A DNA stretch of 61,115 bases, filler included. It is 6 parts of 6 records of this genome, joined end to end, with 100 filler letters (N's around TTAATTAATTAA, not from the genome) between each part and the next. Parts side by side here need not be neighbours in the genome. Positions count along the whole stretch, not along the records: positions 1 to 20,910 come from SRR15195285_604; 5 more parts are not named here. One strand, written 5' to 3'. The notes beneath the pieces were generated by a model. That model ran no database searches. It was not told the origin of the DNA and saw nothing but the letters and a program-made list of their open reading frames with translations. How positions within the stretch are numbered: position 1 is the stretch's first letter; the number at the start of each line of letters is the position of its first letter. Position numbers and translations under genes: made by a program. Positions 1 through 61,115 of this stretch are shown here, piece by piece.

Positions 1-93
1 GGGGGGGGGGGGGGGGGGGGGGGGGGTCGACGGACGCTCTACAGCGACACCTGTTCCCTGCGCAGTGCGCGCGTGGAAAGCACGTGGTGCTCG

Positions 94-3000
94 ATGTCCG
101 AGACGGGCGATGCGCAAGTGAACGCGCCGCGGGGAAACGAAGACGCAGTTGTGGAACTCGTAGCTAGCCTGCGTGCACGGGTGGCGTTTCTGGAGGGACA
201 GGTTCAGACAGGTGCAGCGCCCCCCGACAACCCGCCCGGCGAGTCGGATGCCATTGCTGTGGTGGGAAGTGGATGCCGATTTCCCGGCGCCTCTAGTCCC
301 GATGAGTTTTGGAAATTACTCTGTGAAGGCACAGACGCCATTTCGGAGATTCCGCCCGGTCGGTTTGACGTCGACGAGTATTTTGATACCGACGCTGCAA
401 CTCCAGGTACCATGAACGTGAGGGAAGGCGGATTCCTCTCGCAGCCGCTGGATCATTTCGACACAGCAGCGTTTAGTATAGCGCCGCGCGAAGCAAGGCA
501 TCTTGACCCCCAGCAACGGTAAGCCAGTGCCCCATTCTGACCACGATACCATCTTAACTCTCACGGCGACGTGCCGTTCGGCGCTGTTGCTCTCGTAGGT
601 TGCTTCTGGAGTGTGCGTGGGATGCTCTCGACGACGCCGGCGTTTCTTTTGGTGATCTGCGTGGATCATCAACAGGCGTATTTGTAGGATTGATGAACCA
701 TGATGACTTCATCCGGCAGCATGTGGTCGATGATCAAATTACACCATTCACTAACGCTGGCACTTGTATGTCTATTGCCGCGAATCGAGTCTCGTACCAT
801 TTTGATCTTCAGGGCGTGAGCCTTGCGACCGATACGGCTTGTTCGAGCTCTCTCGTGGCTATGCACCTCGCACGCACAGCGCTGCTCAGTCGAGAAGCTT
901 CTGCAGCGCTGTGTGGTGGCGTCAACGCGTTGCTACTGCCAGGGTTGTTTATTGCGCTCGCCAAACTGCGGATGCTCGCGGCAGACGGTCGATGCAAGAC
1001 ATTTGACGCGTCAGCAAACGGGTATGTGCGGAGTGAAGGCTGCGGTCTGGTAGTGTTGAAGCCACTTTCCGTCGCACGTCAGGCAACAGATCGATGTTAT
1101 GCAATTGTGCGTGGCAGTGCACTGAATTCTGATGGTCGATCGGCGATTCCAATCACGGCCCCGAGCATACAGAGCCAGAAGGCCAATTTGCTCAGCGCGT
1201 ACAAATGTGCCCAGATCGACCCCCAACTGGTGCAGTTTGTGGAAGCGCATGGTACAGGTACACAAAAGGGTGACTTTGCCGAGACAGCTGCGTTGGCTGA
1301 CGTGATGGGCGTTCGTAAACGGCCAGACAACCCGCTGTTCTTGGGGTCAGTGAAAACGAACATCGGCCACGCCGAGTCTGCAAGTGGCGTCGCCGGCTTC
1401 ATCAAAGCGATTCTTTGCCTGCACCACTCGCAGATTCCACAAAACCTTCATTTCCATGTGCCAAACCCAAACATAGATTTCACGGGACTCCGCGTTGTTG
1501 ATTGCCATGTGACCAATTGGCCGCGATGCAAGCACATTAGTCGTGAGTCGATGACCGTTGGAGTGAACTCCTTTGGCTTCGGCGGAACAAACGCACATGT
1601 TGTGGTGCAGGCAGCGCCGGCAGCAGCTCCAACTGCGGAAGACCGGGCTGCTCGGCAATCATCTACTTACTGCTTACCTTTGTCTGCCAGGACTGCAGCT
1701 AGTTTGATGAGATGTGCGGTTAACATGGCCAACTGCCTCGAGTCTCGAGATGTTGCTCCACTAGACGCGTGTTACACGGCCGCGCTGAGGAGGACGCAAC
1801 ACACTCATCGAATGGCAGTGATGGGTGAGACTCGGTTGGAACTGTGCACAGCGTTGAGAGATTACGTATCCAATCCAAATTCCCCGGGTTCAAGCCAGAG
1901 GAAGTGCGTTCGAGGTGTCGCAATCGAAACTACGCCACCACGACTGGCATTCGTGTTTAGTGGACAGGGCTCTCATTGGGCAGGTATGGGTGTCCGTCTT
2001 ATGGACACGTGTAAAGTATTTCAGTCAGAAATGTCTCGCGTTGACAGCTTGCTACAACCTCTGTGTGGATTTTCCATTGTTGACGAACTGCGACGTGGCA
2101 AAGCTGCTAGACTGACACAGCCCAACGTTGTACAACCGGCCATTTTTGCCATTCAGGTGGGTATCCTGGCTGTGTTAGACTCATGGGGCATCGTACCTGC
2201 TGCTGTGATCGGTCATAGTGTCGGTGAAGTTGCAGCCGCTTTCTGTGCTGGTGCTCTGACGTTGTCGCAGGCATGTAAACTGATTGCTGTGAGAAGCAGT
2301 CTCTGTCAGAGGGTTTGTAACTCTGGCGGAATGTTGGCAGCAAAGATTACTGCGGACCGTGCTGAGCAGGAATTGCGCAACGCAGATGCAGCAGGCGCTG
2401 AGATAGCTGCTTTCAACAGCCGAACTTCTGTTACGTACAGCGGCAGCACTGAGGAGATAGGATTGATGGAAACTGCCTTTGAGGCGCGATCCATTCCACA
2501 CAAACGCCTTGATGTTAGTGGGGCGTTTCACAGTCGATCTATGGATCCTATCAGATCGCAGTTGGAGGAACAGCTTCGTGATCTGGTCCCCACGTCTTGT
2601 CGTGTACCATTCCTTTCAACCGTAACAGTGGGCCCACTATCGGGAGAGAAGCTGAATGCAGCGTATTGGTGGAGTAACGTGCGACAGCCAGTTCACTTTC
2701 ACGATACAATCGCAGCAGCACGGAGCTCTGGGTGTGACGGGTTCTGTGAAATCGGGCCACACGGAATCTTGCAGAGATACTTGAAAGAAGAGCTTCCATC
2801 ACCGTGTTGGCACATGGCAACGCTCGTGAAACCAAACGACGACAGTGAAGTTGATCGAAATGACGGACTTGTGCACGTCTTGGCGCAGTTTTTTTGTCGT
2901 GGAGTCCATTGCCGTTGGCAAGGTATGTACCCACATGGGTCTGTCATCAGCTTGCCAACTTACCAGTTTGATCGGCAGCGATGCTATGTGGATTTGGTGC

Positions 3001-6000
3001 TGGCAGCTAGAGCAAAGAGATCAGTTCAGGAGCTCGATACCCAAGGGATGCTCAGCCTAGACGCGAGTGCTATGCATAAACAGACAGTTGTGGTGCAGGC
3101 TGCGCGAACAGGCTGGGTGCATGATCATATCTTGCAGTCCAAAATTGTCTTGCCTGGAACAGCGTACATTGAAATCGCTCTCGCGGCTGCAGACCAATTG
3201 TTTTCTAGCATTGCATCTGATCCACGTAAACCTGCTTTCTGCATAAGCAGTTTGAAATGGGTCTCGCCGCTTTTTCTTGATGCAACCGATGTAGCTTGCA
3301 TTGCTGTTGATGTGCAAAAATCATCATCAGGATCGCAATCGCTCAAGTGGAGTCTCGTAATGAGTGAGGCAAATGCTGCACAGCGTTCGGAGCCACGACA
3401 CCTGGCAAATGCAACACTGGACGCCGCACACTCTATTGAGTGGCCAGATCCTGTTCAAAACTTCCTTGAGCTGCAGAACAAGATGCCGGAGCAATCTGCA
3501 GCCACCGTGGCACTATCATCAGACGAAGTGTATCAACGTTTCGCAAAAATAGGCTTAGATTACACCGGCCTCTTTCGTGGAATCGACGAAATGTGGATCG
3601 ACGTTCAGTCGGGACAGTCGGTCGCCCGAATCTGCGCCGTTGGGTATAATAGCGACTCGTACACGTTTCACCCGGCACTGCTGGATTCAATCTTGCAGTC
3701 AATGTCCGGTGCGCTCGATCTTGGTGCTCCGTTGTTCCCTGTAGAAGTTGAGTCTATTAGACTACGGAGGGCGCTGGATGACCAGGAAATCTGGACGCAC
3801 ACTCAGCTGACACAGTCTCAAGACTCGTACGTAGTTGGGAATATCATTGCGTATGATAGTACCGGGCTTCCAGTGGTAGAGATTACTGGATTCAAGGTGC
3901 AGCTGCTGGACAGTCACGACACCCCCCCAACTGTGGCTTCGTTGATGTATTGCACACGTTGGTATTCGCAACCGTTGCCGGAACTCAGACTCACGGGAAA
4001 CGATCTCGGATGGATTATGTTTTTGCCACGCAATCCGCTCGTACCGCAGCTTGTCCAGGCCCTGCTGCATGAATTGCGCGTACGTGGACTGCTGTGTGGC
4101 ACAATCAGTTTGGGTGAGAAGTTTTCCCACAGCGGTGGCGAGTGGACTGTGAGACCTGATCATGGTGAAGACGTTGCGCAGGCCACATCTGAGTTGGAAG
4201 GTCAATTGCCATTCGTTGGCATCGTGAATTTGCTAGGATTAGAAACGCTTGTCGAACCGCTGCAAAATCCTGGCGCAATGGAACGCATCCAACGGGAGTT
4301 TTGCATGCCGCTGATCCATATGCACCAAAGCTATGCGGTACAATCGAAGAAGCGCGCAATTCTGACAGTAAAGTTTGGTGGACCTAATGCAAGTGAAGGT
4401 GTGAAGATCCTCTCGCTTGCGCAGTCGTTTGTAGATGGGATTGTGCGCACGAGCATGCTAGAGTCGACGAATGTGCTTTGTTACGCGGTTAGTCTTTCGA
4501 AGGGAAATGTGACGGAGGGAGACGCTCTTCTTCGAGAGCTGATGCGTTGTTCAAAGGAACTGCGCGGAGAACATTTGCATGAAAGCTCTTCGGACTTTGA
4601 GGTTGCGCTGGAAGACAACAAACGCATTGTGCCGCGAATAGAGCGTGAAAGTGAGCAGTCTGGTAAACTCCTGACACGTGGCCAACTTGTTGTACCAAAG
4701 CATACCTATGTGCTTGTCGGTGGTCTGGGCGGCCTGGGCATAATGGTTGCCGAATGGTTGCTGAAATTGGGCGCTGATTCTCTGGTGCTCACATCACGAC
4801 GTGGCGGTAGTACAAACGCTCTGGAGACGTTGGATAAGCTTCGCCAGTCATATCTTCACGCACAAATTCTGGTTATGTGCTCCGACGCATCGGACTATTC
4901 TGACCTTGTCAGTATGTTTGACGAGTGTAAAGAGTCGACACCTCCAATCAAGGGCGTCTTTCTCTGTACTATGCAACTTGCTGATGCACACATCGAGGCA
5001 CAGACGTTCAACACCGTTCGCTTGGCCATGGCTGCGAAGATGGATGCTGCTTGGAATTTGCATGCCGCTACCAAAGGTCTACAGCTCGACTTCTTCGTTC
5101 TGTTCTCTAGTGTTAGCGGTTTGATTGGCAATCGAGGTCAAGCAAATTACGCAGCCGGCAACACCTTTCTGGACGCACTGGCCCTTTTTCGCCACCGAGA
5201 AAATCTACCCGCGACCTCAATCAACTGGGGACCTGTCAGCGGCGCCGGGTACTTAGCCAAGGACCAGGATCGACTGCTTGCAAGCTTGAAGAAGCAGGGG
5301 ATGCGCCCTGTATCACTCGAAATGCTTCTGCAAGCTTTATCTCAAGTTGTAGACCAACAGCAGCTGGTGCAAGTGGCTTGCATTGACATAGATTGGTCGA
5401 CGTACTTGCGCAAGAACTACACTGGACGGACAAGAGCGATCATGCCCGCTCGCTTGGCGAGTATTGATCATCTCACAGCTGCGCTTACTCGCCCGCTTAT
5501 TCCGAAATCAAAACCAAACGACCTTGGGTCTGTTGAGGACCAACTCAGCACAATCGCGTCGCACATTTTAGGCATCGATTGCGAGTCGAGTGTGTCCGCT
5601 GACACCTCTCTAGTCAGCTATGGTCTAGATTCGTTGATGTCCAGTGAACTGCAACTCACAATTGAGTCCAACTGGAATGTCGTCATACCAATATCGAACA
5701 TTCTACAAGGCGCATCTATCAATGATCTCAGTAAGCTGATCAGTGATTGCAGCCATCCAAATTCCGTTGCGGGGCACTCAGCAAGCTTGGAGACAGATGA
5801 GGCACCTAGTACGGTGACGATAGACTCTATCGATGATAACTTCGGTCACGGATCGTTTACAATACCCAAGCCAGTGCAACCACCAAGACCAATCACGCGT
5901 GCTAGGAAGTTCGCGAACGTGATACCGTCTCCTAGTGAACTAACGCAACCCTTCGCCATGAATGATCTGCAGTTTGCGTATTATATCGGCCGGTCTGGGG

Positions 6001-9000
6001 CATTTGGCGCTGCTGTACCGTGCCATTTTTACTTTGAGTTCGACCGGGAGCACGACGACGAGTTAGACGTTGTGCAGCTTGAGAACGCATTTAACGTGCT
6101 GATTGCACGCCATGACGTATTGCGGTCGGTCGTTGTGGACGGCATGTTTGTCATCAAGAAGTCGGTTGCCGCCTATCGTTTTGATGTCGTACAGCTAGAA
6201 GAACACAATCATGAAATGTTGGAAAAATTGCGACGAAAGTACAGTCTCGAACAGTTTGATCCAGCACAATGGCCCTTGTTCAGCATTGCGATTACGAAAA
6301 CGCCGCGGTGCTCACGCATTCATGTGAACATTGACCACATTATCCTCGATATCAAGGCGACACTAACACTATTCGCAGAGTGGGCACATTGCTATTACTA
6401 TCCTAGCTCTAGTCTACCACACATTGGCTTCTCATATCGCGATTACAGCATCGCTACTGGGCAATACAAGTCCTCTGAGCATATCAATGGCGCCAGGGCA
6501 TACTGGATGGCTCGTCTAGATCAGCTTCCACCCGCTCCTCCGCTGCCGAAAAGCCCAACCAAGGCTTCGGCCGACGAACGGTCAGTTTTCACTCGACGAA
6601 CTGCACTTTTGAGTTCGGAGCAGTGGACCAAGCTCAAATCGTCTGCTGCACAATACAGTGCAACACCAGCTAGTGTCCTTTGTACCGCGTTTTGCCTTGT
6701 TCTGGCTCGCTGGTCTGCCACGTATAGTTTCACAATCAATGTCCCAGTCTTCAGCAAGTTGCCTGTGCACGATGACGTGGAGTCGGTACTGGGTGACTTC
6801 ACATCGTCAATTTTGTTGCAGTGTGATCTCGAGCTCGGTCATGAATTCAGGCAGTGCGTGCAAAAGGTACAGCACCAAATGTCTTGTGATTTGGATCATG
6901 TTGATTTCTCTGGTGTGGCCGTTTTGCGAGAGCTCTCACGCTTACCAATAGGAAGTGGGCAAGCTGTTAACACGTCAGACACAACTGCGTCCGGCAGCAT
7001 GGCAGGCATGCCTGTTGTTTTCACAAGCATCATCGATTCAAATGCAGGCGACTCTTATGGTTGGCTTGGTCGCAACGTGTACGGTATCAGCGAAACTCCT
7101 CAGGTGGAACTTGATGGGCATGTGTACACAATAGGCGATACATTGGCTGTTAACTTTGATTTTATTGCAGCAAGATACCCACCAGGAATGGTAGATGACA
7201 TGTTCGACTCATACATTCAGTTGCTGATGTCTTTGGCAACCGAAGAGTCGTCTTGGACTACCAAACAGCTGCAGATGCTTCCGCATGCTCAACAAGTAGA
7301 GCGTACAAATGCGAATATGATCCACACAAACGAACCACAGTACGAAATTGCACAGCCACAATCGTTAGTGTATGCAATTCTGCCTGCAATGGAAGCAAGT
7401 AAGTGGGGGTTGGCTGTGGTGTGTGGAACTGTGCAATTTACCTACGCTCAACTCCTCAGCACCGCCGTAGAATTAAGTTTAAGAGCGGAGCTTCGTGAGT
7501 TGCCACCACAGTCGACCGTGGCCATAGTAATGCACAAAGGGTGGGAGCAGATTGTCGCAGTGCTTGCAACCCTGCTGTTGGGTGCTGCGTACGTACCATT
7601 GGACGCAGCTTTGCCGCAGCGCAGGCTGTCTAAACTGCTTGCTCAGTGCAAAGCTAAAGCAGTTTTTGTACAGCAGACTGACGGCAGCAGCTGGTCCGTA
7701 CCGACTATCACTGTGGATACAGTTTGTGAACCAGCAACGTGGACCAGCGGTATGGACTGGATCAGTGTATGTCAAGAACAATTACCTCACTGGTCCAGCG
7801 TTCAGACGCACGATCTCGCATACGTGCTGTTTACCAGCGGGACGACTGGCGTTCCTAAAGGTGTGATGGTCGAACATGGGTCCGTTCTAAACACGGTGGG
7901 CTTCGTGAACACACGGTTCCAAGTCTCTTCTGCCGATGTATTTTTCGGGCTGAGCCAGCTTGGATTTGATCTATCGGTGTACGACATTTTCGGTAGTTGG
8001 GCTGCTGGTGCAACGCTAGTTCTGCCGCTCGAAAATCGGATGAAAGATCCAACGCACTGGATTTCACTTGTCGCTCAACACCGCGTTTCCATTTGGAATT
8101 CTGTGCCTGCTTTGATGGCATGGAAGCTTGACAGCATGGTGTGGCCGGACAAGAAATCAACGGCGTCCGGCGAATTATCCAGCCTAAGGCTGGTTTTACT
8201 ATCCGGTGATCGCATTCCAGCAGCTCTTCCTGTCCGGATTCGTACAGTCTTTAATGGTGCAACTGTGGTGAGCCTCGGAGGACCTACTGAGGATACGATC
8301 TGGGCAATCATATGCGAGGAGGTCGATCAGTTGTCCCCAGGTGGACTGATACCGTACGGTGTCCCTATCAGCGGTATGCACGCACATGTGATAGACACGA
8401 TGGGAAACGACTGCCCAGTGTGGACAGTAGGTGAAATATGTTTCACTGGCGTCGGGGTTGGTCGTGGATACTTCGAAGACCCGGAGCTGACAGCTGCGTC
8501 ATTTTCTGTGCATCCAGCGACGGGCGACAGAATGCACCGAACCGGAGACATTGGCCGATATTTACCTGGAGGCAAAATAGAGATCATAGGTCGAAACGAC
8601 TTTCAGGTAACTTTTCTTTCGTTCATTTTTCTTTCGTTAACTTTCCCTTCACTCATTTTCCTGTCACGTTCAGGTCAAGGTACGGGGTTTTCGGATCGAG
8701 CTAGAAGAGATCGAGACGGTAGCCCAAAGTGTGGATGGAATTCAGGACGTGGCCGTTGTGCCTATACGAGACGACAACACTAACCAGAACTACACTGGAC
8801 TCGTAATGTGTTACACAACGACCCCCGAACCTCCGAAGAAAACCACGATTGTCCGACAATCTGAATCGGAAGCCGTTGCCTTCAAATGTGCCAGACTAGG
8901 AGAGCGGCAGGGGTTGGGGTCTGCCATTGCGTTGACACGCGTTGCATCACTAGAGGCACAGAAGCTTGCCCAGGATCGTCGCACGTGGCGCATGTTTGCA

Positions 9001-12000
9001 TCCTCAGCACTACCGCGGGAGAATTTTGAATCTGACATTGTAGAATCACTTCGTGAGACCTGCGCCAGCAGTTCTGTGGAGATGAAATACTTGCTGTACG
9101 TCCGAGAGGGAGGAATATCAGGTGTCCCATCAGGCTTTTACCAGATCGGCAAGCAGTTTTCACTCAAAGCCGAGAGTACATCGGACACCTTTGAACAGCT
9201 ACCTGCAGACACGGTATTTGGGGAAAACGAGTCGATTTTCCGCACGTCAAGCGGAGCAATTTTCATGTTGCAGTCTGGCACTACATGTACGCCTGCGGCA
9301 CTAATCGAAGCCGGAAGAATTGGTCATCGGCTGATGCAAAGTGTGGCTTCAGAAGATGCTGCAACAGGATTCTGTCCGATTGGCGCGATCAATTCATCAG
9401 CTTTGTATGGGTGGTTGGCATCTGGTAACAAGTCCAGCACGGTTGTCCACACTATGTGCTTTGGGCCTGTCTTAGGCTCTGTTGGTAATTCTACGCCCAC
9501 GCACATGAAGCAGACGCGCGAACAGCAGTTGCGTGCTCGTCTTACGTCCGAGCTTCCGCAGTACATGGTTCCACGTTCATATTTCGAAGTAGATGCGATG
9601 CCACTTTCAAAGAACGGCAAAGTTGACCGCCGTGCACTCGAAATCTTGTACCACTCAGACAATAGAGAGCGACTTGCACATAATTCAGTCCAAGCTTCCT
9701 GTGGTGACTCATCTAGTGGTGATGTGAATGTATCGCCGGCAGAAACTGAGCTACTGGTCATCTGGAAGAATCGACTTAAAGGCGCAACGAACATCAACAC
9801 TAAAGATGACTTTCTGGCGTTGGGTGGAGACTCTCTTGTTGCTTTGCAAATGATCGTAGATGCTCGTGCTAAAGGATTGCAGTTCTCTGTAACAGATCTT
9901 TTTGCAGCACGTACCATTCAAAATATGGCACGGCTGGCAGCAGGGCAGCAGTATAATGCTGAAAGTGCTCAAAATTCCCGTGACAAGGCAATGGAAACAA
10001 AGGACATGTCGAGATTGCCACAGCTACTCGAGGATCCAGCGAAACGCCACGAGCCGTTTGGTTTGACGCCAGTTCAGCAGGCCTATTGGGTGGGCCGGCA
10101 TGAAGAGATGAACCTCGGCAATACATCAACGCATGGATATCTAGAGTGGAAAGTGACTAGTTTCAAGCTCGAGCGACTCCAGTCTGCTCTGGTGTCCCTC
10201 GTTGAAAGACACGAGATGCTGAGAGCCATCGTACGGCAAGATGGGTTGCAGCAAGTGTTGCCTGTGAGTCACAAGACCTACCCTGCTGTAAATGTGATCG
10301 ACTTGACTAAGCATCCTGAACAAGAAGCGGAGATGCGTCGAGTCCAGATACGCAACCGCCTGTCTCACGAGATCTTCGACCCGTCAAAATGGCCGCTGTT
10401 CTCGGTTTCTGCGATATCTGTCAGTGAGGTTGACTGTTATGTCGGCTTCAGCTACGATATGCTCGTGTTTGACGTGCGCAGCATCTTTATGTTTGTTGAT
10501 CAGCTGTTTTTGATCTACCATGGGCGAGAGCACGTATACACCAAGCCGAAAATCAGTTTTCGAGACTACACAGAAGCGCTTGAGCGCTGGAAATATGAGT
10601 CTAGCGACTATCACAACAGCATACAGTTCTGGCGGCAAACATTTGTGGAGCACCGTCCACGTGGTCCAGACTTACCGCTGGCATCAAGACCCGAAGACAT
10701 CGAGCAACCTCGGTTTCTACGCCAAGAATTGCGGTTCTCTGCAGCCGTGTGGTCAAGCTTTAGCGAAAGCGCCACCGAAAACGGACTGACCCCGTCGGCC
10801 GTTTTACTTTCTCTGTTCGGACTGGTCTTGCGACAATGGTGCAGTGACGAAAATCGTCCCTTCTGCATCAATGTGCCTGTGTCATCGAGGCTACCCCTTC
10901 ACGTGGACGTCGACCGCCTCATTGGAGACTTTACCACGACAATCTTCATCACTTTCCAAGGCAGCAGCACTTGCTTTCTTGAACAAGCTCGGGCTACTGC
11001 TGAGCAACTAATGGAGCGCATCGAGCATCGCCACGTATCTGGCGTAGAAGTTCTCCGGAGTCTGTCAACAGGCGATCCCTCTATCATGTCTGAGATGGCG
11101 GTACCTGTTGTTTTTACCTCTGCGTTGGACATAAGTGTTGAGGCTCATTCTGATATAGAATTTTCCTACGGTGTCTCACAGACGTCACAAGTCTGGCTTG
11201 ACTGCCAGGTATACACAGAGAATGATACCCTCATCATGAACTGGGATTATGTATCCGGCCTGTTTGCACCAGGACTAGTCGACACGATGGCTACATTGTT
11301 CTACGCAAGCGTAGGCAGATTGTCGGCCAGCTCATCATGGGACACGTTGAAGATTACAAGTGGTGTTGACATGCCAGATGGTGGTGACGACCTAGCGGCT
11401 GCAAACAATCATCAGCTTCTGCACTCAGCGTTTGTACAACACGCCTGTTCTCATGGCGAGCGTCCAGCTGTAGTTTCTGCAGAAACCGGAAGGATATTTT
11501 CTTACCGCCAGCTGCTTGATCAGGCAGTAGTGGTCCATAACTGGGTAGCACAGCACGTCTCCCACAAGGCGGAGCAAACCCGGCTTGTTGCTGTGGTAAC
11601 AAACAAAGGCTGGGAAGAGGTCGTTGCCGTTCTTGGTGTGCTATGTACCGGAGCTGCGTACATACCGATTTCGGCATCGCTTCCTCCAAATCGAATCAGG
11701 CAGCTTCTCGATTTGTGTGAAGCATCGTGTGTTTTAACGCACTCCGCAATTAAATCCTATCTGGGATTCTTGGATGCAATTGCTCCGACTCTGTGTGTTG
11801 ACGCCATCGATTACCCTGGCACCTCGACAAAAGCACATGACCAAATCATCGTATCTGGCGACGGAGGTTCTTTGGCTTACGTCATATTTACCAGTGGGTC
11901 CACCGGTGTGCCGAAAGGAGTAATGATTCAGCACTGTGCTGCACTAAATACAATTGACGAAATCAACCGCCGATTTGAGGTAGGTTCGGCTGACAGAGTT

Positions 12001-15000
12001 CTCGGGGTATCGTCGCTCAGCTTTGATTTGTCGGTTTGGGATATATTTGGAATTCTCAGTGTGGGTGGATGCCTCGTCATCCCATCAGCTGACTCTGTCA
12101 GAGATCCAGCACAATGGGTTGAGTGCATTCGAGCTCATGGCGTAACGATTTGGAACTCCGTACCACAGCTATTGAGCATGCTCGTTGAGCACGTTGGTGA
12201 CGCACGCGACGTAGCAGTCAACGGGCTATCATCGATGCGGCTGGCTCTTCTTAGCGGTGACTGGATCCCTGTTGGACTACCAACTGCATTCCGTGCAGTG
12301 ACATCTGATGCAACCAGTGTGATTTCTCTCGGTGGAGCCACTGAGGCCTCGATATGGTCGGTGATATTTCCGATTGATGAGGTGAAGCCAGAATGGGTTA
12401 GTATCCCTTATGGTAAAGCTCTGGCAAACCAGCGCATCTACTGCCTGAATGCAAATTTCGAGGTAACTTTGCCTTGGGTTCGTGGAGAACTATACCTCGC
12501 TGGGGTTGGCTTAGCCGTTGGCTACTGGAAAGCACCCGACCTAACAGCCACGCAATTCATTCTGCATCCAGAAACGGGCGAACGCCTCTACAGAACAGGC
12601 GACATGGGACGGCTCACAGACACAGGCGATATTGAATTTCTCGGGCGCGTTGACTCGCAAGTCAAGCTGTCGGGATATCGCGTCGAGCTTGGCGAGGTAG
12701 AAGTTGTTCTACAGAGCCACCCTCAGGTACAACATGCAGTTCCATTGGTGGTGGACATATCTTCGTCTCGGGCCTTGGTGGCCGCGGTTGTGCCTACTGG
12801 TTCTGTGGATGACACTTTTAACACACAGTTGTGCAACTTCGTCAAATCAAGGCTCCCTGATTACATGGTTCCTCGTGCGATCGTTACGATGGACTCTCTG
12901 CCACTCACCAAGAATGGCAAGGTCGATGGCAAGCAGCTTCACGTGCGGATGCACCATGCTATCGAAATGTCACCGGAGCAAGACTTACATGTTTCTCCAG
13001 GGCATGATGTGAAGCATCTCGCTGTATCTTTGGCCTTGGATCCTATTGTATCGAACATTGTGTCGATCTGGCAAGACGTCTTGAAAATTCCAGTGGAACC
13101 AAATTCCGATTTTTTTGTAGATCTTGAAGGGGCGTCTGCTGTGGCTATACAGCTCATCAACACTGTGAATGCTTGTCTGAACACGAAGATGGCTGTCGCC
13201 AAACTCTTCAGCCACCCAACTCCATTGCTCCAGGCCGAGCTCGTCAGGCAGGGAGGAGGTTGCGAATCAATCACACCCATCGTCGACCTTGCACCAAGTT
13301 CAACGGCTTCGCACCGTGTGTACTGTATACATCCTGCTGGGGGCAGTAGCATTTGCTATGCACGAGCTGCTCGAGCACTAGAAAATGATCTGCATCTGTT
13401 TGGTGTCGACGATCTGCATTCGGTGGCACAGCTTTCACAATCTGTTGACGGTTCAGCCGAAGATGTTGCATCACAGGAGGATGACATAGATTTGCATGCA
13501 GATGTGGAGAAAGAATTGTCCATCAAAGAACTGGCAAGACGCTACGCGCAGTTCATTGTCGAGCATGCCAAAGGGGAAGAGTTTGCTCTGGTTGGGTTCA
13601 GTTTCGGTGGGATCATTGCATGGGAGGTGGCATCACATTTAAATGAAGCTAGCAAGGTGGTCGGTATCAGCCTCATCGACACAGATGCTCAGGGCGAAAC
13701 GACAATGACCGACGAGGCAATTTTGGGCAATATCGTAGAGCATTATCGGCGCTCAACAGGGCAGAACGTTGAAACGCTCAATATGCCTTCAAATGCCACT
13801 CAGAATCAGGATGAGTTGTGCCAATTAGTTGCTGATCATATGGAAGAAGCAGGACTGTATCCACAAGGGATTGGGTTTAGCGCGCTGAAGCGGTTCTTAG
13901 CTCTATTTCGTCGGCACATCAGGATGATTGACGCCTACACATTCCCGAGCACGCTAGGAAGACGAGTTCCGGCAATATTTGTGTCGGGTTTAGATTCTAG
14001 CCGACAACAACGGGAGTTCTGGAATGGCCTCTGTACACATTCAGGAGGTTTACTGCACGCTGCTGTACCTGGTCATCACGATGAAATGCTGTCTGAGCTC
14101 CACTCAAGCACAACTGTTGGGTCTTGCGCACAATTCTTCCAGGGCAACCCTCTGCAGTTGACACAGTTGCAAGATGGCAAGAAAGCCCATCTCAAACAAG
14201 TGGTTGTAGAATGTCTCCAAGTTGATATCGATCCTCAACAGCTCTCCGAGGGTACAGACCTGTGGACACTCGGTGCCAACTCAGTATTCTACGTGAAGCT
14301 GCAGCGTCGTCTCAAGAAGGATCTAGGAGTAGATGTACGATTACCTGCTCTACTTGCGGCCCCACGACTGAGTGACTTGAGTGCAATTGTCATGCCACAT
14401 GTTGACACCCACGAAAGCAAACCTGGGGAAGCTGCTCAAAACCCCTCGTGCACGCCATTGCGTGAAGACTATTCGAATCCAGCTGAAGCAGCAGCAGGTC
14501 ACAGCTCCGTTGCAATTATTGGGATGTCTTGCCGGCTCCCAGGAGAAGCGAATTCACCCGAAGAATTCTGGAATAATTTAATCAATTCTGTCGATTGCAT
14601 CAGTAGATTCTCATCAAACAAGTCTGCAGATTCGAATTGGATAGGTGCCAGTGGCTTAGTTCACGGAACCTGGATGGACTGCTTTGACTGTGAACTATTC
14701 CAGATGACACGAAAGGAATCGTCAATATTGGATCCACAACACAGGCTGTTTCTAGAGCTGGTTTGGGAAGCATTAGAACAGTCTGGGATCCGTGAGCGTG
14801 AGAAAGCTGTTGGAGTTTGGTCTAGTTTTGCTCCTAACACCTACCTACAGGCGTTGTTGAAGCAACACGCGGTAGCTGAGCCAACCGGCACAGCAGATAT
14901 GCTGCAGTTACTTCTCGGTAATGAGCGCGACTACGCATCTGCACGACTTTCGTACCTATTGGATTTACGTGGGCCTAGCATGAACGTCCAGACTGCGTGT

Positions 15001-18000
15001 TCTAGCAGCTTGGTTGCGATGCATCTGGCGCGCGAAAGCCTCAACCGTGGAGATTGTGCTGCTGCGGTTGTTGGTGCCGTATCTCTTGCCTTTCCGATGC
15101 GACGAGGCTACACATGGGAACAGGGGGGGATTTTTTCACAGCGTGGTCGATGTGCCGCGTTCGATGTCTCTGCTGATGGTACGGTCCCAGGATTTGGTGG
15201 TGCAAGCGTGATAATGCAACCAATCGGAACTATAGATGCGCAATCCAACCACTATGCTGTGCGTGCTGTGCTGCGTGGCGGTGCAGTGAATCACGATGGT
15301 CGCCGGAAACCTGGCTTCACGGCACCCTCAATGCAGGCTCAATTTGAAGTGCTGCGCGCGGCGTTCATCTCTGCCGAACGAAGCCCGTCCACTCTTGGCA
15401 TGATTGAAGCTCATGGAACCGGTACTGTACTCGGGGACCCGATTGAAGGCACAGCACTTTTGCAGTTGCTTGCATCCGCAACGGATGCTCGTGCGTCGAA
15501 TATGCCTGTAGCCCTGGGCTCTGTAAAAAGCAACATCGGGCATCTCGATGCTGCTGCAGGGCTTGCTGGAGTTGTCAAGGTCGTGTTGGCATTGGAACAT
15601 TCCAAAATACCGCCCACACTTCATGTCTCGCAACCAAATCCTGCGATTCCATGGGGCTCACACCTGGCACCTGTGACGCAGGCCCAAGAATGGCCTGGCC
15701 TCCAGTCAACTGCTGGCGTAAGTTCGTTTGGCATGAGCGGCACCAATGCACATATCGTACTACAGCAGCCGCAGAAGAGTGTCTTGGATGATGCGACACA
15801 AGCTCCAGAGGCTGTTGGCCAGCCTTCCCTACTGACGTTGTCTGCAGCATCAGAAAGGTCGCTTCAAAGTTCCGTCGAGAACTTGCGCAGCTGGGCCAAA
15901 GATCACCCAGATTGCACACTTGCAAACGTAGCGTTGACATTGCACCGTCGCCATGAACACCGGCTCGGTTACCAGGCAACTGCCGTGGCACACTCTAACG
16001 TTCGCGCGATATCCAGCACCGACTTCATCGTGCACCAGTCGGGTGATGTAGACGTGGTGTTTCTGATTCCCGGCCAAGGGGTTCAGTCGCTGGAGCATGT
16101 TGCATCTATGTACTCGTACCACGCAGGCTTTCGCTTGCAAGTCCAAGAATGCTGTGATCTACTGTGTGCACAGGACGAGTGGCAAGCTGTTGGCACTTCT
16201 GTACTACGCGCTATTGCGAGTGGGCGCAGTATTAGTCTCACTGGCCAGGCTGAGCAGCAGGCCTGCGTCTTTGTGGTCAACTACGCAATGTCACAGGTCT
16301 GGATACAGACTGGAGTGACTCCGAGGTGCGTTTGCGGGCACTCTCTGGGTGACCTTGTTGCGTGCTGTATATCCGGCGCTGTAGAACTTAAGGATATGCT
16401 TCGACTAGTTGCCAAACGCGGGCAGCTAGTCGACTCGCTCGCAAGGACTGATGGGGGCATGTTAGCGGTGCGATGTACTGAGGACGTCTTGTGCGCTGAG
16501 CTTACAGAAGCCCGCTGCAGCGGCAAACTTGTGCTGGCAGCAGTCAACCAACAGAACCAGCTCGTTGTGGCAGGGCTGGGTGAGGACGTTGCTCGATTTG
16601 AGTCTCATATGAAAAACCGTGGGATTGCAGCACACCGACTTCCAGTGCAGCATGCGTTTCACACCCTGGCAATGGAGGCAGCATCAAGAGAGCTCAAGCA
16701 GCTTTTCGCGAACATCAACGAACAACCACAGGAGGCTAAGAGCGATGGTGTTGTGCACATATCGACGGTTACAGGTCAGCGACTCCAGGAACAACCGACA
16801 GCGGAATATTTCGCGCAGCAGCTCGTGCTCCCAGTCCAGTTCTGTGCTGCTGTTGAATCGGCAATATGCCACGGACCAAGCTCTGTGGAAGGTGCAGGTG
16901 CCACCACACACCGAGTACTGCTAGAAGTAGGGCCGTCAACTACGTTGACATCGATTGTGGCGGGTTTGGGGACAGGCCTATCATCATTCCCTCACCACAG
17001 CCGTTCGCAAATGGATGGATATTCTCACTGGCTACACACTTGTGGCATTTTGTGGAGCCTTGGTGTGCCGGTGCAGCTTCCTGGACTTACATCCCCTGAT
17101 GAGGCTACTAAATATTTGTCAGGATTGCCGCCGTATGTGTTCGACCGCGAGCAGCTCACAGCTCCGAGCCAGCGAGCAATTGGCGAAAGTGGTTCGAACC
17201 CCAAGAAAGTTGACTCAACTGAAAACACCAAGGAGATGCTGAACAAACTTTTTCAGGACACGTTGGCGTGCAGTAGTCCTGTCGATGTCAACAGCAACTT
17301 TTTTACCCTTCGAGGCTCATCATTGGATGTCGTGCAACTTCTCAACGGAGTTAGGAGCACGCTCGGGGTGACTATCACCATGTCTCAGTTTTTGCAACAG
17401 CCGACAGTGCAGGGGCTTTACGATCTTGTGTCGAGTGGTGACCACACGCAGTCCAGCGACGATTCAAAACCCGTCAGTGGTACGGACACTACCCACAAGT
17501 TTGAATCATGGCACCCACTCAGCTTCAGTCAGGAGGCGATATATGCGATCGAACACATATATCCACGAAATGATGGTGTGTACAACCTTCCGTCTGCCTT
17601 CATTTTTCCAGTAGGGACGCTGACACAGGCACAGCTTTCTGACCATCTGGCTCGTCTGGTCGCTAAACACGATTCCCTGCGCGCTACATTTCGTTCCAAC
17701 AGTTCTGCAACGTCGACTAAGTACACACCATGTATGTCAGTCGCTGACACGTATGTAGTTGAAGTTGAACAAATCTCTATTCATCGAAACAGTCCTGGCG
17801 ACGAGAGTGACGACCAAGAAGCATTAGACAGGGAACTGCGGCGCTTCACCAACAAGCCCTTCGACCTGCGAGCAGGCCCTCTAATCCGAGCAGGTGTTGT
17901 ATCGCAAGTGGTCCTATCGAAAGTGGGTGCGGAAGTGACAGTGGCAGTTGTAGTGCTTCATCACCTTGTCTGTGATGGATTATCAGCTGGTGTTCTGCTG

Positions 18001-19002
18001 GGCAATCTAGCGCTAGACACGATTGATGCTGGCAAGGCTTTAGATCTTCCCGAACAGAGCTATGTGGAATTTGTGAAATGGGAGCGTCGATGGATTGAGA
18101 CGCGTGCAGCTGAGATCGCCTTGGAATACTGGCGGGGTGAACTAGCGAGGCTGCTATACAAGGAAAATGCGATGGTTTTATCTTTGCAGTCAACGATACC
18201 AGCTGACCCAGACCGTGCCAACAGAGCTGATGCATCCCAGCGCAGACTAGCCATCGGCAGAGAACGGAGCTTCGGTGGTGGTTCTGTGGCGATCACATTG
18301 AGCAAGGACACGGTGCAAAACCTCAGAAAAGTTGCAAGTCAGTTCGGTGTTACGTTGACAGTAGTTTTGATGGGGCTATACGCTTGCTCTTTGTGGAAAT
18401 GTGCAGCTCGTAGCAACAATCCAAAACTGATCCCCATAGGCGTGCCCGTGGCGAATCGACCCCATGGATTCCAGCGGTTGGTGGGTTGCTGCATGAACAT
18501 GGTGGTTCTCTGTTGTGATGTGAAGCCCGATGAGCTGCTGACCAAGTTCCTAATTAACATTCAGCAAAAGGTAGCCGCTGCGGTGGATCATTCCTATCCA
18601 TTCACCGAGTTGGTACGAAAACTCGCGCCACCCCGGGCAAGGGGTTACAATCCACTATATCAAGCGGTGTTCAACGTTCGACCCGCCGAACAGCGTCACC
18701 CAGCCACTACTAGCCCGCTGTTGGGTCCGCAGGTGCCTTACAGATTCGATTCTGATCGATCACAGAATGACATTGGCCTCCACTTAGTGGAACCAGCACA
18801 GCAAGAGTCTTCCACGGGGGCTGACGATGACTGCTGTAGCGGATATCTCGAGTACAATGACCAGATTCTCGATCGGTCAGAAGCGACTGATCTCGCCCGA
18901 TCGTTCATTCGCTTAACAAATTACGTAGCTACTAGAAGTGCTGCCGACGAGGGATCGATGGCCACAATATTGTCGACGCTTGATGGTGCTTTCGGATCCT
19001 GA
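94..19002 (+). CDS. Hybrid type I PKS-NRPS megasynthetase, 3 exons (94-518, 599-8606, 8674-19002), ~6,253 aa: KS-AT-DH-KR-ACP-Cy-A[Ox]-PCP-Cy-A-PCP-TE-ACP-KS-AT-ACP-C
   Basis: Removing GT-AG introns 519-598 and 8607-8673 restores the conserved motifs DPQQR|LLLE (KS) and GRNDFQ|VKVRGFRIEL (A8) in frame. Motifs seen: KS1 DTACSSS/HGTGT/GHAE; AT1 GHSVG/GAFHS; DH HDHILQSKIVLP and HPALLD; KR GGLGGLG/NYAAGN; ACP GLDSL; Cy1 DHIILD; A1 TSGTTGVPKG; PCP GGDSL; Cy2 DMLVFD; A2 TSGSTGVPKG; TE HPAGG/GFSFG/GHHDEM; KS2 QTACSSS/HGTGT/GHLD; AT2 GHSLG/HAFH; C HHLVCDG. Confidence 0.93.
519..598 (+). other. Spliceosomal intron 1 of the PKS-NRPS (80 bp, phase 2)
   Basis: GTAAGC donor and TCGTAG acceptor; splicing gives CG+G = Arg in DPQQRLLLE. 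Confidence 0.93.
8607..8673 (+). other. Spliceosomal intron 2 of the PKS-NRPS (67 bp, phase 0)
   Basis: GTAACT donor, T-rich body, TTCAG acceptor; joins ORF 600.. to the frame of ORF 8731.. and restores the A8 motif. Confidence 0.93.
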
Positions 19003-19188
19003 CGCAAGTAGTTGAGTCATGACTGTGCATTTGGTCTAAACTTGTGCAAAATGCAGCCAGTGCCTCAGCATCTCTAGAGTTGGCCTTTGGTACGAATGTA
19101 TCGCATGCCTGTCAAGTGCCGTCTATATTCCCAGCACTTGACACAGACATACACCCACGCGCAAGCGGGGACAACGTTTCTGACTGCC

Positions 19189-20819
19189 TCACGCTGAACC
19201 TCCCACTAGGCAATGCAGCAGACGATGTGTGTCCGAAAGGCGGAAGCTATTCCGCAGCTCTGGACTAACACATGAATTCACAGCTTCGTCTGGCAACGAG
19301 CACTCTTGTAAAGATATACGCTGCTTTGCTGCAGTATCCATCAGAAGTTCGGTGATGTAACCTGCTTCGAGCATCATGAAGCTGAAGCTGTGCTCGCCGT
19401 ACAGAGGCTCAATAGCCGCGAGATCACCGATCAGAAAGAGATAGAATGCGCAAGCGTCATCACCTGTCGCACCAGCACACCCATCACAAGGTGCGCCCTG
19501 CATTTCCTCTTGCAACAGGTGCAGGGAGTGCGTTGATGGTTTGTAGCTGCGCATTCATATCCACAGCTGTCAGTGCCAATCACAGCGCACACAGAAGGGT
19601 ACAGACACACGTGGGTGACACTCACTAGTAGCATCCGCCGCTGAGACCTTCGATCGCGCCTTGGCGAATAGAAAAGTATACCTGTACGGGGTACAGACTG
19701 CCTGCGGATGCATAGCGATACTTCGGGAGCACATTGCCTTCGATATCGATACACATCAAGGCGTCACAGATGCCTGTAATCTGCTGGGTGGCAATAATGC
19801 TCGATGTTGCCCCTGGGTTGCCTTCGCGTGTGTCACGCACATTCGTCGTCGCACGGCTGGAGTTGCTCACAGCTTCCCATTCATGGCCCGTAGTGTCGAG
19901 GTACTGCTGCTTCAACGTTTGAAGATCACGAACAGACTCCGCGACAGTCTTTACGTCAGCTTTCCTGTCGCAGAAACCAGCAGGATCAGGAGAAGCACGA
20001 CAACCAGGTCACCAAATAATGCCCACAAGATCGGACGCACTCGAGTTTCTTGCTGCGAATGTCTGCCATCTTTGCAGCGATCGCTGCTGCAAGTTTGGTG
20101 GCATGGAGAATATCATCCTCGGATTCGTGGCTCTGCGTCTTGTGTGTTGCGGTGTACAGCGTGTAGCCGACAGCCCAACATGTACTTAGCTGCAGCAACG
20201 TGTCCACTGATGCTTCGGTGACCAGTCGCTGAATGTAGCGCTGCAATTCGTTGCCACGCGCAGCGATTCGCCCATCGGCGCCAGGCAACCATGGAAGAAT
20301 GATACCTTTGCCGGGAAATGGCAAATGCGGAGAATAGCTGGTCAACGATTGGCTCGCAAGAAGCTGGTCGTGTCGCCTGCGCAACTCGCTGTAACGCTCA
20401 GAGAACTGAACTGCGCCCGTAGATCTGCTTGCCACAGTAAACTTGTACTTGATGTGAGAATCTGCCTCAACGCCGGCTATCGTGTGCCCAGTGTACGTCA
20501 CGCTGAAACCTTCGTTGCTTGCAGCACCGTATGGACATTTGCACGGAACAGAGCTTGCTTTCGCTTCGCAGAGTTCTGAGCCAGGGACGCTCGCGACGAG
20601 ACCTGGTAGATGACGTTGCACCCGTTTGATGTGCCCTGGTAGAAATCCGAACTCTTTTGCCAGCTCCTCGGGCGTCAGGTCACAGAAGAGAACAAAATCG
20701 TACCCCTGACCGACAAGAGCCTTGGCATACATTTCCACCTGCGCAGCCGGCTTGATCCCCAAATGCTCCGCCAATAGGGTCTTGAAAAATTCGACGGTGC
20801 CGTCTTCATGCTCGAACAT
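19189..20819 (-). CDS. SAM-like + PX domain + SagB/ThcOx-type (NRPS Ox-like, nitroreductase fold) oxidase fusion; exons 20819-20041, 19964-19626, 19546-19189; ~491 aa
   Basis: Introns 20040-19965 (GTGCGT..GACAG) and 19625-19547 (GTGAGT..CTGAC..GCGCAG) join three ORFs in frame. Ox motifs: KYRYASAGSLYPVQVY, GGCYYYKPSTHSL (formed across the splice) and IEPLYG..MLEAGY. PX motifs: ERYSELRRRHDQL, LPFPGK, RGNELQRYIQRL. The N-terminal YAKALVGQGYD..DLTPEELAKEFG..GHIKR segment is SAM-like. The start lies near the contig end, so it is uncertain. Confidence 0.8.
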
Positions 20820-20910
20820 CCTGTCTTTGTTTCGCGTGGCGCTTTGGTGGCTAGCGCACGCTTGTCTCTTATCTCGCGCCCGCTCTCCCCCCTCCTCGCT
20901 GGAGTCACGC

Positions 20911-21010
20911 NNNNNNNNNNNNNNNNNNNNNNNNNNNNNNNNNNNNNNNNNNNNTTAATTAATTAANNNNNNNNNNNNNNNNNNNNNNNNNNNNNNNNNN
21001 NNNNNNNNNN
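20911..21010. other. Artificial contig linker (N44-TTAATTAATTAA-N44)
   Basis: Identical 100-bp spacer with six-frame stops; occurs five times in the window. Confidence 0.97.
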
Positions 21011-21329
21011 GAGATTCCAGGCTAGACCTGTGAAATCGGATGGGTAATCGTCACTGACGCTGCGGAGCAGCACCTTACCCTTCGCTTAAACCATGCTTTT
21101 GAGTGTGTACTATGCAGTCACCAGGTACGCTAAGGACGGCGTACCGCACGAGGCAAATCAGATAAAATGGATCTATTTTCATGGACCCACCACCGGCCAA
21201 AAGGCTGTGATGAACGATTTGACTTGAAAACAACTAAAATTAATGAATTGCATGTGCCAGCGTTGTTCGGACTTCGCTGTGGATTGAGTTCTAACCCAAG
21301 CTGAATCCATCGCCGAGAATTGTCTGAGT

Positions 21330-24300
21330 TCAGTGTGGACGTCTTCGACTGGCATCAATACCGAATTTGTTGAGTTCGATCTCAGGACGGGACCGGGTGC
21401 GGTTGGCACCTTCCACTAGTGTCAGATTTTCGGCTTCTAGCCATAGCAACAAGCCACGCCCTTGTGGCACATCAAATGTGTCAGTCACGCGCAAGCTCGT
21501 TCCGAGTTGAAACCCGTCTATGGGTGGAGCGTAGATCATTTTTGCAGCAAAACCGAGAGCCGCCCAGTCGATTTGCAGCGTGCATCCAACGTCAGCTTTT
21601 GCCCAAGAAGCCACACTGATGAGTGCCCGCTGAGCGTGCCGTAGGTACACTGTCGCCAATACATCTGAACAGTTTGTGCGTGCCGGGCATGACGCATTCC
21701 AGTATCCTAGCATTTCGCTGTCGACAATCCCAAATCGATCCCATACTTCCCAGATGGCGGTCTTGTTTGCGCCGTGCGCAGGGCCATACCTCCAAACCAT
21801 GCCGTACAGCATACCTCGCCATGCGTTGGCTGGATGCGACCCCCCCAGCATCTCACCCATCAAGCCGAATGGCAAGGCCGAGATCTCTACCAACCAGTAA
21901 TCATGAGGCGTGTCGTACGAGAAGCCTTCGCCGAACAATGCACGATCCAGGTACGGCATATGATCCAAAAATTGCAGTGCGGGTGAGACACATCCTCCCT
22001 CGCATGCCCAAGTTTTCGGGTGTGGACAAGAGACGCTGCCACGCTGCAATGTGGAGTCAGTACCATCCGGGAGCATGGAACATGCGTCTGCAAACCCGTT
22101 GCCACCATGCAGATCTGTCAATGCTTCGACAGACCGGTAGTCAGCGGCATCGTCCATCACCTTCCGTACTCGCTTCGCTGTTTTTCGATCAAACGCAATG
22201 CCATCAAGATAGCATCCATCAATCCACGGCCATGATGCCATCAAAGAGTTCACCCCTTCAACATAATAGTTGTTTAAACGGTGCTTGCTCTGCAAGCTGT
22301 TTCTAGCCGCGGCATCATTGGTGCATACGGCTGTGTCGAACGTATCGTTGCCGAGAGGTGTGTCCCAGCATGGGACGTATCCACTTCGCAAGTGCTCCTG
22401 CAACCAAGACATTCCACCAGGTCCATCAGGGCCTGGACGCGGTCGACTCATCGTTGCCCAGTCATCGATGACTTCAGCACCAAGAGAGCGCAGGGGCCAC
22501 ATGATGTCAACCCTTGTACTCAACTCGTTGTTGGTGTAGTACATCTTTACTCTCCCGCCAAGCCGGTGAATTTCCTCAGCAAACAGTGCGAGTGGGGCCA
22601 TTGACGTATTAGCTAGTGGCCAATTGATGTAGCGGTTGGTGCTGGCGCCCTGGTGAATATTGAAAGTTCGAATTCCAGCTGCCCACAGACCAGCAATGTA
22701 CTCCCTAATCTCCGGTAGAGTGGTCGGCACCCACATTCCTGCAATCTGCGCGTACCGCTGGCGAAACTGTGCCGCCGTATCAAGTGGTTGGCACGGCGTC
22801 AGCTGAAGCTCGAAGACAAAGCTTAGTCGAGCGTTCGGCACGAGAGTGTGACCTCCTGAGTACGTAGACAACAAGACCTGGTCGCCGTCTTCAGTCACGT
22901 TTATGCCACCATGAAACAGCGTCAGATTGTGTAAGAACTGACCAAACGCAGTGCGCGTAATATTTTCACGGATATCACCAGCCCAGCTATGTGGAACATC
23001 CACCGCATCATACACCTGGTACCCTGGCAAGGTCCACTCTGATCCGTCGCCGCGTAATTTGAGATGAAGCCCCTGATCAACATCGCCTATCCATAGCTGA
23101 TGGTTGGCCAGGCCGGTCCCCCCACCCATCGCTGGATTTTGGCCTCTAAGCTGCCCGACGCGGCTTGACCGATCAGCAGACCATGACCAGCTCCAGTTGC
23201 TTGGGCGGTATCCGCCGGGTTTGCTCAGACCCATGAAATACGGTACAGCAGCCTTTCGGAGCGGTATCTCAAGCCTGACGTCGTCAACTCTCATTTTCTG
23301 TGACCCTGTGTACAAGATGCTAATGTTGAACATCATATGGCCATCCGCCTCCATATGAGCAGCTGTCGAGACATCCAGCTCATTTGTCAGTGTGCTAATT
23401 GCACTTGTCCACGCGATCGAGTCTGCATTCTCGTCACCGATCTGCAGCTTTCCTGGTTTCATTTGCAGCCGCGTGTTGCCCCTGAGAATATGAAGTGAGA
23501 TGGGTCTGGTGAGCATACCACCGGTCCCCTCTATAGTCACCCTCTTGTGTCGAATCTGCGACGGTAGACCGTAGTCGTCAATAGTGACATCTGCGCCCCA
23601 TGTGGATATGCATTGGCGTGGTCGATCAAGCTGCAGGGCAGAAAAGCGCTTTGCTGGTCTTGAGTCCAAACCCAGTGTGCTATCCAGCCAGCGCAGTCGT
23701 GACATTTTGTCGCCATCTGAGGAGTCTCCTCGATCATGTAGAACTGCTGGACTTAGCTCCATTGAGAACGACAACGACATCTCCAACTCTTCAATGAATC
23801 TGCTGTCACTCACACCCGCTTCCTTCTCTATCAGGACAAACAGAGTGACGGAACCCTGATACGCTTGGGCGACGGTGTCCTTCGAAATGTCGACCGATAC
23901 CCACAACACGCCCACTTCGCCTTGTTTTACATCGATGGTGCGATTGAACGCATTGCCGTTGCTATCCACCCCACCTAGGTTGGGTGATGACAACCGTTCC
24001 TTTTCAATAACTCCTGCTTGCGCTCCATGCATATCGCTGAATTGAGCAGTAACACTCTGAATGTTGGCACGTGCAGCGTAAAGGCCGACCTGAAAGACGA
24101 AATACTCATTCTTCGATGCCGTGCCCAAATGCACAGTTTTGTTTTCCGAAGACGGGCCAGACAGAATCCACGAAAACGGCACCCGATCACGCATACGAAT
24201 GGTCCGCTCACGTGGCTCAGTGAACGCTAGCACAGCGTCTGCTGGGTGCTGAGCAAGCATGATCGCAACTTCGGACTCGGTCGCAACGCGCTCCATATCT

Positions 24301-26209
24301 GTATAAGCATTAAATTTGCCGTAGCTCGGACCGCGCGCCTCATAAACCATGCTAGCACTAGACAGGGTTGGAATCGATTTCGGAGCGAGCTCCAACTGTG
24401 CTCTAACATCTCGCTGCCACCGTTCAAACTCCTCTATACTTGCAGCACTCATGCCTGATGGTCGAACGGGGCCAGTACCCGTTCCGCCCCGGGCGTAGCT
24501 CACGTTGTTCTGTTCAGCCGATGAACCGATGTGGTATGGTTGATAGTATACAGCGATTTCGGGAGCCTCTAACAGCTCCACCCCCGTTGCCACGGAAAGG
24601 TCGCCGGAGGGAATTTCCGAATTTGATGGCGAGGGTTTGAAGTACACCTCTTTCACGATGGCTTGGTGGTAGCGCGGTACGTGCGTATTTGCGATATAGA
24701 AGCGCCAATAGCGACCAACAAAAGAGAAGGTTGGAAACTCTTGCAGGCCAGGATAGCCAGCTTCCCCATGAAACGATGCAACTGTGGTCCAATTGCCATC
24801 TTTCCAACTCAATGATGTTGTCTGTATGTGGCATAGACCTGGGTCATGGATCCTGTCGCCGATACTGTAGAACGCAAGGCCAACAATGTGTATCCGCTTG
24901 CCCAGATCAAAGATCACATAGTTTGCTCCATGTCCATCCGTGCCTTGCGCGTTCCAACCTTCACCAACGAGTTTGTTGATGCTCGGTTCTGAAACCGAAC
25001 GGAACACCACCCGACCATCTGCAATCTTCCACGCATCACACCCTGCTTCCGCACCAGTACTGCTGACGACAATGCTGTCATTTGCGTTGGTTGCATGATT
25101 GGGGAGGTAGCCCTCCGGGGCGCTCACTGCAGCACGGAGTTGTATTTCTCTAACGCACGCTTGGTTGTGGGTATACCGGGTGTGGATTAGCAACCGAAAG
25201 TACTGCGCAAATGTCGCCGGGAACCCGAAGACTTGTACGGTGCTACGATTTGCCACTCCAGAGAACGACGCTACTGCGCGAAACGGGCTCGTTAGATTAT
25301 GTCCGGCTTGCAGCGACATATTTTTGGCGTCATGTACGCCATCGCCGATAGACCAAAACGCAAGTCCGTCGATCATCGCGGGGCTACCTAGATCGACCGT
25401 CAACTGCTCCTCGCCGCACGGTCGAGTAGTGCATGCAATGTTCCAGCCCTCACACACCTGTTCACCGATGGGCATTGGCATTGCAATCAAGTCATCAAGG
25501 TCGAAGAACATAAACTGCAACGCGGCAAGATTTAGTGGCCATACGGTACCTGAGTACACATGTCTTCGGATGGAGCATCTGCGAAATCAATCAAGCCGTC
25601 CATAGCCTTCCTGGGACCCCAGCCTGGCAAAGAACCGGTTGAGGCTGCAAGTGTGCCGTTGATGTATTTGGCCACATTGCCGAGGTATTGCTCATTGGAC
25701 CCAAGCCAAGAGAACGCCGCATTTTGCAGCCACGGTCTGGGTAGCAACCCACTTGTTGACGGTAGCGGCGTGGGGTTGATGACGAGGTCACACTCTTTCC
25801 CGGTGGCGTTTAGGACCAGAAAGGCAAGCTCAGCATGCGACGGTAGCGCCCGCACTGCGATGGGCCGCGCAGCATCATCCTGCCGGCGCCACGGCAACAC
25901 TGCTCGTATGGCCGACGCGTGTGGAATGTGGCGTTCGCCAAATGCATCCACACCACCAGGTATTTGAAGCCTAAGCCGATACCTGTGGTTCCCGAGGCTC
26001 TGGAAGGGCCGGGCCTCGTCGCTGTAATCTGATAACCACAGATGGAACGCACACGTTGGGGTGAACTAACAGCGTGCCACCTACCTGCCGGGTCAACAGT
26101 GCGTACCTTCTGGCCATGTCAGACACGGCGTCTCGGCAGTGCATACGCCAGGGTCTGGACGGTGCGCTCCAACGCAGGCCACTAACAGGCTCTTCATCAC
26201 CAACACCAT
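21330..26209 (-). CDS. Secreted DUF6067 / GH123-like glycoside hydrolase with two inserted F5/8 (discoidin-like) modules; exons 26209-26107, 26028-25550, 25457-21330; ~1,569 aa
   Basis: Signal-like MVLVMKSLLVACVGA. GT-AG introns 26106-26029 and 25549-25458 restore the frame. Motifs LGNHR..LPWRRQD, SRLRWLDSTLG, NIHQG..YINWP, YLDGIAFDRKTAKRVRK, LFGEGFSY, WRGMLYGM. Two IFDLG..GDxxHD..RYxR modules. An alternative in-frame ATG lies at 26260. Confidence 0.72.
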
Positions 26210-26457
26210 TCGAAAGGACAGTACTTTCGGCCATGCGCTGCTGCAGCAGCAGCAACACATCGCGACGCCGCGCGGTCGGCCGCGTGACCGCCGGCGCGGC
26301 GGCGCCCGCCCCACCACAAGGAGTCAAAAAGTGGGCGTAATCTCATTCTCTAATTCATGACGAATCAGTGCCGCGCGGCCCGGGCTTGTCCTTGTGGGGG
26401 GGTTCTAGCGCAATCTGAGTTCAGGGTCAACCTGGGCACATCATCGAATCAGAATCA

Positions 26458-26557
26458 NNNNNNNNNNNNNNNNNNNNNNNNNNNNNNNNNNNNNNNNNNN
26501 NTTAATTAATTAANNNNNNNNNNNNNNNNNNNNNNNNNNNNNNNNNNNNNNNNNNNN
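26458..26557. other. Artificial contig linker
   Basis: N44-TTAATTAATTAA-N44. Confidence 0.97.
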
Positions 26558-26983
26558 ATTGATTCTGAGTCCCGATTATACATTAATATTTTACGGAGAA
26601 GGTAGTACATCAGTACGAATTCTGCTGGCTGAGTCGACTGCAGCTGATGATCGCCGCCCGGCCGGCGAGACCCGGACGCGCGTGAACGCGCATCGCGGTA
26701 CGTCGCGATCCCGATTCCCGCGTGTAGGATCCTACGATCAACGATGAATATCATTATCAATGGATCTACGGTACCGCGCGCGTACAGCGAGCCCGGCGCG
26801 CGGTCGTCATGCAGGCGTACCGCGCGCGCGACAGCGGATGTGCTGCTATCAAGTATCGTCGGCGCGTTGGTCGTAGCGCTCGCGACCAAAATTTTGCGTA
26901 CGTAGCGCCGTGACAACTTGTCGGTCGCACGGGCGATCGGTTCGCTGCCCAGCACAGCTATGATCACAGTTATCCACACGAGC

Positions 26984-29886
26984 ATGGACGGCTTGACGAA
27001 AAGCGCTACATTCGGCAATTTTAGACTGCTGGCCGCCGTCGCCGTTGCAGCGCTGCAGAGTGGGGCGCCGACCCCAGCTGATGCAGTGCCCACGGCTCCA
27101 GGCGCAGCAAACACAGCCTCGCCGCCGTCGCCGCCGTCGCCGCCGGCCGTGCCTTGCAACCCACACGCTTCGCCGCCAGAAATCTGCCCGGTTTCTGGTG
27201 TGCCTTGCCCGATGTCTGGAGTGTGCCCTGTTAGTGCCGCCAACGCCTCGGATCCAGCGCTGGTACACACGGCAGCCGGGCCGCTGCGTGGGATCGCTGG
27301 CGAGAAGTACCGCATGTGGCTCGGCGTGCCTTTTGCTGAGCCGCCTCTCGACGACCTGCGCTGGATGCCCCCACGTGCAAAGCGTACCTGGGCTCCCCAG
27401 ACCCTTGAAGCATTTGACAAAAAGGACAACTGCGCTCAGAGCTCAGTCTACGGTGGTTGGGAGCCTGCCAGTCCGGACGATCCGCATGGCTCCGCTGAGG
27501 ACTGCCTTTACATGGTGAGTAGCTCGCAGGTGCTCATGTACGGCGTATGTAGACGTCTTGACACATGGTGCTGGCGCTGCTGCTGGGTAGAATATTTGGG
27601 CGCCTCCAATACCACCTTCACCAAAGACGCTCTTCCCGGTGCTGTTCTTCATCGTCGGCGGGGACTATGACTCAGATGGGTCGGCCAACGGAGCTGCTGA
27701 CGGGCGTGGGATCGTGGAGGTGGCGAATGCTGTCGTAGTTGTTGCCAATTATAGACTGGGCATACTTGGGTTTCTCGGATCGACCGAATTGCGCGCACTT
27801 TCTCCCGACAACTCAACTGGCAATACTGGCATGCAGGATCAGCGCATGGCCATGCAATGGATTCAAGACAACGCTGCTGCTTTGTACGTCACCACAGTCT
27901 CTCTTTTTGCGCAGCTTAGTTCACCACATATGATAGGGCACATCTGCTGAAACACCAGTGGCACGTCGCAGTCACGGTGACAAGACGAAGGTGCTGATCT
28001 TCGGAGAGAGCAGTGGCGCAGGGTGTGTGAGCAATCATATGGTGATGCCGCGCTCGCAAGGACTGTTCACCCGCGCGGCCATGGAGTCTGGTTCGTTCGC
28101 GTACGCACACGCAAACTGTCGCTTTGTAATGCTCTCGCTGCTGTACCCACTGTCTGGATGGTTTAGCGCCCAGGACAGTGTTGCCAGTGTACTGACGTTC
28201 CTGGCCACATCTAACCACACATTGTTCACCCATGCGCCGCGATAACGTGTGCAGAGCCTGGCAGTCGAGACCCATGGCAGCAGCGCAGGATCAATATGAG
28301 CAATTGCTGAATATTACTGGATGCTTCGACGCACCGCCCGACTCTGTGTCTGAACCTGCCACTGCTTCCAGCAACGAGTCTCAGGATCCCACACCAGCAA
28401 TGCGCAATATCACGGCAGAACGTCGCTGCCTGCAGAGTCTAGACTTGTCGGTTCTTTTGAAGCATGCTGATCACGCTGGCTCGTATAGTGACAGCCTTGA
28501 CAGCTCTCGATATGCACCAGTGATTGATGGGACCGAATTGCAAGCAACACCGCTGTATCCACTCTACTCAACTACCCTCAGATTGCTAGCCTCCTTTTCA
28601 TATCAGAGAATGATCGATTTCCATATGCATAGTGGGGATGAACCACGCGCGCAACTCACTGCTGATCAACGGGTGGAACGATACCAGGTCTATGTTGGAG
28701 GCTGGGCACGGTGTTGCGACCGTACCAGTCTTGATGGGCTGCAACGTGAGTACGATAGGGATGCGATTGACATGGCGGATCGCAGTCCAGTCGTAGTTGC
28801 CTCGCAACGCTGACAGCTGGTTGTCGTCTGCTGTCGGATACCTGTTAGCGTGACGAGGGGCGAATGTTCCTTTCGAAGACCCCAACGCTGTGGCCTCCGG
28901 TTCCCCCGCCCGCTGGCAGCCACAAACAACATCATCACTACAGTCATGGTGAAGGTGGCGGGGGTGGGTGGGGAAACAGCAGTCACGTGCCGAAAGTCTT
29001 CGATGACAAAGCCTTTGCAGAGGTGCGACACTCAGAATTCAGGACAAATGAATTGCTGCATAGCAGCTGTATACCAGCGGTATATTCGAATTCTTAGGCA
29101 GCCGTTACTGGTGTTGTGCTGGATTGACACAACACATCGTTGCGTGTACTTTATGGACATGGATATGGACACGGCAGTGGCTTGTGACCAACTTCGGGAC
29201 AGGGGCGGAAAAATTTGGGCAGTCCAATCACAGCGTCGCAAGCATGGGCACTGTCGCAACATTACTCCAAGCGTACAGCACGCCTCCGGCTAACTACTCT
29301 CGGGGAGCGTGGTATGCTGCTGCGGCACTAATCACTGACTATTTCGTAAGTGCTCGTTCGTATGGCACCTCCGGTACGCTCGTGTGACTTGGGAGCGATG
29401 GTCTGAACTGATTGGCACCTTGGATCGTGACAGATGGCCTGTCCAACACGCCGCGCGGCGCGGATGCTTTCTGCAGATCCAGCCAGGCGGGAAAACTCCA
29501 CCTTTGTTTACCACTTCCTCGAAAACCCAGCAGACACAAGCGTCAGCGGTGGTGGCGGCTCGTGTCACTCGTGTGAAATTCCATTCGTCTTCAACGCTGC
29601 CATGTTTCTCAAAAACACGGCCGAGCGAGACCTCGCGGTCGCAATGGCCAGGTACTGGGTGACATTTGCAGACACAGGAAAGCCAGGGCAGGGCGGAGCG
29701 GCCGCTGAAAACCAACCTGAGTGGCCGGCATACGAACCCAATACAGAGCAGGTGATGGAGCTGGGCCACCAAAAATCTGGTGGGGTCCGGGTGCAGACGG
29801 GTCTGCGTGGACATACGTGCGACGTGTGGGACTCGCTACCCTACCCGTTCTGGGGCAACGCTAGCGGCTGGAACATTAATCAGTAA
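26984..29886 (+). CDS. Type-B carboxylesterase / cholinesterase-like alpha/beta hydrolase, multi-exon, probably secreted
   Basis: Motifs in order across frames separated by GT-AG introns: WLGVPFAEPP..LRWMPP, EDCLY, FFIVGG, NYRLGILGFL, GNTGMQDQRMAMQWIQDN, IFGESSG (nucleophile), MESGS, HSCEIPFVF, MARYWVTFA..G.P, WPAY. Exons at ~28500-29250 are not resolved, and the start could be 26960. Confidence 0.85.
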
Positions 29887-29974
29887 TGGTTCACATCTGC
29901 AGCTGTGTAAATACTCATTTAGATATGAAATTAATAATTGTATTCTGGTTTGGCAGGCACTCGGACATCATTAG

Positions 29975-32866
29975 TCACATGAATCGCTTCGGGGGACCTC
30001 CTAGTGCCCTGTGCATCATCCTCGAAGCCTCAATACCTCTAGGTCGCTGGCCTTCGGAAGGCTCTCTCGCACTGTGTGCCTTGCTGGCAGCCACGGTAGC
30101 ACGCGCACTTGAGCGAACAGAGCCTACAGTACCTCTCTCAGTCTTCCAACCGACCGCCCCTGGACCAGCTGCATGTTGGCTGGGGCTCACGTATCGCGGC
30201 GTACTTCCCTCGGCCCTTTTTCGCTGCCGCTTCTTGGCATCTGCTGGATGCCGTTGCATAAGCTTGGATACATGTGCCACCTCCCTCATTCCCTGCACCA
30301 TTGCTCGATAGGTGGCGGAGCCGTTGCCCACACCAGTGGCCGCGCTGGACCTCAACCTGGACCTGACCACAGCGCTGGTGTCTGAGTCGTAGCTTGCCTG
30401 CCTTTCTCGTAACCTTGGCGAGTTTACCGTGTCTATGTACGACCTGCTGCGCAACCGCGGCGAGATGCGACTCTCATGCCGTGTTAAATGCGTGGCGCAG
30501 GAGTCGTGGCTTAACGAACTCAGCCTTGGCAGCCGCGGTGACGGTTCATGTTCACGTACATCGTTATGGAGCGACAGGATTGGAACTTTTGTACCGTCCT
30601 TATCTGTCGCTCTTGGTCCAATACTCATGTTGTGGGAGGCGTCTGTCGGGGACGCTGTCGGCTGGAGACCTGTGCCTTCCAGTGCTGTCGTTGCTGCATC
30701 CCCGCTGATTGATGACATGCTCCAAGGTAGGGTCACGCCGAGCTCGGGGTCCGAGTAAAGTCTACGTTCAGACCTGCGCAACGGCTGACGTGTGAACAGA
30801 CACAGCTCTTCCATGTCGAGGATGTGAGGATCAACTTCGCCTTTTCTGAGTGGGGTTCCATCAGGGGCAAGTTTCTCTCGGCCGTTGATCAACAGACTGA
30901 TCTCAGCGTGCTTCTTCTTTTTCTTGAAATCGTCTCTCGCTGTATCAGCGTTTGATCTCAACACACCATTTCGTCTCTTCGCCTGTTTGTTTCTTAGCTC
31001 TCGCTGAAGTCTCTGCTTCTCTCTGATCTCTGCCATTTCTGCGTCGGTCAGCCCTTCTTGTGTACCGTTCGTTTCTTGTGTACCAGCTGCGGGTCCAGCG
31101 AGTGCGCCTCGCCTCCCGACTGCTCCAAGGACCCGCCGCCTCGCCAACGCAGCGGCGTCCAGCTCTGCCTGTTTCCGCGCAGCCTCGGCTGCACGTTTTG
31201 CGGCTTCCTCGTCTGCCTGGCGGCGTGCTTCCGCGAGCTCGGCTGGTGTCTGTCCGGTGATACTATGGATATCATTGATATCGACACCGTCAATGTGGAC
31301 TTTCCTGTCCTCCGGGTTGACCATCGACTCGATCAGATCCAGTGGAGCAAGCCGATAACTGTCACCCTCGATAACCACACCCCTCAAGCGACCATCTCTC
31401 TCTGTGATGTTGTTGTAAATGGCATCGAGAAAGATCTTGTACTGTATTTCGTCAGCCTTTCCCACCCATAGCTGCGCAAGCTGTTGCATCGCCTCGGAAA
31501 ACACTTTGAAAGTCATATCTGCAGCAAGAGGGTCACTCTCAAGGAATTCGACGAATTCATGCAGGTCAATATCGCCAGAGCTGTCCTGGTCCACTGCACC
31601 GAAGAGATCACGTAGCTCGCCCTGAGAGACAACAGCTTCTCCGATGTTGCAGTCGCCTCGAACTGCGGCCTCAAACTCCTCGAATTCCATTTCGCCCGAC
31701 CCATCCTCGTCGTACGCTTTGAAGAGCGCTTCCCAACCGCCAGACTCTTCCGTGACTTCTTTTGTTGCTGCTGCTTTGAATTTTTTCTTGACTTCCTCGA
31801 GCCATATGGACACGCCCGCGTCACCACTAAAGGCGGTGATATCCTCAGCCCAGTCTTGATTTGCGCTATTCTTTGCTGCTTGAAGATTGAAACCTACCGC
31901 AAGGCTCTTGCTTACGCGCAGGTGCATTTGTTCGTATCCTTCTCGTGTAACCTGGCCTTCTGTGCCACCTTCTGTGCCGCCACTGATGCGAGAGAGCAAC
32001 GCAGACTCAATGACCATGAGGTCCCAAAACTTTCGCAGCGGTGCGGCAACCACCTCTGATACCTTGAGGCTCTCCGCCTTCCGATAAGCTTCCAGCGAGT
32101 TGTTGATGGCATCTCGGACGGAGCTACTGTCCCGGGCCATAATCCGCTCCACATCGTTCTGTGCAAGACGCAGGCAATCAACCGTCGTCCTGTCGCCTAC
32201 TTTTGACGGCACCGTTCGAACAGTGGCCTTTCGCAGCGCTGTGGAGCCCCCTACCACACCGAGCTCACCGAAAAAGTCGCCCGGGCCGTACTCTTTGACG
32301 CGGCCATGCTCAACCGTGAACGCTTCGCAGTTTCCTTTGGAAATCACGAACATGTCCTTACCGACCTCCCCCTCGGCGATGATTGCAACGTTCGTATCTG
32401 GAAACTGGACCCTTTCCAACTGCGTTGCCAGCCGCCGCAGCTCTCCTCGAGCGAGCGAAGAAAACATCGGGACCCTACGCAGTGTCTGTTCCCGCTTGTC
32501 GAGCTCTCCCTTCCCCCAGCACTGTTCGAGAAACGGCCTGGTCAGCGCTGCACTTAGCATCATACACGTGACCTCCTCGCTGGCGGCCACAATCGACGCG
32601 CTCCGCGCCTCGTCTGAAAGCATGCTCAGCTCTCCGAAAGAGTCGCCGTCAGACATGGTATGGACGACAACATTGTTCACGAGCACGTCGCATCTGCCAC
32701 GGTCGATGATGTACATGGAGTCTCCCATCTCTCCCTGCTGAACGATGGTGTTGCCGGCTCGGAACTTAGTATCGACGACTGATGCGGTGATGCGATGCAG
32801 CTGGACATTGTCTAGCTTTGCAAAGATTGGGACCGCGCGGATCTTGACCTTTGGGCGCCGCTCCAT
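29975..32866 (-). CDS. Tandem cNMP-binding domain + EF-hand protein with coiled-coil and low-complexity tail (963 aa)
   Basis: Two cNMP domains (QQGEMGDSMYII..FGELSML..RSAS; EGEVGKDMFVI..FFGELG..RKATV) and EF loops DEDGSGEMEFEE and DQDSSGDIDLHE. No kinase motifs. Confidence 0.85.
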   Translation of the reverse strand: MERRPKVKIRAVPIFAKLDNVQLHRITASVVDTKFRAGNTIVQQGEMGDSMYIIDRGRCDVLVNNVVVHTMSDGDSFGELSMLSDEARSASIVAASEEVTCMMLSAALTRPFLEQCWGKGELDKREQTLRRVPMFSSLARGELRRLATQLERVQFPDTNVAIIAEGEVGKDMFVISKGNCEAFTVEHGRVKEYGPGDFFGELGVVGGSTALRKATVRTVPSKVGDRTTVDCLRLAQNDVERIMARDSSSVRDAINNSLEAYRKAESLKVSEVVAAPLRKFWDLMVIESALLSRISGGTEGGTEGQVTREGYEQMHLRVSKSLAVGFNLQAAKNSANQDWAEDITAFSGDAGVSIWLEEVKKKFKAAATKEVTEESGGWEALFKAYDEDGSGEMEFEEFEAAVRGDCNIGEAVVSQGELRDLFGAVDQDSSGDIDLHEFVEFLESDPLAADMTFKVFSEAMQQLAQLWVGKADEIQYKIFLDAIYNNITERDGRLRGVVIEGDSYRLAPLDLIESMVNPEDRKVHIDGVDINDIHSITGQTPAELAEARRQADEEAAKRAAEAARKQAELDAAALARRRVLGAVGRRGALAGPAAGTQETNGTQEGLTDAEMAEIREKQRLQRELRNKQAKRRNGVLRSNADTARDDFKKKKKHAEISLLINGREKLAPDGTPLRKGEVDPHILDMEELCLFTRQPLRRSERRLYSDPELGVTLPWSMSSISGDAATTALEGTGLQPTASPTDASHNMSIGPRATDKDGTKVPILSLHNDVREHEPSPRLPRLSSLSHDSCATHLTRHESRISPRLRSRSYIDTVNSPRLRERQASYDSDTSAVVRSRLRSSAATGVGNGSATYRAMVQGMREVAHVSKLMQRHPADAKKRQRKRAEGSTPRYVSPSQHAAGPGAVGWKTERGTVGSVRSSARATVAASKAHSAREPSEGQRPRGIEASRMMHRALGGPPKRFM

Positions 32867-33423
32867 CGTGGGCGGTCTTCAGCGCGTGGCACGGTGCCGC
32901 AGACCGCTAGGCGTCTACAGCTTTCAGAACCCGCGACCAGGCTGCCGGCTGCAGGCCAGCCGCGCCGTCGCACTGAGCACTGCCCACCTGCCCGTCATAC
33001 TGCTGTCAAATCGTTCCATCCTCGTCGCAGACTGTCCCTCCAACCACTAGAAACGCAGGTGCCCCACTCCGACCTCAACTGCACCAAGCCTCATCACGCC
33101 TTGCCAGTGCTCGCTCAGTTTACATCAGCTCCCACACGTATGGCAACCTCGTGGCACAGGGTCTGTCCAGTGCCTGCTGGCTGTCGGCTAGCAGTACCGG
33201 CAGTAGCACAGCTCACCGCTGTCTATGGGAACACCATTCTTTGGCTAAGAACCACCTCAACGTGTATTGACATTGCCATTGGTAGTGCGCATCCGACGGC
33301 GTCCGTCCGCGCGCGCGCGGCGCACGCCCGTCCGCGCGCGTGCCGCGCGACCATTTACCGATAATACATACGAAATTTGTACATGTACAGTATGTGTAGG
33401 CGGTACACCGGTACTGTACTCAA

Positions 33424-33473
33424 GTACTACTAGTATGAATAGTAAGAAAAATGTACTACTAGTATGAATAGTA
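33424..33473. repeat. 21-bp direct repeat GTACTACTAGTATGAATAGTA x2
   Basis: Copies at 33424-33444 and 33453-33473 in AT-rich intergenic DNA. Confidence 0.8.
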
Positions 33474-33892
33474 GTATCATATGAAAATGTCTTTGTGGAA
33501 AGTGGGTTCCCGTGGCCACTTCCTGCCTGTCCGCAGGCGCACACCGCGGCTAGGATCCTACACGGCGTGTATTCATACTATAATAGTAGGAGGTCGTGCG
33601 GCGTGAGGCTTTTGCACACTTGCTGTTCACCGATTTTTCTTTTTAGGACGTGAACATCGAAATTCCGGATTGTTCGGCGAAGACCAAGAAGATCCGGCTA
33701 CCAGATCTATACATAGTATAATGCATTGGTCAATCGAATATTTGTTCGTGAGGTATGCGTAGTCTCACGATGCTCTCCGGGTGAGCAGTCGTGCTCACCT
33801 TCCAATAAGCGCCGGCATGTTTCGGAACCAACTGTTCCTATTTGGCGTTCGCATAGCCCATTTATGATCGGTGCCAATGGCAGTGTGCGAGG

Positions 33893-33992
33893 NNNNNNNN
33901 NNNNNNNNNNNNNNNNNNNNNNNNNNNNNNNNNNNNTTAATTAATTAANNNNNNNNNNNNNNNNNNNNNNNNNNNNNNNNNNNNNNNNNNNN
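33893..33992. other. Artificial contig linker
   Basis: N44-TTAATTAATTAA-N44. Confidence 0.97.
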
Positions 33993-34262
33993 TCGCCGTA
34001 CGCCTCGCCGTACGCCTCGCCGCACACCTCGCCGCAAGCGGCTGCAGCAGCTGAGGCGCAAAGACGCGGTGGAGGCTGGGATCGCGCGCACGCCTCGCCG
34101 CACACCTCGCCGCATGTATCGCCCGCGGCTGCAGCATCTGTAGCGCGAGGGAGACGTGGCGGAGGATGGGGTCGCACGTCAGCAGATGCGTACGTGTCGC
34201 CGCATGTGTCGCCCGCGGCTGCATCCGAGGCGCAAGGATGTGGTGGAGGATGGGATCGCACG
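33993..34262 (+). repeat. Three degenerate ~85-95 bp coding tandem repeats (SPHxSPAAA...GGGWxR) with internal 12-bp SPxx units
   Basis: Repeated TCGCCG(T/C)AC units and GGAGG(C/A)TGGG..CGC blocks, in frame with ORF 34194. Confidence 0.75.
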
Positions 34263-37200
34263 ACATCAGAAGGGTTCGCTTTCGAGCGCGTGCCCAACCC
34301 ACTCGATCGCCTCAGCCCGGAACCACGTGCGGTGCGAGGTCAACCTGCTGGCCACACTCCGCCGCTGCGCCCAGCTGCTGATCCAGAGTGGGCCGATTTC
34401 CCCGACCTGGCGATACACGTCCACGGAAGGGAGATGTCAAAGTCAGAGCTACGGCGCTTGATAGTCGGGACGGCGTCACTAGTCTTGCTTGTGGTGACGG
34501 TAGTACTCATGGTCGTCGGAAGAGTCGCTACACCTGGGATCAGCGCCCCAGCGGCGCCTGAGACAGCCAATCCCGCAATAGTCGGACCCTCTGAGGCGGA
34601 TGGCGCGTACGTAGCGGAACCGCTGCCGTCTGAGAGACCACCACCGCCACCCGAGGGCCAGGGTTCTGCTCCAGCACCCTCGCCTATTCCTGACTCAGCG
34701 GCTGTGCTGCAAGGTACCATAATTGTGGGCGGTACGGCGCGCTTTAACGAGAGACGGTTTCGGTCGGATATTGCGTACGTACTCGGGCTTGATGACTCTC
34801 AGATTATCGTGACTTCTGCGGAGTCGAGAGGAAATTTTGCCACGGAAGTAGATTTTGACATATTTTTGCAGTCGACGACAGAGGCGCGAGCCACAAGAGA
34901 CCGATTCGTCACGTATGCAAACACACCTGGTAGCCCGCTCCTGACGGCACCATCCATCCAGGGGACTGCTGCCCAGCCGATCCAGATTACCATGCATGCT
35001 ATTGCTGGAGGCAACCATCCGGCCGGAGGCGCGGGGTCTCAGCACAACCTCCAAGATGGAGCAGGGCCCATGAATGATGCCGATGCAGGAGTGGATCCTG
35101 CGCAGCAAAGCTCTTCGATCACCCATGCTGGCGGCGAGTCGGGAGTGATCCACTTCGTCGGTGACACATCTGCTGTGGCCTTTGTCAACGGGCGTGTGAT
35201 CGGTAGTGGACAGAGAGGTGATGCTGGTAGCCATGCCTTGGGCTTCACGGCGCACTGCGACGGAACGCAAGTTTTCGCGGTGAGCGCACATTCGCCAGCA
35301 AGCATGCCGTCAATCCTGGCAGAGCTTGCGCATTGCGGCCGCACGATTGTAACCAACACTGCCTGGAAATGTGCTGTTGAAGACGATATGTATCCATCGA
35401 ATCGTTTTTCCAGCGGTTCTAGACCTCAATGGTTTGAGAAAGATTTTGATGACACGCAGTGGGAGTGGGCTACAGATGGAGGGATGAACGGTGTTCAACC
35501 CTGGGGTTCTAAAGTCCACATTTCAACACACGCTCGCTGGATCTGGGCGAAGACCGGACAGCTGCAGCAGCAGGTTGACGCTGTATACTGTCGGTACGTA
35601 TGGGGACGGGACGTGCCGCCAGAGATGCCCGTGGGAGGTGACAATGGGCAAATTCATATAGCAGTGGCGAACGGCTACACGCTGTCCGTCAACGGCCAGC
35701 TGATTGGCCGTGACAGTAGCTGGACTCACACCGGTGCGTACACGTTTTTGGCGCCGTGTACAGAGCCAACAGTGTTCGCAATTGAAGGATTCGACACTGG
35801 CGGAATGGCGTCTGTCCTGGCGGAAATCAACCACTGTGGCCAAACCTTCGTCACTGGTAGCCACTGGAAGTGCAGCCCTGTCGAGTACGATGGTTGGGAC
35901 CTGCCTGGATTTGACGACTCAGAATGGCCTACTGCAGCAGATGGCGGCGCAAATGGTGTGAGCCCATGGGGGAAACGTCCGCAGATCAGTGAACGTGCGC
36001 ACTGGATTTGGACAACAGACGTTGCTGAAGATATCCAGAGCGTCAGCAGGCAGATTTTTGACCTACCAACTCGTCGCCCGACTGTGTTCTGTCGCTGGGT
36101 CGAGGTCAATACACCAAAGTTTTGTCCTGCTGCTCAGCATGCGTACTGGAACGATCACGAGGATGTGCGCATAAACACACTACAAACGTTCAGTATGGCT
36201 GAGTTGTGCACCTGCTGCGACGATTGCACGTGCTGCAGCGCTGAGTGCGAGACCGCTGGTACTTGTGGGTATGGAAATTCTACCCAGAACGGTGGGTTTC
36301 GGCATTTTTTGGAGTATGGTCTCCGCGAGGGTCGCATTTGGCATTCAGAGATGTGCAACGCAGATGGCACTGACTTGGTGCAGCAAGATTGCATAGGCTG
36401 TCAGGGACAGATGCACGTCACGGGCGTCGGTGACTTTGAGGTTTCAGTCAATGGTTTCATCTTAGCAAGTGGGCAGGATTGGACACGGACTCACTCGTTG
36501 ACGTTCAATACTTCGTGCTGGGAGCCGACAGTATATGCGGTGCGCTCGGTAGTGAGTACAGCAACTCCGACATTCATCGCCGAAATCGATCACTGTGGAT
36601 CGATTATCCGTACATCGGAGGCATGGCAGTGTCACAATAGGTCTGCTCCAGCGGAGTGGACGTCGCCTGAGTTTGACTCTAGCGCCTGGCAGTCCGCAAT
36701 GGATGGGGGTGCAAATGGTTCTCCTCCTTGGGGCTCACGGCCACAGATCTCCGGTCAAGCACACTGGATCTGGAGGCCGGAAATGAACGATACATTGCTT
36801 TGTCGCTATACAGCCAGTGCAGATCGGTGGAGAGACTGCCCGGCCGCTGCGCATCAGTACACTCAGGAATATCCTGTGGTGGAAGAATGGCTGGCACAAC
36901 AGGCAAGCCCGTCGGCCGCCAGTCCGTTTGCTCACTTTCGGTCCCATGGACTTCGGGATGGTTTCATCTGGCGATCAGACCTCTGCTTGGCCAACGGCAT
37001 TGACCTGCAGGAAGAGTTGGCGCGTGGGCGTCGAACGGCATCTTCTTCTGCGTGGTCCGCCGATACAACTTCTGAACAAGCAAATGATGGAGACCTCATT
37101 TCGCAGTTTCCCCATGTGTTTCAGAGCTCGAATGACGACTATCAGGCTTGGTGGCGAGTCGAGCTTGACGCGCCAACGACGAATCCTTTAGTTCGCATTC

Positions 37201-40200
37201 GTGCACGAGATTGCTGCACCGCCGGATTTCGGCACGCTCTGCAGATACGAATCGGCACCAGTGAGGTTTTTGAGGACGCGAGTGTTTGTGCGACAATATC
37301 AGAACGGCCAGGGGACCTCTACGCGCCTGCTGGCATGACCGACTCAGGAGTATTTGATGCGCGATGTATGGGCCATGGTAGCTTTGTGTTCGTTGCTACA
37401 GAACCTGATTTCGAGTACATAGAAACACCGATGGCCTGGCAAGATGCGTCCGAGGCATGCCAAGCGCACTTCCGAGAACTAGCTAGCGTGCACACCGATT
37501 CGGACATCGGAATTGTGACTTCTGTAGTCTCGCCTGGTGTGGCAGCATGGATCGGATTGAATGATTTGAATCCTAGGCAAGGGGTTGAATGTGGTTGCGA
37601 CGCGGGGTGCTTTGCATTTTCGGACGCGACCACGAACGACTTCACCTTCTGGAATCCGAACGAGCCGAACGAGTACGGCCTTGACGGACAGAGTCACTGT
37701 TATGACTCTACCGAGCACTCTGGTGGTCACGGCCATCTTGAGAATTGCGTTGTCGTACATGCGCACGGCCCCTTGACCTTGAGAGATATAAGCGAGGCCC
37801 CTGGCTATCGTCCACCTTATGGCCATTCCACCGAACAAGGCATCATGCGAGGTTCTGACACCACATGCTCTTTTTTATTCCCGTTCGTATGCGGCCCAGT
37901 AGCACGTGCACAGGTGAACCAAGATTATAACTTGCTGACGATGTCGGAAGTCGAGGTTTACCAAGCTGCGGAAGACTGTTATGAATGCACCGGCCACATA
38001 CACATCGCCGCCGATAGCGCTTACTCCGTCTACGTGAACGGAAGAGAAATTGGCTCAGGGTCGCAATCCACACACACCGACACGCATACGTTTTATGCTT
38101 CATGTGAAGACACAACCGCTTACGCAGTAGATATCAGTGCTACAGGGGGATACCCGTCAGTGATCCTAGAGATCGTTCACTGCGGTCACGCTATTCGCAG
38201 CGATCGTTCTCAGGGCTGGCGCTGCAAGGGTCGGTTCTCCACGACCGAGCTGGCTGATCCAGATCCAGCGTGGACAGGCCCGTACTACCAGGAAGACACA
38301 AGCCGATGGAAGCCACCAGTCGATGGTGGCGCCAATGGCGCTGGCCCATGGGGCACACGGGGGAACCTATCTCCTCAGGCACGGTGGATGTGGTCTTCAG
38401 ACCCTATCGTCGAAGAGGATCCGATTCACAGGCTCAAGTGCCGGAAAACAACCAACCATCCTGTGCCAGATTGCCCGAGAGCACGCGCTCGGTACCTTGC
38501 AGACTACCCCGAATTGCAGCACGGCAACCCGCCGTTCACCCAGTTTATCAACCAAGGGCGGCCACAAGGCAAGCTGTGGCACGGAGAACTGTGTCTGCAG
38601 CAGTGTGGCGGTGCTTACATCGTCGCGCTGGAAGCGAATGATGCATATGTGCAGCAACGCGTACAATCGTTGAAGCCGGGGAGGATGTACAGACTTCGAT
38701 TTCTGGTCTCGGGTGGTGCTTCCCCGGCGGAGGAGCCTCGCCACCAAAAACTTTATCCAGCCCTCCGCGTCTTAGTGGATGGCAGTATAGTGTGGACTGG
38801 TCGTCGGCTCTCGTCAACATTCCAAAAAGTCTCAGCTCAGTTTTTTGCCGTTTCAAACGAAGCTACAATCCGATTCGAAAATTCTTCTCCGCGAACCAAC
38901 ACAGACTCCCATGTATATCCTGCCGCCACGGTTTTCGTCGATGAAGTGGAGGCGAACGAGTTCTCGTCGCACGCTACCACGCAGCCTGCCAACGTCAACT
39001 TCGATGAGGATGAGCAGGACATGTGTACAAATGGCCACCAGCCAATAGGGTGGGAGCACATACGTGCTAAAACTATATGCAACGACAACACAGCCGAGTG
39101 GGGCGGGTTGATGTCGGGATTGAGCGGCAGCTATGTTGCCCTCGTTGGCCAAGGTGCGGCCGTCCAGCAGACATTCGCTGGATTAGAAAAAGGCAGGGAG
39201 TATCTGATCAGCGTCCATGCGGCTCGGCATCCCGACCGCAACAACCAGACGCTGCAGATCTGGATGAATGACCGGTACCCTGTAGGAGAGATTCGTGATC
39301 TGTCCACTGTTGAGTATGACTCCGTTCATGGGCAAGGGTTTGCTAGGTATGATGTCCCGTTCACAGCCATATCGCCGACAGTACTCATTCGTTTTGAGAA
39401 TGGCCGAGACCCTGGCAGATCCATCGATAGGGAGTGCCGGCCAGGCTATTTTGACGGTAGCAACAGAAGACGCTTGTCAGATGGCGAGATTGAGTTCGCG
39501 CCTATGTTTGATTACTTTTTCAGATCAATAACCAACCAAACCTGCATCTATCCCCGGAGCTCAAGTGTCTTTCTTGACGGCATTTCGTTAGCCAAGATCA
39601 TAGTTGGAACATCAGCCCCGATCATGAATCCCGGCTTTGAAGCAGACGTCTTGGATGAGTGGGTATGTACACAGGAGTGGGCCACACGGCAGTGTGGCTA
39701 TAGATATGCAACCCCGCAGGCTTGGGAAGGCAGTTATGACAGTGCCGTCATTGTTTCCAACGATAATCCTGCATGGGGCAGTATGAACAGTGCTACTTCG
39801 CCAGCCTGCGTCGGATGGGGCCCAGACGATGGAAATATTCACATCGCAGCTGACAATGGCTTTAACTTCTTCGTGAATGGTAATCTGGTTGGGTCAGCGC
39901 ACGACTGGAGAACAACACAGGCCCTTATGTTCAACGCACCCTGTGAGACTGCAACTGTGTATGCCATCGAAGGGTTTGATGAAGGCCTCGTAAACGACAT
40001 TGGTGCCCTCATTGCGACACTGAATCACTGCGGTCAGACTTACCAAACTAATGCCCAGTGGCGTTGCTCGAACGAGGAGCAGCATAATTTCGCGTGGACT
40101 CGAGCCGCGGGATTTAATGACTCACACTGGCCACGCGCTACCGTCCATGGTACCAACAGTCAGTTCACAACCTGGAGAACCTTGCTTCAAATTTCTCCAG

Positions 40201-43028
40201 CTGCACGATGGATTTGGACCCCTGACTACACGTTAGACGATCATATCTACTGCAGACTCAAGGTGCACCACCAGGTTTCCAATTGTAACTTGGCAAACCG
40301 CCAATACTGGAGTGATTACTTAGACGTACAGGCCGACAACGATTATGGAGTTCATGTTCCAGACGGAGCGTATCGCCACTACCGCACAATCGGTCGACAA
40401 CAAGGTCGCATCTGGCACAGCGAGCTTTGTGATTTACCTCAGACAGTCGAGTTTCCAACATGTGGCGACCCACTGGGGTCGATCAGCAAAGATCTCCGTA
40501 AGATAGTCGGTCAAGGGAAGTATGCTCTCTGTCCAGGTCAAGCTTGGGTTGTACCGGGTTTCGAATCGTATGGTGCAGTGACTTGCTTCAACGAGGAACT
40601 TTGTAGGGCTGCTGGAAGTGACTGCGCCGGTCTACTCGGGGCAGGCTCAGAGCAGGTAGACCCATGTGATGAGCACTTCAACTGCGTCGCTTACCATTGG
40701 GATGCTGGACAATGCGTCTATGAAACTGGTTGGGCTGACTATGCAGGCACTGCTTCGGTGGCAGTATCATCCGAGAGCCTACAAGGTCAGCCTGGAAGAG
40801 GTCAAAGCATCAGCTCGTCCATTTACCCGCTCGATCGTCTGTTCACATTCTCTAGCAAACACCCAGAGCACTATCAGATCAGTCTCGTTCTAGACCCACA
40901 GGCTCCACTGGTTGCTGGGATCAGCATCATGGTCCGGGCAGATTATATTGGGGCGGGCTTCTCTGGCATCGAAATTGGTACAGTGACAGCAGGGTCAGGT
41001 GTTGTGAGACAGCAGATTGTGAGGCACGAAATGTTCGGAACATACGGCCACTTAGGTGCGAAATGGGAGAATTTTGCGCCAGACTTCGCGTTCGGCACGT
41101 GGATCGTGTTTCCGTTTCCTCGAGTGGTACAGAATGTAGAGCAGATCAGGATGGTGTTTGACTGGGCAAACCGTGTTGGAAAGACTTATGGCTTCTCGCT
41201 AAACTCGATCCGCATCGACACAGAATCCATCACGCAGCAACCAAAGCATTCAGAGTGTGTTTTGGGAACTCGGGCTCTTCATCTCGATGGTAGCAGCTGG
41301 GTGCAGCTTGGCAGCTCACGTAGGCTGAGCCCGAGCGATGGTGACGGCATGATTTACATGACTGTGGAAATGTGGGTGAACCTGGAGCATGTGCCACAGG
41401 GCGAAAACGTGGTGTTCTACGAGCACAGTGATGAGGCCACCGGAATCCGGAACTGGATGGGTGTGCAGGGGCTATCTGGACGGGCACAGTGCGGCGTATC
41501 CGATACACACAAGAACGAGGCTTCAGTGACCGGCCACAACCTACTCGCTGCAGACACGTGGTATCACCTCGCCTGTGTTTTTGCCGGGTCTGACTACGAC
41601 TCGCATTCTGAGAACGATGAGATGCTGTACATCTTCGTGAATGGCGAGTTGAAAGGTACCGCAACAGTTTTCCGATGGGGTTCCGGCGCTCTAGAGAACA
41701 TTTTGCCCAACGGCTCATCCCCAGTGCTACTCGGCGCCTCACTAGCAGAGGGTGCGTACACACAACGATTTGAGGGCCAGCTTGCCCAGTTTCGGATTTG
41801 GGACATGCCGCGGAATGTGATCCAGATCCGTGACACCATGTTCGTGGAGTTAGGCCGTAAGACGCCGCATCTGATCGCATGCGCCAGATTTTCTAGTGCA
41901 TCTAGTGTGGAGGGTGACGATGACGACACCATCACTGTGATGCGGCACGTTCCCGCCCGGTCTCCAGGCAACCATTCACATGCTGTTGGTCCCACAGCTG
42001 CAGTCCCCGTCTCTGATGTCACACGTGAGCTGATAAACGCAATTTCGATTCGCAGCGCCTGTGCGGATGTCCAAAGCCCCGGTGGATGTGCGGATGGAAG
42101 CCGTGAGGGTTTTGTTGACATGAGTACGTATCCGGGAATCGCATCATGCGAAGGCACGTTTGAAGGCTTCATCAGCTCTGTGAGTGCAAAACTTCTTTGC
42201 TCAAATGGCTGGCACGTTTGCACGGGTCACGAAGTTCAGCAGCTTGAGATAACGGTGCAAGAAGCAGATGCCTTTCCTGGTGCTTTTGCGTTCGACTCGG
42301 CGAATGATTGCGGCAACTGCCACGAAACGTGCTTGGGCGCGATGACTGGCACGTCGATCAATGGCTTTTGTGCAGTGTCAGCGACTGACTACACTGACCC
42401 TGACATGGAATGCATGGGTTCAGGGTGTACCCTGCGGACGGGGTCGCCACGCACGTCATGCTTGCTCACTGGACGGACCGACGCACCGAACGAGCCTAGG
42501 CGGAACGGATGTTCGTGGTACGAGGACTTGACCGGCGTCGTGTGTTGCATAGAGACAGGTTGTGCCGATCGCACACGAGAAGGGCTTACGGATAGTACGC
42601 GATGGCCACAGATCGCCGCATGCGAAGGCGAGTGGAGTGGTGAAATCAATGGTCCGAGTGCGGCAGCGCTTTGCGCAGAAGGATGGCACGTTTGCAATGG
42701 TGAAGACGTACACGCCGCTGGAGTCACGTTTGCGCAGGCGACCGCCTTCAATGGTTGCTTCTCATTCGACGCTGCGCATGACTGCGGCAACTGCCACCCG
42801 ACATGCATTGGTGCGACAGTGGGCACTGAGCTCAATGGACAATGCGCAGAATCAGCGACAGACTTTTCTGACCCCGCAATGGCGGGCATGGGTCGAGGCT
42901 GCTCGCTGCAGCCAGACGGCACAAGCTGCCTGAAGTCTGGGCGAGTTAATGCCCAGGTAGGAGGCGATCGCAATGGCTGCTATAGCTTTGGCCGGCTTGA
43001 TGGCGTTGTGTGCTGTGCCGATCAATGA
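33993..43028 (+). CDS. Giant (>3,000 aa, 5'-truncated) type II membrane lectin-mosaic protein
   Basis: The frame is open from the contig start (SPYASPYASPHTSP...). One TM segment (LIVGTASLVLLVVTVVLMVVG); five jelly-roll-like repeats (IHIAxDN..VNG..HCG..FDDSxW..NGxxPWG..WIW); fucolectin-like ANDG..WWRVEL; C-type lectin WIGLND..WNPNEPN..ENCV; LamG-like TVEMWV..WYHLACV..FRIW; two terminal Cys-rich GCAD..REG..GWHVC..GVVCC repeats. Confidence 0.8.
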   Translation, partial: SPYASPYASPHTSPQAAAAAEAQRRGGGWDRAHASPHTSPHVSPAAAASVARGRRGGGWGRTSADAYVSPHVSPAAASEAQGCGGGWDRTTSEGFAFERVPNPLDRLSPEPRAVRGQPAGHTPPLRPAADPEWADFPDLAIHVHGREMSKSELRRLIVGTASLVLLVVTVVLMVVGRVATPGISAPAAPETANPAIVGPSEADGAYVAEPLPSERPPPPPEGQGSAPAPSPIPDSAAVLQGTIIVGGTARFNERRFRSDIAYVLGLDDSQIIVTSAESRGNFATEVDFDIFLQSTTEARATRDRFVTYANTPGSPLLTAPSIQGTAAQPIQITMHAIAGGNHPAGGAGSQHNLQDGAGPMNDADAGVDPAQQSSSITHAGGESGVIHFVGDTSAVAFVNGRVIGSGQRGDAGSHALGFTAHCDGTQVFAVSAHSPASMPSILAELAHCGRTIVTNTAWKCAVEDDMYPSNRFSSGSRPQWFEKDFDDTQWEWATDGGMNGVQPWGSKVHISTHARWIWAKTGQLQQQVDAVYCRYVWGRDVPPEMPVGGDNGQIHIAVANGYTLSVNGQLIGRDSSWTHTGAYTFLAPCTEPTVFAIEGFDTGGMASVLAEINHCGQTFVTGSHWKCSPVEYDGWDLPGFDDSEWPTAADGGANGVSPWGKRPQISERAHWIWTTDVAEDIQSVSRQIFDLPTRRPTVFCRWVEVNTPKFCPAAQHAYWNDHEDVRINTLQTFSMAELCTCCDDCTCCSAECETAGTCGYGNSTQNGGFRHFLEYGLREGRIWHSEMCNADGTDLVQQDCIGCQGQMHVTGVGDFEVSVNGFILASGQDWTRTHSLTFNTSCWEPTVYAVRSVVSTATPTFIAEIDHCGSIIRTSEAWQCHNRSAPAEWTSPEFDSSAWQSAMDGGANGSPPWGSRPQISGQAHWIWRPEMNDTLLCRYTASADRWRDCPAAAHQYTQEYPVVEEWLAQQASPSAASPFAHFRSHGLRDGFIWRSDLCLANGIDLQEELARGRRTASSSAWSADTTSEQANDGDLISQFPHVFQSSNDDYQAWWRVELDAPTTNPLVRIRARDCCTAGFRHALQIRIGTSEVFEDASVCATISERPGDLYAPAGMTDSGVFDARCMGHGSFVFVATEPDFEYIETPMAWQDASEACQAHFRELASVHTDSDIGIVTSVVSPGVAAWIGLNDLNPRQGVECGCDAGCFAFSDATTNDFTFWNPNEPNEYGLDGQSHCYDSTEHSGGHGHLENCVVVHAHGPLTLRDISEAPGYRPPYGHSTEQGIMRGSDTTCSFLFPFVCGPVARAQVNQDYNLLTMSEVEVYQAAEDCYECTGHIHIAADSAYSVYVNGREIGSGSQSTHTDTHTFYASCEDTTAYAVDISATGGYPSVILEIVHCGHAIRSDRSQGWRCKGRFSTTELADPDPAWTGPYYQEDTSRWKPPVDGGANGAGPWGTRGNLSPQARWMWSSDPIVEEDPIHRLKCRKTTNHPVPDCPRARARYLADYPELQHGNPPFTQFINQGRPQGKLWHGELCLQQCGGAYIVALEANDAYVQQRVQSLKPGRMYRLRFLVSGGASPAEEPRHQKLYPALRVLVDGSIVWTGRRLSSTFQKVSAQFFAVSNEATIRFENSSPRTNTDSHVYPAATVFVDEVEANEFSSHATTQPANVNFDEDEQDMCTNGHQPIGWEHIRAKTICNDNTAEWGGLMSGLSGSYVALVGQGAAVQQTFAGLEKGREYLISVHAARHPDRNNQTLQIWMNDRYPVGEIRDLSTVEYDSVHGQGFARYDVPFTAISPTVLIRFENGRDPGRSIDRECRPGYFDGSNRRRLSDGEIEFAPMFDYFFRSITNQTCIYPRSSSVFLDGISLAKIIVGTSAPIMNPGFEADVLDEWVCTQEWATRQCGYRYATPQAWEGSYDSAVIVSNDNPAWGSMNSATSPACVGWGPDDGNIHIAADNGFNFFVNGNLVGSAHDWRTTQALMFNAPCETATVYAIEGFDEGLVNDIGALIATLNHCGQTYQTNAQWRCSNEEQHNFAWTRAAGFNDSHWPRATVHGTNSQFTTWRTLLQISPAARWIWTPDYTLDDHIYCRLKVHHQVSNCNLANRQYWSDYLDVQADNDYGVHVPDGAYRHYRTIGRQQGRIWHSELCDLPQTVEFPTCGDPLGSISKDLRKIVGQGKYALCPGQAWVVPGFESYGAVTCFNEELCRAAGSDCAGLLGAGSEQVDPCDEHFNCVAYHWDAGQCVYETGWADYAGTASVAVSSESLQGQPGRGQSISSSIYPLDRLFTFSSKHPEHYQISLVLDPQAPLVAGISIMVRADYIGAGFSGIEIGTVTAGSGVVRQQIVRHEMFGTYGHLGAKWENFAPDFAFGTWIVFPFPRVVQNVEQIRMVFDWANRVGKTYGFSLNSIRIDTESITQQPKHSECVLGTRALHLDGSSWVQLGSSRRLSPSDGDGMIYMTVEMWVNLEHVPQGENVVFYEHSDEATGIRNWMGVQGLSGRAQCGVSDTHKNEASVTGHNLLAADTWYHLACVFAGSDYDSHSENDEMLYIFVNGELKGTATVFRWGSGALENILPNGSSPVLLGASLAEGAYTQRFEGQLAQFRIWDMPRNVIQIRDTMFVELGRKTPHLIACARFSSASSVEGDDDDTITVMRHVPARSPGNHSHAVGPTAAVPVSDVTRELINAISIRSACADVQSPGGCADGSREGFVDMSTYPGIASCEGTFEGFISSVSAKLLCSNGWHVCTGHEVQQLEITVQEADAFPGAFAFDSANDCGNCHETCLGAMTGTSINGFCAVSATDYTDPDMECMGSGCTLRTGSPRTSCLLTGRTDAPNEPRRNGCSWYEDLTGVVCCIETGCADRTREGLTDSTRWPQIAACEGEWSGEINGPSAAALCAEGWHVCNGEDVHAAGVTFAQATAFNGCFSFDAAHDCGNCHPTCIGATVGTELNGQCAESATDFSDPAMAGMGRGCSLQPDGTSCLKSGRVNAQVGGDRNGCYSFGRLDGVVCCADQ

Positions 43029-43187
43029 ATGCTTCTGGGTTCACATCCTAAGGTTACTCATGTCTCTCGTTGCCGTGGTGTGCTGTGTCGATAAGGACCC
43101 GATATCGTTCTTAGGACTAGGGTGGTACAGCTGTACATTCAAGAATTATCGGTCATGTGTTCCCAGTAGAACTCGCCAGCCATGCTT

Positions 43188-43480
43188 TTACGGGCATTGT
43201 TCGTTCACGGGGCCTGATACGATCGATGCATTCCAAGTCAGGGGTGCTGTAGTCAGTTGCTTATGTTGGGCAAAACGATGGATCTTACCCTGATATGATC
43301 GATCTGGATATGGTGGATGGACAGGAGTTTCAATCGGGTCCGACTGTAGTTGTGTTAGCAGCTCGGCCACGCCTCGGCGCAGCTGTGCGTCCTCCCCAAG
43401 AAATGTTGCGTGCGGCAAGTTGTCAACCACGATATCAGGGATCGCACCCCTGTTCTCGATGAACCACTCTCCATCCAGTC
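43188..43480 (-). CDS. 3' end of a tricorn-type S41 protease (cut by the contig end)
   Basis: Reading from the contig edge: DGEWFIENRGAIPDIVVDNLPHATFLGEDAQLRRGVAELL..PPYP, matching the typical tricorn C-terminus. Confidence 0.7.
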
Positions 43481-43580
43481 NNNNNNNNNNNNNNNNNNNN
43501 NNNNNNNNNNNNNNNNNNNNNNNNTTAATTAATTAANNNNNNNNNNNNNNNNNNNNNNNNNNNNNNNNNNNNNNNNNNNN
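43481..43580. other. Artificial contig linker
   Basis: N44-TTAATTAATTAA-N44. Confidence 0.97.
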
Positions 43581-44060
43581 TATTAGCACAGTGTGCACTG
43601 GGTGCACTCATGAGTGATGCATACTTTTAGCCTGTTCGGCCGCCATTGATCACTGGGATCTTCATCGTATGTCTTTGCTGCGCGCCCGCAACCCTAACAT
43701 GGTGTAGTTATAAGGAATAGAATATTCCGCGAACATAGGGTACTTAGGCCTAAGTACCCGCACCCTATGTTCGGAGCAGAGGAATGCAAACGTGTAGCAG
43801 TGCGACCCATGTCCTCTCGCCGACCAGGATCATCCTGTTCCTCGCTGTCACGCGCACGCACCCTACTGCGCGCGGCTGCCTCGCGAGCGCGAACCCACGC
43901 GCGACATCATCAGCGCGCGCGCACGAAGTGCCCAGGACGCCAATGTAGCATTATGTACCGCCGGCCGCGCGCCAAAATGGATGGATGGCCGCGCGCGGAC
44001 GCGACGCCGATTATCGGCATGCGCATGCATGGCATGCTGGCGCGCGCGGACGCCGCCGCG

Positions 44061-47000
44061 ATGGCGATGATGGCTCCGTCTTGGGCAAACTTTGCCGCTG
44101 TGGCTCTTGTACTGGTGACCGAGAGCGGGCCGCAACTGCCTCTCAAACCAATGGATGATGGCGCGAGGCGCGACCTCGAGATGCTGCTGCCTCCAGCTGC
44201 AGCTGTGCGCGCCCGACTGAAAGTTGACGATGACGATTTGGTGTGGAACGAGGACCCAAGAGCATGGCACCAGCAGTCCGCACGCACAGTGCTGCACCGT
44301 TTCTCGACCTTCCAAAATTTTCAACAATTTGCTCGCGAGTCAAAACAAGCAGGCGTGTCGATGCTCATGCTGATGCGAGTACAGAAGGTTGACGCGTGCC
44401 CAGGCCCCTGGTACGGTGGGCTGCAGATGTGTGAGCACATCAATGGTTCGTTCCCGGCTGCGGACGGCACGCTCGAGGAGTGGCAGGCGCTGCTGAAGGA
44501 AATCAAACCGATGCGGTTGGGGTGGTGGTGGGAGCCAGTTGTTTGGTCAGTGCAAGGCCCTGTTTGGGAGGCAGCTGCGGCGGACCCGTTCTCTGATGTC
44601 GGCCAGTGGTTCAGCTGGAATGCTACAGACAGAGACATTTGCATGGGATACAACCCATGTGCAAATAATCTCACATGCAAAGTCAGTTCGAAACCTGGCA
44701 AGAACGGACAAGGCCCAGATGGCATTTCGCCGTTCCTGCACTGCGCGGGCCCTGGCTGCGCCCAAGGCACGTGGGGTTCCGAAGGACCTTGGAACAAGCG
44801 TTCGATCAAAGCCGCCCTCAGCAGCTTCGGCAGCCCATCGTTCAGCAGCTATCTCGTCGATGCCATGGCTAACTCCTGGACTCGCAATCTCGGCATCGAC
44901 GCATATACTTTTGACGTGGCTGGCGATTACCATCCTGACAGCCATGGTAGGTGTCCGAGTGGCATGCTGCAGACTGGGCCGTCAGGCCAGTCGCTACCTG
45001 CGCTCGCAAAAATTATTGAGAACGCCCGGGCAGAACAGCCGCAAATTGTTGTGAGCGGGGAGAAATACTCGAGCTGGAATGAGGTTATGCTTGCTAACGC
45101 AGATGTCGGCGGCCAGGGCTTCCCTGCGTACCATGCCGCGATGCACGAAGCTGTGGCGTCTGGTGATGCCACGCAGCTGGAAGGCAACGCAAGCACGAGT
45201 GGTGCGGATGCAGCAACGGTGCTGTGCTACATGCATCCTTATTATGATGGCCGACAGCCGGGAGGATGTCCGACTATGTACTTCCGCGATCAGACTGCAA
45301 CGTACAAGAACGTTTCTCAGCACAACATGTGTGCTCTCCGTTCAATCGCATCTCAATCGATCGAGTTTTACCATTGCTGTTTTGCCTGAATGTATTCATT
45401 GGTGCTTACCAGGTACATCGCACTTGAAGCTGGCTCGGGGATCCTTTGTGAGCACGATGGGCAGCCTGGTCGTGGGAGCTGTCCGAGCTGCTCCCCTGGG
45501 TGGGGACTGAGCAGCCCAGATCCTTTCACCAATGGCACTGAGTCGCCTCTCTGGGCTTTCACAAAGTACCGAGCTTTGAACAGGCTGGCGCTGCGGACGA
45601 AGCTCAATGCCACGAGCTCGATGGGTGGGGCGATTGCCTACCTAAAATGGGATTCAATGGGGCCAAGAGGCGATGCTGCGATTATGGTGTTCAATCCCGC
45701 CGGCGCGCAGACTGTGACGATTGACTTGAGGAGCTTGCCCACGGCCGTGATAGGAGCCCGGCTGTACGATCTGTTCGTTGGTAACGAGTCAACACTACTG
45801 CAGCAACAGGAGCTGCAGCCACCGCTTGCGAGGACGTGGACGGTTCAGATGGCGGCAGGCCAATTTGCTGCCTTCAGTGGCTTTAGCCTGGGGGTCTTTG
45901 CACCACGCAAGGGCAAGAAGAGTAGTTGCCGTGCCGACGATGGCTACAGCAAGCCTGCGATCGGCGACACACTGCAAGCCTGCTTTCTCGAATGCGCCAA
46001 TGACAAGCGGTGCAACAACGTCTTCGTCGAGTATATGAACATCAACTATATGGAGAAACCACCACCTGCAAACTGTACTCTGCTTGGGCCACTACAAGAC
46101 CCAAGTACTGGTTGCAAAGGAGTGACGAACGCATCGCTTGGACCGGGTGGGACGCTCATCGCAGCACTTCCTGGAGCGCGGAGCCGTGCTACCGATTGGC
46201 CTGGAGCCATGCCACCGCTTGTAGCTGGTGTGGAGGGCTATGCTTTGAAGACTGACGATGACCTGGACGCACAAGAAGTCGCCTTAAGTGGCCCGGCCTG
46301 GAGTGGCCCATCTGCCTCGCTCGTGCGCGATGCCAGCGGTCAGATGCGAATTGTTGTCGACGGGCAGATATTATCGCCAATTTTTCTTAGTCTGAACCCC
46401 AACGCCAGAAATTGGGCAGCTTGGACTTACGAAGCCGAACTGGCGACGGCTTCCAACGTGAGCTTGATCGAAATTTGTTTGACCGAATCCAACATTCTGT
46501 CTGGACGAGAATACCTTTCCACAATCAAGAGCAAACTAGGCAATTACCGTGGCTATCTGATCGCCCGTGTGTTTTTGGGAGAATCGGACGACAGCTTTGA
46601 ACCGACACGAACGCAAAGCACCCTGGATGGAAGTTACAAAAACTGCAGCGCTGCTGATCTGTCGTGCAGCCCGTACAGGTTCAGCCTGTCCGACCGGTGG
46701 GTTCAAAGCAAACAGCAGAGCCTGCGGCGAATCCTGCCAAAGCTGAACGCAGCGTTCCCAGGGCAGCTCGCGGTGGTCAGGCCCACATATCTCAACGGAG
46801 GTGAGTGGTTCTACGTGCAGCAGGCAGGTGCAAAAGATCCGGAGACTGGGAGACCCGTGGAGTGGCGCTACGCTGACTATTCCAGTGACAGTGAAATGCA
46901 GTTTTGTGGCTGGTCTGGTATGCCAAGTCGGTTTAGAAGAGGAGATTGCCGAGTACCCGATGTCAGAACTCGACTAACGCCCAATTTCGGCAACACATTG

Positions 47001-48509
47001 ATACGCGGCGATGATGGCAACGCTTCACGCTCAGTGTATTTCAATCGCTTTCTTGCGCATCGTGTCACGTCTGCGATAGTGTCCTTGGGTGACACAATCA
47101 AGCAAGCTTCCAACAACCAGCTTCTAACGATGTTTTTCTATGGGTATCTCTTTTCTCTCGACTTTGATCCAGCGTCAGGTCACAATTGCCTGCAGCGGCT
47201 GCTCTCGTCACCTGCTGTCGACATCATCAGTGGACCTTACTCGTACGGCGAATCGCGAACCCTTGATATTGGGTTCAGACCACACGGTCCTGCAGATGCC
47301 GCAGCAGCATGGGGGAAAATGCACATCCACGAAGACGACACCAGAACGCTGCTTTACAATGTGTCATCAAATCAGTCTCCCGGCAACCACCGAATGACTA
47401 ACCTGTCTGATACAGTCACCATGATCAAACGAAACGGCTTGACGGCTGCGCTGAGGGGCAATGGTCTGTACTACTTCGACTTGTTCGGTGATGGTTGGTT
47501 TGGACAGCCATCGCGACCAATTGAGTCAGCTGCGATGTGGAGTGCCATACAGGGCGTGATCGAGAATGCGGCAATGGTCAATACTACGGAAGATTCGGCC
47601 TTCAGGCCCCAGGTCGTGGTTTTTGTAGACGAGATTTCACAATCCCACATGACATACGACAACAACTACGGAGCCTCTGCCGGTCTGCCGAACGACAATT
47701 TCATCGACAGTTTGCTGCGCGAGGCAGCTGATCAATTAACGCAGCTCGGAGCCCCCGTTCGACTGCACCTTCTTTCAGATCTGCTGTCTCCTCAATTTGA
47801 CGCTGATTCTGTCAAGCTGGCCGTATTCTTGAACGCGTTTTCACTAAGTGGTACCTTGCGCGTCGCCATTGACAATCGTCTGAAGAACCAGAATCGGACA
47901 CTCCTATTTTTCCACGCTGCAGGCTTGCTGGACTCCAACACATTGTCTGCAACAGTTGCGGGAATGGCGGATCTTATCGGTATGCCGATTCAGCAAGGAA
48001 GTGGCGGTGCAATCAGTCAAGTGACCAACACCACAGATTTCTGTCTATCATGTGGAACATACGGCAGCGCTGCTCTGGTCAGCCCTTGGTTTCACGTGAC
48101 AGAGGTTCACGGTACGGGCGTTGAGGCTCACGGCCGGTATGTGGCCAACGGCCTCACCTCACTTGCATCCAGGAAGTTTCCTAACCACCAAACAGTGTAT
48201 TCAGGGTCGCCGTCGCTAGGGCTAGAAATGTGGCGATGGGTTGCGGGGAGCTCGGGCGTTCATCTGTTCTCAAATGTAACTGGCGATGTTGTGGAGGCCA
48301 ATGGGAACACCTTAATGTTGTTTTCTGCTGCAGTCGGTGGTGTTCGGACAGTGACCTTGACCACAATCATGTCACAAGTCGTCGAAGTTGTAGACACAAG
48401 AGAGACTGTCGTCTGCAACTCATGCCAGGTGTTTGAGACTCCGTGGCTTGCTGCGCACCAAATCCGATTGTACAGGTGGAAAGGCAAAAGCACCACAGCG
48501 GACAGCTGA
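44061..48509 (+). CDS. Secreted multi-enzyme glycoside hydrolase fusion (GH13-like barrel + beta-sandwich + PAN/apple-like + GH42/beta-galactosidase-like); exons 44061-45328, 45413-48509; ~1,454 aa
   Basis: Signal-like MAPSWANFAAVALVLVT. Intron 45329-45412 (GTGTGC..TACCAG) joins ORFs 43767 and 45390 in frame. GIDAYTFDVA and VSGE resemble GH13 catalytic regions; ACFLECANDKRC is PAN-like; GGEWFY, ADYS, FYGY, SPAVDIISGPYSY and HEDDTRT resemble bacterial beta-galactosidase-like proteins. Family assignments are tentative. Confidence 0.6.
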
Positions 48510-48702
48510 GGCGTTTCTTTGTCTATTCGACGCTGACTAGATAGGAACGCTAGTTGAATCCATGTCGCTACGCGAGTTGGCTACGTGAAACACCCTGAAA
48601 CACCCCTGTCAAGACGGTGGCTCCAGGTGGCTGGTAGCATGTTGGCATTCGCAGTGTTGAGGTACTTTGACCAAGACCAAGTCCTTATTGTACTTATGAA
48701 TC

Positions 48703-49297
48703 CTAATCTATTATTCGGGTAAAAAAGCCTTCCTCTTCGCCACTCTCTTCATCGGTGAAAAACGTATCATCCTCCGCTGGGGCTGCCATAGAATCGGAAG
48801 AAGAAAGACTTTCGAAGCGTGGGTTCACCGTGTTCAGCTCCAGTGGTGGGCGCTCTGCGTACAATTTTGGGGGTTGCATCTGTGGAGCGGGCAAGGCTGC
48901 GTTTGCCCAGCTGCTCGCTTGTACCTGCGCAACTGTCATTCGTTGCCTTGCGTCCACTCTGAGCATGCCACACAGCAGTGCTTTGAGATCCGTGGAGGCA
49001 AACTTTTCCTCCGGCGTGAACTGGAAATCGCCGTTGGGTTTTGGTGTGGGGTTGCAGATTCGCCGACGGACTTGATCGGTGGTTTGGCAGCCTGGGCCAC
49101 TGTCAAATCCAAACGGATACTGGGTAGCAATCATTATGTACAGTATCACTCCGAGCGACCACACATCAACAGCAGCTGGATCGTAGTTGCCACTGTCAGC
49201 GTCGTCAAACATCTCAGGCGCCATGTAAGCGTGCGTCCCGTAACCCCGGGACTGCACACCCGAGTTCCAACTGCATAGGCGCGAGTGGCCAAAGTAG
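48703..49297 (-). pseudogene. Ser/Thr protein kinase C-lobe only (CAMK/SnRK-like), apparently 5'-truncated
   Basis: YGTHAYMAPE, DVWSLGVILY, YPF and MLRVDARQRMT are present. The DFG position reads YFG, with no AG acceptor next to it and no recognisable N-lobe or HRDLK upstream. Confidence 0.55.
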
Positions 49298-50158
49298 GAG
49301 CGATGCTGCCGGAGTGACCGCGCGCGCGTGGGAGGATCGCGCAATTATTTCGTTCTGTCCTCAATTTGCAAGCGCGCTACCGGTACAGTGCGATACAACC
49401 AGCAGTCAATTAGGGCCATTATTCAGGAATACACTGCGATGGATGAGGTTAGAAGGTATGATTTGCTGGGGACCATGCACGCATGTGTGCACATCTGCCT
49501 TAAACTAGATCTAGTACTCGCGTATGCAAAACGGTCGGTATGCCGGGGTTATCTACGTATGTAGCCAGGTAGGGTATGTAATGAGAAATGTTTTCGTTGA
49601 ATTGGGGCCGCGCGGTACCCATTCCACGCCTTACGCCCACAAACCCGTACTTCGAGTACTTGAGATGTCCGATTGTCCGACCTGCTCATCATCCCACAGG
49701 CAACCGCCGACAAAAATCGATGATTTAGTACGAATTTCCTTACCGGTAGTCTCTGTGATTGACGATCGCGACGGCCGGTGGAACAATTGAAGTGCTTTTG
49801 GCGTTTTTTTGGGGCCGTTTTGGCAGTGTTCCTTTGGGCACTTTTGGGCATTTCCACGGTGGGTATGTATGTGGGAAGTGACTGGGCTGTGAGCGTCCGT
49901 TGGTTTGCGAATGGCTGGGCTGGTGTGCTTGGTCGTTTGTGTGGGGAAGACGGCGTGCTGAGCGGGAACTGATCACGTTCAGTTCGGTTCGTCTCCGCGC
50001 GCTCCGTACAGTTGACTGGGGAGGGTGGTCGACCCTCTGTTCAAACCGAACGGCTGAGTGGTGTGGTCTGATGGAGGTGTCTTAGCCCATGCAGTGGGAA
50101 GGTAGCTGTGTGGCGGCGAGCTAGATAGAATCGGCGCTGCTGGGTTGTTTCGCACGCC

Positions 50159-53100
50159 ATGGAGCGGCGCGAGGCGGAGGAGCTGATGCCGCCGCCACCG
50201 GCCGTTGTGGTGGACGCCAACCAGCCGTTGAAGGTTGACGAGAGCTTTGCCGCGCTGCTTGCGGATGGTGTCACGGCTATGCCAGCGATCCCAGGGATGG
50301 TGGCGTCGGCGCCGAGCGGAGAGAGGCCCTACGTTGGGCTGGCGGTCGACCCGAAGACGCGTGGGCTGGTGGCTGTCGAGAAAGCCAAGAAGAAGCACGA
50401 GAATCACGCTGCTGCAGCGGCAGCAGGCGTGCCGCTCTGGATAACCATCGAGAACGACGTCGCATGGGAATGGTTCAAGGAGCTAGATGACGACAGCTCT
50501 GGAGAGCTGGACATGGCGGAGGCCAAGCAGCTGTGCGTCAAACTGAACCTGAAGGTGAAAAACTTTGCGAAAGTGTTTGCCGAGCTGGACGCGGGCGGTG
50601 ACGGGACAGTATCGTTTACCGAGTTCGTCCACTGGTTCAACGAGCGGAAGACAGCGGAGCGGCGCGAGATGCGGCTGCAGATCCGCGACCTGTTCCAGAA
50701 GATCGACAGAGATAAAAGCGGGTGCCTCAGCAAGGACGAGATCAGGACACTGGTCAAGAAGTCGGGCAAGAAGCTGAACCTTGTCGATCCACCATTTGAC
50801 CTCGAAAAGGACTGGGCGGCCATGCATAAAATAGGAGAGGAACGGGATATGCTTGGAGAGATCGTGCAGGAGGGTGAGGTGACGTTCGCGCACTTTGAAG
50901 ACTGGTGGAAAGATCGCTCTGGCATCGTCGATGTGGCAATACCAGTGCTCCCGGAGTTCATGGTGCTCCGCATCGCCGAGGTGGGTGAGCGGGAGGGACG
51001 GGTGGAACGCAGGCGACTGCCGATGGAAGACCTGCAGCGAATGTCACTCCAAGATCTCGATCGAATAGACTTCGCCCGAATGAACTTCAACGATCTCTAC
51101 GCACGGGTCGATAACGATGTGATTGTCGAACGACGTGCCCGAAAGTGTGGAGTGGCTTTGCCAACTAAGAATGGCGCAGAAAATGGTGAATTAAGCTCTG
51201 AGCTGCGGGCATTGAACATGAAGCTGAGAAAGGACGTGTTGGATGAGCTGGCGCTTGCACAGGAGGTGAAAGAGCAGAGAATATCCGAAGACTCCGAACG
51301 AACGGGGCGAGAGATAGTCATCGATCTTTTGGTTGAGCAGAAAGGCACCCCAGGGGTGGATTATCATCGTTCAGGGCGCGAGCTGTGGGCATACTTGCGG
51401 CCACGGCTCAAGTTTATCGTGGAGCTGCAGAAGGAGTGGGGCAATGTGCACGAGCTGTACCCCTCGCGTGGCGACAGCTTGTTTGAGGAGGTTGCGTTGC
51501 CGAAGGGCATTCGGGACCCGGACTCACTCAGTTCAGGAATGTGGGACTTGTTCGGCCTGCTCCTGTTAATCTGTGTCTCGGTGCTAGTACCACTGCGATC
51601 GTGTTTTGAAGTCGAGGTGGAACCCTTCAGCGGTGCGTGGTTTTTTGACCTCTTCACTGACGTGTACTTTGTGGTCGATCTATTTCTCAACTTTTTCACA
51701 GCCTATTACGACGACAAGGGGATGCGGGAATTCCGAAAGAGCAAGATACGGTGGAACTATTTACGGGGCTGGTTTGTGATCGATTTAGTCTCCTGCCTGC
51801 CCGTTGGATACCTGGGTATGATCACCACGGCGATTAAGGGTGGTGACGATGGTGAGGAAGGCGGCTCATCGAACACACGAGCGTTTAAAGCACTGCGTTT
51901 GCTGCGGCTGGCAAAAATGCTCCGCGTTGCAAAGGTGCTGAAGATTTTCGAGAAGTACGCAGAGGCACTGTCGACGTTTGCAGGTGTCTATATTATGATC
52001 TTTATGATCCTCTTCCTCGCACACATAATGTGCTGTTTCTGGTATATGATCGGGTTGGGGGAGGATGTCACGCCTGGAATTGCAGACCCCATTCAAGGAT
52101 GGGTGCGGCAGCAGGAGTGGGATGACCTCACGCTCGTGCCCCTGTGGACCAAATATGCAACGGCCTTGGCAACAGTCTTCGCGGCGCTGGAGAACTGGAA
52201 CACAGGTGCGCCCGCCTGCTTCTGTTCAGCTTCCTGGGTATTCGCTTGGGAATGTGGCGCATCTTGCCAGGTCTCGAAGACCACATTGCGTGTCCAGAAC
52301 CGCTGCGTCTTACTGATCACCATTGTTACGGCGCTTGTTGCTGGTTGCGATGATGGTGTGGCTATGTTCGTTGTCGCGACTGGTGTGTCCACGGTTTGGT
52401 CCTATGCTGCAGACACGGAGAAGCTGTATGCCTGGTTCGCTGAGATCATGGTCGGCTTCATATTCGGCACGATAGCGGGAGTGATGTCACAAATTATGAC
52501 TCAAATCAAGGGCAACGATCAGGAGTTTACAATCAAGCTCAACGGTATAGCAGCTGTCTGTGTGATGACAACTGTTGTCAACTTAGTCGATTCGTTGCTT
52601 CTTCAGCTTCTGCTTTGCGTGCTTCTCATGTTGATTCATGTTGCGTCTGCTGCCGTTGTTGTTGCTGTGCTGCTGCACTGCATTCATAGGAATGAGAACT
52701 TGGCTTAAAGAGCAGAATTTCTCGAAACCGGAACAGAAAAAAGTTCTGAACTATTTCCGTGAAGTGTGGAAGACCAAGACACTCTTCAGTGAGGCAGAAA
52801 TTCTGGGCGAGATGCCACCAGAGATGAGAAACCGTCTGGTGGAAAAGCTGTACGGCTCCGCTCAATAGCGCTAAGTTCGGGGTTTGACGCAGCTTGTTTC
52901 AAAACAGAAATTTACACCATGCGTTCAATCTTGTGAACGGCGCAGGTACAAACCGGTAGTGCAGGAGATGCCGCTGTTTAAGGGTCTCTCGGACGAGATT
53001 GTGGTGGGAATATGCTTGCGTGCGAAGCCTATGATGGCCATCAAAAACCAGGAGATAATGTCCGAGGGCTTCCCAGGACGCGAAATGTTTCTGCTGCTCG

Positions 53101-54027
53101 CGGGGGAGGTCGAGGTGACCAAAGGCCGAGGCAACAATCGAAAGCGGCTAGGTTTTCTTAGCGAAGGCTCGTTTTTTGGTGAGAATCCAGTGCTCGCTGG
53201 CGGCTCGGAGGAAATAAGAAAGCGAACCGTCACAGCGATGACGGAGTGCAAGCTGTGCTTTCTGGTGAAGGAGGACTTAGCAGAGCTGATGAACGAGTAC
53301 CCGGCGTTCGACTTCCGCATCAAGCGCTTTAGGTGACGACGCAACGCCCCAAGTCTCTTTGCCTCATCCATGTGCTTTCTGCGGTTTCTGTGGCGATTAA
53401 TCACGGGATGATCGTGGCTGAAAACTGAATTTCGGTATGGCGTGCAGGTCCCTTGGGAAACAGCACGCCAAGGGCCAACGACTTCTACGACTTGGGTCAC
53501 GGTCACTTAGCACGCACGACATTGAAAAACTGAAGCGCATGCAAGCCAAGGTGTGCCTGCCACGAAATCTCGCCGATCTATTGCAACCATACCATGCAAA
53601 TATCACAGGGATATACGTTGTGTGTTGATAGGGTCAGAATTTCAAAGCTGCCAGCAAGAAGGTCAAGCTCATGGTTTCAAGCACAAACATGCTCGCCAAC
53701 GCTGTCGCCAATTCACGGCGAGGAACGCCTTCCATGCTTGCTAGGCACCTGTCTGATGATAGTTTGCCAGAGGACGCAAGTTCCCCTAGGCTGCAGCCAG
53801 AACCGCCTCCAGGACGAAGTCCAACTGGCAGATCGTCTTCTGCGTCTGCCGGTGGAGCTGCGCGTGCAGTGGGGACAACAGTAGACACCCAGGCGGTTGA
53901 GAGAGTGGTGGCGCGACTTCTTGCTGCTCACAGCACTGAAGTGATGCAAGCAATTGCTGACTTACAGGCGGCCCAGACCGCACTGGTCGAAAAGGTGGAA
54001 GCGCTGAGCCACGGCCGTGAGGGATAG
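50159..54027 (+). CDS. EF-hand-fused CNBD (HCN/KCNH-like) ion channel homologue, multi-exon
   Basis: EF loops DDDSSGELDMAE, DAGGDGTVSFTE and DRDKSGCLSKDE; S1-S4 (WD..VPL..F, DLFLNFFTAYY, NYLRGWFVIDLVSCLP, ALRLLRLAKMLRVAK); S5 AHIMCCFWY; C-linker and CNBD (PLFKGL..GREMF..FFGE). Introns 52206-52412, 52545-52689 and 52850-52945, plus two more after 53332. Confidence 0.85.
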
Positions 54028-54173
54028 ATATGAGCGCATTGGCTGAGACTGCGCTCGATGTCGTCAAGTAGCTTCTCCGAAGTAGCCTCGGAAGGATGGC
54101 CAAAATGTTGCAACTCGCTGTACCCATAGATAGGACTCGTACAATACTGAAAATTTTCTCAAGTCAGTGATTG

Positions 54174-56112
54174 TTATGTAAAGTGAGCCGGGTTTTCTGG
54201 GCGGAGCCCTACAACACCCGCACCAGTCCAGGCAATCCGTCGTGAGCCCGGCTCCTGCTCTAGATTGCTTTGCTCCTGTTGTTGGTCGCCATAATACCCA
54301 CCAGGGAATCCGTTAGGCGGTTTGCGACCAGCATCGCTGCCGCTGTACCAACCACCCTCGTATGTCGTAGCGCCATCCGAAGGCGCGGACTGTCGTCCTG
54401 CTTCGTGCTCAGTGACTGCAATTGCTGTTGCCCGCGCGTGCCGTGTGCGGTGGTGATCTCTCGCCACCTGCAACGGTTGGTGACGTCCTTGTCGTGCGTA
54501 GCTCCACTGGTGTCGTTCGTCCGTGTGCACTAGTCCTTTGACAAGCTGCGGGTTGTGCGTCTGGTCTTTGAATGACCAAATACCGTCCAGAGTGATGTCA
54601 CTCTCAATACCGTAATCCTGCAGAGTCATTCCATCCTGCAGTGCTTCTCCAGTCTTGCCATGCGCCAAACCTGCACAGGTAGCAAGAAGCAAATACATTG
54701 AGCACAGGCAGTGCGACACCATCATCGCAGCTGGTGCGCTTATTGAATGGAGTGTATGGTTTGAGCGATGCTGGCAGCAATGGCTAACTCTATGCACCCC
54801 TCCAGTCGTGCGAGCAAGGCAGGTTCTTGCTGCGACACATACAAATACAAGTGCGCCACTCACGCATCCGGTGTGCGGCCACTCCCAGCTCCTTCTGCAG
54901 CATGAGCTTAATGTCTGATATCCGCTTGGTCTTGTCCGCGACGAGTGTGATTGAGTTTGGTGTATCGGTTGAAACGTAGAGTGTAGGAATGTACCTCACT
55001 GTCACAACCAGGTCGTCCGCCCAGTCAGGGTCCGGACCTGGATCGTCCGGAGGCTCACCGAGCTTCACCCGCCCTCTCCGTCGCTGCTCAGCAGTGAAAC
55101 GAGGTGGCTTGGGCGCAAAGCGCAAGCGGCTTTCATCTGTGACCGAGGCTACACGCTGGGCGTGCGCATCGGTGCGAGGGTGGTGCGCCATCGCCCGAGC
55201 TGGGCCGCCCCCTCTGGTTGGCTTGCGCCGTTCTCCTCCTCCCAAGCCTTGCGAGCTACCAACCATCGGTTGGACCATCTCATTAGCAAGTGCTGAACCT
55301 GGATTGCTGGCCCGACTGCTTGCAGAGCGTGACTTCTTGTCATCACTCCACGCTTCACCACGCCACGGTGTCAGCGTAGATTGTTCGGTGCAGCTCTTGC
55401 GACTATTCAGCAACGGAACGCCTGGAACGCCTTCACCGCACCGCTTCCCATGCGCATGTGTCGCAAGGTTTTCACGATACTGCGCCCACGCGGGGTCGCC
55501 GCTGGCGGTCGCCACCTGCGTACCATAGCAGCCCTTCGGTCCGCGCTGCCGATTCGAGGTCGCGGACTGGGGCGGTCCCCAATGTGCTGGTACACTTCGT
55601 GCCACGATCGGAGCGCGCTCGCCCAAGGCGGCATCTTCGAGAACATCAGCTGCGCGTGGCTGGCGGGCCCGCACCTTCAAGTTGCCCTTCTCAGACTGCT
55701 TTGTGGAGGTAGCTCCACCTGCAGAGGTGAAAGCTAGCGGGAACGTGCCGATCTTTGGATTGGTCATGGCCGCGCTGTAGCCCATACACCACCCAGGAGC
55801 TGGTCGGCTGCTGTCTGTGATGCAAACTTCGTCGCCGGCGCGGAGCACGATGGCCCCGGACTGCAGCTCAAGCGGACCGACCATCGGGTGTCCGTTCTCA
55901 GGAAAGTCATACAAAACCCTGGCGCGCCGAAGTGAGGCATTCCACAACTCCGCCGGGTGCTTGCCGTACTTCTCCTCCAGCTTCTCACAGAGTACCACAA
56001 ACCCATGTTCCTTCAAGAGCGCTGGGATCCGTGGAATCAGCGCCGCCCGCCCGTGCTTGCGGTAAAAATCCGACAGCACCTCGCCGTGCAGCGAGGCTGG
56101 CACCGTCCGCAT
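54174..56112 (-). CDS. SH3 + ubiquitin-like domain protein; exons 56112-54864, 54670-54174; ~581 aa
   Basis: SH3: ARVLYDF..LRAGDEV..GWCMG..GTFP. Intron 54863-54671 (GTGAGT..GTGCAG) yields the ubiquitin-like ISDIKLMLQKELGVAAHRMRLAHGKTGEALQDGMTLQDYGI. Confidence 0.8.
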
Positions 56113-56192
56113 CGCTCAGAAACGCCGCGAGCCGCAGCTAGTCACATTCGCAGTACGGCACGGCGACAAACGCGCGAGCCACAGACATCCGC

Positions 56193-56325
56193 CACGCTAA
56201 TGATTCTCATGAGCCATCGCTCGAAAAAAAAGTCCCCGCGCGAGCTACTGTACAGACACGCTAATGATTCTCACGAGCTATCGCTCGAAAGAAGACGTCC
56301 CCGCGCGAGCTACTGCACAGACACG
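56193..56325. repeat. ~64-bp tandem duplication in a divergent intergenic region
   Basis: CACGCTAATGATTCTCA.GAGC.ATCGCTCGAAA...GTCCCCGCGCGAGCTACTG.ACAGA starting at 56193 and 56257. Confidence 0.85.
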
Positions 56326-56747
56326 AGACAGCCAGCCGCAACCGCGCTAGCGGCGAGGGTGGAAGCCGCACGCGAGCCGTCCGCCTGCTCGTGAGCGAGT
56401 GTCAGTGTGCCCGCACGAGCAGTCCTCGCAGCGACCGCACGCAGCACCGAAAACAGTGGTAATTTACTAATGAATACGCCAGAAAAAGCAGCGATTCGAG
56501 GCGATCAGAGGCGCGCAGTGTATTCATCAGTGACTTTTACATACTCCACGATACCATTCGTGGGGGGTGGCGGTGGTGGTGGGGGTGGTGGTCGCCCTTT
56601 TCGCCCACTGAGCGTCCTCGCTGCGGGAGCCCGGCCTGCTGAGACAGGAGGGCGGTTTGGATGGCGCGGGCGTGGGATTCGCACTGATCCGAGCTGTTGT
56701 GGATTTAGGGTGGTTGCGTTTCCTTGCGGAGGGGCGTGGAGGGCGCG

Positions 56748-56858
56748 ATGGCGGAGGGGAAGGGCGGTGGCGCTGCTGGGGGGGAGAAGGAGGGGGATTT
56801 GGAGAAGGAGATGAACGCGAACCAGTGGACGAAGGAGGAGCACTACCACTTCTTGAAG
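56748..56858 (+). CDS. First exon of a Myb-like (SHAQKYF-class) DNA-binding protein, truncated by the contig end
   Basis: MAEGK...NQWTKEEHYHFLK followed by a GTGCGT donor; WTxEEHxxFL is the start of a single-repeat Myb. Confidence 0.65.
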
Positions 56859-56910
56859 GTGCGTGATCGCAGGCAGGCAGGCGTGCGTGTGTGTGTGCGT
56901 GTGTGCGTGC

Positions 56911-57010
56911 NNNNNNNNNNNNNNNNNNNNNNNNNNNNNNNNNNNNNNNNNNNNTTAATTAATTAANNNNNNNNNNNNNNNNNNNNNNNNNNNNNNNNNN
57001 NNNNNNNNNN
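56911..57010. other. Artificial contig linker
   Basis: N44-TTAATTAATTAA-N44. Confidence 0.97.
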
Positions 57011-57581
57011 AAAAGGGATAAAAAGCGTTTTTGTAAACAAGTGTGCGCTGACAAGGGGCATAAGACCGTATGCCCCTTGCCACGCTAGGCATACATGTGC
57101 CATGTAGTGAAATTTTAAGCGTGTTTGGGTAGGGTCACACTATCCGGCTAGCGCCTCATATGAGCGATGGAGCGGATAGACGACCGAGATCGCCGCCGTC
57201 CTCCGCGGCTATAGCGGCGCCGGCCGGTCCACTTTTCTGACGCGACTACTACCGGTACACACATGCATTGCTACCAGGTACATTTGAACACAACATGAAA
57301 ACACACACCAGCAGGACATGCACATGCTGTACCGCCGACTTAAATGAGGCGCCGCGCGCGGTCGCCCCCCGCGCGCGCGCGGGGACGCCGCGCCGTACCA
57401 TCGTATCATAGATCTCGCTCGCTAATATAAGTACACCGTTCCCACGCAGGGGTTGTACGGAAACGGCTGCTGGCCATAGATGGCGAACGTTGTCACTCTC
57501 TAGAGCTGTACGTACTGTAGCACGCACACGCAGGGACGGACGGTGCCAAGGAGAGCTCCTTGATCCCTGCTGACGACGACA

Positions 57582-58617
57582 ATGACGATCCTATACCCGC
57601 TGGCTGGCTGTGCGGTGGCTGTGGTCCTGATAAGACATTTTGCTCCCGAGTTATACGACTTCTCCATCGTTCACATGACCGAGCGCTGGTATGCAGCCGT
57701 GCTGGCCGATCTCGACCTACGGGTGCGCGGAGCTCCGGTCACCGTGCTGGATGTGGGTGTTGGGACCGCAACCGCCCTGGTGCGCAACCGCCAGCAGATT
57801 GTGGGAAGTAAAATGCGGTTCGTCGGCGTAGACTATGACGCTGCGTACATTGTCAAGGCCAAGGCTAAAGTGGCAGAGGCGGGATTGTCCGATCGTGTGC
57901 AGCTGCACTGCGGCTCTTTTTTTGACGCGGCGCTGCTCGGTCGGTTGCTGGCGGAGAACGCCGACGCGCAGCAGTTTGACGCAGCTTACTTCTCTGGCTC
58001 CCTTACGTTGCTCCCGTCGCCGCTGGAGGCGTTAAACGTGTGCCGCACCGTGGTCAAACCGGGTGGGCTGGTGTACATCACGCAGACGTTTCAAAGGGTC
58101 GGGTTTCCGGGCTTGGGCTACATCAAACCACTTCTATGGTTGTTTACGACGATTGACTTTGGTACAGTGAGTCACGCCTGCAGATCAACCGGAAGCAACC
58201 GTTCGCCGATCCTTACAGACCATTGTACGGATGGGTTTAGCTGCGATGAGACTGCATTTCCTCACGCTGGTGCCCTGTGGTTTTGCTGGCAGCTGACGTA
58301 TGAGACAGAACTCGAACACCTGCTTGAGCGTGCTGAAGGTCTCACTGTCCTTCAAAATGACGTCGTCCCTGGCTCGGTCAACAATCGGTTCCAGGTGCGC
58401 ATCGAAGCCGTGTAACAGTCGAGCATCTGAATTGAATTCTTCCATAGTTTGATGCTGGGAGTGAGTCTGCAACAACGATCATTGTTAGTACGGTTGTCGT
58501 GCGCGGCAGGCTGCGCGGATGGTTGTACTACGAGTTGATCAAGGCAGCCAGGCTGGCACCTCGGTGGTTCGAGCCGGTGCGATAGCGCCGAGTGGTGACG
58601 GGATGCGGCGGCGCTAG
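57582..58617 (+). CDS. Class I SAM-dependent methyltransferase with an N-terminal hydrophobic anchor; exons 57582-58166, 58293-58394, 58510-58617
   Basis: VLDVGVGT (motif I), FVGVD, FDAAYFSGS, VKPGG; GT-AG introns 58167-58292 and 58395-58509. Confidence 0.82.
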
Positions 58618-59327
58618 GTACAAAATGCACTCGAACGCATGATTCTCCATGGAAGGAGCTGACTGGTAGCCGTAAAGAGTACATATCTACATTTGCACCA
58701 AACGGCGAGCTACCACCATGACATTGACAAAAACATTGGTGTAGAAAAACCCATACCAGTCTGTGCCATGGTAACAGCTGCTCCTCGCGCTGCAATGCTT
58801 TCTACTGTATCACTGACCATCCGGTGGCAGCAAGTCGTCTTGAATCTTGGTCTTGTGCAACCAGACAGATGGCCCTCCGACCTGGTCAGGCGATTCAGTA
58901 AGGTCGTAGAACAGCGTGCCAAGCGTTTCGTCGTCCAGCTGAACTGCTCGAGGCCACCCACGACCGGTGGTGATTGACTTGACCGCATCAACAGAGAATA
59001 TTACTGGCGTTCCTGGTTGATTTGAGTCCACAGATACCACATACTGTACAAACGTAAAACGAAGCCTCGAAGCCCACACGCAGAGAAACTCTGGTAGAGT
59101 ACAAGTCATCTGGCATATCAGACAAGTACTTGTCTACGCAACCAGGCATGGATCCGACCACAGGGTAAGTTCTACTGGAGCGCTGACTACGGCTGGTGGC
59201 TTCAGTGGGGGTCCTTCTCGAGAGGCAGAATGCGGATAGCGCGTGTTCGAAGTGGTCGACAGTCGCGCTCCTAGTGGTATCGCGCACGCAAAACGGAGAT
59301 ACGGCGAAATCAAAAGAAAGTGCCACG

Positions 59328-60748
59328 TTACATCTGCGGGCCTGTACCGGTGCTGTAGTTCACCACAGCACGTAGACAGTCGCCACTGTGCAACGCGGCA
59401 ATCGCTTCGTTTGTTTTGTCGACGCCCATGTAGGTATGGGTGATAAAGTGGTCCACCGGCAGCTCACCCGACATGTATCGGTCCACAAGCATTGGAACGT
59501 CGCTGCGGGTTTTCCACCCACCGAACGCGGTGCCGATCCATCGCCTGCCCGTCACGAGCTGAAATGGCCGCGTCGCCAGCTCTTTGCCTGCAGCTGCCAC
59601 TCCAATCACGCACGAGACGCCCCAACCGCGATGCGCGCTTTCCAGTGCTGCTCGCATCACCTCAACGTTGCCAGTGCAGTCGACTGCAACGCAACGAGAG
59701 GCGATGGCCTCGGTCAGAAATACATGGAGAAAGCAAAGGAACGAGAGCGTGGGAAGTGGCAGCATAGCAAGTTGACATGAACACATGAGAGCGCGACAGC
59801 GAGGCTGGGTCGCACAAGTGTAGTCGACTCCCCACTGAGTCATCTCGATGAGCTTGTCCTGGATAGGAACATCGATGGAAGCTGGCGACACACAATCAGT
59901 GGCTCCGAGCGTTACAGCCTGTGCAAACTTGGCTTCGTTCATGTCTACGGCGATGATACGGCTGGCACCGGCGATCTGTGCCGCCTGAACGACCGCCAGC
60001 CCGACCGCACCCAGGCCGAACACGGCTACGGTGCTCCCAGACTCGACTCCGGCGTTATTCCAGACGGCGCCCCAGCCAGTGGCTACGCCGCAACCAAACA
60101 AGCACACTTTTTCCAACGGGGCCTTCTTGTCGATCTTAGCACACGATATCTCCGCGAGCACTGTGTACTCTGACATCGTGGAGCACCCCATGAAATGGTG
60201 GATCATAGTGCCGTCTGCAGACGTGAAGCGGCTCGTTCCGTCAGGCATCACCCCTGCTCCCTGGGTCGCGCGGATCTTCGGGCAGAGGTTCGTCTTCGGA
60301 CTGCGGCAGAAAATGCAGTCGGGCTCGTTGCACTGGGGCGTGTAGCCAGGCACAACGTGGTCGCCTACGTCTACGGAGGTAACACCTTCGCCGATGCTCT
60401 CGACAATCGCGCCGGCCTCGTGGCCGAGAATGCAGGGGAAGAGCCCCTCTGGGTCATCTCCGTCGAGAGTGTAGATGTCCGTGTGGCAAAGAGCATTGGC
60501 GATGACCTTCACCCGCACCTCGCCCGCCTTTGGTGGCGCCAAAGTAACGTCCTCGAACGACAAAGGCTTGTTTGGTTCCCACGCTGTGTGCCAACAGTCG
60601 GCGGTGCGAGAATGTAAGCAGACGGCTGACTGACGGCGGCGGGGGCGGCAGGCAGCAGGCGGCGGCGAGTGGGCGAGGCTAGCGTGCAGTAGCTGCACCA
60701 CCTACCGACGGCGGCCTTGCAGACGATGGGCTTGCCCACGGTAGACAT
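59328..60748 (-). CDS. ADH5: Class III alcohol dehydrogenase / S-(hydroxymethyl)glutathione dehydrogenase; exons 60748-60706, 60583-59816, 59683-59328; 388 aa
   Basis: [70 protein letters not shown]. Splicing restores KAAVAWE and GVDYTFDCTGN. Confidence 0.95.
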
Positions 60749-61115
60749 ATCGGGCGGGGGCGCCAGCTCGATGCGTCCAGCGTCGCGCCCGGAATGCGAC
60801 TCGCGCGCGCGCGACCTGTGGCCCGCGCGCGCGCGCGCGGCGGCCCGATAGGCCCCAATGCGTGCGGGGTCTGGCGGCCGGGAATGTCTGTCTCATTCCT
60901 CATACATTTCGGAGAATCGTGCGAACGACCGCTCGTGAGCAGGTCACGATTCGGCGGAAGGCACAAAAGCGCCGGAGTATATCAAAAGCCAAAGAGCAAG
61001 AAACACACAAAGAGCACCCAGAGCCACAGTGTAGCCCGGGGCCGCCGCTCATAGAAACCGGGGATGAGTGTCCTAGTTTTGCCTTTAAGTCCGACTAGCT
61101 CCAGACCCTAACGTT

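Follow-up and report, generated by a model that had tools for sequence, protein, structure and literature searches.

A transcribed and spliced PKS-NRPS gene, probably a bacterial-type thiazole/thiazoline assembly line of a protist, with a convergent oxidase gene

The window, by which we mean the whole 61,115-nucleotide stretch of DNA that was analyzed, consists of six contigs joined by N44-TTAATTAATTAA-N44 spacers, and the locus sits alone on contig 1 (positions 1-20910), where one hybrid PKS-NRPS synthetase gene faces a convergent oxidase gene (Table 1). The three synthetase exons join in frame to 18,762 nt, that is, 6,253 codons and a stop with no internal stops, and all the catalytic motifs that we read are present. 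Upstream of the ATG at 94 the frame is open for 93 nt to base 1 of the contig, so this start is provisional. The convergent gene has three exons, with one junction seen in RNA contigs, and the contig ends 91 nt past its ATG. The description of the locus as a two-gene cluster in the earlier note is therefore unsupportable, since both frames are open to the nearby contig ends, and no starter-unit or partner genes are found on contig 1.

Table 1 Features of contig 1 (positions along the window).
Feature	Position	Strand	Remarks
Run of 27 G	1..27	.	Opens contig 1; probably an end-of-contig artefact of sequencing/assembly
PKS-NRPS exon 1	94..518	+	N-terminal 50 aa and start of KS1
Intron 1	519..598	+	80 nt, GT..AG (GTAAG..TAG), phase 2; spliced out in RNA contigs of X2, X4
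PKS-NRPS exon 2	599..8606	+
Intron 2	8607..8673	+	67 nt, GT..AG (GTAAC..CAG), phase 0, within A8 motif; spliced out in RNA contigs of X2, X3
PKS-NRPS exon 3	8674..19002	+	Includes stop codon
KS1	247..1457	+	Spans intron 1; DTACSSS, HGTGT, NIGHAE
AT1	1950..2801	+	GHSVG, GAFHS
DH	3081..3917	+
KR	3951..5240	+	Catalytic part is Pfam KR; ~250 aa ahead without Pfam match, taken as structural subdomain
ACP1	5541..5741	+	GLDSL
Cy1	6054..7292	+	DHIILD (aa 2054-2059) instead of HHxxxDG
A1 up to motif A8	7413..8757	+	Spans intron 2; code DLYNLSLIWK
Embedded putative Ox (diverged, nitroreductase-type)	8806..9522	+	Between A8 and A9 of A1; RRTWRMF, GFCPIG kept; PSAG-type motif lost
A1 motifs A9/A10	9517..9621	+	LPQYMVP, NGKVD
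PCP1	9751..9936	+	LGGDSL
Cy2	10063..11301	+	DMLVFD (aa 3406-3411)
A2	11437..12921	+	Code DLWNLSLIWK
PCP2	13057..13227	+	Ser kept; GAS in place of GDS/GHS
Internal thioesterase-fold domain (TE)	13273..14160	+	GFSFGG, IDTDA, PGHHD; Ser/Asp/His set intact
Extra carrier-like domain	14221..14421	+	LGANSV; weak Pfam match only
KS2	14506..15627	+	QTACSSS, HGTGT, NIGHLD
AT2	16057..16926	+	GHSLG, HAFHT
ACP3	17248..17430	+	GSSL
Terminal condensation domain (C)	17515..18966	+	HHLVCDG
Convergent gene exon C	19189..19546	-	Second half of Ox domain and stop
Convergent gene predicted intron	19547..19625	-	79 nt, GTGAGT..GCAG; restores GGCYYYKP; unseen in RNA contigs
Convergent gene exon B	19626..19964	-	First half of Ox domain (KYRYASAGSLYPVQ)
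Convergent gene intron	19965..20040	-	76 nt, GT..AG; spliced out in one RNA contig of X3
Convergent gene exon A	20041..20819	-	N-terminal 260 aa, unrelated to oxidases; PX-like stretch; frame open to contig end

Splicing was checked in Logan contigs from the metatranscriptome runs X2, X3 and X4 and the DNA run X1, all of them assembled contigs rather than raw reads, with RNA libraries that may hold DNA. Both synthetase junctions, for which the earlier note had called for RNA confirmation, were found in two runs each: the joint 517->598 (skipping 80 nt, GT..AG) in X2 and X4, and the joint 8601->8669 (skipping 67 nt, GT..AG, cut +5) in X2 and X3. The intron joint of the oxidase gene (GT..AG) occurred in an RNA contig of one run, X3, and none of the three spliced joints was seen in the contigs of X1. 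Removal of intron 1 rebuilds the KS motif DPQQR/LLLE and removal of intron 2 the A8 motif GRNDFQ/VKVRGFRIE (slashes mark the junctions). Variant sites (51 found, 40 listed) include 19 synonymous ones among those listed, compared with a chance expectation of 24% (binomial p = 0.001); one RNA contig of X4 is without 4 bases at 14363. The contig 1 gene is a nuclear-type gene with spliceosomal introns, transcribed and spliced in environmental samples and derived from an uncultured aquatic eukaryote. The earlier note had described it as an intron-bearing eukaryotic locus with a synthetase of 6,250 aa.

Two other origins of the contig were weighed against this. Every named relative is bacterial, the gene has few introns, and contig 1 is short and unlinked to the other contigs, which would suit a bacterial contig (free-living, symbiont or contaminant) whose apparent introns are chance or assembly errors; we regard this as extremely improbable, as RNA contigs of three runs lack precisely the three short GT..AG stretches that DNA contains, the removal of each restores a conserved motif and the frame, and relatives reach at most about 50% identity in any one domain. 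At 67-80 nt the introns are, moreover, far too short for group I or group II introns. A protist-infecting giant virus relying on the spliceosome of its host would explain why this DNA from aquatic metagenomes is large, dense in genes, poor in introns and mixed in ancestry, and some nuclear-replicating giant viruses have spliceosomal introns. Such an origin is nonetheless very unlikely: two IMG/VR scans, which detect close relatives only, found no relative, no viral hallmark occurred among the ORFs scanned, and the sister contigs carry ordinary cellular genes, e.g., class III ADH. The GC3 of the synthetase (0.51) is slightly lower than in ORFs of the other five contigs (0.55-0.69), which may be unlinked to it.

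The synthetase has the domain order KS-AT-DH-KR-ACP / Cy-A(with an embedded, diverged Ox-like domain)-PCP / Cy-A-PCP / internal TE / extra carrier / KS-AT-ACP / terminal C, with Pfam matches far over the cut-offs and legible KS, AT, carrier, A and C-family motifs, as in modular type I PKS/NRPS hybrids. The architecture proposed earlier, a reducing PKS module followed by two Cy-A modules, holds for that part by Pfam and motifs and had missed several further domains. The first PKS module has KR and DH and no ER domain, and the GHSVG/GAFHS motifs of AT1 are presumably malonyl-like. The two heterocyclization modules carry the claimed DxxxxD motif, as DHIILD and DMLVFD, and within the synthetase HHxxxDG is confined to the terminal C domain. 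Both Cy domains have bacterial Cy domains as best matches (37-39% identity), and in a quick tree rooted on the synthetase's own C domain, of the kind that the earlier note had wanted, they fall within 62 bacterial Cy domains, none of which carries HHxxxDG, although both sit on long branches, roughly fourfold the median, and are placed with uncertainty. Aligned with 400 A cores from stored relatives, 62 of which follow a Cy domain and 338 do not, A1 and A2 gave the same codes that had been read by eye. DLYNLSLIW recurs in 28 of the 62 Cy-following cores and DLWNLSLIW in 2 of the 62, whereas the commonest codes among the other 338 differ from both. The DLYNLSLIWK-type Stachelhaus code is one we take to specify cysteine, and by this code match A1 and A2 are predicted to activate cysteine for their Cy modules. 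In the three carriers that follow module 2, the residues preceding the Ser are unusual.

Two oxidase-like parts accompany these modules, one embedded in A1 and one encoded by the convergent gene. The insert in A1 has itself no Pfam or PDB match, the embedded Ox falling under the Pfam threshold, and a search of 1.84 billion representatives matched 16 proteins at E <= 1e-3. Seven of these were Pfam-scanned: all five larger ones carry PF00881, which overlaps the matched stretch in P0122, P0123, P0130 and P0131 and follows it, as the best Pfam stretch, in P0128, while two short fragments are without a Pfam match. A PF00881-type identity for the embedded domain is suggested by its NRPS homologs and by a position after A8 that matches known embedded Ox cases, with one motif degenerate. 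The convergent Ox aligns with the Ox regions of the bacterial NRPSs P0008, P0035 and P0003 at 34-38% identity (BLAST E 1e-25 to 1e-16), and the sole PDB family matched colinearly by both of its exons is BmdC, weakly (E 0.006-0.09 per exon); TIGR03605 also matches both exons, below its cut-off. It keeps KYxYPSAGxLYP, G.Y.Y.P and EAG, as NRPS Ox domains do, and lacks RRSxR and GxCPIG. The convergent oxidase recognized in the earlier note is of the NRPS thiazoline-oxidase kind. In its N-terminal part PX (PF00787) scores 20.9 bits (E 5.4e-4), under the gathering cut-off of 21.6.

The embedded and convergent Ox parts keep complementary motifs. A complex model of the two as a dimer scored 0.85, against 0.00 for the best of three controls, with the convergent Ox supplied as two exon chains, unlike the tool's calibration, in which 51 of 78 solved complexes attained the mark, as did 2 of 108 mismatched pairs; at least 73% of contacts are common to the runs, with a partner pLDDT of at least 67. 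Nitroreductase-type dimers have already been solved, so the pass may reflect likeness only, and each Ox half might homodimerise instead. By motifs and model, the degenerate A1-embedded domain and the convergent-gene protein probably form the oxidase together as a heterodimer, an arrangement that would correspond to the tandem two-lobe Ox regions of bacterial relatives in split form.

Wherever a listed match carries an organism name, that organism is a bacterium. Identities are 26-40% across the best local alignment and reach 50% for single domains. Two uncharacterized hybrid synthetases, P0266 (4,718 aa, from a metagenome) and P0002 (4,506 aa, Desulforamulus ruminis according to its source), are colinear with the first ~4,200 aa, or two-thirds, of the synthetase, P0266 spanning 100% of exon 2 at 32% identity. 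They share the order KS-AT-DH-KR-ACP-Cy-A(insert before A9/A10)-PCP-Cy-A, with domain identities of 31-50%, and P0266 has an Ox at the same site of its first A domain. They differ in being bacterial and in that neither has the internal TE followed by carrier-KS-AT-ACP-C; the Ox of P0266 is a complete single lobe, and the insert of P0002 has methyltransferase families in a precomputed Pfam list.

Among known systems, the EpoB-type module of epothilone is Cy-A-Ox-PCP, and myxothiazol, bleomycin and colibactin come from bithiazole lines; all join Cy-A(Cys) to PKS modules, with tandem cysteine modules giving bis-heterocycles, as predicted here. Compared with their architectures, the present locus has a eukaryotic host, introns, a single 6,253-aa polypeptide, an internal TE, a terminal C domain and an oxidase that is presumably split into embedded and separate parts, and the characterized bis-thiazole clusters (myxothiazol, bleomycin, colibactin, yersiniabactin and others) probably likewise differ from it in architecture. 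The putative Ox embedded in A1 has a counterpart in the A-domain Ox of EpoB, and one study places the Ox of IndC between A8 and A9 'as in EpoB' (PMC8795117). The same study describes BmdC (bacillamide; PDB 7LY4-7LY7) as a stand-alone nitroreductase-type Ox that acts on PCP-bound thiazoline and docks on the A domain. The convergent gene resembles BmdC in encoding a separate nitroreductase-type Ox with a colinear match, and differs in having 260 aa with a PX-like stretch where BmdC has an N-terminal RRE-like domain, in lacking RRSxR and GxCPIG, and in adjoining a synthetase with its own embedded Ox-like domain. Bacterial-type megasynthase genes resident in protist nuclei are also represented by the PKS and PKS-NRPS genes of algae and other protists (reviews PMC7073580 and PMC6722697; preprint 10.64898/2026.04.17.719054), including, in a passage of PMC7073580, a GNAT-KS-C-A gene on a small contig of Chrysochromulina parva with an A domain predicted for cysteine. 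The text of PMC7073580 contains none of 'heterocycl', 'cyclization' and 'thiazol', the preprint does not contain 'NRPS', and no reports of Cy domains or thiazoline oxidases in protists were found in the literature searched.

Taken as a whole, the spliced PKS-NRPS and the convergent oxidase likely form a thiazole/thiazoline assembly line of bacterial type that resides in the nucleus of a protist. KS1 would take an acyl starter from a partner, and malonate extension and reduction by KR and DH would give an enoyl thioester, which Cy1 would join to the A1-loaded cysteine, closing a thiazoline to be oxidized to a thiazole; Cy2 would add the second cysteine as a thiazoline, or a thiazole if this were oxidized too. 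The chain would then most likely pass to KS2-AT2-ACP3 for one malonate (leaving a beta-keto group), after which the terminal C domain would release it by transfer to an amine or alcohol, with the internal TE editing or transferring it or, by a second route, releasing a bis-heterocycle acid at that point. Given the TE, carrier, KS-AT-ACP and terminal C after module 3, the enoyl-thiazol(in)e-thiazoline that the earlier note had named as end product can at most be an intermediate, or else what one of the two routes yields. The origin of the line probably lies in an ancient transfer of several bacterial modules as one line, with introns gained and genes fused afterwards.

How the line ends, and whether it makes rings at all, can be read differently. 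A TE match occurs in 21 of 374 stored relatives, C-terminally in 20 of the 21 and in none followed by another module, so a mid-line intact TE is unusual among them and the C-terminal third could be a separate unit. Possibly, if somewhat against the odds, the line truly ends at the TE, its first 4,640 aa making and hydrolysing an enoyl-thiazole-thiazoline carboxylic acid, the product of the earlier note, and with the same limited likelihood carrier-KS-AT-ACP-C is a second fused unit acting on another substrate or on the released acid; the TE keeps its Ser, Asp and His, and KS2-AT2-ACP3 looks like the N-terminus of separate bacterial proteins (e.g., P0016, P0021 and P0104), as expected from a fusion of two genes. 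Against this, KS2 is closer to KSs that take chains from NRPS modules (median identity 42.2% to KSs after an A domain vs about 39% to others, with KS1 reversed), the extra carrier is without a loading domain, and the single unbroken frame has variants leaning synonymous over its full length. It is improbable that the Cy-A(Cys) modules leave no thiazol(in)e ring, performing other chemistry such as sulfur transfer, or that the gene is a decaying relic: the long Cy branches, the odd carrier motifs and the degenerate embedded Ox would fit, and a Cy domain can sulfurate a polyketide rather than make a ring, as described for TlnC of thiolactomycin in a preprint (bioRxiv 10.1101/2024.12.18.629141), yet two tandem Cy-A-PCP modules with two oxidase parts fit the closure and oxidation of rings, both Cy domains retain DxxxxD, and the frame is intact, expressed and marked by variants that lean synonymous. 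Returning to the ring-forming assembly line, we suggest more speculatively, and at rather low likelihood, that it is the first native Cy-type heterocyclizing NRPS line of a eukaryote, its oxidase split into a degenerate half embedded in the A domain and a separate half fused to a PX-like lipid-binding module, so that thiazoles would form only where the halves meet, perhaps on an endomembrane, and its internal TE passed by the fused extra module, yielding a thiazole-thiazoline polyketide unlike bacterial products.

Siderophores, toxins and drugs are among the compounds that owe thiazole and thiazoline rings to Cy-domain NRPSs. Such rings are regarded as bacterial chemistry, and the chemistry predicted for this locus is so far known almost only from bacteria. 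One large survey states that, among eukaryotes, NRPS production is known from fungi alone (PMC10212144). If an uncultured aquatic protist does have such a line, transcribed, spliced and kept by selection, a further producer group would be added, with a specific gene whose expression could yield a new S2N2 metabolite. A split oxidase, if true, would bear on the origin and decay of embedded tailoring domains, and the locus as a whole would be a natural case of a bacterial multi-gene pathway refitted to the nucleus through introns, fusions and a eukaryote-type domain on a tailoring enzyme.

The finding lies entirely on contig 1 (1-20910), which encodes a hybrid PKS-NRPS of 6,253 aa and a convergent oxidase gene and has no physical linkage to anything past 20910. 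The 61,115-base window holds 44-N runs in five pairs, each pair around the 12-mer TTAATTAATTAA; it therefore represents six contigs joined by stop-codon spacers and not one molecule, so genes on the other contigs cannot serve as neighbours. Contig 1 opens with 27 G (1-27); this run is probably an artefact of sequencing or assembly and would have halted extension of the contig, 93 nt short of the presumed start codon. An Rfam search of the window gave no match.

To the synthetase belong three long forward ORFs (1-522, 600-8783 and 8731-19002), connected via two short GT..AG stretches. Removal of 519-598 (80 nt) joins DPQQR to LLLE at the ketosynthase start, and removal of 8607-8673 (67 nt) joins GRNDFQ to VKVRGFRIE at adenylation motif A8, giving a frame of 18,762 nt (6,253 codons plus stop) with no internal stops. 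No stop interrupts this frame between base 1 and the ATG at 94, and the 5' end is therefore tentative; a pyrimidine-rich stretch at ~51-65, ending in CCCTGCGCAG, could be the 3' splice site of an additional upstream exon. No sigma-70 or terminator-like sites were seen in 18900-19300.

A run search returned 17 aquatic or seawater metagenome runs, spread over 7 studies; 4 of them, from a single study, are metatranscriptomes. We aligned Logan contigs, not raw reads, to 200-20199, taking them from X1, a DNA run, and from X2-X4, which are RNA runs. RNA contigs cover the gene along its full length; some parts of the examined stretch have no cover in single runs. The joint from 517 to 598 (skipping 80, GT..AG) occurs in one contig each of X2 and X4, the joint from 8601 to 8669 (skipping 67, GT..AG; shifting the cut by +5 gives 8606/8674) in X2 and X3, and the joint from 19963 to 20040 (skipping 76, CT..AC, a minus-strand GT..AG intron) in X3, while none of the three was seen in X1 contigs over the same stretch. 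DNA may be present in RNA libraries, and contigs are uninformative on transcript levels. Exact loss of three short GT..AG stretches, with frame and motif restored each time, is nonetheless the pattern expected of spliceosomal introns; RNA contigs without these stretches, beside a DNA run without such joints, bear out the splicing that the earlier note had proposed. Among the 40 listed of 51 places where the window differs from the four runs, 19 variants are synonymous and 21 are not, an excess over the 24% synonymous expected at random (p = 0.001). One RNA contig, from X4, is 4 bases short at 14363, within the linker that follows the TE; the gap would shift the frame and could reflect either a variant or faulty assembly, and X1 and X3 are ungapped there.

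Domains were assigned with Pfam and NCBIfam profiles, and motifs were read in the spliced protein. The gene model, splicing, Cy motifs, A codes and convergent oxidase described in the earlier note were all recovered, and its interpretation as a spliced eukaryotic bis-thiazol(in)e PKS-NRPS locus is supported at its core. The architecture is richer than it described: the first three modules and the full gene length stand, and it had missed the insert within A1, the TE in mid-protein, a fourth module and the terminal C domain. The TE has its best PDB match in the Pks13 TE (E 4e-6), and the best solved relative of the terminal C domain, for 17932-18999, is PDB 8Z0Q, 'Special condensation domain in NRPS' (E 1.7e-29). 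In the three carriers after module 2, A, N or S replaces the usual D/H before the attachment serine.

Features of the synthetase, in order, and of the remainder of the window
Feature	Coordinates	Strand	Motifs	Remarks
KS1			DTACSSS / HGTGT / NIGHAE	
AT1			GHSVG	
DH				after AT1, before KR
KR			GGLGGLG, YAAGN	
ACP1				after KR; canonical residue before attachment serine
Cy1			DHIILD	
A1			LPQYMVP / NGKVD	split after A8 by ~240 aa, motifs follow
PCP1				after A1; canonical residue before attachment serine
Cy2			DMLVFD	
A2				between Cy2 and PCP2
PCP2	13057-13227		GAS	at attachment serine
Thioesterase-fold domain (TE)			GFSFGG, IDTDA, PGHHD	after PCP2
Extra carrier-like domain	14221-14421		LGANSV	after TE; weak Pfam match
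KS2			QTACSSS / HGTGT / NIGHLD	
AT2			GHSLG, HAFHT	
ACP3	17248-17430		SSL	at attachment serine
Terminal C domain	17515-18966		HHLVCDG	sole domain with HHxxxDG in synthetase
N44-TTAATTAATTAA-N44 spacers	20911-21010, 26458-26557, 33893-33992, 43481-43580, 56911-57010			
GH123 + F5/8 type C domain, 1,409 aa	21330-25559	-		long uninterrupted ORF
cNMP-binding + EF-hands, 963 aa	29975-32866	-		long uninterrupted ORF
C-type lectin + laminin-G-like domains, 2,944 aa	34194-43028	+		long uninterrupted ORF
EF-hands + ion-transport domain, 849 aa	50159-52708	+		long uninterrupted ORF
Class III alcohol dehydrogenase (ADH)	59328-60701	-		contig 6; ~45-aa N-terminal extension

The ten A-domain code positions were taken from the motif register of GrsA, and nine were checked on an alignment with 400 A cores from stored relatives. 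The codes are DLYNLSLIW(K) for A1 and DLWNLSLIW(K) for A2; signatures of the DLYNLSLIW type specify cysteine. Among the 62 bacterial A cores that follow a Cy domain, DLYNLSLIW was commonest (28/62), followed by DLYNMSLIW (16/62), DLFNLSLIW (5/62), DLYSMSLIW (3), DLWNLSLIW and DLYSMGLIH (2 each) and other codes (6). The commonest codes of the remaining 338 cores differ (DVWHFSLVD in 30, DFWNIGMVH in 17).

The insert in A1 itself matched nothing among Pfam and PDB sequences. Searched against 1.84 billion representatives, it returned 16 proteins at E <= 1e-3, the window's own ORF included. One of them, the 178-aa environmental fragment P0121, matches window 9268-9800 at 57% (alignment) to 64% (search) identity; its match begins in the last part of the embedded Ox domain and runs on through A9/A10 and the linker toward the PCP, which indicates that a diverged relative of the synthetase exists elsewhere. 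A Pfam scan of 7 of the 16 found Nitroreductase (PF00881) in all five larger proteins and no Pfam match in the two 178-aa fragments. PF00881 overlaps the insert-matched stretch in P0122, P0123, P0130 and P0131; in P0128 its best match, at 1118-1280, is downstream of the part that resembles the insert (884-1034). A truncated AMP-binding_C precedes the matched region in P0123 and P0128. The Ox domain of IndC is placed between A8 and A9, 'as in EpoB', in PMC8795117, the same place as the window's insert, with A8 before it and A9 after. We read the insert as a putative, diverged Ox domain of NRPS type.

On the opposite strand, the RNA joint sets exon A of the convergent gene at 20819-20041 (-) and the start of exon B at 19964 (-). 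A second intron (GTGAGT..GCAG, 19625-19547, minus strand) is predicted, and its removal joins ...GGCY to YYKPSTHSL, a gapless match to the Ox-domain G.YYY.P motif. The model spans 491 aa, with the frame open upstream as far as the contig end. Residues 260-491 are 34-38% identical (E 1e-25 to 1e-16) to Ox regions of three bacterial NRPSs, P0008, P0035 and P0003; TIGR03605 (SagB-type) gives a sub-threshold match in each Ox exon, in colinear order, and BmdC, the stand-alone oxidase of the bacillamide pathway, is the only PDB family matched in order by both exons (E 0.006-0.09). The N-terminal 260 aa (window 20043-20819, minus strand) matched only PX, at 20.9 bits against a Pfam cut-off of 21.6. 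The PX-like stretch reads RYSEL...PFPGK...ELQRYIQRL, and a SAM-like stretch ahead of it, in the first 70 aa, was read by eye without Pfam support. If true, these would be eukaryote-type domains fused onto a bacterial-type tailoring enzyme.

Alignments of bacterial embedded Ox domains revealed two kinds. One is a complete single lobe carrying RRSYR, KYxYPSAGxLYPVQ and GLCPIG (P0266, P0122, P0131); the other is a tandem in which one lobe retains the PSAG-type motif alone and its neighbour the R-rich and GxCxIG motifs alone (P0008 twice, P0268, and P0035 in part). The window's embedded Ox keeps RRTWRMF and GFCPIG and has 'ETCASSSVEM' at the PSAG position, as in the R-rich/GxCxIG lobe, and the convergent-gene Ox keeps KYRYASAGSLYPVQ, as in the PSAG-type lobe, but has 'VRDTREG' and 'ISLQECS'. 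Because the motifs of the two parts are complementary, we requested a complex model, with the embedded domain and the two Ox exons as separate chains, a set-up unlike the tool's calibration. The model scored 0.85, against 0.00 for the best of 3 controls, a verdict that supports binding; of 78 solved complexes 51 attain this level, as do 2 of 108 mismatched pairs. Contact agreement between runs was at least 73% and partner pLDDT at least 67. The modelled interface is helix on helix, pairing 52-70 of the third exon (exon C) with embedded 161-178 (both 'EAG' helices), which is the usual nitroreductase dimer contact. Because the set-up departs from the calibration and solved structures include dimers of the fold in question, the result shows that the two parts can be modelled as a nitroreductase-type dimer, a preference over self-pairing being beyond the model's reach. 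An oxidase split between the embedded and the separately encoded part is probable.

The organism-named relatives of the synthetase are bacterial. Querying proteins of 1,893-6,024 aa with exon 3 gave the window's own ORF as the only close match; the next matches reach 26-40% identity and span no more than 46% of exon 3. All organism names listed are bacterial, as are those for exon 2, queried against proteins of 4,672-5,000 aa only. Best identity per domain is 37-50%. The order KS-AT-DH-KR-ACP-Cy-A(insert)-PCP-Cy-A of the window's protein recurs in two bacterial hybrid synthetases, P0266 and P0002, and the N-terminal start of other bacterial proteins (P0016, P0021, P0104) resembles its KS2-AT2-ACP3. 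TE matches occur in 21 of 374 stored proteins, terminally in 20 (at most 181 aa after) and with 595 aa after in one; none of these 21 has an additional module downstream of the TE. Low identity within the synthetase (Cy1/Cy2 31%, A1/A2 43%, KS1/KS2 36%), together with the finding of no long DNA repeats in contig 1, indicates that its modules are not recent duplicates. In a quick tree Cy1 and Cy2 fell among the bacterial Cy domains, with branch lengths of 1.84 and 2.19 (median 0.47); this placement is unsure. Scanning metagenome contigs for close relatives yielded one locus, L001, at 39% identity; two such scans of viral contigs gave no match. The simplest reading of these comparisons is that a multi-module bacterial line was acquired long ago and would then have gained introns, with two or more reading frames fused into one.

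Proteins encoded on the other contigs are of EF-hand/ion-channel, cNMP-binding, lectin-type and GH123 kinds. Four more ORFs there (307-1,039 aa) had no Pfam match, and a PHROGs search with four ORFs gave none. For the contig 6 ADH, the closest proteins with an organism name are 62-67% identical and come from diatoms, oomycetes, a pelagophyte, Bigelowiella, Sphaeroforma and Porospora, while environmental proteins reach up to 93%; contig 6 is not demonstrably tied to contig 1. Comparison of the synthetase's codon usage with that of ORFs on the other contigs gave RSCU r 0.32-0.77.

Our literature searches found no report of protist or algal Cy domains or thiazolines. PMC10212144 calls fungi 'the only known eukaryotic producers' where NRPS products are concerned, and PMC7073580 states that descriptions of algal NRPSs are very few and mentions a GNAT-KS-C-A(Cys) gene of C. 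parva; 'heterocycl', 'cyclization' and 'thiazol' are absent from its main text. Type I PKS genes are widespread in marine protist single-cell genomes according to a 2026 preprint (10.64898/2026.04.17.719054), from whose main text the term NRPS is absent. The enzymology of the locus is of a known bacterial kind, and what is new is its eukaryotic host, its introns, its fusions and a probable split oxidase.

Follow-up and report, generated by a model that had tools for sequence, protein, structure and literature searches.

A putative thiazoline oxidase divided between a megasynthase-embedded half-unit and a convergent neighbouring gene

A PKS–NRPS megasynthase and a small convergent gene beside it encode reciprocal halves of a nitroreductase-fold oxidase (Ox) unit. 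We consider it probable, at roughly 0.65, that these halves constitute one thiazoline oxidase, a pseudodimer shared by two genes with a single composite FMN site: an insert in the first adenylation domain (A1) of the megasynthase resembles the flavin-binding half and the neighbouring product the complementary catalytic half, so a working Ox is probably assembled from two proteins. Both genes lie on one contig (positions 1–20910) of the window, the 61,115-nt stretch of DNA analysed here as a whole, with 186 nt between their stop codons. NRPS oxidases have been described both as embedded domains and as trans-acting proteins, and there is mention of pseudodimeric Ox inserts. We found no description of a pseudodimer with non-redundant halves in separate genes in the full-text literature, a body of text that lies largely outside subscription journals and supplements.

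The megasynthase is read from the plus strand. Its exon at 1..518, which is open at the window's 5′ end, encodes the N-terminal part of a KS (Pfam ketoacyl-synt positions 2–91) and ends in ...DPQQ(R) before a GTAAGC donor. Splicing of an 80-nt GT–AG intron (519..598) restores DPQQR/LLLE, and the KS profile resumes at position 92 in the following exon (599..8606), to which Pfam and motifs assign KS-AT-DH-KR-ACP, Cy1 (DHIILD, 6333–6350) and A1 as far as the first half of A8, with an A1 motif of Cys-type look (FDLSVYD, 7965–7985). A 67-nt GT–AG intron (8607–8673) splits A8 (GRNDFQ/VKVRGFRIELEEIE). The next exon (8674..19002), assigned in the same way, opens with the remainder of A8 (8674–8715), which precedes the Ox insert, and continues through the rest of A1, PCP, Cy2 (DMLVFDVRS, 10456–10482), A2 and PCP to a TE-like hydrolase, a carrier, KS-AT-ACP and a terminal C domain. 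Because A9 (LPQYMVP, 9553–9573), A10 (NGKVDRRAL, 9613–9639) and the PCP serine motif (GGDSL, 9823–9837) come after the insert, A1 is otherwise intact. The spliced reading is 6111 aa and stop-free. With the introns of the small gene described below, the window contains four breaks of this kind, all GT...AG, of 67–80 nt and restoring conserved motifs, on which grounds a bacterial origin of the window with frameshift errors was rejected; the host is a eukaryote with GT–AG introns of 67–80 nt.

Alignment and HMM matches place the embedded half-unit, of nitroreductase fold, between A8 and A9 of A1 at about 8830–9516 (plus strand), the siting of EpoB-type Ox domains, with Cy1 DHIILD and A1 FDLSVYD present. 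It carries RRTWRMF (M1, 8977–8997), the Asn of NxxIF within GENESIF (M5, 9220–9240), IEAGR (9304–9318) and GFCPIG (M4, 9367–9384); absences were judged by aligning it with P0003, a complete EpoB-type Ox, and 25 further units, and in this alignment the KYxYxSAGxLYP (M2) and IxPxYG (M3) segments are deleted. An AlphaFold2 model of the insert (pLDDT 75.7) gave 41 Foldseek matches in the PDB at E ≤ 0.001, with BmdC chains at the top (E 1.9e-11), and the F-type profile introduced below matched BmdC at E 4.3e-29. A word-indexed homologue search with the insert returned the window's own ORF only, and its relatives came from a full HMMER scan. One protein from that scan, P0013, was dropped as a low-complexity match with six short stretches and unrelated Pfam matches.

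The complementary half is encoded on the minus strand. Exon A (19964–19626), which begins at a splice acceptor (cag/g) and matches BmdC residues 181–211, contains an N-terminal wrapping segment, then a degenerate RRSxRxF position (VRDTRE, 19840–19823), and the motif KYRYASAGSLYPVQ (19723–19682). It is followed by a 79-nt GT–AG intron (19625–19547, GTGAGT...GCAG) whose junction codon restores GGCY-Y-YKP; YYYKP straddles the exon A/exon B junction, and the ORF fragments of relatives begin within the equivalent of this intron, as M(R/H)SYKPSTH. Exon B (19546–19189, with its stop at 19191–19189) carries IEPLYG (M3, 19413–19396), LEAGY (19371–19357) and, where GxCxIG is expected, SLQECS (19314–19297), and it terminates where the fold terminates (LHCLVGG). 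In the alignment M2 (KYRYASAGSLYP) and M3 are present in the small protein, and M1, M5 and M4 are missing; opposite RRSYRRF it reads REGNPGA, which retains the first Arg alone, and opposite GLCPLG it reads SLQECS. The FMN-binding residue set (RRTWR, the GENESIF Asn and GFCPIG) is found in the insert alone, whereas the xSAGx loop and the catalytic-Tyr motif PxYG occur together in the small protein only, both being deleted in the insert.

The initial annotation had described this reciprocal pattern from the letters of the DNA, and the pattern is upheld by coordinates, alignment and class HMMs. A scripted check put RRTWRMF, IEAG and GFCPIG of the insert where it had reported them, its claim that the insert lacks KYxYxSAGxLYP and IxPxYG corresponds to the deletions seen against P0003 and the 25 units, and for the small gene coordinates and alignment agree with its reading of IEPLYG, YYYKP and an SAG-type loop with no RRxxRxF or GxCxIG. 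The Asn of NxxIF (BmdC Asn236), present in the insert and not in the small gene, is a fifth motif beyond those it listed. Its convergent gene at 19189–19964 kept its span but proved to be two exons with a 79-nt intron, with 19964 a splice acceptor and not a start.

To place the two units we used HMMs and a tree of the two Ox unit classes, which we call F-type and L-type, built without the window's own sequences. The insert scored 97.5 bits with the F class (E 4.5e-29) and 49.2 bits with the complete type, and the L-class HMM gave no match to it; the spliced small protein scored 167.1 bits with the L class (E 2.5e-50), 143.4 with the complete type and 39.4 with the F class. On these sequence scores, 97.5 and 167 bits from models blind to the window, the partition of motifs between insert and small gene is not chance. 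The six-frame window contained exactly one F-class and one L-class unit and no further Ox unit; no L-class match was found in the frames of the 6111-aa spliced megasynthase, the L unit being on the minus strand. In the tree a bacterial F clade (95/98) contained the insert. The small protein grouped in a subclade of L units (91/95), and the cis partners of these units belong to that same F clade. Given this placement, the pair looks like the fission of an older L–F tandem, an ancient pseudodimeric Ox split into two genes, and not the outcome of local loss. A duplication at the locus with subsequent reciprocal loss was rejected, as the halves nest in separate old bacterial clades. The earlier proposal that reciprocal loss had produced a heterodimer with a composite FMN site, with the insert as a dock, thus divides: the tree contradicts motif loss at this locus, and the composite heterodimer gains support from bacterial cis pairs and from the mapping of BmdC contacts, both described below.

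As judged from aligned sequences, the L/F partition is not unique to this locus but is found in tandem Ox units of bacterial Cy-A-PCP modules. Tandem units were present in all ten full-size NRPS matches of the insert; of these proteins, 10/10 had FDLSV[YF]D and 9/10 a Cy motif upstream. Seven of 11 pairs were fully reciprocal (P0006, P0009, P0012, P0015, P0016 twice, and P0017), in a sample enriched by the use of the F-type insert as the query that retrieved the tandem proteins; among the other four, P0011 was nearly reciprocal, P0008 partial, and P0005 and P0007 not reciprocal. The M5 Asn was present in 5/5 complete units, 9/12 F units and 0/9 L units. A search for related loci with a four-row alignment returned ten, of which two were tandem NRPSs from a Cellvibrionaceae MAG (L001 and L003, encoding P0017 and P0015, respectively) and eight had a single complete Ox; no bacterial split case appeared among these ten, the search pattern GxCPIG not being specific for splits. 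An AlphaFold2 model of the bacterial L–F tandem at L001:9269–10561, predicted from a single sequence, was uninformative (pLDDT 37.6).

The structure of BmdC suggests how the two halves could form one site. According to PMC8795117, FMN is contacted by Arg145, Arg146, Ser147, Arg149, Asn236 and Gly294 of one protomer and by the backbone of residues 182–186 of the other, and the role of catalytic base is proposed for Tyr260, which lies in PxYG. When aligned (SEQRES numbering being that of PMC8795117 plus 2), Arg145–149 fell in M1, Asn236 in M5, Gly294 in M4, residues 182–186 in M2 and Tyr260 in M3. By this mapping the F half, in the Cys-type A1 of a Cy-A-PCP module of the >6100-aa PKS–NRPS, would hold FMN, with RRTxR at the phosphate and N1/O2, the NxxIF Asn at N3/O4 and the GxCPIG Gly at N5. 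The L half would dock on its embedded counterpart by way of the very large interface usual for Ox dimers, bringing an xSAGx loop, the second protomer's contact to FMN, and the IEPLYG Tyr as the proposed general base; it is the partition pattern that points to the L protomer as the source of this Tyr. One composite FMN site would form, the symmetry-related second site would be dead, and a methylthiazoline-type intermediate on PCP1 would be oxidized to the thiazole. Three runs of complex prediction that combined FMN with the insert and with exons A and B, entered as two chains because of the intron, scored 0.86, 0.85 and 0.85. In these predictions, which used no alignments, the score fell to 0.00 and 0.01 when another partner was substituted but was still 0.68 when chain 3 was replaced; the tool's mark was missed, and the scores weigh on neither side of the question of binding.

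Both pieces could instead be evolutionary leftovers, in which case the product would retain its thiazoline. Neither piece has the full motif set, the small frame does not supply its own ATG, and the insert has diverged strongly, with a long branch (1.91) and, as a single sequence, no Pfam, NCBIfam or PDB match beyond its A-domain flanks; on the same two grounds the insert could, though its motifs are kept, have lost flavin binding. Against decay, the small gene's frames are open on either side of a canonical intron, and what one piece has lost the other retains exactly, as in the functional bacterial cis pairs. Conservation also argues for constraint on each half, in sets of relatives that are separate for insert and exon B and not tied to common genomes: a fragmentary relative of the insert (57–64% identity) retains GFCPIG, A9 and A10, and of seven exon B relatives (48–92% identity) the six that were aligned, down to 54% identity, have invariant DLAAIEPLYG, LEAGY and THRxLH and in no case (0/6) GxCxIG. 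We therefore regard the leftover explanation as unlikely.

We also consider it improbable that the halves are unpaired, with an F–F homodimer in a dimeric megasynthase binding FMN and using some other base, or none, and the L half serving as a non-flavin scaffold or regulator on PX-bound membranes (the putative PX domain is described below). The F half does have every side-chain contact to FMN, and according to PMC8795117 PKS–NRPS hybrids dimerize through their KS, with a presumed contribution from embedded Ox domains. However, in an F–F homodimer neither site would have the catalytic Tyr or an xSAGx loop from the second protomer, and bacterial F units are accompanied by a cis partner, whether L, nearly complete or truncated (P0008), in 8/8 full-size F-bearing proteins (P0006, P0008, P0009, P0011, P0012, P0015, P0016 and P0017). 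That the small gene encodes a complete, self-sufficient BmdC-like trans oxidase to which the insert is irrelevant is very unlikely: both exons match BmdC, its only meaningful PDB sequence match, and TIGR03605 weakly, and its product is nearest by BLAST to complete EpoB-type Ox units (phmmer E 7.7e-35 against the P0003 Ox), but Arg146, Ser147 and Arg149 are replaced by E, G and P, Asn236 is missing, GxCxIG has become SLQECS, and the L-class HMM outscores the complete-type HMM.

The L half is probably the C-terminal domain of a PX-domain protein of about 491 aa and not a free-standing 258-aa protein, a fusion suggested by splice sites and by the lack of any in-frame ATG in exon A before residue 70, which also makes expression of the L half dependent on the putative upstream splice. 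A candidate 76-nt GT–AG intron (19965..20040, minus strand, GTGCGT...GACAG), recognized from the sequence, would join an upstream exon (20041..20819, minus strand) in frame to exon A, and the joined reading of the three exons is 491 aa and stop-free; unspliced, the upstream ORF would run from 20819 to 19986. This exon starts 91 nt from the contig end and has a weak Pfam PX match (E 0.0015, 19.5 bits, under the gathering cut-off of 21.6 bits); an Atlas comparison with a PX cluster at 0.75 provides a lead only. Pfam found no RRE family in the L-half gene, giving the weak PX match instead.

Among known systems BmdC (PDB 7LY4–7LY7), the best structural match of the insert, is likewise a separately encoded Ox and forms a stable complex with its NRPS module. 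Unlike the pair described here, it is complete in itself, forming a homodimer that has two FMN sites, carries an RRE-like N-domain and binds an A domain of the ordinary kind, whereas the separately encoded L half lacks the FMN residues that would make it self-sufficient, has a PX-like N terminus and would complete a half-unit inside the A domain. The bacterial tandem units (P0009, P0012, P0015 and P0017) share the A8–A9 site, the Cys-type module and the L and F classes, but carry both units on one polypeptide, in L–F order (F–L in P0006). A pseudodimeric Ox is also noted for the indigoidine synthetase IndC in PMC8795117. Single EpoB-type Ox domains (P0003, Cy-A(Ox)-PCP) have the same insertion site and fold, with 44–48% identity to the L half over the core, but hold all motifs in one unit, for which a symmetric two-site homodimer is expected; neither unit of the window is complete. 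The cyclodipeptide oxidase AlbAB (PDB 8UC3), as presented in PMC11055893, is an obligate two-gene flavoenzyme in which a nitroreductase-fold subunit holds FMN and the other gives a conserved Tyr over the flavin, AlbB alone being inactive and soluble AlbA not obtainable; in contrast to the L half, AlbB is a four-helix bundle and not a nitroreductase-fold paralogue, and AlbAB forms filaments off any assembly line. McbC and ThcOx share fold and chemistry and are among the insert's Foldseek matches, as distant ones (E 2e-5 to 6e-4), but are complete units acting on ribosomal peptide substrates.

The partition seen in bacterial tandem inserts also gives an annotation rule: where RRSxR and GxCPIG occur in a unit without the Tyr, a working Ox should be called only if there is also an L partner. 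Should the pairing prove real, the locus would provide a minimal natural system for a division of labour between protomers, flavin binding against base and lid, and an orthogonal docking pair that could be used as it stands to add tailoring steps to assembly lines. It would also show how a bacterial-type biosynthetic domain changed once established in a eukaryotic genome with introns. More tentatively, and with considerable doubt on our part, this may be the first natural assembly-line tailoring domain with one active site built from an embedded half and a trans half. In that case a putative phosphoinositide-binding PX domain fused to the trans half would tether thiazole formation to a specific endomembrane in a marine protist and gate it there, perhaps together with the megasynthase as a whole.

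The initial annotation had read an insert between A8 and A9 of A1, the first adenylation domain of the megasynthase (8830–9516, + strand), and the neighbouring small gene as a split thiazoline oxidase, a degenerate oxidase (Ox) domain complemented by a second protein. All of the motifs that it quoted were found where it had placed them, and the motif absences that it claimed were borne out in both units by alignment to 25 other Ox units and to P0003, a protein of Cy-A(Ox)-PCP architecture whose EpoB-type Ox is complete (RRSYRRF, KYSYPSGGGLYP, IEPLYG and GLCPLG). Deletions have removed the IxPxYG segment from the insert along with the KYxYxSAGxLYP loop, and the small protein has REGNPGA at the position of RRSxRxF and SLQECS at that of GxCxIG. 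A fifth position, the Asn of NxxIF, is retained by the insert (GENESIF) and missing from the small protein. Both units are hard to recognise as single sequences: the insert on its own had no Pfam, NCBIfam or PDB match, and the small-gene exons each score about 22 bits against TIGR03605 (cut-off 78.4) and match BmdC, the trans-acting oxidase of bacillamide synthesis, with E values of 0.006–0.09.

We examined the insert further by a full HMMER scan of its 227 residues against 1.84 billion representatives (E ≤ 0.001), which matched 15 proteins: the window's own open reading frame (ORF), 13 relatives and P0013, a low-complexity match that was dropped. Of the 13 relatives, ten are NRPSs of full size. 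In each of these, an A domain contains a tandem pair of Ox units; a Cy motif precedes that domain in nine, and the domain has FDLSV[YF]D in all ten. Units of one class, which we call L, retain KYxYPSAGxLYP, PxYG and LEAGY and are missing RRSxRxF, the Asn and GxCPIG, whereas F units retain RRSxRxF, GxCPIG and, in 9 of 12, the Asn, with the other two segments deleted. Comparison of 11 tandem pairs (counting the two identical pairs of P0009 once), a sample enriched for the reciprocal pattern because it was retrieved with an F-type query, gave seven that are fully reciprocal (P0006, P0009, P0012, P0015, two in P0016, and P0017), one that is nearly so (P0011), one divided differently (P0008) and two made of near-complete units (P0005 and P0007). 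In P0006 the F unit comes before the L unit, the reverse of the L-F order; in P0008, unit 1 retains RKSYRNF, the loop and PLYG and is short at its C terminus, and unit 2 retains only the Asn and GCCSIG. This inverted order and this different division of motifs make it evident that rearrangement of the pseudodimer took place repeatedly. Two of the bacterial loci, L001 and L003, are different NRPS genes about 25 kb apart on one contig of a Cellvibrionaceae metagenome-assembled genome, each with an L-F tandem Ox.

Profile HMMs of the L, F and complete classes, built from bacterial units only, assigned the window's two units to different classes. The spliced small protein scored 167.1 bits with the L profile, 143.4 with the complete profile and 39.4 with the F profile, and the insert scored 97.5 bits with F, 49.2 with complete and had no match to L; scanned in six frames over its full length, the window yielded no third Ox unit. 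In a maximum-likelihood tree of 24 units (the fragments P0004 and P0010 were excluded, as were the two units of P0008), the insert fell within a clade of eight F units (support 95/98), its exact place there being unsure because of its long branch (1.91). The small protein was placed in a clade (91/95) together with five L units, and the F clade contains the cis partners of these five. An F-type profile built with the insert among its sequences matched BmdC with an E value of 4.3e-29, and the AlphaFold2 model of the insert from the F-type alignment (pLDDT 75.7, pTM 0.76) was closest in Foldseek to the three BmdC chains (E 1.9e-11 to 2.2e-10), followed by nitroreductases, McbC, AlbA and ThcOx.

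The BmdC structural report (PMC8795117) places FMN between protomers: in one, Arg145, Arg146 and Ser147 contact the phosphate, Arg149 N1/O2, Asn236 N3/O4 and Gly294 N5; the second provides backbone contacts from residues 182–186. It gives Tyr260 as the likely general base and the IndC insert as a pseudodimer, and puts the surface that each protomer buries in the dimer at about 5777 Å2, to which a wrapping loop at the N terminus contributes. Using HMMER alignments (SEQRES numbering is that of the paper plus 2), we tied residues 145–149 to RRSxR, 236 to the Asn of NxxIF, 294 to the last Gly of GxCxIG, 182–186 to xSAGG within KYxYxSAGxLYP and 260 to the Tyr of PxYG. The F class thus retains precisely those side-chain contacts that protomer one makes, and the L class the protomer-two loop plus the Tyr. 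Co-retention of the Tyr with the loop in L units suggests that it acts across the interface, and in an F-L pair one of the two sites would be intact and the other would be empty. At its N terminus, the small protein retains a segment that can be aligned to LEFKLxxxG(I/L)R, the lead-in of Ox units that are embedded, which fits the small protein supplying the wrapping element.

The region has a eukaryotic style of gene structure. The hybrid PKS-NRPS gene (1–19002, +; more than 6100 codons, 5′ end open) has at least two short introns: its large synthetase frame is broken twice, with GT...AG bounding both breaks, and removal of 80 nt (519–598, +) and 67 nt (8607–8673, +) restores the KS motif DPQQR/LLLE and the A8 core GRNDFQ/VKVRGFRIELEEIE, respectively (slashes mark junctions). 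Once spliced, the frame between 599 and 18999 is open for 6111 residues, with the Pfam order KS-AT-DH-KR-ACP, C-A-PCP, C-A-PCP, TE-like hydrolase, carrier, KS-AT-ACP, C. The TE-like alpha/beta-hydrolase (E 3.8e-10 for Pfam Thioesterase) follows PCP2 in the middle of the chain, which ends in a condensation domain with HHLVCDG. Upstream of A1, which has FDLSVYD, the C domain carries the heterocyclisation signature DHIILD.

In the small gene, two minus-strand frames in different phases (19628–20008 and 19192–19554) are joined by a 79-nt GTGAGT...GCAG intron, and the splice yields ...GGCY-Y-YKPSTH.... Exon A (19626–19964) is open from 20008, with its first in-frame ATG at residue 70, 11 residues ahead of KYRY, and has a good acceptor (tttctgcgacag/g, 19965/19964). 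A putative 76-nt intron with its donor in the upstream ORF (GA/GTGCGT, 20041/20040, −) would join that ORF in frame to exon A, from which we infer a PX exon spliced to the L half as one 491-aa protein. The upstream ORF (19986–20819, −) has a PX-like core (RYSEL...PFPGK...) that scores below threshold (Pfam PX, 19.5 bits versus a cut-off of 21.6), and an Atlas lead (0.75) points to a PX cluster from eukaryotes.

For exon B (19189–19546), 8 candidates yielded seven relatives, at 48–92% identity. Alignment of six, leaving out P0024 as partial, gave 43 invariant columns, including DLAAIEPLYG, LEAGY and THRxLH; GxCxIG is present in none of the six. Several begin inside the corresponding intron, as M(R/H)SYKPSTH. 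On the insert side, the 178-aa fragment P0004, 57–64% identical to the C-terminal part, retains GFCPIG, A9 and A10. Each half is thus conserved in related organisms.

The window sequence contains five identical 100-nt spacers (44 N, TTAATTAATTAA, 44 N; 20911–21010, 26458–26557, 33893–33992, 43481–43580 and 56911–57010) that join the contigs artificially and contain stop codons in each of the six frames. The window is therefore six concatenated contigs, and gene neighbourhood across the joins is not real. The adjacency of the synthetase and PX/L-half genes is real, as both lie on the first contig (1–20910), where they are convergent with 186 nt between stop codons. Other contigs of the assembly carry genes for EF-hand/cNMP, ion-channel, lectin, GH123 and other proteins, among them, on separate contigs, two long intron-free ORFs, one for a GH123-family protein of 1409 aa that includes an F5/8 type C domain (21330–25559, −) and one for a protein of 2944 aa that combines C-type lectin and laminin-G-like domains (34194–43028, +).

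A heterodimer of the insert and the small protein is the best-supported reading, with a probability of roughly 0.65. The motif observation behind the initial annotation stands; its proposal that the two halves decayed reciprocally in place gives way to a simpler one, that the pair arose by fission of an old L-F pseudodimer. Such a split between genes was not found described in the literature searched, which omits most subscription journals and supplements. The second Cy-A-PCP module (10000–13000, +), with DMLVFDVRS and an A2 FDLSVWD motif, has no Ox unit of any class, so the product may hold one thiazole and then one thiazoline, provided that the F-L oxidase does not act on PCP2 as well. If the PX exon is spliced to the L half, a tailoring subunit of an NRPS would bear a domain that binds phosphoinositides.

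Follow-up and report, generated by a model that had tools for sequence, protein, structure and literature searches.

A thioesterase inside a eukaryotic hybrid NRPS–PKS gene: a candidate side exit or hand-over station ahead of a further PKS module

The window, that is, the whole stretch of 61,115 nucleotides that was analysed, opens with a contig ending at 20910, the plus strand of which carries a gene with the domain order KS-AT-DH-KR-ACP-Cy-A(insert)-PCP-Cy-A-PCP-TE-CP-KS-AT-CP-C. Removal of two GT–AG introns (519–598 and 8607–8673) joins the upstream KS-AT-DH-KR-ACP-Cy-A to the remainder and yields a product of at least 6,284 amino acids; the presence of such introns in a gene of this size indicates, on sequence grounds, that the host is a eukaryote. 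The gene is twice as long as the stretch described in the original prediction, which missed both its splicing and its eukaryotic nature. Exon 1 (1–518) is open at its 5′ end, begins with 26 G at the edge of the contig (bases 1–26) and, from a possible start ATG at 94, encodes a short helical leader followed by the N-terminal portion of KS1 (ketoacyl-synt match at residues 83–173). Removal of intron 1 (80 nt, GTAAGC...TCGTAG) joins DPQQ-R to LLLE and so restores a conserved KS motif. Exon 2 (599–8606) holds, according to Pfam, the rest of KS1, AT1 (~1947–2879), DH (3072–3929), KR (4677–5279), ACP1 (5517–5759), Cy1 (5997–7304) and the N-terminal part of A1 (7407–8606). Intron 2 (67 nt, GTAACT...GTTCAG) is pyrimidine-rich; its removal joins DFQ to VKVRGFRIELEEIE in the adenylation domain core (DFQ-VKVRGFRIE), and its retention would cause a frameshift and a stop at 8783. 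The C-terminal part of A1 (8674–9640; A-domain C-terminal matches at residues 259–390) contains an insert of ~240 amino acids (8791–9510), for which family searches gave no recognisable family.

Positions 8674–19002 form a single uninterrupted exon with the order ...A-PCP-Cy-A-PCP-TE-CP-KS-AT-CP-C. A Pfam scan of its reading frame (8731–19002, with 3,423 open codons; read from stop to stop, open from 8641) placed, in protein residues, AMP-binding at 903–1266, ketoacyl-synt at 1926–2162, Ketoacyl-synt_C at 2179–2299, Acyl_transf_1 at 2443–2732 and Condensation at 2929–3412, together with four PP-binding stretches. When scanned singly against PP-binding (cut-off 20.8 bits), all four carriers scored above the cut-off: PCP1 (9748–10005; LGGDSL) at 42.9 bits, PCP2 (13003–13245) at 40.2 bits, CP3 (14143–14400) at 26.8 bits and CP4 (17218–17445) at 45.1 bits. 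Between PCP1 and PCP2 lies the heterocyclisation module Cy2-A2 (10048–12930), of which the best solved relatives are the Cy-A modules of FmoA3 (6lta; 3.1e-165), BmdB (2.3e-158) and PchE (5.4e-133), with the Cy domains of EpoB and HMWP2 as further relatives. Both Cy1 (in translation, DHIILD) and Cy2 (DMLVFD, starting at 10456) carry DxxxxD in place of HHxxxDG, as befits heterocyclisation (Cy) domains. PCP2, the carrier just upstream of the TE, has an unusual core (LEGASA, Ser codon starting at 13135) and ends ~5 residues before the TE segment. CP3, between the TE and KS2, carries LGANSV (starting at 14269, Ser codon at 14281), is ambiguous in class (ACP-like versus PCP-like) and shares 15% identity with PCP2, too little for a recent copy. 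KS2 (14488–15780) retains its Cys (at 14998, in TACSSS starting at 14992) and the His motifs EAHGTGT and NIGHLD, and AT2 (16048–17010) retains GHSLGD (16336) and HAFH (16651). HAFH is the malonyl-CoA signature. The available text of PMC7159223 agrees with this assignment. CP4 (LRGSSL, starting at 17308) precedes the C domain and is PCP-like, in that 32 of its 40 best local relatives follow A domains. Each active-site motif is thus present, upstream as well as downstream of the TE.

The TE itself (13258–14142) was examined by Pfam, alignment and structural modelling. It matches Thioesterase PF00975 at 40.8 bits (cut-off 26.4, E 3.7e-10), with the best stretch covering profile positions 46–105 of 226, and its motifs start at 13330 (HPAGG), 13594 (GFSFG), 13669 (SLIDTD) and 14071 (GHHDEM). 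In a 44-sequence alignment, columns G119, S121 and G123 are invariant, and at least 90% of rows keep H31, P32, G35, D147, G278 and H280; the TE has all of these residues. It is an NRPS-type TE with an intact triad of Ser1624 (13600–13602), Asp1650 (13678–13680) and His1783 (14077–14079). The AlphaFold2 model (pLDDT 84.7, pTM 0.87) confidently predicts an alpha/beta-hydrolase fold with a helical lid (helices at 158–232), and its top Foldseek matches in the PDB are thioesterase domains (probability 1.00); lower model confidence attaches to a variable acidic loop at ~13405–13510, which is an insertion of ~28 residues. As the triad columns are conserved and a relative with 37% identity retains GFSFGG and LID, the TE looks functional. 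Among its best 149 relatives, 79 follow NRPS modules, 2 follow PKS modules, 25 others follow a carrier and 38 are 'TE only' rows (that is, fragments or stand-alone proteins). By sequence, the solved structures that match it best come from in-line TEs, namely Pks13 (E 3.5e-6), AB3403 and NocB. The domain has the triad, the GxSxG, the HPxGG-type oxyanion motif, the alpha/beta-hydrolase fold and the place after a carrier that characterise a type I TE; it lacks the C-terminal position, being followed in the same frame and exon by 1,619 residues (CP3-KS2-AT2-CP4-C). An assignment to the type II (editing) TEs does not fit, given that the domain lies in cis and that the relatives noted above follow NRPS modules or a carrier. 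Of the roles that had been suggested (a transacylase, an editor, a synthase with two products, or the joining of two chains), that of an editor is the least supported, because the best relatives are chain-ending TEs after NRPS modules and the match to RedJ, which we take to be a type II TE, has an E value of 0.8.

The protein ends in a C domain (17503–19002; stop codon 19000–19002) that carries HHxxxDG (HHLVCDG, 17959–17979) and is followed by no A-PCP. Beyond 19002 the longest plus-strand frame is 200 amino acids, and a full-sensitivity phmmer search of all 45 six-frame pieces from 19003–20910 with the gene's own 16 domain queries returned noise, with none of the matches listed exceeding 2.7 bits. 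The earlier statement that neither an A domain nor a PCP lies downstream of the C domain therefore holds for 19003–20910, among the frames and phmmer matches listed. Given the intact downstream motifs and a 171-amino-acid fragment, 70% identical, that ends at the same C-terminal position, the downstream module looks functional and the C domain is indeed terminal. The relatives nearest to it are C domains of the ordinary elongation type, which have A domains after them; among the matches listed, no acceptor module for it lies on the contig.

The two KS domains, which share 36% identity, differ in their affinities. All of the best 10 BLAST matches of KS2 among 277 labelled KS domains follow NRPS modules (base rate 67 of 277), a ranking biased by the choice of the bacterial loci, which were picked by similarity to the KS2-to-C query. 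KS1 shows the reverse: PKS-fed domains make up 8 of its best 10 matches, and a split with 100% support groups it with the PKS-fed side. FastTree places KS2 in a clade with 99% support comprising ten rows (four KS directly after A-PCP, four N-terminal KS, one post-PKS KS and KS2 itself). The KS2 branch is long (1.03), and IQ-TREE sets KS2 on the internal branch that separates the PKS-fed from the NRPS-fed group, with 89% support for a split of 44 PKS-fed-side rows plus KS2 versus the other 46 rows. KS2 thus resembles KS domains fed by NRPS carriers, with a tree that is not decisive, and this resemblance favours a chain that continues past the TE.

On the basis of these observations, we suggest that the gene encodes one collinear assembly line with two exits, in which the terminal C domain effects final release and the TE acts as a side exit or as a hand-over station between carriers; we assign this reading a probability of roughly 45%. 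An acyl starter from outside the contig would undergo one extension and reduction to an enoyl unit, after which the Cy modules would add and heterocyclise two residues and the chain would arrive at PCP2. The majority of the flux may then pass the TE into KS2 and gain one malonyl unit on CP4, before the terminal C domain frees it by transfer to a nucleophile that this contig does not encode, as bacterial A-PCP-KS-AT-ACP-C lines would. At the PCP2/CP3 station, the TE could either release a short heterocyclic acid or clear stalled carriers (that is, serve as a side exit), or pass the chain by way of an acyl-O-Ser intermediate to CP3 (that is, serve as a hand-over catalyst). In-line TEs that transfer acyl groups include OocS TEB, Cong-TE and Ela-TE. 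The two-exit reading is favoured by the NRPS-fed kin of KS2 as opposed to the PKS-fed kin of KS1, by the bacterial A-PCP-KS-AT-ACP-C endings and by the acyl transfer, instead of hydrolysis, that the accessible portion of PMC12979598 documents for in-line TEs. Against it stand a KS2 tree position that is not firm and a set of loci biased toward KS2-like sequences, a side-exit role that leaves CP3 unexplained, a hand-over to a carrier thiol for which we found no precedent, searches that turned up no orthologue with this junction, and a C domain with elongation-type kin and, among the matches listed, no acceptor module on the contig. Moreover, the relatives of the TE are genuine chain terminators (only one of the 149, P0218, has non-TE domains after the TE), so an active TE should compete strongly with KS2.

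The same relatives lend some weight to a different history, in which two independent lines were fused: the TE would end the first by releasing a heterocyclic acid, and CP3-KS2-AT2-CP4-C would be a separate short line, with CP3 primed in trans and the C domain coupling its product to an amine or alcohol, possibly the product of the first line. Neighbouring genes of bacterial ancestry could have joined in this way in a eukaryote. Each half has a counterpart, in that P0196 (KS-AT-DH-ER-KR-ACP-C-A-PCP-TE, with the TE at its end) can be aligned as far as residue 1821 and P0353 (KS-AT-ACP-C, with the C domain at its end) aligns with residues 1927–3392 at 30% identity, although both are generic hybrid synthases that are 25–35% identical to the protein in the window. 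CP3 is no copy of PCP2, CP3 and KS2 together match the N-terminal ACP-KS stretch of the Pks13 model, and P0218, the other internal TE among the best 149 relatives, also looks like an end-to-start fusion. We nevertheless regard a fusion of separately working lines as unlikely: the likeness of KS2 to NRPS-fed domains suits delivery from the NRPS upstream more than priming by a simple acyl group, the Pfam and phmmer matches listed for the contig include no enzyme that would load CP3, and the TE–CP3 linker of ~10 residues has neither an intergenic remnant nor docking elements. Slightly more doubtful still is an obligatory in-line transacylase, whereby the TE would move every chain from PCP2 to Ser1624 and on to the CP3 thiol, or to a CP3-bound building block, at its amine or hydroxyl group; in the latter case, CP3 might have been loaded by an A domain from within the line. 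Such a role would explain the retention of the triad, of CP3 and of an NRPS-fed-like KS2.

The TE may also be an evolutionary relic, structural or weakly active, in a line that simply runs from PCP2 to KS2 to the C domain. Its divergence from PF00975 in score and in profile coverage and its acidic loop insertion would suit such a relic, as would the bacterial A-PCP-KS-AT-ACP-C lines that work without a TE (the only TE in 80 bacterial loci is terminal). This is improbable in light of the catalytic and oxyanion columns, all of which are kept, the confident predicted fold, and the nucleophile and Asp motifs that persist in the 37%-identical relative. Least probable of all, in our judgement, is an artefact of continuity, whether a chimeric contig or separate proteins that an internal start site, processing or splicing not apparent in the DNA would produce. 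The contig is a short-read-style draft piece with 26 G at its start and an end at the linker at 20910, and our searches found no protein and no second genome with the same TE-CP-KS junction. However, 1–19002 contains no N, 1–19500 has no meaningful DNA repeats, no composition break was seen across 12.5–15 kb, and the 36% identity of KS1 and KS2 makes repeat-driven misjoining unlikely; nor is there an intron-like GT..AG candidate between 12572 and 14791. The domains follow one another closely and in frame, and as no in-frame stop comes after the TE, an upstream product would need additional processing to end there. The original prediction had placed the TE in mid-protein without a stop codon and had named misassembly, transcript termination and splicing as the events that would undo this. 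Pfam and translation bear the placement out, with the TE and the downstream domains in one frame and one exon with the HPAGG, LGANSV and LRGSSL motifs that it named present and GFSFG and HHLVCDG at the positions it gave, and neither a gap or repeat nor an intron separates the TE from the next module in the DNA.

TEs are the textbook end-points of PKS and NRPS lines, and the few known internal TEs are mostly unexplained or have been found to be acyl-transfer catalysts. The clean layout of carrier-TE-carrier-KS in one exon, with active sites intact, offers a direct test of whether a type I TE is able to serve as a branch point or to relay chains from carrier to carrier; if so, it would represent a new type of junction for the engineering of hybrid lines. 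Should the transacylase be real, a type I TE would replace the condensation or hand-over catalyst between NRPS and PKS modules in a eukaryotic megasynthase. The gene also adds a hybrid synthase of the thiazoline/oxazoline type, with Cy domains, at least 6,284 amino acids and spliceosomal introns, to a short eukaryotic list, and may illustrate how multi-gene pathways of bacterial type turn into single fused genes in eukaryotic genomes.

A parallel to the downstream KS-AT-CP-C block, one missed by the original prediction, is a termination design that also occurs in bacteria directly after A-PCP. In the 80 bacterial loci, none of 112 KS domains follows a TE and 52 follow an A domain, and at 4 of the 40 PKS-to-C junctions nothing lies within 3 kb downstream. 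Loci L040 (one ORF, C-A-PCP-KS-AT-C), L001 and L009 share the NRPS-fed KS-AT-carrier-C end block, with HHxxxDG in L040 and L001; they have no TE or extra carrier between PCP and KS, whereas in the window the TE and CP3 lie between PCP2 and KS2. With at most 31% identity, the C domain in the window is highly divergent, and it clusters apart from the terminal C domains of these lines. NRPS termination modules of the Cy-A-PCP-TE kind are found in pyochelin PchF and yersiniabactin HMWP1. The window shares with such modules the Cy-A similarity (to FmoA3, BmdB and PchE), a PCP directly before a type I TE and the triad, and differs in that their TE is terminal, whereas here ~1,600 residues follow in the same exon. 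In Pks13, which functions in mycolic acid synthesis (ACP-KS-AT-ACP-TE), the TE comes after the ACP-KS-AT-ACP block and in the window before it; Pks13 is also the best NCBIfam match of the TE, and scores of 42.6 and 422.7 bits against the family model (cut-off 2100) place the protein outside that family. The Pks13 TE is an acyltransferase acting on trehalose. Jamaicamide JamP/JamQ has, as the bacterial loci above do, an ending of the A-PCP-KS-AT-ACP-C type; the available text of PMC2799420 describes JamQ as a putative condensation domain that would cyclise the pyrrolinone.

Internal TEs as such are already known. The accessible portions of PMC12979598, PMC6113372, PMC5707447 and PMC7159223 describe OocS TEB (oocydin), the AlpA2 TE (alpiniamide), the burkholderic acid PKS TEs, FmoA5 (C-T-TE-TE-A-T) and a dinoflagellate burA-like protein (TE-A-PP-KS-AT-TE-KR-PP), and give acyl transfer as the function of OocS TEB and leave that of the rest unknown. 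All resemble the TE studied here in being TE-fold domains inside an assembly line with more domains after them; as far as those texts go, several are type II-like or belong to PKS modules, where they lie between AT and KR or form part of trans-AT modules, whereas the TE in the window is NRPS type I-like, with a PCP before it and a carrier and an entire PKS module after it. OocS TEB ranks second among the fold matches (7r0x, E 4.5e-11, TMq 0.64) and is no better a match than ordinary terminal TEs (for example, TMq 0.68 for the terminal TE of AB3403). A literature search with domain-order strings such as TE-ACP-KS or PCP-TE-ACP found no paper on such orders. P0218 (2,338 amino acids, from the representative library; A-PCP-TE-A-PCP-C-formyltransferase) also has its TE after a PCP, at 28% identity, and there an A domain able to load the next carrier follows, in place of the bare carrier and KS of the window. 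The arrangement of a TE, then a carrier, then a KS is a rare layout.

The megasynthase gene is longer than the feature of the original prediction and, judged by its sequence, is eukaryotic. The plus-strand frame 8731..19002 comprises 3,423 open codons, and the residues below are counted in its protein. At the start of this frame Pfam places the C-terminal portion of an adenylation domain, then the carrier PCP1 and a condensation-family domain, followed on the same strand by the adenylation domain A2 (residues 903–1397), PCP2, TE and CP3 in that order (the thioesterase, PF00975, scores 40.8 bits, well as it lies between two carriers, where the cut-off is 26.4), the ketosynthase KS2 (residues 1926–2299), the acyltransferase AT2 (residues 2443–2732) with the carrier CP4 behind it, and the terminal condensation domain (residues 2929–3412). 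The upstream frame 600..8783 stops within an adenylation domain, amid nonsense residues; excision of a 67-nt GT...AG segment (8607–8673) joins DFQ to VKVRGFRIELEEIE, and an 80-nt segment (519–598) splits DPQQR from LLLE in the first ketosynthase, KS1. From these coordinates the spliced coding sequence (1–518 + 599–8606 + 8674–19002) comprises 18,855 nt, that is, 6,284 codons and a stop; its 5′ end is open, and an ATG at 94 is a possible start. The contig opens with a run of 26 G (1–26), which probably arose as an artefact of sequencing or assembly at the contig end, so the 5′ end of the gene may be cut off; alternatively, translation may truly begin at this ATG, after which come a helical lead and KS1.

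The complete domain order by Pfam is KS-AT-DH-KR-ACP-Cy-A(insert)-PCP-Cy-A-PCP-TE-CP-KS-AT-CP-C, in which both ‘C’ domains of the NRPS part are heterocyclisation domains with DxxxxD motifs, and the second of them together with A2 has very strong matches to solved Cy-A modules (FmoA3, 3.1e-165; BmdB, 2.3e-158; PchE, 5.4e-133). The motifs named in the original prediction are all in place (GFSFG at 13594 and HHLVCDG at 17959, with HPAGG, SLIDTD, GHHDEM, LGANSV and LRGSSL), the Cys and the two His motifs of KS2 are present, and AT2 has GHSLGD and HAFH. The first adenylation domain, A1, carries an insert of ~240 aa (8791–9510) between core motifs, a position that oxidases and like tailoring domains occupy in thiazole-forming modules. 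This insert had no match in Pfam at E 10, PDB sequences, atlas clusters or local phmmer, and its single-sequence AlphaFold2 model was unusable (pLDDT 34.7); with no family, structure or relative matched, we do not call it an oxidase.

Besides the megasynthase, the sole gene on the contig (1–20910) is a minus-strand frame at 19986–20910, truncated at the contig end, with a weak PX match (E 0.0015; 19.5 bits, cut-off 21.6) and, by eye, a SAM-like stretch. Five linkers (20911–21010, 26458–26557, 33893–33992, 43481–43580 and 56911–57010), each made of 44 N, TTAATTAATTAA and 44 N with stops in six frames, mean that the window consists of six separate contigs and that neighbourhood across them is not real adjacency. 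Long frames on the other, separate contigs encode a GH123 protein with an F5/8 type C domain (21330–25559, minus strand), a cyclic-nucleotide-binding protein with EF hands (29975–32866, minus strand), a 2,944-aa protein with C-type lectin and laminin-G-like domains (34194–43028, plus strand) and an ion channel with EF hands (50159–52708, plus strand). These domain sets are of eukaryote type and have no bearing on adjacency to the megasynthase.

The proposal that the thioesterase lies mid-protein, with no stop codon after it, is borne out by the single open frame, and misassembly or splicing that would separate it from the next module was looked for in the sequence and not seen. There are no N letters in 1–19002, no composition break was found and no repeats exceed chance matches of 21–27 nt; given this lack of repeats and the mere 36% identity between KS1 and KS2, repeat-driven misassembly is unlikely. 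A scan for introns (a donor-like GT, then a pyrimidine-rich tract, then YAG) recovers both real introns and gives no candidate between 12572 and 14791. The thioesterase contains an acidic loop (13405–13510), an insertion of ~28 residues after the third strand that is modelled with lower confidence. We rejected a hidden in-frame intron there, as the loop lacks both a GTAAG/GTAAC-like donor and a pyrimidine tract and is much shorter in P0123, a fragmentary relative.

The thioesterase appears catalytically intact. In an alignment with 43 relatives, the Gly-Ser-Gly of GxSxG is invariant and the HPxGG motif, Asp147, Gly278 and His280 are kept in 90% or more of the rows; the window's domain has every conserved column, including Ser1624, Asp1650 and His1783. 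Its AlphaFold2 model is confident (pLDDT 84.7, pTM 0.87), with the thioesterase domain of AB3403 as best PDB fold match (E 2.3e-12, TMq 0.68), followed by the oocydin branching thioesterase 7r0x (E 4.5e-11, TMq 0.64) and further matches to the NocB, Pks13 and Vlm2 thioesterases. Among solved structures, the top sequence match is the Pks13 thioesterase (3.5e-6); RedJ, a type II thioesterase, reaches only E 0.8. A search over 1.84 billion representatives returned 1,746 proteins at E ≤ 0.001, with the window's own protein alone below 1e-30. When the best 149 non-self relatives were annotated by phmmer with the window's own domains, an approach that detects carriers poorly and cannot see domain types absent from the window, the thioesterase followed an NRPS A or C domain in 79 and a carrier only in 25, was seen alone in 38, formed tandems in 4 and followed PKS domains in 2; non-thioesterase domains came after it in one of the 149. 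This protein, P0218 (2,338 aa), has the order A-PCP-TE-A-PCP-C-formyltransferase, that is, a second internal thioesterase followed by a fresh loading A-PCP. By these placement counts, the window's domain descends from NRPS-type terminators, and internal placement is rare.

Scanned singly, each of the four carriers exceeds the Pfam cut-off of 20.8 bits (42.9, 40.2, 26.8 and 45.1 bits). The core around the attachment Ser is off-consensus in three of the four (LEGASA, 13123–13140; LGANSV, 14269–14286; LRGSSL, 17308–17325), and PCP1 has the usual LGGDSL. CP3 lies ~10 residues from the thioesterase and ~40 from KS2, and locally it is most similar to two KR-ACP-KS carriers, followed by PCPs, with low scores throughout. 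Because CP3 and PCP2 are 15% identical, CP3 is not a recent copy of PCP2, and we rejected a tandem duplication. No loading enzyme for CP3 is visible on the contig.

What feeds KS2 was approached through trees and similarity rankings. A FastTree phylogeny of 215 rows was drawn from 308 ketosynthases in the fetched proteins (all 11 post-NRPS, all 83 N-terminal, the window's own two and 120 random of 194 post-PKS, with 19 of unclear context dropped); in it KS2 falls in a clade of ten rows with 99% support, together with four ketosynthases directly after A-PCP, four N-terminal ones and one post-PKS. A scan by alignment across bacteria, with each species represented by one genome and loci chosen by similarity to the KS2-to-C query, gave 80 loci with 112 ketosynthases, whose nearest upstream catalytic domain is A in 52, C in 3, KR in 31, AT in 6, DH in 1, KS in 1 and none in 18; it is a thioesterase in none. 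Ranked by BLAST against 277 labelled ketosynthases (67 post-NRPS, 210 post-PKS), KS2 has post-NRPS domains in all of its top 10 and in 17 of its top 20 matches, a ranking biased by that choice of loci; the top 10 of KS1 are post-PKS in eight cases. In a quick IQ-TREE run of 91 rows, a 100% split sets 44 rows (36 post-PKS, 7 post-NRPS and KS1) apart from the rest; KS2 sits on a branch of 1.03 right at this split, and the grouping of the 44 with KS2 against the other 46 rows has 89% support. Taken together, we lean towards KS2 being NRPS-fed rather than PKS-fed. We dropped the idea of a ‘circularly permuted’ line, with the terminal C feeding the N-terminal KS1, as KS1 groups with PKS-fed ketosynthases.

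That the protein ends in a condensation domain without a downstream A or PCP, as originally proposed, is upheld: among the matches listed for 19003–20910 none resembles either domain, and the fragment P0272, 70% identical, shares the C-terminal end point, which makes the C domain terminal in a relative as well. The best solved relatives of the window's C domain are 8z0q (2.5e-30), Txo1 and TycC, and locally it is closest to ordinary elongation C domains with A domains behind them; in a tree of 72 rows long-branch attraction draws it, on a branch of 1.7, to the Cy outgroup, and the three terminal C domains fail to group. The bacterial loci contain 40 PKS-to-C junctions, of which 27 continue with A and 8 with another C, one is cut by the locus end, and four (L001, L009, L012 and L040) have nothing within 3 kb. 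L040 (4161–13739) is one open reading frame, C-A-PCP-KS-AT-C with HHAVCDG; the line of L009 (5208–16171) ends A-PCP-KS-AT-(ACP)-C, its C domain being a separate small gene directly after the PKS; and L001 (5856–13933), whose line has this ending too, has a separate 430-aa C gene directly after the PKS, like JamQ of jamaicamide, according to PMC2799420 a putative condensation domain for the cyclisation of the pyrrolinone. To judge from such domain orders, A-PCP-KS-AT-ACP-C is a termination design that already exists, and the novelty lies in the thioesterase and carrier wedged between PCP and KS. SalA, with the order ACP-KS-AT-AT-ACP-C, is a possible model.

This junction was sought directly. 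A word-indexed search with residues 1440–1960 gave 390 matches, the best non-self one at 29% identity over 55% of the query, and in all five of those examined the thioesterase stands at the protein end. The same 521-aa stretch against proteins of 913–2,605 aa gave 17 matches, none with the junction; a single-protein scan of genome contigs found nothing; the protein atlas returned for PCP2-TE-CP3-KS2 only PP-KS clusters, all with scores below 0.9; and a literature search by domain-order strings (TE, then carrier, with or without KS) found no relevant paper. No search run thus turned up a spliced eukaryotic gene in which an NRPS type-I thioesterase has a carrier on either side and precedes a PKS module of NRPS-fed-like type with an off-loading C domain.

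As every active site is retained in the two halves, each of them is probably in use. We tentatively favour, at a probability of roughly 45%, one collinear line, in which the chain built on PCP2 would go on into KS2, gain one malonyl unit and be released by the terminal C domain onto a nucleophile, and the thioesterase would offer a side exit, edit stalled carriers or act as a station where the chain is handed over. The main rival, two independent lines fused into one protein, draws on the collinear stand-alone relatives of the two halves, P0196 ending in a thioesterase and P0353 ending in C, and on the order of P0218, in which a fresh loading module follows the internal thioesterase; with KS2 leaning towards an NRPS-fed type, we consider such a fusion unlikely, if not negligibly so. 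That the thioesterase is a relic is improbable in our estimation: P0123, 37% identical to it, retains VGFSFGG and LID, which argues for selection on its catalytic residues. We give the least credence to the idea that the continuity of the frame is itself an artefact, which appears highly improbable.

Within the collinear reading, the thioesterase may act as a relay or condensation catalyst between PCP2 and CP3; this accounts best for CP3, and we nevertheless hold it to be doubtful. A ‘dual transacylation’ is reportedly known from enacyloxin. Partial precedents appear in one account (PMC12979598), in which Cong-TE and Ela-TE transfer acyl groups to carrier-bound acceptors and the TEB of OocS, from oocydin, is non-hydrolytic. 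The latter is also an internal thioesterase in print (PMC12979598), as are the thioesterases of AlpA2 and of the burkholderic acid PKS, for which function is given as unknown (PMC6113372), the pair in FmoA5 (C-T-TE-TE-A-T; PMC5707447) and those of a dinoflagellate burA-like protein (TE-A-PP-KS-AT-TE-KR-PP; PMC7159223). Internal thioesterases are therefore known in kind, and what is new is the particular arrangement.

Follow-up and report, generated by a model that had tools for sequence, protein, structure and literature searches.

A spliced gene joining SAM-like and PX-fold domains to a bacterial NRPS Ox-type domain beside a PKS-NRPS megasynthase, and a possible heterodimeric oxidase

Two convergent genes on one contig

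The window (the whole stretch of DNA analysed, 61,115 nucleotides) consists of contigs chained by N44-TTAATTAATTAA-N44 linkers. One contig carries a gene with SAM-like, PX-fold and NRPS Ox-type (SagB/nitroreductase) domains, which we call SAM-PX-Ox. It occupies 20819..19189 on the minus strand in three exons and 491 codons, with its ATG at 20819-20817 and its TGA stop at 19191-19189, in agreement with the coordinates and strand given in an earlier note on this DNA. It converges with a PKS-NRPS megasynthase, the two stops being 186 nt apart. The features discussed below are as follows.

558..19002, plus strand: PKS-NRPS megasynthase (Pfam), same contig, convergent; its 5' end may lie further upstream
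8830..9507, plus strand: Ox*, a divergent Ox-like insert in the first A domain (custom HMM, motif table)
20041..20819, minus strand: exon 1 (259 codons plus 2 nt), which carries the start codon and encodes the SAM-like domain, the PX-fold domain and a helical linker (translation)
20595..20807, minus strand: SAM-like domain, about aa 5-75 (phmmer and family profile against the PDB)
20148..20513, minus strand: PX-fold domain, about aa 103-224 (AF2 model, Foldseek, VIA-align)
19965..20040, minus strand: intron 1, 76 nt, GTGCGT...ACAG, skipped exactly by one metatranscriptome contig
19626..19964, minus strand: exon 2, with linker and the first half of the Ox-type domain, including the PKYRYASAGSLYPVQVY loop
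19547..19625, minus strand: intron 2, predicted, 79 nt, GTGAGT..GCAG (frame/stop pattern, profile alignment)
19189..19546, minus strand: exon 3, stop codon included; it encodes the second half of the Ox-type domain, in which PLYG Tyr, LEAGY, CSLP (instead of CPIG) and LHCLVGG are found
20911..21010, no strand: artificial contig joint, N44-TTAATTAATTAA-N44; past it there is no synteny with the gene

The domains of the megasynthase run ..KS-AT-DH-KR-ACP-Cy-A(Ox*)-PCP-Cy-A-PCP-TE-like-KS-AT-ACP-C. Both early C domains carry DxxxxD motifs, and these together with the Pfam matches bear out the claim that SAM-PX-Ox shares a contig with a Cy-containing PKS-NRPS. The first Cy module holds Ox*, and the second is without any Ox. 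An intron of 67 nt (8607-8673) lies within the A8 motif, and contigs from an RNA library cover the 3' region at 18500-18975.

Gene structure, expression and distribution

The SAM-PX-Ox gene is real and expressed, and its host is an uncultured aquatic or marine microbial eukaryote. The 76-bp intron that the earlier note had read from the sequence as joining the exons in frame is spliced out in RNA: contig X14 (151 nt; flanks of 75 and 76 nt; 99%+ identity) omits exactly 19965-20040, the edges of its gap being CT..AC on the plus strand and hence GT..AG on the gene strand, and once the intron is out a split GAG codon links ..SKKL-E|KADVK.. in frame. Because X14 skips exactly this interval, with the junction 20041/19964 seen to the nucleotide, the PX and Ox-type exons belong to one spliced transcript; this support, from one contig in one run at a depth of 2.2, is direct but thin. 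Intron 1 separates the eukaryotic modules from the Ox-type domain.

Intron 2 is predicted. With both introns removed the CDS is 1476 nt, its sole stop being the terminal one. Across the intron 2 junction, the alignment to NRPS Ox domains is gap-free and the YYY motif is restored, the positions of the TIGR03605 profile are contiguous (30-58 in exon 2, 60-135 in exon 3), and the ORFs of both orthologues described below stop at the same ..GCY. RNA contigs cover exon 1 at 20040-20115 and 20146-20311, and contigs of a poly(A) library span 18986-19329. The contigs of the four runs leave 19330-19888 and 20312-20910, where intron 2 and the 5' end fall, without cover, to which no meaning attaches. A further 5' exon is possible, because the 91 nt of contig that precede the ATG keep the frame open all the way.

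The SAM-PX-intron-Ox order and the intron positions recur in two metagenomic orthologues, which are 53% and 74% identical in exon 1 and have a divergent insert of differing length at the intron 1 site. Their SAG loop (PKYRYASAGSLYPVQVY) is identical, and their RxSxR region is variable. In an exhaustive phmmer search of exon 1 against 1.84 billion representatives and a word-indexed search of exon 2, the layout occurred only in the window and in these two relatives. PX-family paralogues have quite different C-termini, with a TM segment plus coiled coil. Sequence and literature searches found no known PX protein with a nitroreductase-fold domain, and no literature that connects PX domains to NRPS, SagB or PKS. 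Among metagenome contigs, none of 598 pattern matches was confirmed as an orthologous locus, and a degenerate DNA version of the QQITG(I/L)CDALM motif matched nothing.

The SAM-like and PX-fold domains

The earlier note had assigned SAM-like, PX and nitroreductase-type domains, and in profile scans Pfam PX, Pfam SAM_1 and TIGR03605 all matched, each below its cut-off. The SAM assignment holds in searches against solved structures. With phmmer, the region matched the SAM of Caskin-1 (E=3.1e-5) and Caskin-2 (E=0.002) in the PDB, and the family profile gave 19 matches at E<=1 (best E 5.5e-4), which are Caskin-1/2 and SARM1 chains aligned at their SAM regions, plus 2dkz, a 'hypothetical protein'. 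Pfam SAM_1 scored 12.4 bits (E=0.22; cut-off 23 bits). A single-sequence AF2 model of exon 1 was poor (pLDDT 36.3), placing helices at 4-19, 25-37, 50-57 and 61-70 with low confidence. In other fusions, the partners of the SAM-like domain are kinases, WD40 and channel proteins. For the linker that follows the PX-fold domain, a WHEP-TRS identity was considered and dropped (18-19 bits against a cut-off of 32.5), and we read it as a generic helical linker.

The PX assignment stands on fold and falls short by profile. An AF2 model of the region from a 7-sequence alignment (pLDDT 83.7, pTM 0.80) has strands at 17-26, 33-42 and 46-53, a helix at 54-66, a loop, and helices at 92-112, 116-125 and 127-145; this succession of beta1-3, alpha1, a long loop and alpha2-4 is that of the PX fold. 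Among the matches listed, all those from Foldseek were PX domains (best E 4.7e-4), as were 50 of 50 from VIA-align (Z 11.2-8.4). Pfam PF00787 reached 19.6 bits (E=0.0013), under its gathering score of 21.6 bits. Among the relatives it scored 15.0 bits in P0006 and 19.1 bits in P0007, and P0008, P0009, P0010 and P0022 gave no match at E<=0.1; matches were thus sub-threshold in three of the seven sequences and above cut-off in none.

In the excerpted text of PMC6449406, every PtdIns3P binder has an Arg-Tyr, Lys and Arg set. Placed through the model's secondary structure and an alignment with CISK-PX, the four contact positions are present in the SAM-PX-Ox protein: R142-Y143 at the beta3/alpha1 junction, K171 in LPFPGK, and R188 in alpha2. 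The PPK loop LPFPGK has one residue fewer between its prolines than PsiPxxPxK. This intact residue set makes it reasonable to suppose, as the earlier note suggested, that the protein could tether the assembly line to membranes of endosomes, phagosomes or vacuoles. The orthologue P0006 is without the PPK-loop Lys (FPESR), and therefore no PtdIns3P binding is predicted for it by the rule given in that excerpt.

An Ox-type domain of bacterial kind without its FMN anchors

The C-terminal domain was claimed to be of bacterial NRPS Ox type, and comparison with bacterial sequences upholds this. It shares 41-45% identity over 157-182 aa with five bacterial NRPS Ox domains (P0047, P0045, P0050, P0048, P0004; blastp E between 1e-35 and 1e-38, database of nine sequences) and 32%, 34% and 40% with three others, and a custom HMM built from seven bacterial NRPS Ox domains scores it at 172 bits over positions 57-237 of the profile's 247. 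TIGR03605, scored exon by exon, gave 22.0 bits for exon 2 and 21.6 bits for exon 3 against a cut-off of 78.4. The bacterial matches were to annotated NRPSs of Stigmatella aurantiaca, Pyxidicoccus fallax and Acaryochloris marina. The domain is probably derived from a bacterial A-domain-embedded Ox.

We compared motifs of the SAM-PX-Ox protein, its two orthologues and Ox* with those of eight bacterial NRPS Ox domains, and mapped BmdC residue numbers onto the SAM-PX-Ox protein through a PDB sequence-search alignment. The bacterial domains have R-x-[ST] in 8/8, the second Arg in 7/8 (P0047 has Gln), the Asn in all seven in which the position is filled, and the Gly of C(P/S)xG as well as P[LMV]YG in 8/8. 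According to excerpts from PMC8795117, one BmdC protomer gives the FMN contacts R145, R146, S147, R149, N236 and G294, and the second gives backbone 182-186. In AlbA, an excerpt from PMC10557607 describes the contact of the CPxG Gly backbone NH with FMN N5 as conserved and likely necessary.

The RxSxR(xF) anchor for the FMN phosphate and N1 is missing from the SAM-PX-Ox protein and both orthologues (retained in 0/3), its segment in the three being a length-variable, repeat-bearing linker. VRDTREG in the SAM-PX-Ox protein is a possible remnant of RxSxR, but without the Ser; there, and in ARYIREG of P0044, two of the Arg positions might be kept. The position of the Asn that contacts FMN N3/O4 (BmdC N236) holds Gly, and CSLP stands in place of C(P/S)xG, so that the N5 Gly becomes Pro, with 2- and 5-residue insertions. 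Two elements are retained: the 17-residue SAG loop PKYRYASAGSLYPVQVY, which corresponds to BmdC 182-186, touches the FMN of the other protomer in such dimers and is identical to that of five of the eight bacterial domains, and the motif PLYG of the catalytic Tyr (BmdC Y260, McbC Y202; role as given in excerpts from PMC6395948 and PMC8795117). The word oxidase, which the earlier note had used for this domain, does not stand as written: the FMN-holding residues of BmdC (PMC8795117, excerpt) and of the eight bacterial domains are missing. The domain is therefore unlikely to be an autonomous enzyme.

Ox*, the insert in the neighbouring synthase

Ox* is divergent. The custom Ox HMM scores it at 36 bits over positions 10-238 of the profile's 247, TIGR03605 finds no match at E<=0.1, and its alignment with the Ox-type domain is weak (22% identity, E=0.1). 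That the Ox exons might be a recent copy of Ox* was considered and dropped, since this 22% compares with the 41-45% identity they share with the nearest bacterial domains. Ox* retains RRTWRMF, the Asn (ENESIF) and GFCPIGA, and is without the SAG-loop consensus (ESLRETCASSSVEMKYL instead), YYYxPxxHxL and the Tyr loop (an 8-residue deletion). The SAG loop appears as deleted with HMMER and as substituted with MAFFT because the programs place the gap differently. No homologue of Ox* was found at E<=0.01 among 4865 candidates, which is weak evidence, the candidates being of the 'longer' length class only.

A possible heterodimer and its alternatives

The losses in the two domains are reciprocal: the Ox-type domain is without the FMN anchors and has the SAG loop and Tyr, and Ox* is the converse. 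By random loss, a perfect 3/2 complement of the five motifs would be expected about 1 time in 10 (an estimate). On our proposal, the SAM-PX-Ox protein would be a three-part accessory subunit of the neighbouring Cy-Cy PKS-NRPS, its SAM-like domain providing self-association and its PX-fold domain membrane binding. The Ox-type domain would give the partner-contacting SAG loop and the catalytic Tyr, Ox* would give the FMN anchors, and the two would form a heterodimer sharing a single composite active site, which may oxidise PCP-bound thiazoline or oxazoline. The same contact might also bring the megasynthase to PtdIns3P-bearing membranes and into SAM-mediated assemblies. We hold only tentatively that the two domains together make up a heterodimeric oxidase and that this oxidase also anchors the megasynthase at phosphoinositide membranes. 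The heterodimer would have no base residue if the Tyr and the FMN anchors must share one chain. Against it also count the one-in-ten chance of such a complement, the weak and program-dependent alignment of Ox*, the seat of Ox* in the first Cy module with no Ox in the second, the possible Arg remnants, the PPK-loop Lys missing from P0006, the sub-threshold Pfam PX, SAM_1 and TIGR03605 matches and, weakly, the lack of Ox* homologues among the candidates searched. It is distinctly unlikely, in our judgement, that the two genes encode a split-active-site flavin oxidase in which the megasynthase is the FMN-holding half and the PX/SAM membrane protein the catalytic half, with thiazole/oxazole formation and product maturation taking place only at a PtdIns3P-marked membrane.

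A catalytically dead scaffold, in which an Ox-type pseudoenzyme docks the A domain, the SAM and PX domains cluster it and attach it to membrane, and the thiazoline/oxazoline rings of the product stay unoxidised, seems to us somewhat unlikely. It would fit the loss of FMN anchors from the SAM-PX-Ox protein and the bad degradation of Ox* (36 bits, no TIGR03605 match). Excerpts from PMC8795117, which bear on the heterodimer too, give the A domain of a Cy-A-PCP module as the docking site of BmdC and report that FMN-free BmdC R146E/S292F still binds and dimerises the NRPS (BmdB). Such a scaffold leaves unexplained, however, why the PKYRYASAGSLYPVQVY loop is identical to the bacterial one in all three orthologues while neighbouring segments drift, why the catalytic Tyr loop is kept, and why Ox* retains exactly the FMN anchors.

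Alternatively, the protein could be an autonomous trans oxidase of the BmdC kind, a homodimer that holds FMN via diverged residues and acts on the Ox-less second Cy module while SAM and PX localise it. That it is stand-alone and adjoins a Cy-A-PCP module without Ox, that the PDB sequence search returns BmdC (E 0.04-0.09), and that VRDTREG may hold Arg remnants all agree with such an enzyme, but equivalents of the Ser, Asn and Gly are missing, all three orthologues have a linker of varying length with repeats where RxSxR would stand, and the change of Gly to Pro leaves no backbone NH for N5 (PMC8795117 and PMC10557607, excerpts). We consider this improbable. A little more improbable still is a SAM-PX protein of trafficking or signalling that captured an NRPS fragment for some other binding, its adjacency to the synthase being leftover or coincidental. 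The other C-termini of PX-family paralogues, the fusions of the SAM-like domain to kinases, WD40 and channel proteins, and the far greater closeness of the Ox-type domain to bacterial Ox domains than to Ox* speak for it; the convergence of the genes on one contig with stops 186 nt apart, the motif pattern reciprocal with Ox* and the conservation of catalytic elements speak against it. An artefact of assembly or annotation, or a decaying pseudogene, might be suspected in a draft assembly of joined contigs with a single low-depth RNA contig and an undefined 5' end, but is very improbable given the exact GT..AG excision in RNA, a frame intact for 491 codons and two orthologues (53% and 74% in exon 1) that keep the layout.

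Implications

NRPS/PKS tailoring oxidases are known as embedded domains or soluble bacterial partners, and to our knowledge the placement of giant assembly lines in the cells of eukaryotes is largely unknown outside fungi. The SAM-PX-Ox protein offers a concrete handle here, a small, expressible, lipid-reading module joined to an assembly-line domain. If the proposed heterodimer is true, it would be a natural case of a megasynthase and a membrane adaptor sharing one active site, and would show how intron-bounded fusion rewired a bacterial domain gained by horizontal transfer. If catalysis is indeed split between the genes and confined to the marked membrane, a compartment-gated natural-product switch would have arisen from a bacterial NRPS domain in a marine protist via exon-level fusion. 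Even as a dead scaffold, the SAM-PX-Ox architecture is unreported on the searches described above.

Comparison with known systems

The closest functional parallel is BmdC, the FMN oxidase of the bacillamide NRPS (PDB 7LY4-7LY7; PMC8795117, excerpt), which is likewise a separately encoded nitroreductase-fold Ox beside Cy-A-PCP. It is the only oxidase among five PDB sequence matches at E<=10, with marginal E values (0.04-0.09). The alignment extends to the C-terminal ..LH..xGG, and the Tyr of P(K/L)YG is common to both. The N-terminus of BmdC is RRE-like, whereas the SAM-PX-Ox protein has SAM-PX instead; BmdC has RRSxR, Asn236 and Gly294, all three of which the SAM-PX-Ox protein is without; and BmdC is a bacterial homodimer, in contrast to the heterodimer with an embedded partner proposed here.

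A-domain-embedded Ox domains of Cy-A(Ox)-PCP modules are known from the EpoB and MtaD types. Bacterial domains of this embedded kind are the closest in sequence to the Ox-type domain, which lies outside an A domain. Unlike them, it is encoded in two exons of a eukaryotic gene, is fused to SAM and PX, and is missing the FMN anchors. In IndC, the Ox insert is a pseudodimer according to an excerpt from PMC8795117, and offers a precedent for an NRPS Ox made of two non-identical halves in place of a symmetric homodimer. The IndC halves lie in one polypeptide, whereas the halves proposed here would lie on two genes, one of them with membrane and oligomerisation modules. AlbAB was also considered as a heterodimer precedent and rejected, AlbB being described in the excerpt from PMC10557607 as a helical bundle, with no second nitroreductase fold.

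On the membrane side, the endosomal PX proteins SGK3/CISK, Nischarin, SNX3 and p40phox share the fold (Z 9.2-11.2 over 101-121 aligned residues), but sequence identity to them is just 12-21%, and LPFPGK is one residue shorter than PsiPxxPxK. In fungi, enzymes of the melanin PKS pathway are recruited to endosomes via palmitoylation (PMC5120144, excerpt). That case differs in relying on lipid modification where a PX subunit is proposed here, and in its organisms and chemistry, and it provides a precedent for secondary-metabolite synthases at endosomal membranes.

Gene Structure and Transcription

The SAM-PX-Ox gene, on the minus strand, is composed of three exons:

20819 (-), start codon ATG
20819-20041 (-), exon 1, 259 codons plus two bases
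20040-19965 (-), intron 1, 76 nt, GT..AG
19964-19626 (-), exon 2
19625-19547 (-), intron 2, 79 nt, GTGAGT..CAG
19546-19189 (-), exon 3
19191-19189 (-), stop codon TGA

Joining the exons by coordinate in a script gave a 1476-nt coding sequence with one stop only, at its end. Neither intron length is a multiple of three, and intron 1 lies at the border between the eukaryotic modules and the Ox-type domain. The SAM-like domain starts directly after the Met encoded at 20819; there may be an additional 5′ exon, because the frame stays open to the contig end, 91 nt upstream of the ATG.

Public runs matching parts of the window come from aquatic, marine or estuarine samples, as metagenomes or metatranscriptomes, and four RNA libraries (X14-X17) were compared with window positions 18500-20910. 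One X14 contig (151 nt, depth 2.2, ≥99% identity) connects 19964 to 20041 and leaves out exactly the 76 bases of predicted intron 1, GT..AG on the gene strand; the splicing of PX and oxidase exons into one transcript, as the earlier note had proposed, is thus borne out by evidence that is direct but thin. A second X14 contig covers 20146-20311 of the PX exon, and neither intron 2 nor the 5′ end of the gene is reached by any contig of the four libraries. RNA-library contigs also cover the 3′ region (18500-18975) of a convergent PKS-NRPS megasynthase, whose stop codon lies 186 nt from that of the SAM-PX-Ox gene (gap 19003-19188). Contigs from the poly(A) libraries X15-X17 (18986-19329) take in the end of exon 3 and this whole gap, two of them beginning at 18986; the two genes probably have overlapping 3′ UTRs.

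The Megasynthase and Other Genes

The first contig (1-20910) holds both genes. The features of the megasynthase used here are:

558-8783 (+), megasynthase ORF
8607-8673 (+), 67-nt GT..AG intron joining the two ORFs, inside the A8 motif (..DFQ/VKVRGFRIELEEIE..)
8641-19002 (+), megasynthase ORF
8830-9507 (+), Ox*, a divergent Ox-like insert in the first A domain

The presence of this intron shows the giant megasynthase to be a eukaryotic gene. Its domain order is ..KS-AT-DH-KR-ACP-C-A-PCP-C-A-PCP-TE-like-KS-AT-ACP-C. Both early C domains are assigned as heterocyclisation domains because they contain DxxxxD, and the two heterocyclisation modules are consecutive; the last C domain has HHxxxDG. The thioesterase-like segment (about 13516-13692, +; aa 1626-1684 of ORF 8641-19002) is a partial match to Pfam PF00975 (E = 3.8e-10), and its internal placing, ahead of KS-AT-ACP-C, is unusual.

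The six contigs of the window meet at five N44-TTAATTAATTAA-N44 joints (20911-21010, 26458-26557, 33893-33992, 43481-43580 and 56911-57010), and genes flanking a joint are not genomic neighbours. Genes on the other contigs encode a GH123-type glycoside hydrolase with an F5/8 type C domain (21330-25586, -), a cNMP-binding and EF-hand protein (29975-32878, -) and an EF-hand and ion-transport protein (50129-52708, +), ordinary eukaryotic content without a link to the SAM-PX-Ox finding.

SAM-Like and PX-Fold Modules

The PX assignment made in the earlier note falls under the Pfam cut-off (19.6 bits, against 21.6) but is upheld by structure searches. While a single-sequence model of exon 1 reached pLDDT 36, the PX region modelled from a seven-sequence alignment reached pLDDT 83.7 and pTM 0.80, its topology running from a three-stranded meander through alpha1 and a loop of 25 residues to three helices. 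Foldseek returned PX domains only among the matches listed (best E 4.7e-4; Nischarin, SNX3, SGK3/CISK and SNX11 included), and the 50 entries listed by VIA-align are all PX domains (Z 11.2 to 8.4). The SAM assignment is similarly divided: Pfam SAM_1 is sub-threshold (E = 0.22), but phmmer against PDB sequences found the Caskin-1 SAM (E = 3.1e-5), and an eight-member family profile matched 19 chains at E ≤ 1, from Caskin-1/2 and SARM1, in their SAM regions, together with 2dkz ("hypothetical protein").

Four residues contacting PtdIns3P are reported to occur in every PX domain that binds this lipid, and at least one of them to be missing in non-binding PX domains (Chandra et al., PMC6449406). 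The product of the SAM-PX-Ox gene, called the stand-alone protein here, has equivalents at R142-Y143, K171 (within LPFPGK) and R188, and the Lys is missing in the metagenomic orthologue P0006 (FPESR). Four metagenomic paralogues from the same divergent PX family, P0007-P0010, have a transmembrane segment and coiled coil at their C-terminal end in place of an Ox domain, and share a C-terminal KHGCTC..T.D.SDP..P.EW.GCA motif; one of the four is labelled Tara Oceans 0.22-3 µm, a hint that the lineage may be one of marine picoeukaryotes. The SAM-like module (EDGTVEFF..GIKPA..YA..LV..GYD) recurs in metagenomic P0011-P0027, fused to protein kinases, WD40-plus-ion-channel proteins and a PARP-like domain. 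None of the seven scanned (P0011-P0014, P0016, P0020, P0026) has a Pfam SAM match, and the module looks like a lineage-expanded SAM variant.

Conservation of the Architecture

Exon 1, compared exhaustively by phmmer with 1.84 billion representatives, had 23 matches; exon 2, in a word-indexed search, brought in P0044 as well. P0006 (445 aa, 53% identity to exon 1) and P0044 (400 aa, 74%), called as prokaryote-style ORFs on short metagenome contigs, both have the order SAM-like domain, PX, Ox-type exon 2. At the intron 1 position each carries an unrelated in-frame insert between conserved flanks (81 and 69 nt in the orthologues vs 76 nt here, if the splice sites are homologous), and all three reading frames end after ..GCY, where intron 2 has its 5′ splice site. 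Divergent inserts with a shared end are the pattern expected for orthologous introns, and they show that at least three related genomes share the architecture. The SAM-PX-Ox layout was found in the window gene and these two relatives, and nowhere else by either search; no locus orthologous to the SAM-PX-Ox gene was recovered from metagenome contigs.

The Ox-Type Domain and a Candidate Partner

Exons 2 and 3 each match TIGR03605 (SagB family) weakly, at contiguous profile positions. Their database matches are bacterial NRPSs with a nitroreductase domain embedded in the A domain: the metagenomic Cy-A(Ox)-PCP protein P0004 and annotated Stigmatella, Pyxidicoccus, Acaryochloris and Verminephrobacter NRPSs. 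The spliced domain is 41-45% identical to P0047, P0045, P0050, P0048 and P0004 over 157-182 residues, and 32%, 34% and 40% identical to three further bacterial Ox domains; an HMM of seven bacterial Ox domains gives it 172 bits, gap-free at the exon 2/3 junction. Given these matches, the C-terminal domain is assigned to the NRPS Ox type, of bacterial character. The sole oxidase among five PDB sequence matches is the stand-alone bacillamide oxidase BmdC, at a marginal E (0.04-0.09). Ox* scores 36 bits with the same HMM and has no match to the TIGR03605 profile.

In BmdC, FMN is described as lying between protomers, one supplying R145, R146 and S147 (phosphate), R149 (N1/O2), N236 (N3/O4) and G294 (N5), and backbone 182-186 coming from the other; Tyr260 has been proposed as the base, and R146E/S292F lacks FMN while keeping NRPS binding and dimerisation (PMC8795117). 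Tyr202 of McbC has the role of Tyr260 (PMC6395948), and in AlbA the contact of the Gly backbone NH with N5 is reported as conserved and likely necessary (PMC10557607). Through the BmdC alignment, Tyr260 maps to the P(K/L)YG tyrosine, S292/G294 to C-S-I-G, N236 to 24 residues ahead of the Tyr260 equivalent, and 182-186 to the SAG loop.

Table. Motifs in bacterial NRPS Ox domains; the stand-alone protein; Ox*.
R-x-[ST] anchor: 8/8 (second Arg 7/8); absent; RRTWRMF
Asn: 7/7 with a residue there; Gly; ENESIF, Asn kept
Gly of C(P/S)xG: 8/8; CSLP plus insertions, Gly to Pro; GFCPIGA
SAG loop: consensus PKYRYASAGSLYPVQVY; identical to 5/8; consensus lost (loop deleted or substituted, HMMER and MAFFT alignments differing)
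Tyr loop P[LMV]YG: 8/8; PLYG; 8 residues deleted

Neither orthologue has the R-x-[ST] anchor either, a linker of varying length taking up this segment. In P0044 this linker contains a tandem duplication (..QQGDSGAPPRNITT twice) exactly where the RxSxRxF helix stands in bacterial Ox domains, which underlines that the equivalent segment is unconstrained in this clade. YYYxPxxHxL, LEAGY and LHCLVGG are retained in the stand-alone protein; Ox* has lost YYYxPxxHxL. The fused gene, splice and domains of the earlier note stand, but its "oxidase" label has to be qualified: with FMN anchors missing, the stand-alone protein is, as judged from its motifs, not an intact oxidase.

The lesions of Ox*, in a weak alignment, exactly complement those of the stand-alone protein; that perfect complementarity over five motifs has a chance of about 1 in 10 is a weak point of the reading favoured here. 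We tentatively favour, at somewhat less than even odds, a heterodimeric oxidase in which the Ox-type domain would pair with an FMN-holding Ox* in one composite site, because the FMN-contacting loop and the catalytic Tyr show strict conservation although their chain has lost its FMN anchors. Such conservation is hard to explain unless a partner chain holds FMN, and Ox* next door would be the obvious candidate. A dead scaffold, the next reading, accords with the missing anchors but leaves the retained loop and Tyr to be explained, and is appreciably less probable. An autonomous BmdC-like oxidase is unlikely, given the missing anchors; slightly more doubtful still is an unrelated trafficking protein, against which the conserved catalytic elements speak. 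That the gene is an artefact or pseudogene is very improbable beside its spliced transcript and orthologues.

If the heterodimer forms, docking of its soluble half would bring the megasynthase to PtdIns3P membranes, because that half carries SAM and PX; the membrane tethering raised in the earlier note is in this sharper form plausible. Full-text searches found no paper pairing the PX domain with SagB; among the papers listed, none on NRPS and thiazoline mentioned the PX domain, and none on PKS, NRPS and endosome mentioned phox homology. Endosomal placing of biosynthetic enzymes is already known by other means, palmitoylation in the case of fungal melanin enzymes (PMC5120144), and asymmetric Ox pairs have a precedent in the pseudodimeric Ox described for IndC (PMC8795117).
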